Origin: Octopus sinensis
Lineage: Eukaryota
Assembly (NCBI RefSeq): GCF_006345805.1
Contig: NC_042998.1
Location: 153,202,001-153,266,000, forward strand
Direction: 5' to 3'
DNA length: 64,000 nt
Each line of letters opens with the position of its first letter. The first letter of the stretch is position 1. A program made the position numbers and the translations under genes. Positions 1 through 64,000 of the stretch are shown here, one piece after another. Below the pieces are notes generated by a model, which saw only the letters and a program-made list of their open reading frames with translations, was not told the origin of the DNA and searched no databases.

Positions 1-646
1 TCTGGAACAGTATGATACTTCCGAGGATTGACTACTGTTCTCAGTTGTGGTCACCAACAACAAAGGGCCAACTATCTAAGATAGAATCGCTCCAAGAAAT
101 TTTACCTCATACTTCTCAGAAACGAGGGACCTGGACTATTGGCAAAGACTCAAAACCTTGAGGATGTACTCAATAGAAAGAAGATTTGAGCGATACCGAA
201 TTATATACATTTGGAAAATGATAGAGCAGAAGGTGCCAAACTTTGGTATCAAAACCTACCACTCACTGCGCCACGGAAGACGCTGCCAGCTGCCACCAAT
301 CAACAAAAAGGCTGGCCAGACAGCAAAAACCCTGCGAGAATCAAGTCTGTTGGTTCGAGGAGCACAACTGTTCAACTCCATTCCGGTACATGTCAGAAAT
401 CTATCAGGATGCAGTGTGGAATCATTCAAATTGCAACTGGATAGATACTTAAGCACCATTAGAGATGAACCCCATCTCCCAGGATATACACAACGAGCAC
501 AAACTGACTCAAACTCGCTCCTACACATGTCAAAATTAAGCAGAGAATACAACCTGGCAACCACACCAGACTCTGAGGGTGGAGTCTTCGACTTGGCCTG
601 AGCATGGACTCAAACCCAAATGAAATGAAAAATGAAATGAAATGAA
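1..646 (+). mobile_element. 3' end of a CR1/L2-group non-LTR retrotransposon with (TGAAA)n tail
   Basis: ORF 158-601 reads YSIERRFERYRIIYIWKMIEQKVPN...RGAQLFNSIP...FKLQLDRYL, a typical post-RT C-terminus of CR1/L2-group ORF2. A short-repeat tail (~618-646) abuts mariner sequence. Confidence 0.75.
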
Positions 647-1162
647 TTCATGTGGCACCCATTTCCCGAGTATTTTTGTTTTCCCACTGTCATTTAAGTG
701 GTTGGAAATTGTCATATGCATTACATCTAATTCAGAAGCAAGCTCTTAAACAGTTGTGTGTGAATTGGCTTCCACTAAGGCTCTTAGCGGAGTGTTGTCA
801 ACATCCAATGGCTGGCCACTACACTTACCATCATCAAGACTCTCGTCACCGCTACGAAATTTCTTGAACCACTAGTGGTTCCTGGGCCAAACACATCATT
901 GATATCGCGAGCTGTTTCAGCAGCTTTGCGGCCTAGCTTGAACTGGAATAAGTAAATTGTGTGAATTTGCTTTTTGTCCATTTTGTATTCAACATTCCGG
1001 AAAAAATGGTCTAATTATTCAAAAAGAAAAAGAATAACACGGTTAGAAAAACGGGCTTTAAACTGATGTATAAAGTCAAAGTAATTTAACGAAAATTAAT
1101 TTGAAAATACATAATTTAAAACCTAAATTAAAAATTCTGCAAGAACTTTCTTGACAACCTAA
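647..1162 (-). mobile_element. mariner 5' remnant (TIR plus transposase N-terminus), interrupted by the LINE
   Basis: Minus-strand MDKKQIHTIYLFQFKLGRKAAETARDINDVFG (HTH) and GKWVPHE (WVPHEL motif). TIR-like ttaggttgtcaagaaagttcttgcag at ~1135-1162. Confidence 0.8.
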
Positions 1163-1163
1163 A

Positions 1164-1200
<37 letters not shown>

Positions 1201-1268
1201 TCAGTGCCTGGAATCGAACTCGGAATCTTGGCGTTAGTAGCCCGCACTCTTAACCACTACGCCATATG
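1164..1268 (-). mobile_element. short tRNA-derived SINE with (AAT)n tail
   Basis: Minus strand shows A-box TGGCGTAGTGG and B-box GAGTTCGATTCC followed by (AAT)n. Confidence 0.7.
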
Positions 1269-3020
1269 TGGGCATATGGCGTAATGGTTAATATAAAGTT
1301 TAAAAGCTCCATCATATACTTCAGAAAATTTGTTAGATTAAATGTCTATTTTTCTGAGATGAGTTGATAAATTATAATTTTTTTGATTATAATAAACTCA
1401 TCTTTAGAAATGAAAAACAAAATAAAATTAACCTTATTTTGATTGGTTTCATTTCTTAGGTATTGTACTCTCAAATGTGTGCATAGTACCAATCTAGGTT
1501 AAAAATCAAAATCTTTATTTTAAATGAAAGCTGATTATGTTCTTATCCACTGGATGACTGATGCATGTATGATTAATGTCCCATTTTTGGGTTGTTAATA
1601 TTTATTTTTCAACAGAACAGGCATGTTTTGCTGATGTCTGCATTGAACTTACTGATTGTGCTATCAGTATGTAGTATGTGCTATTTGTGCTCTTCATCAC
1701 CATCATGTTGCCCTTGCTGGCATGGGTTTGATGGTTTAACCAGAGCTGGCAAGCTGCACCAGACTCCAGTTTGATTTGGTATGGTTTCTTCAGCTGGATG
1801 CCCATCCTAATGCCAGCTACTTTAAAGAGTGTACTGGATGCTTTTACGTGAAACCACATGAGCACTTTTATGCATTATTTTTTTACATCTGCCACAGAAA
1901 GCCCTACTTGACATGGGGTAGGTGGGGCTTTCTGTGGCAGTTTTATAGCTAACTGCCCTTCCTGATGCCAACCCTTTATAGCCATGTTAGAAAGTACAGG
2001 GATGTGTCATACCCTGTTCTAAAAACCAGGATACTTACAGTAATGTGCACTATATATGCTACTACTTGTATATTTCTAAGCTTCCCCCGTGGTTCATAGT
2101 CAGTTATGGAAATTTTATTCCAAAATGGTATAAGGTTCTTTTTCTTACACCCTATATCTTCTGTCATTCTTTACTTTGATGTTTCACCTATCATTATTAC
2201 TTTACAATAATCCTCATTCCTGCTCTTTATATTCTTTCCAATTTTTCTTTTAAAGATCTGTAAATGCATGAGATGTTATAGATGCAGTTCATATGCTCTA
2301 AACAGACTTGAGTAGGTTTACCTTTGGTGAAGTATCTGTGCAGTATGGTGTTAAATTTGAACACAGTTTTGCTGTTGTATATGTGTTTATTCTCTGAATT
2401 TTCTCAGACAAATCCTTGTAGTAACATACAGTTTCAGAGTAGATTGGTTGAGTATTTATTATTTACTTCATAGTAATTGTGAACCCTATATGATGGGCTT
2501 GGCATTTGTTAGGTGATTCATGATATATATGGCTAAATGACCCACCTTTCTACTAATTCTCATCTTTTCACTTTTGAGATTAGCAGCTCAAGTAATTTTT
2601 TTCCCTCAAGCACCTACCTTATAGAACTCTCTTTTTTGTTACTTTCCTGATAGATATGATCTTAATTCTTTTAAACATTGCATTGATCATTTTCTAGTTT
2701 TTAGGACAGCTCATTTGATTTTTGCTGGGTGGAGGTGCTTGTCTCCACTTTAAAAACATAAGGACACAGGAAATGTGTCAAGTCCAACAGGAAATGGTAT
2801 TTCCTAGGGCTAAATAACAGTAGCATTCTTCCCTTTCATGGGACTATCACATTAAGTTGACAACATACTATTGCTTTATCGTGCTGCTACTGCATATATC
2901 TCTGAGAGATTTAGAAATGTATTATTTCTAAACTAAACTATACCTCTAACATATTAACATATTGTCTAAACTACTTCTATTCTTAAAAGCCTATAATTGT
3001 TTTACTGGTTGATTTTACAG

Positions 3021-3104
3021 GACCTTGAATTAGCTGCTTCATACAAAATGAATGTTTCCAAAGTAGAGATTATATCAAAATTGGAAGAAATGAAGCATGT
3101 ATTG
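3021..3104 (+). CDS. MAP3K4: MAP3K4/MEKK4 orthologue, coding exon (DLELAASYKMNVSKVEIISKLEEMKHVL)
   Basis: ttttacag acceptor, gtaagt donor, 84 bp, phase 0/0. Resembles the DLEIAAEF.. segment of human MAP3K4 as I recall it. Confidence 0.85.
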
Positions 3105-3523
3105 GTAAGTATGATTTTAAAATGTATGAGAGTCATTTGAGAAAGTCAGAAGTATTAAATATTCAATTGTGCTTTTAGTGAAAAGGATTTAAGCTTTAAA
3201 CTGTAAACCAAATCATATCTTGTTATCTTACTGTTAGATCCTATTAGATGTTTGCAAATAATTTGTAAGAAAATTTATTTTGATAATACAAAGGTTCCAA
3301 GAGAGAGTTTATAACAGTCATATGTTTTTATTTGGATGCTATTGATGGATTGACAATGCCTACTCTGCAGCCAATTATTTCACATGAATAACTATTAAAA
3401 TAATGATTGACAATCAGTAATTTCTTAAGGAAACTGTAACTTTACATGAGTATCACACTTATCTTTTAATATATGCCTCACCATGTTATTGCTTAAATTT
3501 TAACTTGATTGTTTGTCTTCCAG

Positions 3524-3790
3524 GTGAGTGTTCCTCTCAGTTTAAGCTACCTGATATTTATTCCAGAAAGAATTCTGAAGAACCAGAAGCTAATTTTACA
3601 ACTTCTGAATGTAACATGTGGTAAAGAGGATTGTTATTCACATACTGATCCTACACATGATCAAGATATCAACAGAGGCTACTTGTTAATGCTGCAATGT
3701 GATAATGATGTGAACAAACAGTCGTGGAAAGGATCCACAGTACATGTAGATGCTACTGCACAAACAGCAATTGCTTTGTCTCATATTGCT
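3524..3790 (+). CDS. MAP3K4: MAP3K4 coding exon (VSVPLSLSYLIFIPERILKNQKLILQLLNVTCGKEDC...TAIALSHIA)
   Basis: ttccag acceptor, gtaagt donor, 267 bp open in frame. ILQLLN..GK matches MEKK4 ILQLLNAAAGKDC. Confidence 0.85.
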
Positions 3791-4024
3791 GTAAGTCTCT
3801 AAATATTCACTATTAAAATAAAATTTCTTAATAAAGCATGAATAAAATAAAAAATTTTGTTATCTTTACTAAAGTTTTTAGCACAAAGACTGATTACATT
3901 TGTTAATAATTTATTTCCTTTAGTATAAACTACAGAGTATATTTGTTCATTTTTTACTCTTAAAATTCATTCAATATGTAACTGTTGTTAGAAATATTTT
4001 GTAATATTGGTTTCAAATTTTGGC

Positions 4025-4226
4025 ACTAGACCAGCAATTTTGGGGGCATGGGGAAAATCAGTTACACTTACCTCCTTGTACTCAACTGGTACTTATTTTA
4101 TCGATCCTGAAAGGATGAATGGTACAGTCAACTTTGGCTAAATTTGAACTCAGAACGTAAAGACAGATGATATACTGCTAAGCATTTTGCCTGGTGTGCT
4201 CCACAATTCTTTCAGCTCACCGCCTT
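4025..4226 (-). mobile_element. tRNA-derived SINE, family B (GGCGGYGAGCTG head)
   Basis: Homologous to 11528-11712 and 38627-38736; B-box-like GAGTTCAAAT. Confidence 0.75.
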
Positions 4227-5107
4227 AATGTCTTGGAATATTGAATGAGCATTAGTATATATCTGGAATATTGGATATTTACTGAACCTGCTTAAACTCA
4301 GCTTTTCTCCAAAGATTCTTGTTGACAAACTTTGAGAGATCTGGAGTATTTTGTGAGAGTAATAGATTGTCTTTATTTTCATAGCATTATGCACTTAAGA
4401 GGCATTTCCCAAATAATTGAGGAATTCCAGCTTGTTGAAAATGTCCTTAGAAGGATTTTAACTGACCCTAGCAAACTAAGAAATTCTAATAACTGACTTT
4501 TGCTAGAAGCACAGTGCACTGTAGATAACTAATTATGAAAAATATTTAATCCAGCTATGATGTTGCATGGACACTTTTATATGATACTATAATTTTTACT
4601 TATGAAGCAACTATGGAGAATTTTGCTCATGCACGTTTTCCTTTTTTATCTACTCTAGAAGTTAAAATGACTTAGTTTACATTCTTATTTCCCCTGTTGT
4701 GAATGGATTTAGTTGATGGAAACTGAAAGAAACCTGTCATATATATGTGCATGTGTGTGCATACTTTTTATAGTCCACTTGCCTTGATATTGTGTGATAG
4801 TTGTATACAAGCATCACTGCCATACAAGCAGTATTCTTCATTTCTAATTCTCCATTTAAACATATCAGGCCATGGGAAAATATTACTTTACTTGGAAACA
4901 GGTGAGGGTTGGCAACAGGAAGGTCATCCAGTGGTAGAAAATCTACTGCTAAGAATTCTGTCCAGTCCATGCAAGCTAGGAAAAGAAAGAACAGTGGACA
5001 TTAAAACATGATTATGAAGGAAAATATTTTTGAACATATTTTTCTCAATTGAAAATATTTTATATAGATACTTCTTTATAACCAACTGTTTAATTTTTCA
5101 TTGTTAG

Positions 5108-5257
5108 GTAGACAGTCTTATGTTGGTTGTGACTCATTCATCTGTACTGTATGCAATACAAGAAGAATTTTCTAAGCTGATGGATACAACTGTTGAAGTG
5201 TTTCAGGAGCAAATTTCCTGTCATCAAGCCATCTCTGAATCTCTAGCTGAACTTAAG
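5108..5257 (+). CDS. MAP3K4: MAP3K4 coding exon (VDSLMLVVTHSS...EQISCHQAISESLAELK)
   Basis: ttgttag acceptor, gtaaga donor, 150 bp. Aligns with MEKK4 VDNLLLVV...EQTSSQPVIAKALQQLK. Confidence 0.9.
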
Positions 5258-5709
5258 GTAAGAAAAATGTCTGTGAATTATGTAAAACTGAGTGTGACTG
5301 CTTTTATTTTGCTCCAATGTCATATACTTGAATTGTTTGATACCTTATTTTTGTGGTATACATGCAATTAGAACTTTTCCTCTACAATTATCACTGCTGT
5401 TACCACTGCAACCAGTACCATGTTATAAAGTGTTCATCTGCTGAAAGAGTTACATATATAAAGATTTACTATTTTCCTACAAAATATAAACAATCTTTTT
5501 AGGAAGCACAATCTTTAAGAGAATATTGATTTTATTTCTGGAGATAGCAACTTTTAGCATATGATGTGAAAATATTTACCTTGATATTAGATTACAAACA
5601 TGTAATTGAAAACTAACTAAATTTGAATTTGAGAAAGTTTAAAGGAAATGCACAAGTGTTGTTTTCAAAGAAAGATATGAATATCAGGTTGAGTTTTGAT
5701 TTAAAATAC

Positions 5710-8700
5710 TCACAATGCTTGTGAGATAGCTCCACCACTTTATCTGTTACTGGCTGTGACTTGCTTACTCCAAGTATTAGCCTGTTTTTTTTTATTGCAG
5801 CTGCAAGAAATTCGTATCAAGATCTAAATAAGTCTTCTGAACTTATGAATCTCACTTTTCAACCAAGCAATCTCATTCAACAAAGCACTTCATAACTTTT
5901 CATGTCCTCATCATTTAGTGCCAGATAAACTTAAGGTGGCAAGAGTGGTATTTGACCACATGCTCCAGCTAGGGCTTATACACCCCTCCACCAGCCCTTG
6001 GTCATCACCGCTCCATCTTGTCCCTAAGGGATTTGCGGGTTTTAGACCTCTGACAATTTAATTCCGTTACAGTTTTGGACAGGTATCCAATACCTCACCT
6101 ACACAATTTCTTTTCATCTTTGCACAGCTGCACTGTACTTTCTAAGATAGACCTCATTAGAGCTTGCTATCAAATTCCTGTGAATCCAGATGATATTCCT
6201 AAGACAGCCATCATCATTCCTTTCGGTTCATTTGAATTTCTGTCCATGCCTTTTTGATTCAGGAATGCTGTAAGCACATTTCAGAGGTTTATTGACAAAG
6301 TTGTTCATGGTTTGCATTTCTTCTTTGTTTATATCAAATATCTGTTTATTGTAAGTGTTGTAAGAACACATCCAACACTTAACACTGCTATTTTAACATC
6401 TATTTACGTAACAAATGAAGATAAACCCCACCATGTACGTTTTTGGTTCCGCCTCTTTGGAATTTTTGGGACATCTCATAGACAGCGATGGAATTTGTCT
6501 TCTTCCCAAGAAAATTGAAACAGTACAGTGCTTAGCTCCTCCTACTTCTCTTCACCAGGTATGCCAATTCACCAGGTATGCAAAAGAGTAAAAAAATAAT
6601 GAAATTATTTCCCTTCCACCATCACAACTACAGGCTTTTGAGGAAATGAAAGATGAGCTAGGACAGATTTCTTTGTTAGCCTTTTCAATACAGAATGCTC
6701 AGCTGAGAATCTCACTCAATGCATCTGATTCTGCTGCAGGTGCCGTTCTACAACAATCCTATCACAAGATGCAACTTTGGCATTCTTTTCTCACCAACTT
6801 AAACTTGTTGAAACTCATTACAGCACCTTTAGCAAAGAACTTCTAGCTATGTACCTAGCTGTTAAATATTTTTCTCACTCTTTAGAGGGTCATGAATTTA
6901 CCATATTCACTGACCACAAGCCACTCACGTTCATTTTGCTATTGAGGACCAACAAATATTCTCCTCGAGAAAGTTGACAGTTGGATTTCATATCGCAGTT
7001 TACTTGTGATATTTCACATGTAACTGGAATAAATAACTCAGCCACAGATGCTTTATCCAGACTTCCTATTTGTTTTCTATCTTCCACCTCAGAGATAGAT
7101 TTGTCCACTTTGGCTGCTGACCAGCCTGCTTTGACCTCATTGGATACTACATCTGACAAATTTTCTACTTGTCAATTCAAATACATACCACTCCCAACTG
7201 CTGTGAAGGCAGTCCTGTGTGATGTTTCTACTGGAGACCCATGACCATTGGTTGCTGAGCATCACCAGAAACATGTTTTGAATGCTTTGCACTTGCTCTC
7301 TCATCTCTGTATCAGTAAAGCTAATTTTGGCTCAATTCTTCTGGCTGAATATGCTTTGGCATATTACTGTATGGTCTCAGAATTGTTAGCAGTGTCAGCA
7401 TTCAAAGGTACGTAGACACGTTTGAGCACCACTTGAAGATGCCCATTTTCAACAAGTCCATATCGACCTAGTTGGTCCTTGGCCTGTCAGTAATGGATTC
7501 ACTTACATCCTCACAAGTACAGACTGTTTTACATGCTGGCTGGAGGCTGTTCCTTTACACAATATAGCAGCAGAGTCTGTTGCTCAAGCTCTCATAGCCA
7601 CTTGGATTTCTCATTTCAGTGTTTCCTTACAGATCACTACTGATCGTGGCAGACAGTTTTGAGTTGCAGCTGTTTGCAGAACTGTCAAAGTTGTTGGGTG
7701 TTAAGCACATCTGCATCACCAGCTACCACCCTGGCATCTAATGGGATGGTAGAATGATTTCATCATCATCGTTTAACGTCCGCTTTCCATGCTAGCATGG
7801 GTTGGATGATTTTGACTGAGGGCTGGCGAACCAGATGGCTGCGCCAGGCTCCAATCTTGATCTAGAAGAGTTTCTATAGCTTGATTACCTTCCTAACGCC
7901 AACCACTCCACGAGTGTAGTGGGTGCTTTTTACGTGCCACCTGCACAGAAGCCAGTCAGGTGGTACTGGCAATGACCTCGCTCGAATCTTTTTACACATG
8001 CCACCGGCACAGGTGCCAGTAAGGCGACGCTGGTAATGATCATGCACGAATGGTGCCCTCTGACAACAATCACGCTCAGATGGTGTTCTTGGCACCCTAC
8101 TAGCACGGGCACAAGTGCTAGTATGGTGACGCTGGTAACAATCACACGCAAATGGTGCTTTTTATGTGCCACTGGCATGGAAGCCAGTTAGCTGCTCTGT
8201 CAGCGATCACACTCGTATGGTGATCTTTGCACCCCGCTAGCATGGATGCCAGTCATCGAATTTGATTTTAATTTTGATTTGATTTCACTTGCCTCAACAG
8301 GTCTTCACAAGCAGAGTTTAGTGTCCAAAGAAGGAAAAGGTATGCATAAGCAGGCTGGTGACGCTCCTGGCATAGGCCATGGGTTATGGTCTTATTTGGC
8401 TTGCCGGGTCTTCTCAAACACAGCATATTTCCAAAAGTCTCGGTCAATAGTCATTTCCTTGGTGAGGCCTAAAGTTCGAAGGTCATGCTTCACCACTTCA
8501 TCCCAGGTCTTCCTGGGTTTACCTCTTCCACAGGTTCCCTCAACCGCTAGGGTGTGGCACTTTTTCACACAGCTATCCTCATCCATTCTCTCCACATGAC
8601 CATACCAGTGCAGTCATCTCTCTTGCACCCCACATCTGATGCTTCTTAGGTCCAACATTTCTTTCAAGGTACTTACACTCTGTCAAGTATGCACACTGAC

Positions 8701-9400
8701 ATTACACATCCATTGGATCATACTGGCTTCATTCCTTGTGAGCTTATGCATGTCCTCAGCAGTCACAGCCCATGTTTCACTGCCATGTAGCAGTCAACTT
8801 AAAAAACTGCACTGCAATCCAGATCCTCACCACTGGAGTGAGTGCCTTCCTGTTTTTTTTTTTTGGGTTGTATATTCTCTGTTAAAGAAGATCTCAGTTT
8901 TACACGTGCAGAACTACTTTACACTGTGCCTTTGTCACTCCTGGGTCAAATGTTTATTCCTGTGGATTTAGCTGCTCAAGATCCTACTGCATACGTATAC
9001 CGCTTACATTCCTATTTTGCTGATCTACTGCATATGTCTTCTTGATGACAGTCATACCTTCTTTTGTTCCACAAAACATTTCCTCATGGACTCAATTATT
9101 TTGAGGGACGATTCTGTGAGAGGACCACTCACACATCTGTATAAAGGACAGTATCATGTCCTAGCAAAGACTGACAAACTTTTTACCATAGATATTAATG
9201 GCAAAAAAGAAACAGTATCTGTTGACAGGATGAAGCGTACTTTTGCTGAAGCCCTCACTCCAGAATCAAACGTACCCCTCCATTTTACACCATAAAATAC
9301 TGCAGACATCATACCTACACCTTCATCAGTACCAACAATGCAGTCATCTACCCCTTCATCTTCTCATACCACCACCACACGCAGTGGCCACAAAGTCCAC
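5710..9400 (+). mobile_element. degraded Ty3/Gypsy (CsRn1-like) pol remnant, RT-RNaseH-IN, split by an RTE insertion at 7760-8790
   Basis: DRYPIPHL..KIDLIRACYQIP..KTAIIIPFG..MPF (RT); ASDSAAGAVLQQ, YSTFSKELLA, TDHKPL (RNase H); integrase resumes at ~8791 and includes the GPY/F-like YKGQYHV. Many stops and frameshifts. Confidence 0.85.
7760..8790 (-). mobile_element. 5'-truncated RTE-clade LINE with (GAT)n tail, nested in the Gypsy integrase
   Basis: ORF 8392-8595: VEGTCGRGKPRKTWDEVVKHDL (RTE C-terminus). Same 3' UTR and tail as 61823-62912. Confidence 0.8.
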
Positions 9401-9752
9401 TGGCCTAACAAACTGTGCAAAATATTTAAAAACATTTCTATTACTGCCTGTTTTTTTATCATGCATTTTTCAATGTATTTTCATGTGATATTTATTTTGT
9501 GTCTAAAGCATGCATTGCTATGCTTTACTATTTATATGCAAATATCCTACATTCTTTTTTTTACACCTTGTTTGAATTTTCACATGTTTTATTTTCTTGT
9601 AAGATGCTGTATTTTTTATTGATCTACATAATTCTGCATACATTCTAATAAGCATACTAGCATGTTCAACCCTTTTGTCTTACCATTTTTACTGGCAGTT
9701 CTCTCCTATTATCGCAAATTTGTGTCACACAAATGTTCTGGATGGGGAGTTC

Positions 9753-10232
9753 TGCAGCAGAATGGATTGACAAAAGCACAAATAACAAACTATCCTCTCT
9801 TCCTTATTTTATTGTTTGGACGTAGCAGAGCACACTTAGCTATAAAGATCATGCTTTAACCATTTGCTCTGATTAGTTAGTTTTTAGGTGCAATTTGTCC
9901 CCTAAACAATTACACCAAGTTACCCAATCAACCAATCAGATGCGCTCGAATGGATCATGTGTTCTCTTGGTGGAAAAACCTTTCACATCTCTATGGAGCC
10001 TAGCAATTTCCTTAAATAGATAAGTTTTTCTTTGCTTAGGGAATCTAGCTTGTGTTTGCACCAGGAAGTTATTTGCTCACTTTCTCCATGTTATGACACA
10101 AAGAAATTCATCGCTGCCAACACCGTCAATATCACTGCTACCAGCTCATACTGCACCTAATGCCGACTGCATCATAATTCACCCTCATGTATGTAAATAC
10201 ATTTAGTGGATATGACTGTTTAGTGTTCCCAC
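9753..10232 (+). mobile_element. possible 3' LTR of the CsRn1-like remnant
   Basis: PPT-like ggatggggag precedes tgcagcag, downstream of the integrase end. No partner LTR found; the end coordinate is approximate. Confidence 0.3.
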
Positions 10233-10770
10233 TGAAACCTTAATTACCTTATACAATGTTTAATGTCATTTTATGCTCATGTTGACTTATGGAGCAATCT
10301 TATGTTCCCTTCATAGAACACTTGTAATATCTGTATTACCAGTTCTTTTGGTGTAGTAGATTTTTACTATTCTTGTTTATGTCTCCTCACAGACATATAA
10401 TTTTCACTGAAACATGGTTTAAAGATAATCAAACATTATGTGGCATATGTGATTATGCATATGAAAAACCACAGAGTAATTCTGAAACAGTAAAAAGTGG
10501 ATCAATAAGGATTCACAATTCACTAATGAATTCACTATTCACTCATGAATTCACAATTCAACTTTCATTAAGGAGCAGTATGACATAAACGTATTTGATT
10601 CTTACAAATATATCTTCAAAGAGCTCATAGTACTTGCCATTGCAGTAGAATCTATTTAGGAATCACCAAAAATCTAAAAAAAAAATGTACATTCTTCAGA
10701 AATTTTTATGCTCCACTAATTCATATTTCAACAGTGGAGAAATTGCTTTAACCATCTATTGCTCTTCCTT

Positions 10771-11396
10771 CACATTCTTATGAAACTACTCACCTCTCCT
10801 TTTCTCCCTACCTAATCCATTGACTATATCCTCTCTTATACCCACTTACCTTGAAAGTTTGCTTTGGCACATCACTATCATTTTCCTTCGTTATCTTCAT
10901 CTTCCAAATAACTACTACTTGCCCTTATCTCCTCTATAGAAAGACACCCGTTCTTGTTCTTCTATCATAGCCTTTCAGCATCTGGCATATAGCTACTTCC
11001 CACTTCCTAATCACACATGCACACACTTAGTCACAGTCAAGGGTGGAGTCTTTTTTCTTACCTGTTCTTTTCTGTCTTGCAACTTATTTGGCCACCTTAC
11101 AGGTGCTGGTGGCATGGAAAAAAGTACCCAGTACACATTATAAGGTGGTTAGCAAAGCTGAATCTAGAGTTTGGCACAGCACTGCAGATTGCTGGATCCT
11201 GTCATATTGTTCAACTCATGCCAGCTCAGAAAATGGATGTTAAATGATGGTGATGGTGGTGGTGGTGGCAGCAGAGGCAGTGGAAAAAAAAAAACCAATC
11301 ATGATGTTGAAAATTATACTGCACAGAAGGGTGGATTTCATGTAGATTAAATGAAAGACAATAGACAAAAGCATTAAAGCATCAGGCAAAAGGTCT
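10771..11396. repeat. direct repeat, copy 1 (partner 12481-13144)
   Basis: Colinear from cacattcttatgaaactact to gcattaaagcatcaggcaaaaggtct in both copies. Confidence 0.9.
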
Positions 11397-11527
11397 GAAC
11401 ATAGATGCAATTAAAATAAATGATTTATTGGAAGGTAGAGTTATTTTGAACATAATGAACATAAATTCTCCAACTTGAATAAGAAACCCACAGGAAGGCA
11501 GCAATTGATAATATATTTGTTTCTACT

Positions 11528-11712
11528 CTAGGCACAAGGCCTGAAATTTTGGGGGATGATGGCCAGTATGCAACTGGTACTTAATTTATCGACCCCGAAA
11601 GGATGTAAAGCAAAGTTGACCGTGGTAGAATTTGAACTCAGAACGTAAAGACAGATGAAATACTGCAACGCATTTTGCCTGGTGTGCTAGAGTTTCTGCC
11701 AGCTTGCCGCCT
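11528..11712 (-). mobile_element. tRNA-derived SINE, family B
   Basis: Homologous to 4025-4226. Confidence 0.75.
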
Positions 11713-12480
11713 TGCAATTGATGATACATTGACAAATACATGGAACATATAGATTTCTCTCTGAAACACATTTCCAATATTTCAGTTCATTTACATTTAC
11801 TGACTATACTGTATGAAATACTATACTGAGGGCATTAAATGAAACTACCCTAATAAAGCTAAAAATATAATTGATTTACATGATGCCTTTAAAGAATTTA
11901 AGACTACAATGATGGCCTGTTGTCATTTATTAAATATCATCTATTTTTATTCAAACCAATATGTGCATTGGTTGTAAACTCTATAATAAAATCTGTCAAT
12001 AAAAGCTTCCAGCTTAGACAGAAAATAACTGTAGCAGTAAAAGTAAAACTGACACCATTAACTTTCATTTTCAACTTAGTGATGAAATCTAGTATTTCCC
12101 CATATCATTTAATGAAAGATGAAACAGTTCCAGTATACAAGACCATGAACCTTCCATCTCTTATTCTCAACATTCCTTCCTTTCTCTCACTTCTCTCACT
12201 GAAAACTTTTCTGTTCCTTCAGATAGCTCTCCTCTATGTTATCACTTCACTTGCCTGCCATCATTCTCAACATACTATCATCTTCACTCACTGTACACAT
12301 CCTTATCTACACTCACATATCCCTCTCCACCTTACACATCATCTCACTACCTTATTATCTATCCTCCTCCATGTGCCACTGCTAGGTCTCATTTTACTTC
12401 CTTTTTACATTAATATTTCCCCTCAACCACACCTTCATTCTTGTATATCTGCCACCCCCACCTCTCTTACCATCTCCCCT

Positions 12481-13144
12481 CACATTCTTATGAAACTACT
12501 TACCTTTCCTTTTCTCCCTACCTAATCCACTGACTATATCCTCTCTTATACCCACTTACCTTGAAAGTGTGCCTTGGCATAACATCACTATCATTTTTCT
12601 TTATCTTCATCCTCCAAATAACTACTACTTGCCCTTACAATGTGTGGTAACCATGTATCTCCTCTATAGAAAGACACCTGTTCTTGTTCCTCTATCATAG
12701 CCTCTCAGCAGCTGGCATATAGCCTCTTCCCACGTCCTACCCCCCCCCACACACAATCAGTCACAATCTGGCGGGGGGGGGGTCTTTTTTCTTATCTGTT
12801 CTTTTCTGTCTTGCAACTTATTTGGCCACTTCACAGGTGTTGGAGGCATGGAAAAAAGTACCCAGTACACATTGTAAAGTGGTTAGCATTAGGAAGAGCA
12901 AAGCTGACTCTAGAGTTTGGCATAGCACTGCAGATTGCTGGATCCTGTCATATTGTTCAACTCGTGCCAGCTTAGAAATTGGACATTAAATGGTGGTGGC
13001 AGTGGTGGCAGTAGTGGCAAAGAAACATCAAGTTGAAAATTATACTGCATGTATTTTCAAAAGAAAAAGGAAGGGTGGTTTTCATGTAGGCTAGATGAAA
13101 GACAACAAATAAACAAAAGCATTAAAGCATCAGGCAAAAGGTCT
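12481..13144. repeat. direct repeat, copy 2 (partner 10771-11396)
   Basis: Same colinear anchors as copy 1, with small indels. Confidence 0.9.
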
Positions 13145-13639
13145 TGCAGTATTTGTTCTGGCTTAGAGTTCAAAACTTGGTGAAATCTACATGTCTTTTA
13201 CCTTCCAGGGTTGATAAAATAAAATACCAGTCTAGGGTCATGGACTGGTGAATTGTTAGAGCACTGGACAAAAGAAATGCTTTGTGGTATTTCTTCAAGT
13301 TCTTTATGTTGTGAATGCTCAGGCATATGTGGCAAACTTGTCGCTACTTTGCCAAGATGATGGTATCTTATAACAGATGCCTGGGATCTTTTCCTTTTGA
13401 ACGGCACTTTGTAACATAATTTCTAGTTAACTAAACACTTTTAAACTTCGTATACTGGTAGAATGTGTTTATAAAACATCATTTTTTCTTGGCTTTATTG
13501 AGAAAATTCTATAGGTTGTAAGATATTTCGTCTGAAATTTCGAGCATTTCAGCAATTTTAACCAATCGCTGACCTCCATTGATGTAAACAACATTCCATG
13601 CTGTATGAATATGTCCCTCCTTTAAGAAACAGATTGGGT

Positions 13640-15310
13640 TTATTTACATTTGTGAAGAAAAAAAGATACCCTTCCCCAACACTCTAAGAATAAACATAAC
13701 TATGCATCTCCTGGTCTCGATGGTGTTACATACCTACTTTTTAAATGCAGTGGGTACTTTCTTCTAAACCAACTTTCACTATTCTTTCAATTCTGTCTTG
13801 ATAATGGTGTTACTCCAGAGCAGTGGAAAACTGCCAGTGTTATCCCTCTGTTCAAAAAAGGTGACCGCCTGTCAACTATCGCCCATCAGTCTTACTAGCT
13901 ACATCACCAAACTGATGGAATCCTGTGTCAGAGAAACTCTCTGGAACTTCTGGAAGTCTCACAGCCTCATCCAGCCATCACAATTTGGATTTATTCCTAA
14001 TTCCAGCTGCTGTAATCAGCTTATCGAGTTTCTTGAGGACATTACTCGAATCACTGATGGCGGCTCCTGGGTGGATGTCGTTTACCTGGACTTTGCTAAG
14101 GCTTTTAATTCTGTGCCACACAAAAGACTTATGGTGAAACTCTCTGCAATGGGTGTAAGAGATGATCTCTATAACTGGTTGAATTCCTTCATTATCAGCC
14201 AAAAAGAAATTGTCACAGTTCTAGGTCAGCACTCTTCGCCCTATGAGAGGACATCTGGTGAACCACAGGGATCTGTTCTTGGCTCCATTTTATTTGCTGC
14301 ATATGTTAACAACATAGATGCCAACTTAAAGAATGCCACAGTGCTGAAATATGCAGATGACATCAAGCTGTATCTGGAAATAAAGAGGACAGATCCTGTA
14401 CACTATAGATCTTTATTGCAATCAGACCTGGACACAATGCAGCAGTGGATCATGGACTGGCAACTCAAGCTGGCTGTGGACAAATGTACCACCATGCATT
14501 TTGAGAGGAAAAACCCAGCGTCTACTTACTCCCTCCACAACACTAATCTCAAAAAGTCTTCTTGTAAACGTGACCTGGGCATTATTGTTGACAGTGATTT
14601 GTGTTGGACAAAACACATTGCTAAAATTGCCAAGAAGGCTGAAGGTGTCTTAGCATCACTTACTAGGTCCTTTGTCAGCCGCTCTCCGGCTATCTATCTG
14701 AAGCTTTATACAGCTATGGTGCGGCCTCAACTGGAATTTGCATCCCTGGTCTGGAACCCCTATCTTGCCCAGGATATTAATTGTCTGGAAACTGTTCAGT
14801 GACGTGCAGCCAAGAGAATACCCTCCATCAGGCATTTGCCATATTCTGAATGCCTTATTTCCCTAGGCATGGATACATTGAAACTCCGACATCTGGCAGC
14901 TGACTTGGCAGACACCCATAAAATTATTAACCATCTTACAAACAATAACTCTGAGCACCTTTTCAAACTCCACCTATCTAACACCCGTGGACATGTTTAC
15001 AAAGTCAGAAAACAGCATTGCTCCCATGACTTTTGGAAACATTTTTTCACGCTAGGAGTTGCTGAAGCATGGAACAAACTGCTGGCATCAGTTGTTATAT
15101 GTCAGAGCACTGCATCCTTCAAAACTTCCATGCTTCTTGAGATTTGCCAACACTACACCTGATTTTCTCCCCTCCATACACATGCAAGCATGTCTCTGAC
15201 TCATACACTGTTCACTTCCCAGACATTTGTACATTAAGGCACATGTTTTATATGCACTTTTGACAAATTGTGGTGCACCTGAGCACTGTATACTATAATT
15301 TCATTATTAT
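13640..15310 (+). mobile_element. 5'-truncated CR1-clade LINE (RT region and 3' end)
   Basis: ORF 13798-14802 has PISLTS, YLDFAKAFNSVPH, QGSVLGSILF and YADD. It continues in 14836-15162 after a stop or frameshift. Confidence 0.9.
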
Positions 15311-15926
15311 ATATCTATAAAATTGCACCCTTAGTGAATATCATCTTAATAACTGATTCTGGTCCGTAAAAGCAAGGGAGAATTTAAATATATTAGATAT
15401 AGAATGCAGTACAAAGTGAGTCACCATCTTGCCAATGATAAGACTCATTTCGACTGACTGCATTCTATATACATGATATATTCAAATAATTTTAACTATA
15501 ATTGTAGGATTATCTCCCCTATTTCCCATGCCTTTCTCGACCACAATCATTAAGATAGATTTTTTCTCATCACTTATTTGATAAAGTTGTATACATGCAT
15601 GCATACATAGATACATACAACGAAACTATCTTTATTTTTCTGTATTTCACACCCACATACATACACACATAAATGTGTGTACACACATATACACACATAT
15701 GTATGTATGTATGTATGCATGTATGTCAGTTTTGAAAAAATAAAGATTTATTGTAAACATCATTATCAAAAATAATCATCTGATCTAACACACTCCATCA
15801 TCAAAATGTTTTTAAGACTTTTCATAATTAATAAAATTAATTTCCTAAGATTCTCCTCACAATTCACAGTTACAGGTTTTAACATTTCTTTTTTAGCTAA
15901 AATCTTGTATTTTGTTTTGATTTCAG

Positions 15927-16088
15927 GCTACAGCTATGCACCTAAGACAGAACATATCCTCGACTCTATTGCAACTGAAAGAGAAGTTGTATTTTGTTGA
16001 GATTAATAAAATGGATACCAAAGAAAGAAATCATTTACTTGGCCTTTATTGTGTAACAATTATTAAAGGCTATAATTTTGGATTTGAG
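15927..16088 (+). CDS. MAP3K4: MAP3K4 coding exon (ATAMHLRQNISS...IIKGYNFGFE)
   Basis: tttcag acceptor, gtaaaa donor, 162 bp open. Ends in GYNFGFE, identical to the MEKK4 motif. Confidence 0.92.
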
Positions 16089-17457
16089 GTAAAAATTTAT
16101 CCTTTTGTACAATAATTAGATAATTTTGGAGATGTTTGAATATACAGGCATGCATGTATATATGTATGTATGCATGCATATATGTATTATATGCATCAGA
16201 AGACATATTAGATTAATATAGCCATCTTTGCATCATACTTAATGTAAATATATTGTGAAAGGCAAATTTTCTGAAGTATTTGTCCAGGGTGATATCTCTT
16301 ATGGACATGAAATTCTATATCAGAGGCAGATGAAAATCATTCTAGTAGCAGCTGGTGAGAATGCTAGATGTACATTTTTGCCTTGCTGGACATTCAGTAG
16401 CATATACCCACAACCAACTGCATGCTAATACAAAGCCTGTTGTCACTGATATAGGAAAACAATGAATGAACAATCACTGGTGCTGTAAATAGCCATCCAG
16501 CTGAATAAAACTGTTGTATTATCTTCAGCTAAATACCAAGACGAATTTGCTTTTTTTTCAATGTATTTACATTAAGTATGATACACAGATGGCTATGTTA
16601 ATCTAATATTACTTCTGTTGCATATAATGTATTATTCAGCCAGACAGCTATTTATAAATAGCTCATATATTCAGGATGGTAATTTGTTGTGTTTGTATAT
16701 TTTGTAACTTTTCAACATAAAATGCTAGATTGGGAGTGGAAGGGAGAAAGATGAAGTATAATAATGGGAAGTGATAGATAAAGACAGATGAAGGGAGAAG
16801 TAGAGTACAAAAGAGAGGTAAATTAAAAATGTGAGAGGAGAGAACAGAAAGGAGAGTGAATATGATAACTAGATTAAAACAGGGAGGAATATGGAGAACA
16901 TGAACAGTAGGGCTGTATGGCAAAATTTCTGATGTCACTGTCTTTAGTTCTCTGTATTTTAGTAAATACAATATTAAATATCTATTGATAAATACAATAG
17001 TGATCTGATTAGTTGAACATCTTTATGTTCCAATGTCACTTTGAAGTGCATTAATTCATGTTAACTCTTTTTGAAGTGAGTGTTTAAAATACTCCCAGGT
17101 AAAAAGTACTTAACAAAATATGTATTCCATAGGCCATAATTTTATAGCACAGATTAAGTTGTGTGTACACAAACATATTTATGTGTATATAAATATACTT
17201 CAAACGGTCTTTTGCACCTACTAACCTTGGTTTTCTATATTGGTATTTGTCATGTATGACCTGTTATAATTTTCCAATCTTCAAAATCTTGTTATATTTG
17301 TATCTTTTATAATGAGAAATGAAATGAAAACTCCCACTAAAAGAAGGAATGGTCTGCACAGTCATTCAAAGAAGAATGACCACAGAATCCTGAATGTAAG
17401 GATTAAATATTATAAAGAAGCTAGCTACTTTAAGTGCTGTAACATTATGCTTAGAAA

Positions 17458-17860
17458 TACTCTTTTACTTGTTTCAGTCATTTGACTGTGGCCATGCTGG
17501 AGCACTGCCTTTTAGTTGAGCAAATCAACCCCAGGTCTTATTCTTTGTAAGCCTTGTACTTATTCTATCAGTCATTTTTGCTGAACCGCTAAGTTATAGG
17601 GACGTAAACACACCAGCATTGGTTGTCAAGTGATGTTGTGGGGACAAACACAGACACACAAACATACACACACACATATACATATACATATATACGATGG
17701 GCTTCTTTCAGTTTCTGTCTATCAAATCCACTCACAAGGCTATAGTGGCCCAAGACTATAGTAGAAGACACTTGCCCAAGGTGCCATGCAGTGGGACTGA
17801 ACCCGGAACCATGTTGTTCGTAAGCAAGCTACTTACCACACAACTATTCCTACACCTATG
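17458..17860 (-). mobile_element. tRNA-derived SINE, family A (CATAGGYGYAGGA head, (GAGTAAAA)n-type tail)
   Basis: Full-length homologue of 32405-32781, with an internal CA/TA microsatellite. Confidence 0.85.
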
Positions 17861-17949
17861 CAAATGAAACAACAAAATTTATGTCAAAATAAATTATTTG
17901 ATGTAGCTAAATGTAGTGTTGATATTTCAAAATAAAGTGTGTAAAAGAA

Positions 17950-19500
17950 GTCAGTAGAGATTGAATAAACAGCCAAAAGGGAACTGCTTATCACTGACTA
18001 TTTTGCTGAACATAACACTCCCTTTGCAAGCACTGGCCATCTGATGGCATGAAAGGGTGAATATCTGGACAGTCAGATTGCTAAAAAATTATCATTGAAA
18101 AAACAAAACTTTCATATGTTATTCAAAATGGCGTAACCTTTCTTCAAAACTTAGTGATAACAAGTATCTGTCTGATACAAAAGTTTTCTGTTTTAATTTA
18201 TGAAAGTACTGGTATTTCAGTTACTCAAACTTTGGCTGAAGCTGTGAGCTACTTTAATTTCAATAAGCATGATGTTGCAAATGCATTGCTAGATACTTTG
18301 GTTGCTGAAAATGGAGCAGCTCTTGGTCTTTACAATGCTCTCAAATCTACTTTACATGAAAGAAATATTCCTCTAGAAAATACTGGATTTGCAAACAATA
18401 ATTGTTCTATAGTGGATATCAAAAGTTCCAGAAATTACTAACAGATAATGTGCTTTTGGTTTTTATCATCAGGTATCTTTGTCTATGTGGTAGCCATTCT
18501 ATAGCATATTGCCTTCATATTTGGTGGCTTTCACAAAAGATTTTATATCTTACTTTTCTGTACAGTAGCAAGCAACAATGGTACACTTATTCAAGAAATT
18601 GTTGCAGCAAAATGCCTATCTTAAGAAAAATTTATTACAATGATATTTGAACAATTTGACAGTTTACTTCTTTATTTCCAAAGTGAATTTGAAGTCGACA
18701 TATTCAATGGTGCCATTAGGCATTAAGCAATCCCTGAATCAATAACATATTATTTTTCCTTCAGTATGTACTAAACAAAGTAAATTTATTAAATGTTGTG
18801 TTTCAAATTACATTGTCTATATTCAATGACATTATCAGAATACAAGAATCTCTTGAATTTCTTTATTAAATATAAATTACTGAAGAAAATTGAATTACTA
18901 GAAATTAATCCAAATGATGAAAGATTAAAAAACATTGATGATATTTACTTTAGAGAGAAGATGACAGCACATCTAATAAGTGAACCATTTGATAGTGTTA
19001 GAAAAACCAAAACTAGTTGAAATTCATAGGAGAACTTTATTTTCAAATTTGAAAAAGGTTTCCTTTTATTAAAGTTAGAATTATTGTTATATTAAATATA
19101 TTAGATTGTCATGTAGCTTATGATCCCAGTATTTCTCTAACATATATCACTCCACTAGCTGTTCATCACCTATCTGTTACGTCAAAAAACAGTCTAAATG
19201 ATTTGGATGGTCAATGGAAAACTATAGTTTAACAACAAACAAAAGCATAAAAGATGGACTTCATAGTTCAAAATATGATTTGTTAACCAATTTTAAAACT
19301 AATTTAACTATCTTTTTACATTCTTCAGTATGCCCTGAAAGAAAATGTACTATATCAAAACAGCTCTAATGTGTCAAAACAAGAAATATCAATTCTTTAG
19401 AAGGGAAAATTGTAAAGAAGCCACATTACTTTCAAAGCAATCTTTTTCTAGAAATACTGTGGAATGCACTATGTGGGGACCCAGAAAAGAATTAACTAAG
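17950..19500 (+). mobile_element. highly degraded hAT-type transposase relic
   Basis: DYFAEHNTPFA and VSYFN..LLDTLVAENGAALGLYNALKSTLHERNIPLENTGFANNNCS resemble hAT core segments. Boundaries approximate. Confidence 0.55.
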
Positions 19501-19629
19501 CTTTTGGTTGGAAGATGGTGTAATTAAAAGATAATTTAAAAAAATAAAGAATCATTTATTTTTTCAAGAGGATGAGAAGGAGTAATTATTGTTATAATTA
19601 TAAGTTTATAATATTGTTATAATTATAAG

Positions 19630-20331
19630 TAAACATTATAAACCGCACATACTCAGCATATGTGTTTTGCTTTTTCACCAGTTAACTGTGGTATAACGTT
19701 CTGGGAATGACTCCCTCATAGCTCTGGGTGTTAAAATGCCTGAGAGTCATAGACAGGCGAGATAACTTGCCTCCAATCCCATTCAGGAGTGATGGATACT
19801 GATTTTTTACCATTTTCGTGGCTTATCAACACCACATACCTTAATTATGTCAGGGATGAACCAAATTGCCAGTCTATGGCTATATACAAATATTATAAGA
19901 ACTTAAGAAGCATTTTCAGGTATGCCATGGTGATGCATACATAAGATGAAGTTCAATTATGAATTAAAAGCAGCACTAATGTTATAAACAATATCGACCA
20001 CACATGCTCAGTGTATGTGTTTTGCTTGTTTGCCAGTTTTCTATGGTTTAGTGCTTTGGGAACAACTCCTGCATAGTGCTGAGTGTTAAAACACCTGCAA
20101 GTCATAGACAGACATGACAACTTGTTTCAAAATCCCATTTGGGAACGATTGTGGCTTATCCAAATGGGATTGGAAGCAAGTTGTCTCACCTGTCTATAAC
20201 TTTCAGTTGTTTTAGCACCCACCATTATGAGGGAGTTGTTCCCAAAACGATAATGCAGTGAACTGAGGAGCAAACTAAACACATTCATTGAGTATGTGTG
20301 GTTGATAATGTTAACAACATTCGCATTGCTT
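19630..20331. repeat. three copies of a ~170-bp module (direct 19630-19790, direct 19968-20142, inverted 20160-20331)
   Basis: Shared anchors cacatRctca, gggaaYRactcc, gtYatagacag and aatcccatt. The last two copies form a foldback with a 17-nt spacer. Confidence 0.8.
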
Positions 20332-20995
20332 CCAATATATAAGTAAGATATTTTCTATTTAAATTACATATATTTATAATCTGGGTCCTTTTGTTATCCA
20401 AGCCTGATCTAAGGTTTTCCTGACAATCTCATTGACAGTACGTATTCTTATTTAAACTCTTATTCTTTCTCTATTGTTCGCCACTTCAACTCAGAAATAG
20501 CCAACATCATCACCAATTGACTGTTATTTTATAATATAAGCTACTTACAATATTTGTTTCTAATACTACAGTAATTTGTAGGTACTGATATGATAAAATA
20601 ATGTTTTTGAAAAAGAATAAAATGTTTGATTAAATATAGTTTACTTATTATAGGCAGTTACATCAAGGGAGAAAGTTTATTGTGGTGTGTGCGAGAGATT
20701 CGAAATAAAGGCACCTACCTTCTCTTCGCTCTGATGTGATAGCAGCTGCTTCACCCAACCTTAACAACGTGATCACCTGTCTTAACCCCTCGACGACTGG
20801 ACTCGAAAAGGCAGAATGACCCGCTCGCTGCGCACGCGTCACGGCTGCCCCTTCCAGTCAGCCCCAAGTTCCGGTCAGCTCCCCAGCTGCTGACGTCATC
20901 CCACATGCCACCCTGATCTTAAAGATCACAATCTCTCTACTCCATATCGTAGTCCACCATCCAACCGGGAGGGCGCCTTGCGCGTCAAGATCTTC

Positions 20996-23729
20996 TCAAG
21001 CTGGCCACCTCGTTCTCCCCCTCTCCGTCGAAGCGACAATCCTGCGGAGGTCCAAGACGTGTCGTGGCATTCCATCCACGGAGACGTTGTTTCTGGAATT
21101 GATCGCCGTCACCATTCCTCTGCTCCATTGAGACGTACAGCGCGCCTTTGGTGGCTTAACCCAGACTTCCTCCCCTATTTTCACGCAAACGGGTCCCTTC
21201 TCTTCCTCGTGGCCCTCCGGCGCTTTGCTCGGGTGCCTCCATTCATATTTAAATACAGCTCTCTGTGGCACAGATTCCTCAGCTTGTCCGGATCGGGGAG
21301 ACAAGTTGTACCAAAAAACTGCTTCAAGCGTCGAAATGTGCCCTCTTTCCGCTATGGCCTTGACTGTCCGATGGTACCTCTCTACGATCCCGTTACCGCT
21401 CGGCCTATACACTGCTCTGAACAAGCGACGCACCTTCCACGGATCAAGCATAACCCTCAATGCTTCCGAACGAAACGCCACCTCGTCCATCAGCAGAGAC
21501 CTCTCTCTAAAAATATCTCGTTCAAGATCTGCGCGATCTCGTCAGCAATGCCCGTTCTCAACTCCCTCCAAATGGCCAGCTGGCCTGGCCCGCAGTCGAC
21601 CATGGAGAGGTACATTCCCTGATGGTAGTGCGTCATATCCACAGCTAGCCTTTTCCAGTTGTGCTCCACTGAAAGGCTTCCCTGTTCATGCCCACACGGA
21701 GCAGGGTCGATGGACTGACACCTGTCGCAGCTCCCGACCACTTTCCGGATGCTTCTCCTAGTGACGTCAGCATCAATTTTCTTCGCCAGATACAGGGTCC
21801 TGTCCACACCCAGGTGATGCATAGCATGCAGTCTCTTCAGTTCAGAGTCATCTAACCGACACGCCGCAGCTATCCCTTTCCGGGCCTCCTCCGGTTCTTC
21901 CAACCACGCTCTTTTCACCCTTGTCAGTGCGTCCGCCCTGTTTTTCTCCGAAGGCACAAAAACCACGTTCAGCTTCAGTCCGAACTCGGCGATCAATTCA
22001 CCTAGAACTCCTAGACGGTACTTCACTAACATCTCTGCGGCACCTTTCGTCCGCACCCTCCTTTCACCAGTGATCACTGATCCTACCCAGCCAAGCATAG
22101 CGTCCGGATTTCAATCGTGCGCAGCTCCCATTTCAGGGCCAAGTTCACCCCTTTCAGCACCGCGTGTAATTCGGTGACATTGATGTGGTTGAAGTCATCT
22201 GCTTTCTGAAGCCAGGCCACGTCCTCCACCGCAGCACCTTCGATTGCCAACACAACTCCTATCGCTATACTGCATTCCGTCTTGGGCACGTACCAGTTCT
22301 CCCTGACCAGATCTTCTGCTCTCGTCCTCTCTAGGATTTCCTGCATCATCGCCACTGTCCCTTCTCCCACCTTGTCGCCCTAACTCTCCCCCTCCGCTCG
22401 TCTCTTGGTGTAACTGCATGCCGTGCGCAGCCATCCAGCGATCGGGTAGTGACCGACCAACTTCCCACACACCGAGAACAGCTCTCTCCTGCTGATGCTG
22501 GAACTCAGCTCTGGGATTTCATTCCCTCTCCGGAACACCAATTCACCCGATCTATCTCTTCGCAGCTTCAGCCCCAGTGCGGCTCCCCCTTCCATCGAAT
22601 CCAGTGGCTTCGCAATCAGTCCGAACTTCTCCAGATGTCTAACTACCTCGTTGGCTGGCCCTACAGTTTCGTCCACCAAAATGTCGTCAATGTAGGAGCT
22701 GGTGGCCTCTCTAATCTTGCCATCTTTCCCTAGGACGGACTTAAGCACTTCCGCCATGATCTTCGGAGCGGAATTCAGCCTGGTTAAACAGTACGTCCGG
22801 CCTTTGTACCGCACCAGCTGATATCACCACAGTTTGTCGCTCACATGGAGCTGCAAGTATGCCGATTTCAAGTCGACAATCGTCGCTGCCTTGGTCAACT
22901 GTCTCCACACACGTAACGTCTCGCCACAAACGTCTGTTGCCTCACCTCCTGTGTGACACGATATATGCTGGCTTAGCTCCCTGAAGTCCAGCACCGGTCT
23001 GACTTTTCCCTTCGTAGGCTGCACCACCACTATCAGGGGTAGCACTCCGACCGCTACCTCCTCCTCCCAAGGGACAAGGACCCCTTCTTCGATCCACCTC
23101 TCAACCTCGTCCTCAAACTCAACCCTGGCGTGGCCTTTCAGGGTATGCTGGTAACAGCTCACTCTGTTTTTCAGCATCAGGGGCTCATCCTTCCATCTCC
23201 ACTCTATCGTCCACCGCTGACCATCGAACGCCGCCTGAAAGTCTTTGTCCTCGATGGTGTAAGCAGCGGAGTCCCTCGCGGGGCTCTGCTCTCTCTGGTG
23301 ATCCTGACTCGCAGTGCACGACTCCCCCACACTTCCAAACGTGACCTCATCTCCCACAATACTGACGCCACCGAGGCGGTTGATGGCGTCCATCCCCATC
23401 ACCACATCAACCCCATCTATCACGCGTTCAGCCACAATTACGTGCAGCCTTAGCGTTGTGCTGCGCACCACTGTCTCCACCTTGCTGCTGCCCCTGCAAC
23501 GGATTTCGCTGCCGTCAACCACCCGGACACTACTAGCCCTGTTCCATTTCTTTGTCACCCTTGAAGTCACAAGGGTGGTCATGCAGCCTGTATCCACGAG
23601 GGCCCTGAACGTCTTCCCCCTGGCCTCCACGTCAATTAATGGCAGCGTCTCCAATAGCATCTCTACTCGTTTGCGAGGAAAGTTCAAGAGGCAGCAACTT
23701 CCTGCGGTAGTTTCCCTGGTCGCAATCAC
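20996..23729 (-). pseudogene. Pol (PR-RT-RNaseH-IN), fragmented into five ORFs
   Basis: LVDTG (PR); VDLKSAYLQL and YIDD (RT); HAMHH..CDRC zinc finger, LAVD and GNGIVERYHR (IN). Confidence 0.9.
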
Positions 23730-24417
23730 GGGCGATGTGCCCGGTCTGCCTGCATCGATAGCAAACGGGCCCCAGTTGCATACAGTCCCGTGCCATGTGC
23801 GACCCCTGACATCTAAAACACCGACCTGAGAACGGACGGTGTCGTTGCATGGTAGGCTTCTTTACGTCTTTCTCCGGTCGTTGTCCGTCTTTACGCACCG
23901 CCATCGCTATCGCCTTCCGCCCAGAGTGTCGTGTCAACACGCAGACTTGAGTCACAAGTTCGCTCAGTGCCATCTTTTTAATCCCGGGCAATCGTTGTAG
24001 GTGAATCCCTACATCGTCGGGGAACCCATTTACAAACGCCAGTCGCGCTGCTCTCTCCAGCCCTTCTCCTGTAAACCCGGCCAGCATCGCTAACCTTCGA
24101 ACCTCCACCGCGTACTCGTCCACCTGTCCTCCCGTCCATCTGATCGTACCCAGTTTAGCAAAAGCTGTGTATTCACACTCTGTGTAGGCATCCCGCAGAC
24201 GTTGCTCTATCTTTTCCTCGCTCAGGTGTTCCTCCTCGTCCATCTCAAGATATAGCGTCAACGCGCTCCCTTCTAAATACAGTGCCATAAGACTTGCCAC
24301 ATCGCTTATACCTTGCAGTCTTGCCACCAGCCTAATTTTACGAATCCAGGCCACTCTATCGCCTTCACCATTAAAGGGTCTAATGATGTCGCTGGCGATC
24401 CTGATTTTCGCTGCCAT
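23632..24417 (-). CDS. Gag with two CCHC zinc knuckles
   Basis: 261-aa ORF containing CFRCQGSHMARDC and CYRCRQTGHIARDC. Confidence 0.85.
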   Translation of the reverse strand: MAAKIRIASDIIRPFNGEGDRVAWIRKIRLVARLQGISDVASLMALYLEGSALTLYLEMDEEEHLSEEKIEQRLRDAYTECEYTAFAKLGTIRWTGGQVDEYAVEVRRLAMLAGFTGEGLERAARLAFVNGFPDDVGIHLQRLPGIKKMALSELVTQVCVLTRHSGRKAIAMAVRKDGQRPEKDVKKPTMQRHRPFSGRCFRCQGSHMARDCMQLGPVCYRCRQTGHIARDCDQGNYRRKLLPLELSSQTSRDAIGDAAIN

Positions 24418-24440
24418 TGTGTCGACGACTTATATGGATC

Positions 24441-24452
24441 GCCGAAATAGCT
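24441..24452 (-). promoter_or_regulatory. non-canonical primer-binding site complementary to tRNA-Phe nt 1-12
   Basis: Sense strand reads LTR-CA|AGCTATTTCGGC. The + strand GCCGAAATAGCT equals the 5' end of metazoan tRNA-Phe(GAA) as I recall it. Confidence 0.7.
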
Positions 24453-25399
24453 TGTGGTGTGTGCGAGAGATTCGAAATAAAGGCACCTACCTTCTCTTCG
24501 CTCTGTAACGGATCCTTCGACACAGCCCGACCCGAACGCTAGAGATAGCAGCTGCTTCACCCAACCTTAACAACGTGATCACCCATCTTAACCCCTCGAC
24601 GACCGAACTCGAAAAGGCAGAATGACCCGCTCGCTGCGCACGCGTCACGGCTGCCCCTTCCGGTCAGCCCCAAGTTCCAGTCAGCTCCCCAGCTGCTGAT
24701 GTCATCCCACATTTATTATTGTAATGAAGAATTGTATTAAATTTCTACCTCCAACTTTGTTCCTCTTCCAACCCATGATCTCTCTCCCTTTCTCTCTTTA
24801 TGGTGAATGGATGGACCAACCAACAACAAACATGTTATAACCATTACATAGATTATTTCAATTCATCAGAGGCTTTAGGTTTATCTTTTTGTATCAATAT
24901 TAAATTAATACTTTGCTGGATATTGTGTTGTAACTTTATATTTAAAAAATCTTACATATTAATTTATAAGTTTTCATAAGGTCACAAGCATTTTTCATTG
25001 AAAACATCGATTGAAAACAGATATTTCTTATTGAAAACAATTATTAAATGTGTGACACTTTCTTATGTTGTGCATCCAGGGAAATTGCTTTTCTGCTAAG
25101 GCAAAAGGCTAAAGTATTATCTGTGAAGTAAGTGGGACATGGATTGAAAAGAAAATGTACAATTGATGTACTAAATGTACAAAAGCATGGCAAAATTAGT
25201 ATTGGGGTTTTATATCCTTAAAACATTTGGATGTATAATTTAATGAAGCAGAGATAAAAATCAATGTCTTCACAAGTTGTACTTTTTATTTTTATTTTAT
25301 TCCAAAAATGCCCTCTGGCATCATCAACAGTATAACAATCTGACAAGTCATCTTTTAACCACACCACCTCCCCTTTTGAGATTGACATCTGTTAGAAGT

Positions 25400-38626: not shown

Positions 38627-38736
38627 GGCGGCAAGCTGGCAGAATTGTTAGTACACTGGATGAAATGCTTTGTGGTATTTCACCCGTCACTACATTCTAA
38701 GTTCAAATTCTGCTGAGGTCGACTTTGCCTTTCATC
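38627..38736 (+). mobile_element. SINE family B, 5' portion
   Basis: ggcggcaagctggcagaa head. Confidence 0.7.
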
Positions 38737-39193
38737 AGTTAATTTTGATATTATTCAACATAATCCCCTCTCAGATTCACACACTTATTGCAGCGATCCT
38801 TCACCTTTTCTAACCCCTGTAAAAAAACTCAGAAGACTGGGCCTCCAACCAGGCCTTTCGCGATACCCTTCAAGCTAGGAACTTTTCAGTACTCCCTCAT
38901 ATTATCACTTAATTTTAACAATACCCTCTAGTACCAACCATAGTCACTTCTCACATGTGTTGCAGTCATATACTGAATACACAGAAGTGCCTACCAACTT
39001 GATTCAGTTATCTTTGTTGGGTACCTATTGACATTTTGCATGTAATTTTTGGGATTGGATATATAAAGAAATGTGTTTGAAGATCTTAAACTGAAATAGT
39101 GCTGAATATGTAAGATACTTCCTTGTAAGATGAATTGTTTTCGTTGACAATTGTTATTAACGATAAATGCAAAACTTCTTTCTTTTCCAAAAG

Positions 39194-39275
39194 ATGGGCA
39201 AATCAAGGCTTGGAATTTCTTGTCTCTGTTTGTGACCCTAAAATAATGGAATTACTTCCAGAAAGTGAAATTTCA
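39194..39275 (+). CDS. MAP3K4: MAP3K4 coding exon ((T)WANQGLEFLVSVCDPKIMELLPESEIS)
   Basis: ccaaaag acceptor, gtaagt donor, 82 bp. Completes the phase-2 codon of the previous exon and matches MEKK4 WATQGFDFL. Confidence 0.93.
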
Positions 39276-40400
39276 GTAAGTTTTCTTCCAACCTATTGGA
39301 ACTTTTTTTTTCTTTATTCTTTAACATGGAGTTTGAATTTTGAGATAATTGCATGCATGTGCTCCATTTTTGAAATTTGATCACCCTACTTACCATCAAC
39401 ATTGAAGTCAAAATGGTATCAATTTTCAAAACAAAATTTTGTAAACTAGGATATTATGGTTTAACGTAGTAGTATAGTTTGAAACTATGTTATATTACTT
39501 TTCTGTCTTCTTTAATCTTTTCTTAACACCTAACACACTTCAATATTTGGAAACGATGATGTGGGTTTGATTAATATTTTAGTTATTTTGAGTAACAGTT
39601 AAAGTTTTGTTGTTGAATAGTACCAGTGAGCTCAACTTTAGCTGACTTGTCATATTGTGGTAGCAGACTGAATACTTTGGAGTAACTAAGCACACCAGAA
39701 ATATAACATAGACTACGTGTGTGAATAAATTTTCAGTGTTTGATCAGCATGCTAATTATAGCTATCCTATCTTTATTCATTGAGAGAATTTGTGATAAGC
39801 ATTTGTGAGTTCAAATATTGTCATCATTTCAAAAACAGACAGATCGTAGAATGGCTAGATTAAGCTTCCTTGCTGAGTTGAAAAATAGAGACACTTATAC
39901 AAGTGCATATGTTCTATTATAACTCACTTTTTCTCTGTCTACTGTTCTGTTGTTTTCTTATCTCTTTACCACTATCCATAACCTCTAACATCATCCAGAA
40001 GAGTTATATAATATAATGATACTGAAAATTTTAAAAGAACAATAAACTCAGTGAGTTCTTTTCAGGCAAACTCTATGCTCCTTGATTTCAATTTCTGAAC
40101 CCTGCATGAATAATGCGAGATAACTTTTAAGTCAGCAACTTGATTGAACACAGCATCCTTGAATGTTGAGCATATCTCCTGAAGAATGCTTTGAATTACA
40201 GCAGTTTTTTAAAATAATTCCAGTGTTCTCTAAGGCTGGAGTAGTACCTAGTTTTGGAGCCATCACACTCTGATGGAGTTCTCCATATATTCACAGTATG
40301 ATTGCATTGTTATTTGCAATATGAAAAATTTAATTAATGTGACACAGTATACCAACTACTCATTTCCTATTTATTCTTTTGTTGTTCATTCTTTTCTAAG

Positions 40401-40476
40401 GTTTTTATATCTGAAATCAAAAGTTGTTTGGATCATATAGTTGGACGAAGCAGTACAGTAAGAAGTCCCACTTCTG
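40401..40476 (+). CDS. MAP3K4: MAP3K4 coding exon (VFISEIKSCLDHIVGRSSTVRSPTS)
   Basis: tctaag acceptor, gtaagt donor, 76 bp. Matches MEKK4 MNECIGHVIGKPHSP. Confidence 0.85.
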
Positions 40477-42169
40477 GTAAGTTATTCAAAATATGCATAC
40501 ATTAAAGTTAAATAGAAAGTGTAAGCATATAAACGTGAAGGTTCTTCCACTACAAGTAATAAATCATCAAGCATTAAAAGAATGAAGATTGTAGTACTGA
40601 GTTGAAGTTGCAACAAATGCACCACTTTTCCTAATCACAAGGTTACCCCCAGCTTGTTGTCGGTGCACTCCCACCACTGAGTTATAGCCATCAGCTACAT
40701 CACCTCACACTTACCCTGCACTCACCCACCTGTTAATTGAAGTTCCATATCCTGCCACTTCACCAACCACCCCATCAACCACTAATTGAACAGTAGCATA
40801 CTCCAATTCCATGGTGGTAGAGAGGCTTGACAACTTTGGAAATGACTCATTTCAACCTGGAAAGACCAGGAATGTTGGTTTAGTGATACTAACTGATCCA
40901 AACTTTGCTGACAACATCACTTTTCTATCAAATGAAATCACAGATATCCAGATCATTCTGTCAAAAGGATTGGGCTACACCTCAGTGCCAAGAAAACAGA
41001 ATACATAGTCTCTACTATTCAGGATTGTTGAAGGTGTGCTGTTCAAGCAAGTTTCTTACTTAAAGAATCTTGCATCATTCATGGTGGAATCAAGGAGCAC
41101 AGAAGCTTCACATGAAAGGAATTCAATGATATGTACTGCAACCTCTTTAGACAACTCAAGAAAAGAACATTTATTTGGCAGTAGTCTCATCTGTCCTTCA
41201 AGAATTTAAAAGTTGGGATCATTATTAAGTTCATAATTAAGTTTCTTGATGACTGTTACATTCAGATGCTCAAGATAGATTCTCAATATTGGCTAAATGC
41301 GGAAAGTGATCAATGAATAATTTTAACCAACGAGAGGCAGGAAGATGGTTGTATCTTTGCAGACAAAGCCTGCAATACCCACAGTTGTCAGCTAGGTCAC
41401 CATCTGTGAGTCAGCCCATGAGGAGTTTTACCATAGCTGTCCTTCTGAAGCCAAGGGAGGACATTGGTTGTGTGTCTCCTGATGAACTTATAGCATTGAT
41501 GATGGAACACTATATGTGAGATGTTTACTATCTGATGCAAGCTGTTGTCCATTAATGAGTAGTTGTGATAGGCACAATGGAGTTGGTGGCAGCAATGAAG
41601 TTATAATAATTTATGAATATAATAGATTAACATTTTGAAAATTTTAGGACAATAAAAATAAGTAAAAAGTGAAAATTTTACCAGTGAGTGTGTTACATAA
41701 TAAGGCACAAAAAGAAAATGACTCTCCCCAGACACAACAGAATAGAGTAACACTTATCTATTTATTATAAATTCAGAAAACTCTTTAATAGGCATAATTT
41801 GAAGATTAGTTTTAGTCCCACCCCTAACTTTAAAAAATTTAAGCCCACAAATATACACTATCCAGCAAAGCTAGCTGTTCTTTTAGAAATAGAAATTTGT
41901 GCATACTGAGCAAATACTGTAAGTCTGAGTCAATAATATGCAAAGCATCTGTTAGAGGAACCAATGCAGACAGCACCATCTGCATACAGAAGACAACTTT
42001 AAAGTAAGATATAACAACCATACTACTACATTTAGAAACTGGAACCTATGTAACACCTCAAAGCTCTTCAGTTGTATATGGGATTTGAAAGAGAGGTACA
42101 CCAACTATTCCATCAACTGGAAGATACTAAAAAGAGGCAAGCTCAATGCTAAAAATAGTAGTTGAGGAT

Positions 42170-43858
42170 CCTTATCAACAGAGTCAATTATTTGCCGAGG
42201 CTTTTTCAACTATTTTCAAGCAAGATGATGGTCGTGAAACCCCTCCATTTGATAGATCGGTACCTCCAATGCTTCGATTGGTCATCACGCGGGACGAAGT
42301 CAAACGTGTTATTCAAGGCCTCGATGTCAACAAGGGTCACTGCCCTGACGGCATACACCCACGGGTTATCAAAGCGTTTGCTCTGGTCATCTGCAAGCCC
42401 TTAACACGACTATTCAATATGTCATTGGCGACGGGTGTTATACCTGCAGACTGGAGAACAGCGATAATCTGCCCAATTTTCAAGAAAGGGAGCCGCGAAG
42501 ACCCGCTTAACTACCGACCGGTTTCCCTTACATCAATAATCAGCAAGATGTTCGAAACCATCCTTAAGAAAAGTATGATGCTCCACCTCCTAAACACAGC
42601 CTCTGATTCCCAACACGGCTTCGTGCCGAAGAGATCATGCTTGACCAACTTACTAGTAATGGAAGAATTGGTGACGCGCATCCTCGATGATAGTGATGCT
42701 GTTGACATCGTTTTATTGGACTTTGCCAAAGCTTTTGACTCGGTAAACCACCGCCTACTACTTGTCAAGCTTCAAGCATATAGTTTCCATCCGGATATTG
42801 TACGATGGGTTGGTGCCTTCCTCTCAGATCGCTCCTTCCAAGTTCAAGTTAATGGTTCGCGGTCCGACGTCTCCAGTGCGAGCAGTGGCGTGCCTCAAGG
42901 TTCAGTGCTTGGGCCCTTGTTGTTCTTAGTCTTCATAAATGACTTGCCCAACGACCTCACGCAACACACCCTTCTATTTGCAGACGATATCAAACTGGTC
43001 GCTCCTCGCGGTAGTATAGAGGATCTTCGTCGATGCCTCCACCAAATTTGGAAGTGGTCTAACGATTGGGACCTGTGTCTGAACGTGTCAAAGTGCTGTC
43101 ATCTGCCTGTCGGCTCTACTCCTGCAACTCAACTTGATTTCGAGCCAGGTCGTCTGCTGCTGGAGAGGACCGATCAGGTAAAGGACCTGGGTATCTTGGT
43201 GGATTCCTCCTTTTCGCCTTCGGCCCAGTGCGTCCATGCTGCCAACAAAGCGCGCGGAATTCTGTTTTTGATTCGACGGTCATTCGGAATGCTCACAGCA
43301 ACCATATTCCTACCACTCTATGTCACGCTGGTGAGACCCATATTGGAGTATGGGATTCAAGCCTCTTCTCCTTATCTCCTCAAAGACATACAGCATCTCG
43401 AAAGAGTCCAGAGGCTGGCTACCCGCATGGTTCATGGTCTCAAAAATTTGTCCTACGAAGAAAGGCTGAGGATGCTCGACCTTTATTCTCTTGAAAAACG
43501 CCGCCGCCGTGGTGATCTCATTCTCGCCCACAACATCATAAGCGGGAAGTGTAACCTCTCGAAAGAGCTGTTCTTCACTCCTGCTCCGGAGCGTCGGCTG
43601 CGGGGTCATTCCGAAAAGCTCTACCTGCGACGATTTCATCTCAATCGAAGGAGAGGAGCTTTCTCCGTCCGGGTTGCAGATCCGTGGAACAAGCTGCCAG
43701 ACGAGATGGTGAAGATGCCGACGACCGCTTTGTTCAAGATGCCTGGACCTCAAGTGGCCTGAACTCTTTACATGAACACCACCCTGTACTTAACTCCATG
43801 TCCCCCTACATGGCCTTGCTATTTGCTTTTGACCCAAATTAACTAACTAACTAACTAA
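42170..43858 (+). mobile_element. young 5'-truncated CR1/L2-group LINE with open RT and (CTAA)n tail
   Basis: ORF 42146-43762 has NYRPVSLTS, LDFAKAFDSV, QGSVLGPLLF and FADD; CpG-rich; tail aactaactaactaactaa. The 5' boundary is approximate. Confidence 0.92.
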
Positions 43859-43984
43859 GTAGAAAGTGTGGGCTCTGTTATGCAGAAAGGTGGCTTATTC
43901 TTGAAAACTCATTGCACCCTAATACCTGTCTAAATGCCAAGCACCAAAGACAGTGGGTAGGGAAAAGAGAAACACCAGCAGCCC

Positions 43985-44290
43985 AGGCTAAGGAAGGTGT
44001 TGTTATCTGTTTGATGGGATATGACAGGTTTGGTCAACTTTGAACGTTTAAATCCAAACCAAACAATGACTAAGGAGATCTATTGTGAGCAGCTTAAGTT
44101 AGCACTAGAAGAAAAATGACTATCTTTGGTTTCACAACAAAAGGTGTTCTTCCATCAGAATAATGCTTGGCTACATACAGCGAGAATGACATTCCTAAGG
44201 CTGGAGGAGTTTGAATGGAAAACGATACCCCACCCACCATATTTGCCAGACATTGCCCAACTGATTATCATTTATTTAGATTAAAAAAGA
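43985..44290 (+). mobile_element. mariner transposase fragment
   Basis: GKVLLSV..HQNNAWLH..PHPPYLPDIA remnants. Confidence 0.7.
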
Positions 44291-44589
44291 ACTTTATCTT
44301 AATTTTGAAAAATAAAAGAAGTATAAAAAAAACTGCATCTTTAGTAGTGACTATTCCATTGATGGATTGTTTGACTAAGACTTGATTGTCAGTATATATT
44401 TACAATAAGAATCTATGGCTGATTCAGCAAAATGCTTATGTGAAAATTATAAAATAACAAAGATGGCTCTATGTAATATAAAACTAAAAAGGATAAAACT
44501 ATTCCTGGATGACTACATTATGCCATTGGTGACACCATCCATAAAGTAGAAGCTGCCATTTTGGAGGATTGCCACATAACTATTCAGCA

Positions 44590-45427
44590 ATAAGTCCAAG
44601 AGGTGAAGATAAGTGAAGGGTCTGTGGAAAAAAATCATTCACAACCATTTGCACATGCCAAAGTTGCCTGCATGATGGATTCTCCTGATACTCACACCCT
44701 TTCAGAAGCAAGAACAAGTCAATTGCTCCCAGGCTCTTTTGGCAATGTGCCAAGAAAATGAGGTGGATTTTTTCAGCAGACTTATCATACAGGATGAAAC
44801 ACAGGTCCATCACTATAATCCTGAGACTAAAGTCCAGTTGAAGCAATAGGAGCGTGATAACTCACCATCTCCAAAGAAGGCTCGTGTTCCACCCCCAGCG
44901 GGCAAGGTGATGCTCACAGTCTTTTGGGACCAGCGTGGAGTAGTGATGATGGATTTTCTGGCAAAGGGCACCACAATTAATGGGGCATATTGTACTTCTC
45001 TGTTGCAGAAATTGCATGTCACCATCAAAGCTGAGAGGCATGGCATGCTGACCAAAGGCACCAACCCAGTTCACAATGTGCATGCTGCCCAGATGAAAGC
45101 ACACTCCTGTGGCTATGAAATCCTTCCTCATCCTCCTTACTTTTCCAACCTCACACCATCTGATTTTCATCTCTTTCCATGAAGTCTTTTTTGAAGGGGA
45201 AGCACTTTTTGGAGGATGATGAACTTATTTCCGCAGTAAAGTCTTGGCTCCAGATGCAACCTACCGACTTCTACAGACAAGGTCTTCACAGCTACATAAA
45301 GCAATGGGAGAAGTGTGTCACCATTGGTAGTGTCTATGTAGAGAAGGACTAATAATTATGCCAAATTTCATTTATCCCAGTTCTTGGGAAGTGGGTCAGG
45401 GGAAATCTTTAATGAACACCCCTCATA
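44590..45427 (+). mobile_element. mariner relic, 3' half with TIR
   Basis: GKVMLTVFWD..HPPYFSNLTPSDFHLF; TIR-like ctttaatgaacacccctcata at the end. Confidence 0.85.
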
Positions 45428-45856
45428 ACTTTCAAGACAATGTGTTGACACTAAATAAACACTACTTCAAAGTATTTTAAAGTAATGCTTTAAATTACTT
45501 AACAATTTGTTTACATATCTGTGTATGTGATTTTTCTTGTATTTACTGTTTATCTATCTGTGGATGTGAATTTTTGTGTATACACAGATAATATATGTGT
45601 GAGTGTGGATGTAATGTATACAGTTTGAGTATTTATTTGTTATTTGTAGGTGTTTCGCTGTTTGCTTATACTTTGGTATATGGATACCTTGTCATAGCAT
45701 ACAATGAATTATTATCAGTCAGATTGTTGCCATTGCAAACCCTTGTCGTGGATTCAGAACTTTACATAAAATATTAATAAATTTTACTAGAATATACAAT
45801 CTAAACCATAATATATTAATTATCCAGGTGAATTCAAATCTGTTTTTCTTCACCAG

Positions 45857-45925
45857 GTTCAGCTACAAGTCCTGATGTTTATGGTTATACTAGATTTCCA
45901 TCAGTTGAAGAATCTCGTCCATCAG
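45857..45925 (+). CDS. MAP3K4: probable MAP3K4 coding exon (GSATSPDVYGYTRFPSVEESRPS)
   Basis: ttcttcaccag acceptor, gtttgt donor, 69 bp. Phase 1/1 fits the previous exon and the frame is open; it falls in a poorly conserved S/P-rich region. Confidence 0.7.
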
Positions 45926-47249
45926 GTTTGTTCAGATTTTTAAAAATTATATTGAATTTACTTATCGATTGTTCAGTTTAGTTTTGCAGTAAGTTGTCTG
46001 CTTTCTATTAACTTCAGAATGTCTTGTGTCATATTTTATGTCATGTATTTGATGTGATAATAAAAATATACCACCACTTAATTTTAATTATTTGCTAAAT
46101 GCCTTTTCTTGTATCTGAAGAGGAATGGCATTGCTTGTAGCTTATAAGGAAAAGGTAGGCATATCTCAGATCTGAAAGCTAGGTATTTAGGAAGATTGTG
46201 ATGGTTAACATGTGTATTGGAGTATTGCACTAGACATCAAATAACACATGATATTTAAAAGAGATAACGAAATATAGTATTTGGTATGCCATGAGTTTGG
46301 TAGACAAACACAATGGTAATGAAGAGATGTAACTGAAAATGGGTACAGAAAAATAAATTTGAAAAGTAGTCAGTTACAACTACAAGATAAGACAGAAATC
46401 AACTTTACAAGAGGCTGCTAAGATTTTTCATTGATAAAGGTGCAAGCATCTCTATATGGTTAAGTTATACAAGTATGGCTGTATGGTTAACAGGTACAGG
46501 TAAGGTTGAGGGGTTAAATTCATTTTACAACTATAAGGTTTTGGATTCAGTCCCACTGTATGGTATTTTGGGCCAGTGCTGTTTTGTACAGCCTCACTTT
46601 GACCAATGTGTTGATAGAAACTGTACAAAACCCACCAAATATGTATATGTGATTGAAGATATGCACATGTGCATCTGTGTAAATATTGACATTTTTACTT
46701 GTATGAAAAATCCCTGAACAAAAGATGGTCTTATTGACATTTCCTGACAACAAATCCCTGTCAACTGCACTTCTAAACCAGGTAAAAGTTAGTGACTGGA
46801 AGAACATCTAGTTGCAAAGCATTGCCTCAGTACTATGTACTTCTCAAGCATATGATACCATTGAAAAATGGACATAAACTGAAGAATATCATTTAATAAT
46901 CAGTTTCACAACTTTTAAATGTGAATTTTGGGGCCAGGATTTGTAGAATATCATATAATTGATATGAAATAAGTATGCTTAACATTGAAGTACTGCTCAT
47001 ATATATGTGTGCGTGTGTGTGTGTGCATAATAATAATATTAGGGAGTATAACTCCAAACTTACAGGGAAAAATTTAGTATTAAATCAAATTTCACAATAT
47101 AGATATATAAAATATAAAACCACTATTATGCAACTCAAACAGTGATAGACATAAACCAAAACATAAATAACAAATAATATATATTTTTATAAAACATATA
47201 TCTAGATCTCAAAAAGTATAAAAATGAATGATCAATATATAATAAGTAA

Positions 47250-47354
47250 AAAAACTACATACGTTTCATGACTACAATTAAATTCGAATTACAATTAAGT
47301 TTAAATTCAATTGAAATAAATTCAATTTAAAATTATAGTCAATCTTCAGGTTAA
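47250..47354 (-). ncRNA. minimal hammerhead motif in an AT-rich Penelope-like relic (~47036-48240)
   Basis: CTGAAGA at 47349-47343, 11-bp helix II, then GAAAC-GTAT-GTA. Confidence 0.65.
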
Positions 47355-48227
47355 TGATAATAGTTAAATAAATAAGCAAATAGAGTTAAACAATATTTAT
47401 TTAAAAAATAAATAAAATAATTTTTCTTATAGAAAAAACTCCATTAACTAAATTTGAATCTTAAAACATTAGGATTATTTCCTCCAACACATTTATTATG
47501 TTAAATATTTAATTTTTAAGGTAAAAAAAATAGATAGAAATATCTTTGAAGATATAATTTGGCTCAAAAAAACATAATAAACTTTCGAATATCTTTAACT
47601 CAGTTATACTCAGTTATATTTAATTACCAAATTATTTAACAAAATAATCACTATTAATATTTTTAGATTTAAGTTCACATCTAATAATTATAAAATAATA
47701 AATACATAAAAATAAGTATCTAAATTATAATCAACAAATATAGTAATTGAAAATCTAAAGTTTTCTCTATCTATAAATATATAAACATATAACCAAAAAT
47801 AAATTAGTCCATTATTACTTACATAAATATTATAAATATCTATAGAATATATTTATGAAATACAATTTAAAAATTGAAAAATCAAATTAAAAACGTATAA
47901 CCTATCTTTAAAGAAATCTTATTACTATTATCATCACTATTATCACCATTATCAAAAATATTTTTACGATCTATATACCACAGTAACTATCTAATATCTT
48001 AAAATTTACCTTCAGTTATGATAATTATATACTAATAATTAAATAAATGCACATATCTAAATTATCATTAACAACTAAAATAATTATAAATTCAAATTTA
48101 ACAATTAATAGTTATATAGAATACTATAAAATTTCTTAAATTTTATAAAAATATATATTATTTGTTATTTATGTTTTGGTTTATGTCTATCACTGTTTGA
48201 GTTGCATAATAGTGGTTTTATCTCTAA

Positions 48228-48271
<44 letters not shown>

Positions 48272-48691
48272 ATTAATATACCCTAAGTGCACCCTGGAAT
48301 TTCTGGAAGTTGATCCAGTGGGGAATCCAAAGTGTTGCTGATGACATCTGGTAGCTGTAAGTGGTGAACACACGACTTACACTGAAACAAGGTTTCCATG
48401 TTGCATTTAATGCATACTTTCTAAACCTTAATCTTTTAACTTTAAAATCAAATTACACACACGCACGCGCATGCGTGTGTGTGTATAAATCAATTAGAGC
48501 TTATGTTAGCCTCATGAAGGGATGGTGTCATCCGAAGAAATACTGGTTCAATATCTAATAATTTGGGAGGAATTGATTTCCTTAAAGTAACAGGTATATA
48601 ATTACCTGTAGCTTATTCTTATAAAAGAAGAGTACAAAAATGGAGATTGTGAAATTAATAAGAGTTTATTATCAACAACAAATTGAACATC

Positions 48692-48774
48692 ATCACTTAC
48701 AGCTGTTTCAATTATACACAGTAAATTAATTAAATATTAAGTTCATATTTCTAAGCATAATATCTTCAGAGGGA
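48692..48774 (-). ncRNA. minimal hammerhead motif in a Penelope-like relic (~48600-49030)
   Basis: CTGAAGA at 48769-48763, ATTATGC/GTATAAT helix II, then GAAAC-AGCT-GTA. Confidence 0.65.
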
Positions 48775-49289
48775 ATAAAAAATATACCAATAGATGTTTA
48801 TATGTTTGTTTATGGATTCATTATAGCAGACTGAGTGGTACTATTTATCATTTGTATCTTTATGTGTACAGGTGAGGGGTTTTCAGGTTGGTTGGAGGTA
48901 AGATAGAGTAGGTAAATAGAATTATAGTGACAGATGAATAAATTAAGTAGAGGTAGTTGAGGGAATATCAATATAAATAAGGTAAGGATGTAAAGTACAT
49001 TTATAAGTTGTAATTAAAGTTGAGAAAATTTGTATATATACAAGGCATATGCTTGTATATACATGCATACATACATTCATCTGTACATCCATATATATAC
49101 ATACACACACACACACAGACGTTCATATATATTTAGACACATATATACATTCACACACACACATATAATCACACATACATTGATACTCACTTATGTACAT
49201 ATACGCATATGTGTGAATACATTAATATGTGTGCACATTGACATATGTTTTCATGTATACATATACATAGATGTACACACATGTCGTCA

Positions 49290-49673
49290 TCGTCATGCCA
49301 CTCTGTTGGTTACAACGACGAGGATTCTAGTTGATCCAATCAACAGAACAACCTGCTCATGAAATTAGCATGCAAGTGGCTGAGCACTCCACAGACACAT
49401 GTACCCTTAACATAGTTATTGGGGAGATTCAGCATGACACAGAATGTGACAAGGCTGGCCCTTTGAAATACAGGTACAACAAACATGAAGAAAGAGTGAG
49501 AGAAAGTTGTGGTGAAAGAGTACAGCAGGGATCACCACCACCCCCTGCCGGAACCTCGTGGAGCTTTAGGTGTTTTCACTCAATAAACTCTCACAACGCC
49601 CGGTCTGGGAATCGAAACCACAATCCTACGACTGCGAGTCTGCTGCCCTAACCACTGGGCCATTGCACCTCCA
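49290..49673 (-). mobile_element. tRNA-derived SINE, family C
   Basis: Homologous to 29831-30207, with an intact B-box GGTTTCGATTCC. Confidence 0.85.
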
Positions 49674-50257
49674 CACACACATGTACATATATGTATGTGT
49701 GCGCAAGTGTGGATCTGTATGTGTGTATATATACACATATATGAGCACAGGGTTATAAACATATGCGCATGGGTGGGCAGGTACGCATGTGTATATATAT
49801 TTGTGTAAGTGCATACATATATACTTGTGCGCGTATGTGTGTACATGTGTGCGAGTCTGAGTGTATGGGTACATGCATGTGTGTTTGTACTAGTGCAAGT
49901 GTGTGCCTATATATGTGTGGGCTGGTGTATGCATAGATGTGTGTGTGCGTATCTGTGTGTGTGTACATGTATATGTGGGAGTATGTATATGTGCATATAT
50001 CTGTGTATATGTATGTGCATATATGTATGATTAAATTTAAATACACACACGTACACATAGACATATATTATTTTACATAGGAATTCAGACATAACAATTT
50101 AAGAGACCGTTGTGCAAATACGCTTCCCTAGAAACACTAGAGGGTAAGCAATAATTCAAAATTCCACTGACCAACCGTATTAAACTGGCCAATATAGGTC
50201 TGTTTCATATCATTCTTACAGGTGATGAGTTAAAAATTGTAAATATGTGTGTGTGTA

Positions 50258-50822
50258 TCTCTATATATATAAAACTGAGAATGTGTGTGCCTGTCTGTCT
50301 GTCTGTGTGTTTCCCTAAAACCTGAGAACTACACAACCAATTTCATTCAAATTTTACACATGCCTTACTTAGGGTCCATGTAGTTTCATGGGCAAAAAAA
50401 ATGTTCAACTTCTTACCTAGAGCGAGCTCATAGCAATATCATATCTTCTCCACTATTTCAGTATTACGTGTTAAAAGTGAAACAAAAACATTTCTCTATT
50501 TTATGCCAGATACTTTCACTGTAACAATAAAAATAATAATAACAATTGAATTATATGTAGTAAGTAATAATTAAAATCAAACTAAAGTATAATATAATTG
50601 TAACATAACAAAAGTAAAAATAGCAATTGGTAAAAAATTGCATCAATGACTTGAACTTGAATAAGTGGTTTCACATGAATGGAAATAATTTTAAAATAAA
50701 ATTAACGTGCAGGAATGGAATAGTCCAGATGGATAATAAAAAATTAAATTAAAGAAAAGACTATTGTCTATAAAGTATACAATGTAGAGAAAAAAGAAGA
50801 TTTGAACACCTGGAGGAAAGCA
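50258..50822 (+). mobile_element. possible Helitron/HINE-like repeat, left part; likely resumes at 61298 and hosts the Tx1-like insertions
   Basis: Starts TC-tctatatatataaaa followed by a (GTCT)n microsatellite, a Helitron/DINE-1-like 5' signature. No 3' hairpin-CTRR end confirmed. Confidence 0.4.
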
Positions 50823-51024
50823 ATTTTTTGCGTTATTAGTAAGTTGATATATTTTTGCTCTCGTACTATTATCTCTGTTATTATATACTGTTGGTCTACC
50901 TGTTTTGTCTATTGTTGTCTAACTGACGAAGTCAGCCTTCGTGCGAAGACTTCGCGTTGGTGTTCCCCCTCCGTGGGGGAAAACTACAATTAATTTGGAT
51001 TTACCAAAGGCTTGTTAAAGCCAT

Positions 51025-52410
51025 TTGTTCAAGATGGAGTCCCCCATCTCTTATTCGCCCGTGACGAGCGAGGATGAATACCCGGCGTTGTCGCCAAGAA
51101 AAAAAGAGGCGTTGTCGCCAAGTAAAAAAGAGGCGTTGTCGCCGAAGAAAAAAGAGGCGGCGTCGCCCAAGAAAATGGAAAAACCAGTACCAGCATCAAC
51201 TCCAGCAAAAAAATTCGCTGAAGTGGCTGGGAAAAAGATCAAAACAATAAATATAGAAAATTTTGAAAAATTTGCAGACTGTGTAAAAAAAGAAGGCACA
51301 GAAGTGACTGTGGCCACAAACATACAAAAACATGACGATATAGAAAAAAAAAGAATAATATATAAAACTTACGACACGACAAAAATGATCCAAAAAATCG
51401 AAGAAAAAAAAATAGAGTTTTGTCTAAAACCTTTTATGGATAAAATAACGTATATAAACAGAGGAAAAAGATACGGCACAGTGGAGGTGCGTTTTACTAC
51501 GGAGGAGATAGCGAAAAAACTATCGATGGAGCCGATCAAAGCAGAAAACATTGTCTTACTACCATTGTATAAAGGAAAAAGGACGTCGAAAATTTCAATG
51601 AACAACATACCGCCAGAGGCAGATGCTGAATGTCTGGTGGCAGCAGTGATGGTAGGTCTGGAGGAAAAAATAAACATCCTCCAGGCCACAGTGGAGGAAG
51701 AGGAGTTTTGGAAAGGGCAGAAAATAGTGATAGCCATTCAGGCGGAGGTGCAAACACTGGAAGAAATTCCAGAAATGGTAAAGATTAGTGAAGACGAGAA
51801 AATAACAGTTTTCGTGGAGGGCAGAAAGCCGAGGTGCTTCGGCTGCGGCAAGAAGGGTCATGTAAGGGCGGAATGCCAACCCCAACCCAAACCGCAGGAA
51901 GCACCTAAGCCAAAAGAAAAAGAAGATAATGTGTCACCAGAAGCAGCGTCGGACGGCCCAGAAGGGAAGACTGAAGGTGTGGAGGTGACGGTGACAGCAG
52001 AACCAGCGGCGGAGGAAAAAAAGAGCGAGGAAAAGATAAATGAGGAGGGGTGGGCAAAAATTACCGGAAAAAAAAAAGAAAAACGGAAACCACCCCTCCC
52101 AGAGTAATTTTAAAAAAAAAAAAAAGAGTCAATGAACTCGTATATGGCCGTAAAGGCAGCAAATAGCAGACTCGGAAACGTGTTGGCAGCCATGGCCAAA
52201 GTGGAGAAGGTAGTGAAAATAAACGACTTTGTAATTTACAGAATAGGCTGGAAGGATTACGGGCGGATAAAGTCAGAATTCTTCCATGACGTAGGCCCAC
52301 TTAGATTGGATGTGACATCTCCACATATATTCGAGGGCCTACGTCAGACTCCCCCACGAGGCCCAGAAAAAGAGTTAGAAGAACAAGAGAAAACCGAACC
52401 ACTGATATAA
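51025..52410 (+). CDS. Tx1-like ORF1, copy 1 (frameshift in A-runs near 52070-52125)
   Basis: CFGCGKKGHVRAEC knuckle; 51025-52107 plus 52132-52410 correspond to the continuous C-terminus of copy 2. Confidence 0.8.
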
Positions 52411-52418
52411 GGTAAGTA

Positions 52419-55400
52419 ATGGATTACATTTATGTTGGTTGTTTGAATGTGCGCGGCCTGGGAGCAGGCTGGAAGCAAGGTCGCTTCCTGCATGATATCA
52501 GGTCACGTAATTTAGATGTTATTGTTGCTACAGAAACCTGGTTAGTGGGGCCAAGAGGTCTACTCCCGCTGTTTCACGGCTACGAGAGTTTTTTCTCTCC
52601 TGGCAGTCCTACTGGCGGAAGTGGGGTGTTGGTCCTAATAAAAAGAAACCGGGTTTCTGAGAAAAAGTTAATTTTTGCAGATCCAGAAGGTAGGCTGGTC
52701 GTCATGGATTTGACGTTCAGTAATGGTAAAGTTATCAGACTGGTTGCAATTTACGCACCCAACCATACAGGGCAAAGTGATTATTTTCGTGAACTAGAAA
52801 ACTTTCTTGGTACTTCGCATTCATTAGTGGTGCTAGGAGACTTTAACACAATTTGCAAAGCGTATGTAGATTGTGTTGGCTCGCGTCCAGATAGAAAAGG
52901 CAACAGTGGCTTCATGGAACTGCTAAGCCGCTTTGAGCTAGCAGATCCTTATAGGCTGGAATTTCCGAACGCTCCATTGTGGACATGGTCAAACAGCGAC
53001 GGATCTTCCAGGTCATATTTAGATAGAATACTAATTAGAAAAGTAGACAGTAAAATAGCTAAGTGTCCACAGTTTTACCCGATCAGCTACAGTGATCATA
53101 AAATGGTCACTTGTAAGCTTGACATAGATAAGGTTAAAAATAGAGGATCCGGTTACTGGAAACTTAATACGTCCCTTTTGGCGATTAAGGAGTACAAAGA
53201 CCGGATTAGGAATATAATTCAGAGGGCACTATCTGGTACCATCATTAATAACAAATGGTGGTACGCCCTCAAACGAGCCATCAAGTTTGAGTCTATAAGA
53301 TATAGCATAGGAGTAGTGGCTAGAGAGGCTAGAAGGGAAACTACTCTAGTTAAGGAATTAGAGGAAGCCATGAAAACTGGCTCTGCGGCTCAGGTGGCGT
53401 CCAAGAGACTGGTGTTAAACCAGCACCTCGAGGCCAAACACATGGGCTGCATTGTCAGGGCTAGAATCCGCCATATGGGATGTGAAGGAATCAACGCCGT
53501 GAGATGGGCCCGAGTGGTGGAAGCTCGGCATGGTAACGATGCCACGATTCGATCTTTGACGAACCAACAAGGTGAGTTGATAAACGAACCCGAGGAGATG
53601 TGTGAGGCCTTTCAGGAGCACTTCGCTCAGCTTTTCGGTGAGTGCGGCGGACTGGATAGGAGGAGGGCCTTTACGGACCTACTCGACGGGCTGCCGCGCT
53701 TATCGGGGCGAGATGCAGAGGGCTGTGAAGGGCCAATCACGCCTGAGGAGGTGGTTGAGGCAATGGCGGACTGCGGCGCGGGCAAGGCGCCGGTTTGGAT
53801 GGTCTACCCTATGAGTTATATAAGAGTATGCCAGACTTGTTCGGGCACCTACTGGCGGAGGTCTATGCGAACTGGCAGCAGAACGGGCTTATACCCAGAT
53901 CTGTGCGCCGGGGAGTAGTGACTCTCGTCAGAAAGGACCCGAGCAAGGGGGAGTGCATTGATAATTTCAGGCCCATCACTCTGCTAAACACAGAGTTGAA
54001 GATTTTGGCCAAAGTGTTATCGAAAAGATTGGCGCGTGTCGCGGATGGTCTGATTGGAGAGGCACAGACATGTGCCGTTCCGGGCAGATCCTTTCAGGAT
54101 AATCTCCATCTAATGCGGTACACTATAGAGAGGTTTAATAGTGATTCTGGCAAGGGTGGGGCACTGGTCCATTTAGACCAATCTAAAGCTTTTGATAGGG
54201 TCGACCATCGTTACCTGGTATCTGCCCTGGCACAGTTCGGGCTGAGCCTTGGCTTCCTCAGGTGGATTATCCAAATTTATGATAACATCGACTCGGTAGT
54301 TTGGGTGAACGGCTTCTTGTCGAAGCCGTTCAAAATCAAACGCTCGGTTCGTCAAGGGTGTCCGCTCTCCCCGCTTTTGTACGTGATGGCTCTTGAGCCA
54401 TTACTGCGAAAACTGAGCGGCATCCCGAGACAGCCAGGTAATGGAAAATCAGTGTCAGCGTACGCGGATGACATCACCATCATCGTAACCGAAATGGACC
54501 ACCTATGTAAAGTAGGCAAGGCCATAGAGGTTTACGAGACGGTGACAGGAGCAAAAGTTAATCGCGAAAAGTCAGTCGGCTTGCAACTCGGCACCTGGAG
54601 AGGCAAGTCGATGCCTCCTGACAGCGTCGTGGGACGTTGGACGGAGGGTCCGATTAAACTGCTAGGGGTCTGGTTCGGTCCAGACCTCCAAATAGAGAAG
54701 AATTGGGGCGAGGTAACGAGCAAGGTGGCTGCAGTAGCCAAGACCTGGTCTTGGCGGTGGCTATCCCTGAAAGGGAGGGCGGAGGTGGCCAATGTGTTTA
54801 TCGCATCGGTTATCACCTACCGCCTTTCCGTCGTTCCTTGCCCTGATTTGTGGTTGATCAAGTTGGAAAGACAGCTCTTCTACTTCTTGTGGAAGGGCGG
54901 GAAACCACTTGTGAAACGCTCTACTTGCTGTCAACAACCGTTAAAGGGTGGGCTAGGGATGCCTTGGCTGATGATGCGCAGACATGCGCTGAGGTTAAGA
55001 CATCTGTGGCTCTACCTGGATGGTGAACGGGTGTGGTCTTCGCTAGCAAAACTGATGTTTCCCAAGTTCACTAGTTTCGGTGGATGGGAAACCTGGCTGA
55101 ATCGTAGATCGAAACTTGGTACTTGGTACATGGAGTGTCGCAAGGCTCTCCTGCTATTCCATCGCTCGGGCAACGCCTGCGGTGGGGGTTCCACCACATT
55201 CTTCTATAGAGGGTTGGTAGAGGCGGAATGTGAAGATACCTTGGGGGAAACCCTAGGTCTCGACGATAATCAGCTGGCCAGTCTGTTCCGACGTACGTTC
55301 GAGCCGAGGACACTGGACAACTTCCAGAAGTCTCTGGCATGGCAATGCTACAGAGGAGCTCTACCTGTTCGGGATAAACTCGCAAGGCACGGTGGCCAAG

Positions 55401-55813
55401 ACAGTCCGATATGTCCAAGATGCGGGCGGGATAGGGAAACTGTCCCGCACGCTATTGTTCATTGTCCGGACGTGTCTGAGGTGTGGGTTTATGCCGAACA
55501 GCTGTTGTCAGGTACACGAAGAGTACAGCTGTCGACTGAGTCGATTACAAAAATTGACCCACCGGATTTCCTCGTGAATGAAGGTAAGTTTCGTTTTCTC
55601 GTTGTAGTAGCAATTGCGAAAGAGGTGATATGGAAGACGAGAATGAAAGGTTTACAGTCAGGCAAGTTCATCTCCGGCCCTGGTTTGATGAATTATTTCA
55701 TCTTTCACCTGAAAAGGAAGATAGGGCTGGAGAGAATATGCCTGACTAGGAGAGTGTATGAAGAACGATGGAAGGATGTAGCACGAAAGTTGCGAGTGAA
55801 AGATACAACATAA
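52419..55813 (+). CDS. Tx1-like ORF2 (APE-RT-zinc finger), copy 1, one 1-nt frameshift at ~53790
   Basis: LNVRGL, ETW, LGDFN, DRIL, SDH; PITLLNTELKIL, QGCPLSPLLY, YADD; CPRCG..HAIVHC. Confidence 0.88.
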
Positions 55814-56284
55814 ATGTAATACCAAGCGCGACCAATAGTATCAGTGGGGAGGCGGGGCTCGTGGGGTCCGAGCTAAACCCGCACCCACTCCACCCGTAAT
55901 GTCTTCCGGTCTGTCCCATCATTTGATTTCTGTCCATTTATTGTAATTCATGAAAATTTTTTAATTCGATTTATTGTAAAAACCCATTCGTGTGTCTGAC
56001 CCCATCATCAGATTGTATTGTCCCATCTTTGTTCGCCCCTTGTGGGTAATAATAAAACAACCTGGAGGAAAGCAATTTGCGTGTATAGTAAGTTATTATA
56101 TTTTGCCATCGTATTTATTCTCTCCGTTATAATCTACTGTGTGTCTACCTGCTTTGTTTATTGCTGTACAACTGTTGAAGTCAGCCTTCGTGCGAGGACT
56201 TCGTGGTGGTGTTCCCCCCTCCATGGGGGAAAAAATATCATTTATCTGGGATTTACCAAGGGCTTGTTAAGCCAGTTGTTCGAG

Positions 56285-57630
56285 ATGGAATCCCCCATCT
56301 CATATTTTCCCGTGACTAGTGAAGAAGAATCTCCGGCGGTGTCGCCAAAGAAAAAAGAGGCGGTGTCGCCAAAGAAAAAAGAGGCGGTGGCGCCAAAGAA
56401 AAAGGAAACCCCTGCACCAGCACCAGCACCAGCGAAAAAATTCTCAGAAGTAGCTGGTAAGAAAATCAAAAAAATAAACGTAGAAGACTTAAAGAAATAT
56501 GTGGACTGTGTTACAAAAGAGGGCACGGAAGTGACAGTGGTCTCAAACGCCCAAAAACATGAGGAAATCGAAAAAAGAAGAATAATCTATAAGACCTTTA
56601 ATACGACAACCAAAATGATACAAAAAATTGAGGAAAAAAAATCGAGAATTGTTTAAAACCATTAATGGACAAGATCACATACATCAACAGAGGAAAGAGA
56701 TACGGCACAGTAGAGGTGCGTTTCACAACAGAGGAGATAGCAAAAAAACTGTCGATGGAGCCAATAAAAGCGGAGAACATTGTTCTCCTCCCCTTGTATA
56801 GAGGAAAAAGAACATCGAAAATCACGATGAATAACATTCCGCCAGAGGCAGATGCCGAATGTCTGGTGGCAGCAGTCATGGTAGGCCTGGAGGAAAAAAT
56901 AAACATCCTCCAGGCCACAGTAGAGGAGGAGGAATTCTGGAAAGGGCAGCGGATAGTAATAGCCATTCAGGCAGAAATTCAAACACTGGAGGAGATTCCA
57001 GAAACCCTAAAAATAAGTGAAGACGATAGAATAACAGTTTTCATTGAGGGCAGAAAGCCGAGGTGCTTCGGCTGCGGCAAGAAGGGTCATGTAAGGGCGG
57101 AATGCCAACCCCAACCCAAACCGCAGGAAGCACCTCAGCCAGGTGAAAAAGAAGATGAAGTGTCACCAGAAGCAGCGCCGGGCGGCCCAGAAGGGACGAC
57201 TGAAGGTGTGGAGGTGACAGAGGCAGCAGAACCAGCGGCAGAGGAAAAAAAGAGCAATGAGGAGGGGTGGTCAAAAATCACCAGAAAAAAAAGAAAAACG
57301 GAAACCACCCCTCCCAGAGTGATCCAAAAGAAGAAAAGAGAATCAATGAACTCATATATGGCCGTTAAGGCATCAAACAACAGACTCGGGAACGTGTTGG
57401 CAGCTATGGCCAAAGTGGAAAAAATAGGAAAAGAGAATGACTATATAGTTTACAGAATAGGCCGGAAGGATTACGGGCGGATAAAGTCCGAATTCTTTCA
57501 TGACGTAGGCCCGCTCAGAATGGATTTAACATCTCCATATATATTCGAGGGCCTACGTCAGACTCCCCCACGAGGCCCAGAAAAAGAGATAAACAAAGAA
57601 GAAAAAGAAAAAACCGAACCACTGATATAA
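56285..57630 (+). CDS. Tx1-like ORF1, copy 2 (1-nt shortfall in the A-run at ~56634-56641)
   Basis: MESPISY start; CCHC knuckle; ends EPLI*. Confidence 0.78.
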
Positions 57631-57639
57631 AGGTAAGTA

Positions 57640-60600
57640 ATGGATTACATTTATGTTGGTTGTTTGAATGTGCGCGGCCTGGGAGCAGGCTGGAAGCAAG
57701 GTCGCTTCCTGCATGATATCAGGTCACGTAATTTAGATGTTATTGTTGCTACAGAAACCTGGTTAGAGGGGCCAAGAGGTCTACTCCCGCTGTTTCACGG
57801 CTACGAGAGTTTTTTCTCTCCTGGCAGTCCTACTGGCGGAAGTGGGGTGTTGGTCCTAATAAAAAGAAACCGGGTTTCTGAGAAAAAGTTAATTTTTGCA
57901 GATCCAGAAGGTAGGCTGGTCGTCATGGATTTGACGTTCAGTAATGGTAAAGTTATCAGACTGGTTGCAATTTACGCACCCAACCATACAGGGCAAAGTG
58001 ATTATTTTCGTGAACTAGAAAACTTTCTTGGTACTTCGCATTCATTAGTTGTGCTAGGAGACTTTAACACAATTTGCAAAGCGGATGTAGATTGTGTTGG
58101 CTCGCGTTCAGATAGAAAAGGTAACAGTGGCTTCATGGAACTGCTAAGCCGCTTTGAGCTAGCAGATCCTTATAGGCTGGAATTTCCGAACGCTCTATTG
58201 TGGACATGGTCAAACAGCGACGGATCTTCCAGGTCATATTTAGATAGAATACTAATTAGAAAAGTAGACAGAAAAATAACTAAGTGTCCACAGTTTTACC
58301 CGATCAGCTACAGTGATCATAAAATAGTCACTTGTAAGCTTGACATAGATAAGGTTAAAAATAGAGGATCCGGTTACTGGAAACTTAATACGTCCCTTTT
58401 GGCGATTAAGGAGTACAAAGACCGGATTAGGAATATAATTCAGAGGGCACTATCTGGTACCATCATTAATAACAAATGGTGGTACGCCCTCAAACGAGCC
58501 ATCAAGTTCGAGTCAATTAGATATAGCATAGGAGTAGTGGCTAGAGAGGCTAGAAGGGAAACTACTCTAGTTAAGGAATTAGAGGAAGCCTTGAAAACTG
58601 GCTCTGTGGCTCAGGTGGCGTCCAAGAGACTGGTGTTAAACCAGCACCTCGAGGCCAAACACATGGGCTGCATTGTCAGGGCTAGGATCCGCCATATGGG
58701 TTGTGAAGGAATCAACGCCGTGAGATGGGCCCGAGTGGTGGAAGCTCAGCATGGTAACGATGCCACGATTCGATCTTTGACGAACCAACAAGGTGAATTG
58801 ATAAACGAGCCCGAGGAGATGTGTGAGGCCTTTCAGGAGCACTTCGCTCAGCTTTTCGGTGAGTGCGGCGGACTGGATAGGAGGAGGGCCTTTACTGACC
58901 TACTCGACGGGCTGCCGCGCTTATCGGGGCGAGATGCGGAGGGCTGTGAAGAGCCAATCACGCCTGAGGAGGTGGTTGAGGCAATGGCGGACTGCGGCGC
59001 GGGAAGGCGCCGGGTTTGGATGGTTTACCCTATGAGTTATATAAGAGTATGCCAGACTTGTTCGGGCACCTACTGGCGGAGGTCTATGCGAACTGGCAGC
59101 AGAACGGGCTTATACCCAGATCTGTGCGCCGGGGAGTAGTGACACTCGTCAGAAAGGACCCGAACAAGGGGGAATGCATTGATAATTTCAGGCCCATCAC
59201 TCTGCTAAACACAGAGTTGAAGATTTTGGCCAAAGTGTTATCGAAAAGATTGGCACGTGTCGCGGATGGTCTGATCGGGGAGGCACAGACATGTGCCGTT
59301 CCTGGCAGAACCATTCAGGATAATCTCCATCTTATGCGGTACACTATAGAGGGGTTTAATAGTGATTCTGGCAAGGGTGGGGCACTGGTCCATTTAGACC
59401 AATCTAAAGCATTTGATAGGGTCGACCATCGTTACCTGGTATCTGCCCTGGCACAGTTCGGGCTGAGCCTTGGCTTCCTCAGGTGGATTATCCAAATTTA
59501 CGATAACATTGACTCGGTAGTTCGGGTGAACGGCTTCTTGTCGAAGCCGTTCAAAATCAAGCGCTTGGTTCGTCAAGGGTGTCCGCTCTCCCCGCTTTTG
59601 TATGTGATGGCTCTTGAGCCATTACTGCGAAAACGGAGCGGCATCCTGAGACAGCCAGGTAGTGGAAAATCGGTGTCAGCGTACGCGGATGACATCACCA
59701 TCATCGTAACCGAAATGGACCACCTATGTAAAGTAGGCAAGGCCATAGAGGTTTACGAGACGGTGACAGGAGCAAAAGTTAATCGCGAAAAGTCAGTCGG
59801 CTTGCAACTCGGCACCTGGAGAGGCAAGTCGATGCCTCCTGACAGCGTCTCGGGACATTGGACGGAGGGTCCGATTAAATTGCTAGGGGTCTGGTTCGGT
59901 CCAGACCTCCAAATAGAGAAGAATTGGGACGAGGTATCGAGCAGGGTGGCTGCAGTAACCAAGACCTGGTCTTGGCCGTGGCTATCTCTGAAAGGGAGGG
60001 CGGAGGTGGCCAATGTGTTTATCGCATCGGTCATCACCTACCGCCTTTCCGTCGTTCCTTGCCCTGATTCGTGGTTGATCAAGTTGGAAAGACAGCTCTT
60101 CTACTTCTTGTGGAAGGGCGGGAAACCACTTGTGAAACGCTCTACTTGCTGTCAACAACCGTTAAAGGGTGGGCTAGGGATGCCTTGGCTGATGATGCGC
60201 AGACATGCGCTGAGGTTAAGACATCTGTGGCTCTACCTGGATGGTGAACGGGTGTGGTCTCCGCTAGCAAAACTGATGTTTCTCAAGTTCACTAGTTTCG
60301 GTGGATGGGAAACCTGGCTGAATCGTAGATCGAAACTTTGCACTTGGTACACGGAGTGTTGCAAGGCTCTCCTGCTATTCCGTCGCTCGGGCAACGCCTG
60401 CGGTGGGAGTTCCACCACATTCTTCTATAGAGGGTTGGTAGAGGCGGAATGTGAAGATACCTTGGGGGAAACCCTGGGTCTCGACGATAATCAGCTGGCC
60501 AGTCTGTTCCGACGTACGTTCAAGCCGAAGACACTGGACAACTTCCAGAAGTCTCTGGCATGGTAATGCTACAGAGGAGCTCTACCTGTTCGGGATAAAC

Positions 60601-61034
60601 TCGCAAGGCACGGTGGCCAAGACAGTCCGATATGTCCAAGATGCGGGCGGGATAGGGAAACCATCCCGCACGCTATTGTTCATTGTCCGGACGTGTTTGA
60701 GGTGTGGGTTTATGCCGAACAGCTGTTGTCAAGTACACGAAGAGTACAGCTGTCGACTGAGTCGATTACAAAAATTGACCCACTGGATTTCCTCGTGAAT
60801 GAAGGTAAGTTTCGTTTTCTCGTTGTAGTAGCAATTGCGAAAGAGGTGATATGGAAGATGAGAATGAAAGGTTTACAGTCAGGCAAGTTCATCTCCGGCC
60901 CTGGTTTGATGAATTATTTCATCTTCCACCTGAAAAGGAAGATAGGGCTGGAGAGAATATGCCTGACTAAGAGAGTGTATGAAGAACGATGGAAAGATGT
61001 AGCACGAAAGTTGCGAGTGAATGATACAACATAA
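57640..61034 (+). pseudogene. Tx1-like ORF2, copy 2 (frameshift at ~59003, premature TAA at 60564-60566)
   Basis: Colinear with copy 1; CAA to TAA change at the W-Q-C-Y position. Confidence 0.88.
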
Positions 61035-61771
61035 ATGTAAAACCAAACGAAACCAAAAGTATCAGTGGGGAGGCGGGGCTCGTGGGGTCTGAGCTAAACC
61101 CGCACCCACTCCATCCGTAATGTCTTCCTGTCTGTTCCAACATTCGATTTCTGTCTATTTTTGTAAATTTTCTGTAAATTTTTAAAATTCGCTTTTTTGT
61201 AAAACCCATATCATGTATCTGACCCCATCATCAGATTGTATTGTCCCATCTATGTTCGCCCCTTGTGGGTAATAATAAAACAACCTGGAGGAAAGCACCA
61301 TCGAAAAGTGTCTTGGTGCGACTATGAAAGATATCTAACCAGAGGTGGTAAATCCGTCACAATAGAATCAAGGTTCGAGTCAACACAGCGTGCAAGGGAG
61401 TACTCGACTCGAACTTGCAAAGTGGAAATATTTTATTTTTACTTTCATATCTGGGACGTAGGATGTGCCGGATAAAAATTTTAAATGCCCCCCCCCCCCC
61501 CGAAGTTGAGGTAGGCTGGATTGTAGCCACACTTCTATACAAGAGGGAGGACAAGATACAATTGATCGAAATTGCAAGAGACAGGCTTACAATTCCAGTC
61601 TGTTATATATTTTGAGTATTGTTATCACTAGCGATATCAAGATATAACTTTGTATTTTGTATTTTATGTGTAGATGTATATATATAGATGTACATGTAAT
61701 ATGTACACATATATATACACATATATACATGCACTAGCACTATGACCTGGCAATGACGGGTCATAATGTAA

Positions 61772-61822
<51 letters not shown>

Positions 61823-61824
<2 letters not shown>

Positions 61825-62912
61825 AAGGGTTTCTTGCGCAGAGTGAAAGGTAGATTGTAAGACGTATCTGTGCAAACTCCCATGCTTCACTGCCGTGAAG
61901 CATGGGCTATGACTGCAGAGGACATGCGTAGGCTTGAAAGAAATGTAGCTAGCATGATCCACTGGATGTGTAATGTCAGTGTCTATGCATGACAGAGTGT
62001 TGGGCATTAGAAGCATTGGATGCAGTATGCAGGAGAGACGATTGCGTTGGTATGATCATGTACTATGGACGGATGAGGAGAGATGTATGAAGAAGTGCCA
62101 CTCCCAAACTGTTGAAGGAATCCGGGGTAGAGGTAGACACAGGAAGACATGGGACAAAGTGGTCAAGCATGACCTTCGTACGTTGAGCCTCACAGAGGCT
62201 ATGACGAAAGACTGAGACTTCTGGAGATATGCGGTAACTTCGAAGACCCAACAAATGAAGTGAGTTCATGGCTTGCAGGACTGCCTGCTGCACTTGAGGA
62301 GACCTATTGTGTCAAGTTCATCAACATCAAAATAAAAATCATATGGATATTGTAGTTGTGATATCCATGCCGGTGGCACGTACAGCCTCACAGAGGAAAT
62401 GACGAAGACTGAGACCCCTGAGATATGCTGTGACTGTGAAGACCCGACAAATGAAGTGAGTTCATGGCTCGCAGGATGGCCTACTGTGCTAACCTTGGAT
62501 CGTAGAGTGACCCGCTGTTCTCAAGGAGACCTATTGAGTCAAGTAGTCAATACCAATATCAAAATAAAAATCAAATGGAAATTGTAGTTAAGACACCTGT
62601 GCTGGTGACACGTAAAAAGCACTGTCCGAATGTGGCAGATGCCAGCACTGCCTGACTGGTGTCTGTGTCGGTAACACGTAAAATCACCAATTGATTGTGG
62701 CCGTTTGCCAGCCAGCTCTGGCCCCTATGCTGGTGGCATGTAAAAGCACCCACTACACTCACAGAGTGGTTGGTGTTAGGAAGGGCATCCAGCTGTATAA
62801 ACACTGCCAAACCAGACTGGAGCCTGGTGCAGCCTCCATGGCTTACCAGACCCCGGTCGAACCGTCCAACCCAAGCTAGCATGGAAAACGGACATTAAAT
62901 GATGATGATGAT
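61823..62912 (+). mobile_element. 5'-truncated RTE-clade LINE with (GAT)n tail
   Basis: VEGIRGRGRHRKTWDKVVKHDL; same family as 7760-8790. Confidence 0.85.
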
Positions 62913-63257
62913 ATATATATACATGCACACATAAGTACACACACATATATATGCATATACCCCCAGTCTCTCATACGCATATACAATTATTTGTGTTTAA
63001 TTTTGTTCAGTAACATTTCAAAAATATGTGGGAGGAGAGGGAATCAAGTAAGTTTTTAACTGGTGTGAAGATATTGATAATGATGTATAAAATTGGTTAG
63101 TAATTTAAGATAAATAATTAAATAATAATAATAGTCAGATGGATATTAAGAATAAACACATTATTAGATACATATATATATACACATACACATACAAGTG
63201 TAAATAAATAAATAAATAGTCACATATTGATTTGAATAATATATGCGCATATATATA

Positions 63258-63295
<38 letters not shown>

Positions 63296-63298
<3 letters not shown>

Positions 63299-63600
63299 TA
63301 TTATAAAAGGCAGATTTTATCTGCTTCCCTTTGTATCTTATAGAAATCTACAATATAGGATTTCTTCAATTACAATTTACCTAGCATTTTTAAGAGTAGA
63401 ATGCATCGGGTCGTGCCAGGTCCACTTTTTAAAATTTCAACCCCAATTAAGCAAAATTCAGAGAAAACTCACATTGTGGTGTATGAGTCAAATGCTTCTC
63501 TTAGTGTGGGATACAGCACACGCAAACGCACACACACAGTGTGCAACGAATAAAGTGAAAGTGATTCACTTTCTGTAGTGAGTGACTCTTTCACTCTGCC
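63296..63600 (+). mobile_element. possible Helitron-like repeat 5' end inserted in (TA)n
   Basis: Starts TC-ttattataaaaggc directly after (TA)n; resemblance only. Confidence 0.3.
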
Positions 63601-63740
63601 TCCCACTTCCTCTTTACACACATAGACACGCAAATATATAAATAAAATTGTAAGCTAACGTGCGTGTGTGTGAGTGTGTGTGTGTGTGTGTGTGTGCGTG
63701 TGTGAGAGTGCGTGTGTGTGCGTGCGTGAGTGTGTGACAG

Positions 63741-64000
63741 GAAAGTTTTTTAGGACGAATATAAGACCTATATCCAAGTAGCAGAAAGATCGCCCAAAAG
63801 TGTATATAGATATTTAAATGTATTTATATATTCATCTATACACAGATGTATGTATAATGTGTGTGTATATATTTCCATAGAGGTAACCTTTCACTCCATA
63901 CAAAGTTTTTTAGGACGAATATAAGATCTAAAGTATATACAAGTAGCACAAAGATCGCCCAAAAGTGTATATAGATATATAAATGTATTTATATATTCAT
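63741..64000. repeat. tandem repeat with ~160-bp period, running off the window
   Basis: aaagttttttaggacgaatataaga...gatcgcccaaaagtgtatatagatat occurs at ~63742 and ~63902. Confidence 0.85.

What the first reader, a model, noticed from the sequence alone, without database searches (positions are those of the whole stretch)
24441..24452. LTR retrotransposon apparently primed by the 5'-terminal 12 nt of tRNA-Phe
Seen: right after the 5' LTR's terminal CA the sense strand reads AGCTATTTCGGC, with no TGG, so it cannot bind a tRNA 3'-CCA end. Established (from memory): metazoan tRNA-Phe(GAA) begins GCCGAAAUAGCUCAG. The 12 nt are its exact complement, starting at tRNA nt 1, with nt 12 facing the LTR edge as a primer 3' end would. 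I find no complement in the LTR, so Tf1-type self-priming is not supported. Inference: minus-strand synthesis is primed by a very short 5' tRNA fragment cut in the D-arm, perhaps by the element's RNase H as in Tf1 primer release. Known fragment priming (copia, Ty5) uses tRNA-iMet halves. I do not know of a 12-nt tRNA-Phe 5' primer, but cannot exclude prior description.
Basis: partly seen in the sequence, partly recalled or inferred. Interest (0 to 1): 0.85.

Follow-up and report, generated by a model that had tools for sequence, protein, structure and literature searches.

The report
Retrotransposon primed by tRNA 5′ end
A decayed 4-kb LTR retrotransposon has, exactly where its reverse-transcription primer must bind, the complement of the first 12 bases of tRNA-Phe; all 14 relatives examined carry a 12-base site of the same form there, at least 7 matching known tRNA starts exactly, which points to a priming mode I found no description of.

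Summary
Window 24441-24452 (+ strand GCCGAAATAGCT) directly abuts the 5' LTR of a minus-strand LTR retrotransposon at 20681-24711. It has 259/225-nt LTRs (TG...CA), a 5-bp ATAAA duplication, an intact gag and a decayed pol.

The 12-mer equals nt 1-12 of human and Drosophila tRNA-Phe. There is no TGG-type site and no complement in the LTR.

The decisive evidence is comparative. The element belongs to a large family of compact (about 4.0-4.4 kb) elements, with 727 clusters at E<=1e-30. Hosts include a cephalopod and a crab. All 15 distinct members whose LTR-gag interval I could read carry a 12-nt site at this position.

- AGCTA (tRNA nt 8-12) is invariant, and the 7 acceptor-stem positions take six discrete forms.
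- Three forms match human tRNA-Phe, tRNA-Lys3 and tRNA-Ile(AAU) exactly.
- A fourth form matches a eukaryote-type tRNA-Phe variant.
- Conservation falls to background immediately on the gag side.
- Two young genomic copies with identical LTRs fix the boundary.

Priming by a 12-nt 5'-terminal tRNA fragment is therefore well supported. The nuclease that cuts at nt 12|13 is not established; I lean to the element's RNase H, as in Tf1. I found no earlier description in the searchable literature.

The parts
24712..24716 (.). Target-site duplication ATAAA (sense orientation), upstream copy
   Evidence: Identical to 20676-20680.
24453..24711 (-). 5' LTR, 259 nt, TGTGGGATGAC...CACACACCACA
   Evidence: LTR alignment, blastn of the LTR against the window, boundaries read. 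It is 96.4% identical to the 3' LTR over 225 aligned nt.
24441..24452 (-). Primer-binding site AGCTATTTCGGC, the complement of tRNA-Phe nt 1-12 (+ strand GCCGAAATAGCT)
   Evidence: The same position in 14 relatives carries a 12-mer of the form AGCTA + 7 nt.
23632..24417 (-). gag, intact 261-aa ORF with two CCHC zinc knuckles (motifs RLVARLQ, LYLEG)
   Evidence: 25 homologues at 37-50% identity.
20969..23618 (-). pol (PR, divergent RT, DUF7047, RNase H, IN). It is full length against relatives but broken. There are premature stops at codons 22826-22824 and 22382-22380, and frameshifts near 22101-22089 and 21532-21499.
   Evidence: tblastn with P0132, P0026 and P0125, stop positions, Pfam.
20906..20927 (-). 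Plus-strand primer region: palindrome GATCTTTAAGATC (20915-20927) followed by a purine-rich tract AGGGTGGCA abutting the 3' LTR
   Evidence: The same GATCTTnAGATCA-purine arrangement occurs in L002, L005, L006 and L022.
20681..20905 (-). 3' LTR, 225 nt (34-nt deletion relative to the 5' LTR)
20676..20680 (.). Target-site duplication ATAAA, downstream copy

Best explanation
The 12 nt after the 5' LTR are the minus-strand primer-binding site of a compact LTR retrotransposon family, and the primer is the 5'-terminal 12 nt of a host tRNA. In the window copy that tRNA is tRNA-Phe.

Proposed course of events:
1. Gag, which has two CCHC knuckles, helps melt the acceptor stem and the start of the D stem. 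tRNA nt 1-12 then pair with the PBS. The PBS 3' half (UUUCGGC) has the same sequence as the tRNA's own 3' acceptor strand and displaces it.
2. The tRNA is cut between U12 and C13, leaving a 3'-OH. I think the element's own RNase H most likely does this at the end of the short RNA-RNA duplex, as in Tf1 self-priming. A host nuclease is the alternative.
3. RT extends U12 into U5 and R to make minus-strand strong-stop DNA.
4. Later, plus-strand strong-stop synthesis copies the RNA primer and runs off at tRNA nt 1. This would explain why the PBS is exactly 12 nt and ends at nt 1.

Family members have switched among tRNAs that share U8-A9-G10-C11-U12 (Phe, Lys-UUU, Ile-AAU and others).

Shown: sequence complementarity, its exact position and length, family-wide selective conservation, the discrete tRNA-like states, and the absence of the alternative PBS types. 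Inferred: that priming really occurs from this fragment, the cut site, the nuclease and the run-off step.
For: - Position: the 12-mer abuts an LTR end that is fixed by LTR alignment and a TSD in the window. It does the same in two young genomic copies with 100% identical LTRs. One is L021 from Argonauta hians (TSD TCAGT...ATCAAG|AGCTATTTCGGC). The other is L022 from Petrolisthes manimaculis (TSD TAAAC...ACTACA|AGCTATCTAGGC).
- Recurrence: 15 of 15 distinct elements with a readable LTR-gag interval have AGCTA + 7 nt there.
- Sharp edges: information content is 1.67 bits per column inside the 12 nt, 0.20 in the 25 nt downstream and 0.51 upstream.
- The same Phe 12-mer is kept in elements whose Gag is only 35-50% identical and whose flanks are unalignable.
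- The variable 7 nt take six discrete forms. GCCGAAA (4 elements) equals human and fly tRNA-Phe. GCCCGGA (2) equals human tRNA-Lys3. GGCCGGU (1) equals human tRNA-Ile(AAU).
- GCCUAGA (6 elements) is the start of tRNA-Phe(GAA) genes on IMG/VR contigs. One of these is a eukaryote-type tRNA-Phe; by my reading after removing a 1-nt offset (not a computed figure), it is about 88% identical to the human sequence as I recall it.
- On a rough RT tree the PBS forms are patchy: Phe, Lys and GCCUAGA each appear in at least two clades. The same exact 12-mers therefore recur independently.
- Complementarity stops at nt 12. The base before the PBS is A in 14 of 15 elements, where G would be needed to pair with C13. 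In L021 it is G and could pair, yet that G belongs to the LTR.
- No complement of the PBS is found in the LTR, and there is no TGG site.
- The RNase H DEDD residues, the RT YIDD motif and the IN HHCC/DDE residues are invariant in 24 family Pols, so the enzymes needed are under selection.
Against: - There is no experimental evidence of any kind: no cDNA junction and no small-RNA data.
- No host tRNA was checked. The window and all fetched family loci lack tRNA genes, and the window's host is only guessed to be a cephalopod.
- Two of the six 12-mer forms (GCCUAAA, GCCGGGA) were not matched to any eukaryotic tRNA. GCCUAGA was matched only to tRNA genes on viral-classed contigs, not to a crab tRNA.
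- A 12-nt tRNA fragment with a 3'-OH is not a known abundant species. From memory, described tRF-5a fragments are 14-16 nt.
- Only 15 elements were read out of many hundreds, and most of them were found by looking upstream of gag.
- The window copy is dead, so it says nothing about activity.
Confidence: 0.8

Rival explanations
1. The PBS is the same, but the primer is a ready-made host 5' tRNA fragment. A cellular nuclease that leaves a 3'-OH would make it (RNase P-type 'hyperprocessing' as proposed for copia, RNase Z, or Dicer). The fragment would be recruited as a 12-mer rather than cut in place by the element's RNase H.
For: The invariant UAGCU|CAG context across all six PBS forms could reflect the specificity of a host nuclease. 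In L021 pairing could extend to nt 13, but the LTR boundary still lies at nt 12. That fits a primer of fixed length better than a cut at the end of the duplex. For copia, an RNase P-type cleavage was proposed (Kikuchi et al. 1990, from memory).
Against: From memory, 12-nt tRNA 5' fragments with a 3'-OH are not a described class, and the common tRNA-cutting enzymes (angiogenin, RNase T2) leave cyclic phosphates that cannot prime. Tf1 sets a precedent for an element RNase H that releases an 11-nt 5' primer. The L021 argument rests on a single element.
Confidence: 0.3
2. The 12-mer is a conserved cis-element with another role, and minus-strand synthesis is primed in some other way. Possible roles include packaging or dimerisation, a docking site for whole tRNA or pre-tRNA, or a target of host silencing.
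For: No priming data exist. tRNA and pre-tRNA pairing with PBS regions has been given silencing roles in other systems (PMC13537249).
Against: The site sits exactly at the U5 edge, where the primer 3' end must be. Its length is fixed at 12 and it ends at tRNA nt 1. No other candidate PBS was seen next to the LTR: no TGG site in the window copy, and no LTR complement of the PBS in the four elements tested. The variation tracks real tRNA 5' ends.
Confidence: 0.07
3. Tf1/Tj1-type self-priming: the 5' end of the element's own transcript folds back on the PBS and is cut.
For: The duplex length (11-12 nt) and the use of an RNA 5' end resemble Tf1.
Against: There is no match to the complement with up to 1 mismatch anywhere else in the window. 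The longest exact complement in the LTRs of four elements is 0-5 nt, no better than shuffled LTRs.
Confidence: 0.02
4. A chance resemblance to tRNA-Phe in a decayed element.
For: With up to 1 mismatch, 14 of 100 shuffles of the window give a hit somewhere.
Against: The match is exact at a defined position (about 3e-6). It recurs in 15 of 15 elements, with sharp conservation edges.
Confidence: 0.01

Closest known systems
copia / 1731 / Ty5 / Tca2 'half-tRNA' priming (Pseudoviridae)
   Same: The primer is a 5' portion of a host tRNA, released by an internal cut. The PBS does not begin with TGG and does not pair with the CCA end. The Ty3 review PMC5371799 lists this as a known deviation; the details are from memory (Kikuchi et al. 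1986; Ke et al. 1999).
   Different: In those elements the cut is in the anticodon stem-loop. The fragment is about 39 nt, and the PBS pairs with its internal 3' part (about nt 25-39). The tRNA is mainly initiator Met. Here the cut is in the D stem at 12|13 and the whole 12-nt fragment from nt 1 is paired. The tRNAs are elongators (Phe, Lys, Ile). The elements also have the PR-RT-RH-IN order, not the copia order.
Tf1 / Tf2 / Tj1 self-priming
   Same: The primer is the first 11-12 nt of an RNA molecule, paired over its whole length to a PBS next to U5, and freed by a cut at the end of the duplex. In Tf1 that cut depends on RNase H. The PBS has no TGG (PMC4600332).
   Different: In Tf1 the RNA is the element's own transcript, and the complement lies in the LTR. 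Here no complement exists in the LTR, and the sequences match host tRNA 5' ends.
Conventional tRNA 3'-end priming (retroviruses, Ty1, Ty3, gypsy)
   Same: A host tRNA is used, the PBS lies directly 3' of U5, and lineages switch among tRNA species.
   Different: Those PBS types pair with the 3' terminal 8-18 nt, including CCA (so the PBS starts TGG), and no cut is needed. Here the opposite end of the tRNA is used and a cut is obligatory.
Ty3/gypsy-type LTR retrotransposons (Metaviridae) as a structural class
   Same: LTRs with TG...CA, a 5-bp TSD, gag with CCHC knuckles, pol order PR-RT-RNase H-IN, and an IN with H2C2 and DDE.
   Different: The family is very compact (about 4.0-4.4 kb). Its RT scores below the Pfam RVT_1 cut-off. 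It gives no RT_RNaseH hit, while a gypsy fragment in the same window scores 1.9e-25. Its RNase H is of the RVT_3/RNase_H type and is preceded by DUF7047. The nearest solved INs are retroviral, with MMTV at 2e-16.

Membership tests
LTR retrotransposon (generic) | Two direct long terminal repeats with TG...CA ends, flanked by a short target-site duplication | tested here: met
   LTRs of 259 and 225 nt at 96.4% identity, TGTGG...CCACA, TSD ATAAA.
LTR retrotransposon (generic) | gag and pol (PR, RT, RNase H, IN) between the LTRs | tested here: met
   gag is intact. pol is full length against relatives but has 2 premature stops and 2 frameshifts. Relatives have intact pol of 884-987 aa.
LTR retrotransposon (generic) | Purine-rich plus-strand primer tract abutting the 3' LTR | tested here: inconclusive
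   AGGGTGGCA in the window; AGGGGGGGA, AGAGGGCG and AGAGAGGC in relatives. These are short, and their function was not tested.
Ty3/gypsy (Metaviridae) | pol domain order PR-RT-RNase H-IN | tested here: met
   Pfam positions along L008, L007 and L004 Pol.
Ty3/gypsy (Metaviridae) | RT and RNase H that group with gypsy-type profiles and clades | tested here: inconclusive
   RVT_1 is below the cut-off (17-21 bits against 29.6). There is no RT_RNaseH or RT_RNaseH_2 hit, and the RNase H hits are RVT_3. No phylogeny with reference RTs could be made.
BEL/Pao (Belpaoviridae) | Pao-type peptidase (Peptidase_A17) and BEL gag/pol DUF domains | tested here: not met
   No such Pfam hits at E<=0.1. The PR hits are gag-asp_proteas, RVP and Asp_protease_2.
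Ty1/copia half-tRNA-primed elements | pol order PR-IN-RT-RNase H | tested here: not met
   IN lies C-terminal to RT and RNase H.
Ty1/copia half-tRNA-primed elements | PBS complementary to the anticodon-stem region of tRNA-iMet (or Arg) | tested here: not met
   The PBS pairs with nt 1-12 of tRNA-Phe.
Tf1-type self-primed elements | 5' end of the transcript (in the LTR) complementary to the PBS | tested here: not met
Conventional tRNA 3'-end PBS | PBS begins TGG and pairs with ...CCA-3' | tested here: not met
   In the window there is no TGG between the LTR end and the gag ATG. In none of the 15 elements does the site abutting the LTR begin with TGG.
tRNA 5'-fragment-primed family (proposed here) | 12 nt complementary to tRNA nt 1-12 immediately after the 5' LTR | tested here: met
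   15 of 15 elements. Identity to known tRNAs was verified for three of the six forms.
tRNA 5'-fragment-primed family (proposed here) | Strong-stop cDNA covalently joined to tRNA nt 12 | not testable with these tools
   Needs wet-lab work or raw cDNA and small-RNA data.

The most novel reading that the evidence does not exclude
A whole, widespread lineage of very compact LTR retrotransposons of aquatic invertebrates (cephalopod, crab and many unidentified hosts) starts reverse transcription from a 12-nt 5'-terminal tRNA fragment. The fragment is cut in the D stem by the element's own RNase H. This would be a fourth priming strategy, beside 3'-end tRNA, half-tRNA and self-priming. The lineage switches primers only among tRNAs that share U8-A9-G10-C11-U12, and standard PBS finders do not see the site.
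Probability: 0.5. Interest if true: 0.88.

Novelty: new variant of a known kind. Interest (0 to 1): 0.8.

Why it matters
- Priming of minus-strand synthesis is one of the few steps where retroelements show qualitatively different solutions. The review I read lists three departures from the standard 3'-end tRNA primer: the bipartite PBS of Ty1 and Ty3, the copia half-tRNA, and Tf1's tRNA-independent priming. A primer made of the first 12 nt of a tRNA would add a new one. It would sit mechanistically between Tf1 self-priming and copia half-tRNA priming.
- It gives a concrete, testable function for very short 5' tRNA fragments. It also predicts a nuclease activity that cuts tRNA at 12|13 and leaves a 3'-OH.
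- PBS annotation by LTRdigest and LTR_FINDER, as I recall those tools, looks for tRNA 3' ends. If so, this abundant family (727 clusters at E<=1e-30) is probably annotated as lacking a PBS.
- The family itself is unusual enough to deserve phylogenetic placement. It is about 4 kb, with a divergent RT, a cellular or retroviral-type RNase H behind DUF7047, and a retrovirus-like IN.

Tried and rejected
- Internal deletion. I first thought the element was deleted, because it is 4 kb and has no RVT_1 hit. tblastn showed a full-length pol, and the relatives are all about 4 kb.
- Apparent exceptions. L004/L005 and L006/L007 at first seemed to lack the site. In L005 it lies 190 nt upstream of gag. In L006/L007 the gene caller's GTG start was wrong, and the site sits just before the true ATG. 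The 'CGCTATTTATAA' that I considered as a variant PBS is U5 sequence.
- Uninformative loci. L003 and L013 are gag-like ORFs on large contigs of one sample. They have no recognisable LTR or PBS and look like decayed copies. L018 and L019 lack the region. L020 is an unrelated RT on an archaeal contig (27% identity).
- Collection scans. IMG/VR holds no family member, by Gag or by Pol profile. JGI metagenomes gave 3 loci. GTDB genomes gave 3 contaminant contigs in one MAG.
- tRNA genes. None were found in the window or in loci L001-L022, so no host tRNA could be read.
- Other complementarity. I looked in the window copy for further pairing to tRNA-Phe, of the bipartite-PBS kind. In U5-leader and pol-end/U3 there were only 7-mers.
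- RNA fold of U5-PBS-leader: z = -1.97, which is not informative.
- Gag NJ tree: unreliable, because automatic ORF picking took Pol starts in three loci. I replaced it with an RT-based tree, which has no bootstrap and is only suggestive.
- Literature. Seven full-text searches for a tRNA 5'-end PBS, for DUF7047 and for the six PBS strings returned no transposon paper. Every hit for the PBS strings that I could place was a probe or primer against a tRNA. Older subscription papers and Repbase Reports are not covered.

Full report
**Observation**

The + strand at 24441-24452 reads GCCGAAATAGCT. The element lies on the minus strand, so the sense strand reads ...CACACACCACA|AGCTATTTCGGC|GATCC...

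Aligning the two repeats and reading the junctions gives this layout:

| Feature | Window coordinates |
|---|---|
| 5' LTR (259 nt) | 24453-24711 |
| 3' LTR (225 nt) | 20681-20905 |
| LTR termini | TGTGG...CCACA |
| Target-site duplication ATAAA | 24712-24716 and 20676-20680 |

The 12-mer therefore starts at the first base after the LTR. Between it and the gag ATG (24417) there is no TGG other than the ATGG of the start codon.

**tRNA identity**

Human tRNA-Phe begins GCCGAAATAGCTCAGTTGGGAGA (primer list in PMC2175372). The Drosophila tRNA-Phe 5' probe is the complement of the same 25 nt (PMC7038984).

The host's own tRNA could not be read. The window has no tRNA gene.

**Anatomy of the window copy**

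The element spans 20681-24711 (4031 nt).

- gag (23632-24417) is an intact 261-aa ORF with two CCHC knuckles.
- pol is not deleted. tblastn with three relatives covers residues 5-875 of 922.
- pol is broken by two premature stops (codons at 22826 and 22382) and two frameshifts (near 22101-22089 and 21532-21499).
- The LTRs are 96.4% identical over the aligned part, and the 3' LTR has a 34-nt deletion.

This is an old, dead copy whose PBS happens to be intact. It is the only copy of the family in the window, and there is no solo LTR.

**The family**

- Gag has 25 homologues at 37-50% identity.
- An intact Pol from a relative has at least 636 homologues at E<=1e-10. Nearly all sit on contigs of 3-4.8 kb.
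- A full scan of 1.84 billion representatives with the Argonauta Pol finds 727 clusters at E<=1e-30.
- Named hosts are the cephalopod Argonauta hians and the porcelain crab Petrolisthes manimaculis. The rest are metagenome or run assemblies of unknown hosts.
- Family Pols are 884-987 aa, ordered PR, divergent RT, DUF7047, RNase H (RVT_3/RNase_H type), IN (H2C2 + rve).
- The catalytic residues of all four enzymes are invariant in 24 sequences.
- Genomic copies measure 4407 nt (Argonauta) and 4213 nt (Petrolisthes), with 100% identical LTRs and 5-bp duplications.

**The comparative test**

I read the LTR-gag interval of every family locus that contains it: 14 distinct elements besides the window. 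All 15 have, at the same place, a 12-mer of the form AGCTA + 7 nt.

In the three copies with both LTRs the 12-mer abuts the LTR end exactly. In L005 the LTR start and plus-strand primer region are also recognisable. In the others the preceding bases have the family's LTR-end look (ACA, ATA, AGA or AAA).

Information content is 1.67 bits per column in the 12 positions. It is 0.51 in the 25 upstream columns, almost all of it in the last six LTR bases. It is 0.20 in the 25 downstream columns.

| Part of the PBS (sense strand) | Pairs with tRNA | Variation |
|---|---|---|
| First five bases, AGCTA | U12, C11, G10, A9, U8 | invariant |
| Last three bases | nt 1-3 | GGC or GCC |
| Four bases between | nt 4-7 | variable |

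As tRNA 5' ends, the six forms are:

| tRNA nt 1-7 | Elements | Match |
|---|---|---|
| GCCGAAA | 4 | human and fly tRNA-Phe |
| GCCCGGA | 2 | human tRNA-Lys3, GCCCGGATAGCTCAGTCG |
| GGCCGGU | 1 | human tRNA-Ile(AAU) (PMC11724295) |
| GCCUAGA | 6, including the crab copy | start of tRNA-Phe(GAA) genes on IMG/VR contigs |
| GCCUAAA | 1 | only phage tRNA-Thr(UGU) genes |
| GCCGGGA | 1 | not placed |

One of the GCCUAGA genes is a eukaryote-type tRNA-Phe. After removing a 1-nt offset in the comparison, I read it as about 88% identical to the human sequence as I recall it; the tool did not compute that figure.

On a rough neighbour-joining tree of the RT region, the Phe, Lys and GCCUAGA forms each occur in at least two separate clades (no bootstrap). 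The same exact 12-mers therefore recur in distant members. That is what matching to a small set of host tRNAs predicts, and what drift of a cis-motif does not.

**Alternatives**

- Self-priming of the Tf1/Tj1 kind needs the complement of the PBS at the transcript 5' end (PMC4600332). There is no second match with up to one mismatch in the whole window. The longest exact complement in the LTRs of four elements is 0-5 nt, no better than shuffled LTRs.
- A conventional site is excluded, because there is no TGG.
- Pairing does not extend beyond nt 12. The last LTR base is A in 14 of 15 elements, where G would be needed opposite C13. In the Argonauta copy it is G, but the 3' LTR and the duplication show that this G is LTR sequence.
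- No further complementarity to tRNA-Phe of 8 nt or more exists in the U5-leader or in the pol-end/U3 region of the window copy.

**Mechanism**

Shown:
- the complementarity, its position and its fixed length;
- its selective conservation and its tRNA-like states;
- intact RNase H, RT and IN motifs in the family.

From established knowledge:
- a primer must offer a 3'-OH at the U5 edge, so a tRNA bound by nt 1-12 must be cut after nt 12;
- RNase H, RNase P/Z and RNase III-type cuts leave a 3'-OH, whereas angiogenin or T2-type cuts do not;
- in Tf1 an 11-nt 5' RNA paired to the PBS is released in an RNase H-dependent way.

Inference:
- the element's RNase H makes the cut (I lean to this, at roughly 45 against 30 for a host nuclease);
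- Gag's knuckles help unwind the acceptor stem;
- plus-strand strong-stop synthesis runs off at tRNA nt 1, which would explain the exact 12-nt length;
- only tRNAs with A9 are used. From memory, nt 1-12 of these tRNAs carry only m2G10, which still pairs, whereas m1G9 in other tRNAs would block pairing.

**Comparison with known systems**

The site works most like a hybrid of copia-type fragment priming and Tf1 self-priming. From the first it takes a host tRNA 5' piece. From the second it takes the first 11-12 nt of an RNA, fully paired. It is a member of neither group (see the membership table).

As a retroelement it has the gypsy-type gene order, but it scores poorly against gypsy profiles. 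A gypsy fragment 2 kb away in the same window scores 1.9e-25 on RT_RNaseH_2. The family's nearest solved integrases are retroviral. I could not place it phylogenetically.

**Novelty**

Seven full-text searches found no transposon paper that describes a PBS complementary to a tRNA 5' end, mentions DUF7047, or prints any of the six PBS strings. Every hit for the strings that I could place is a probe or primer against a tRNA.

A 2017 review lists only bipartite PBS, half-tRNA and tRNA-independent priming as departures from the retroviral scheme (PMC5371799).

The library lacks most older subscription papers and Repbase Reports, so an earlier description cannot be excluded.

**Limits**

- There are no experimental data.
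- No host tRNA sets were read.
- Only 15 elements were read out of hundreds.
- Two PBS forms remain unassigned.
- The host of the window is only suggested to be a cephalopod or other mollusc. The element's Pol is 56% identical to the Argonauta copy and groups with it, and a LINE in the window is 58% identical to an Argonauta protein.

**Handling**

Element sequence was read and searched in pieces only. Temporary files in the scratch folder were deleted.

Noticed in passing
window 32783-32888 (-), with 17575-17864, 32493-32785, 33756-33973: A full-length U6 snRNA gene (110 bits). It lies next to a sequence repeated three times in the window at 72-87% identity, so it may be a U6-associated repeat or U6-derived retro-copies.
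   Followed up: no
window 25438-27800 (-): A fragment of an unrelated, ordinary Ty3/gypsy element (RT_RNaseH_2 at 1.9e-25, YxxLPFG-type RT motif). It lies only about 0.7 kb beyond the studied element. By coincidence one of its ORFs is also 261 aa.
   Followed up: partly
window 51025-60566 (+): Two tandem copies of a LINE-type retrotransposon (APE endonuclease + RVT_1 + zf-RVT; 499-aa ORFs at 52419-53918 and 57640-59139). The best named relative is an Argonauta hians protein at 58% identity, which hints that the window comes from a cephalopod or other mollusc.
   Followed up: partly
window 13798-14802 (+) and 42146-43762 (+): Two further reverse-transcriptase ORFs (RVT_1 at about 1e-31 and 1e-33). 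No host protein-coding gene was recognised among the ORFs I examined, and the window looks like a nest of retroelements.
   Followed up: no
window 20915-20927 (-); also L002, L005, L006, L022 just upstream of the 3' LTR: A palindrome GATCTT(n)AAGATC immediately 5' of the purine tract is conserved across distant family members. It may be a hairpin that positions plus-strand priming.
   Followed up: no
window 24473-24479 (-): U5 contains TATTTCG, a 7-nt copy of the PBS core, 27 nt upstream of the PBS. It could be chance or a remnant.
   Followed up: no
family Pol, e.g. L008:1116-3884; window 22380-22814 for DUF7047: The family's RNase H is of the cellular/retroviral type (motifs DAS, NVAELEA, TDS, NKAD; Pfam RVT_3/RNase_H). 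It sits behind a conserved DUF7047. This is reminiscent of the connection domain plus acquired RNase H of retroviruses. The nearest solved integrase is MMTV.
   Followed up: partly
L042:2329-2403 (IMG/VR contig of 134 kb): A eukaryote-type tRNA-Phe(GAA) gene that starts GCCTAGATAGCT. It sits among other tRNA genes on a contig classed as viral.
   Followed up: partly
L017-L019 (contigs CAYLZS010000363, ...154, ...196): Three contigs of a 'Granulosicoccaceae bacterium' MAG are animal-type LTR retrotransposons of this family. This is eukaryotic contamination of the bin.
   Followed up: no
hits P0363, P0372, P0374, P0378, P0382: Proteins of about 1340-1420 aa match only the PR-RT-DUF7047 part (query residues 4-555) at 36-38% identity. 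They may belong to a sister lineage with a different C-terminal half.
   Followed up: no
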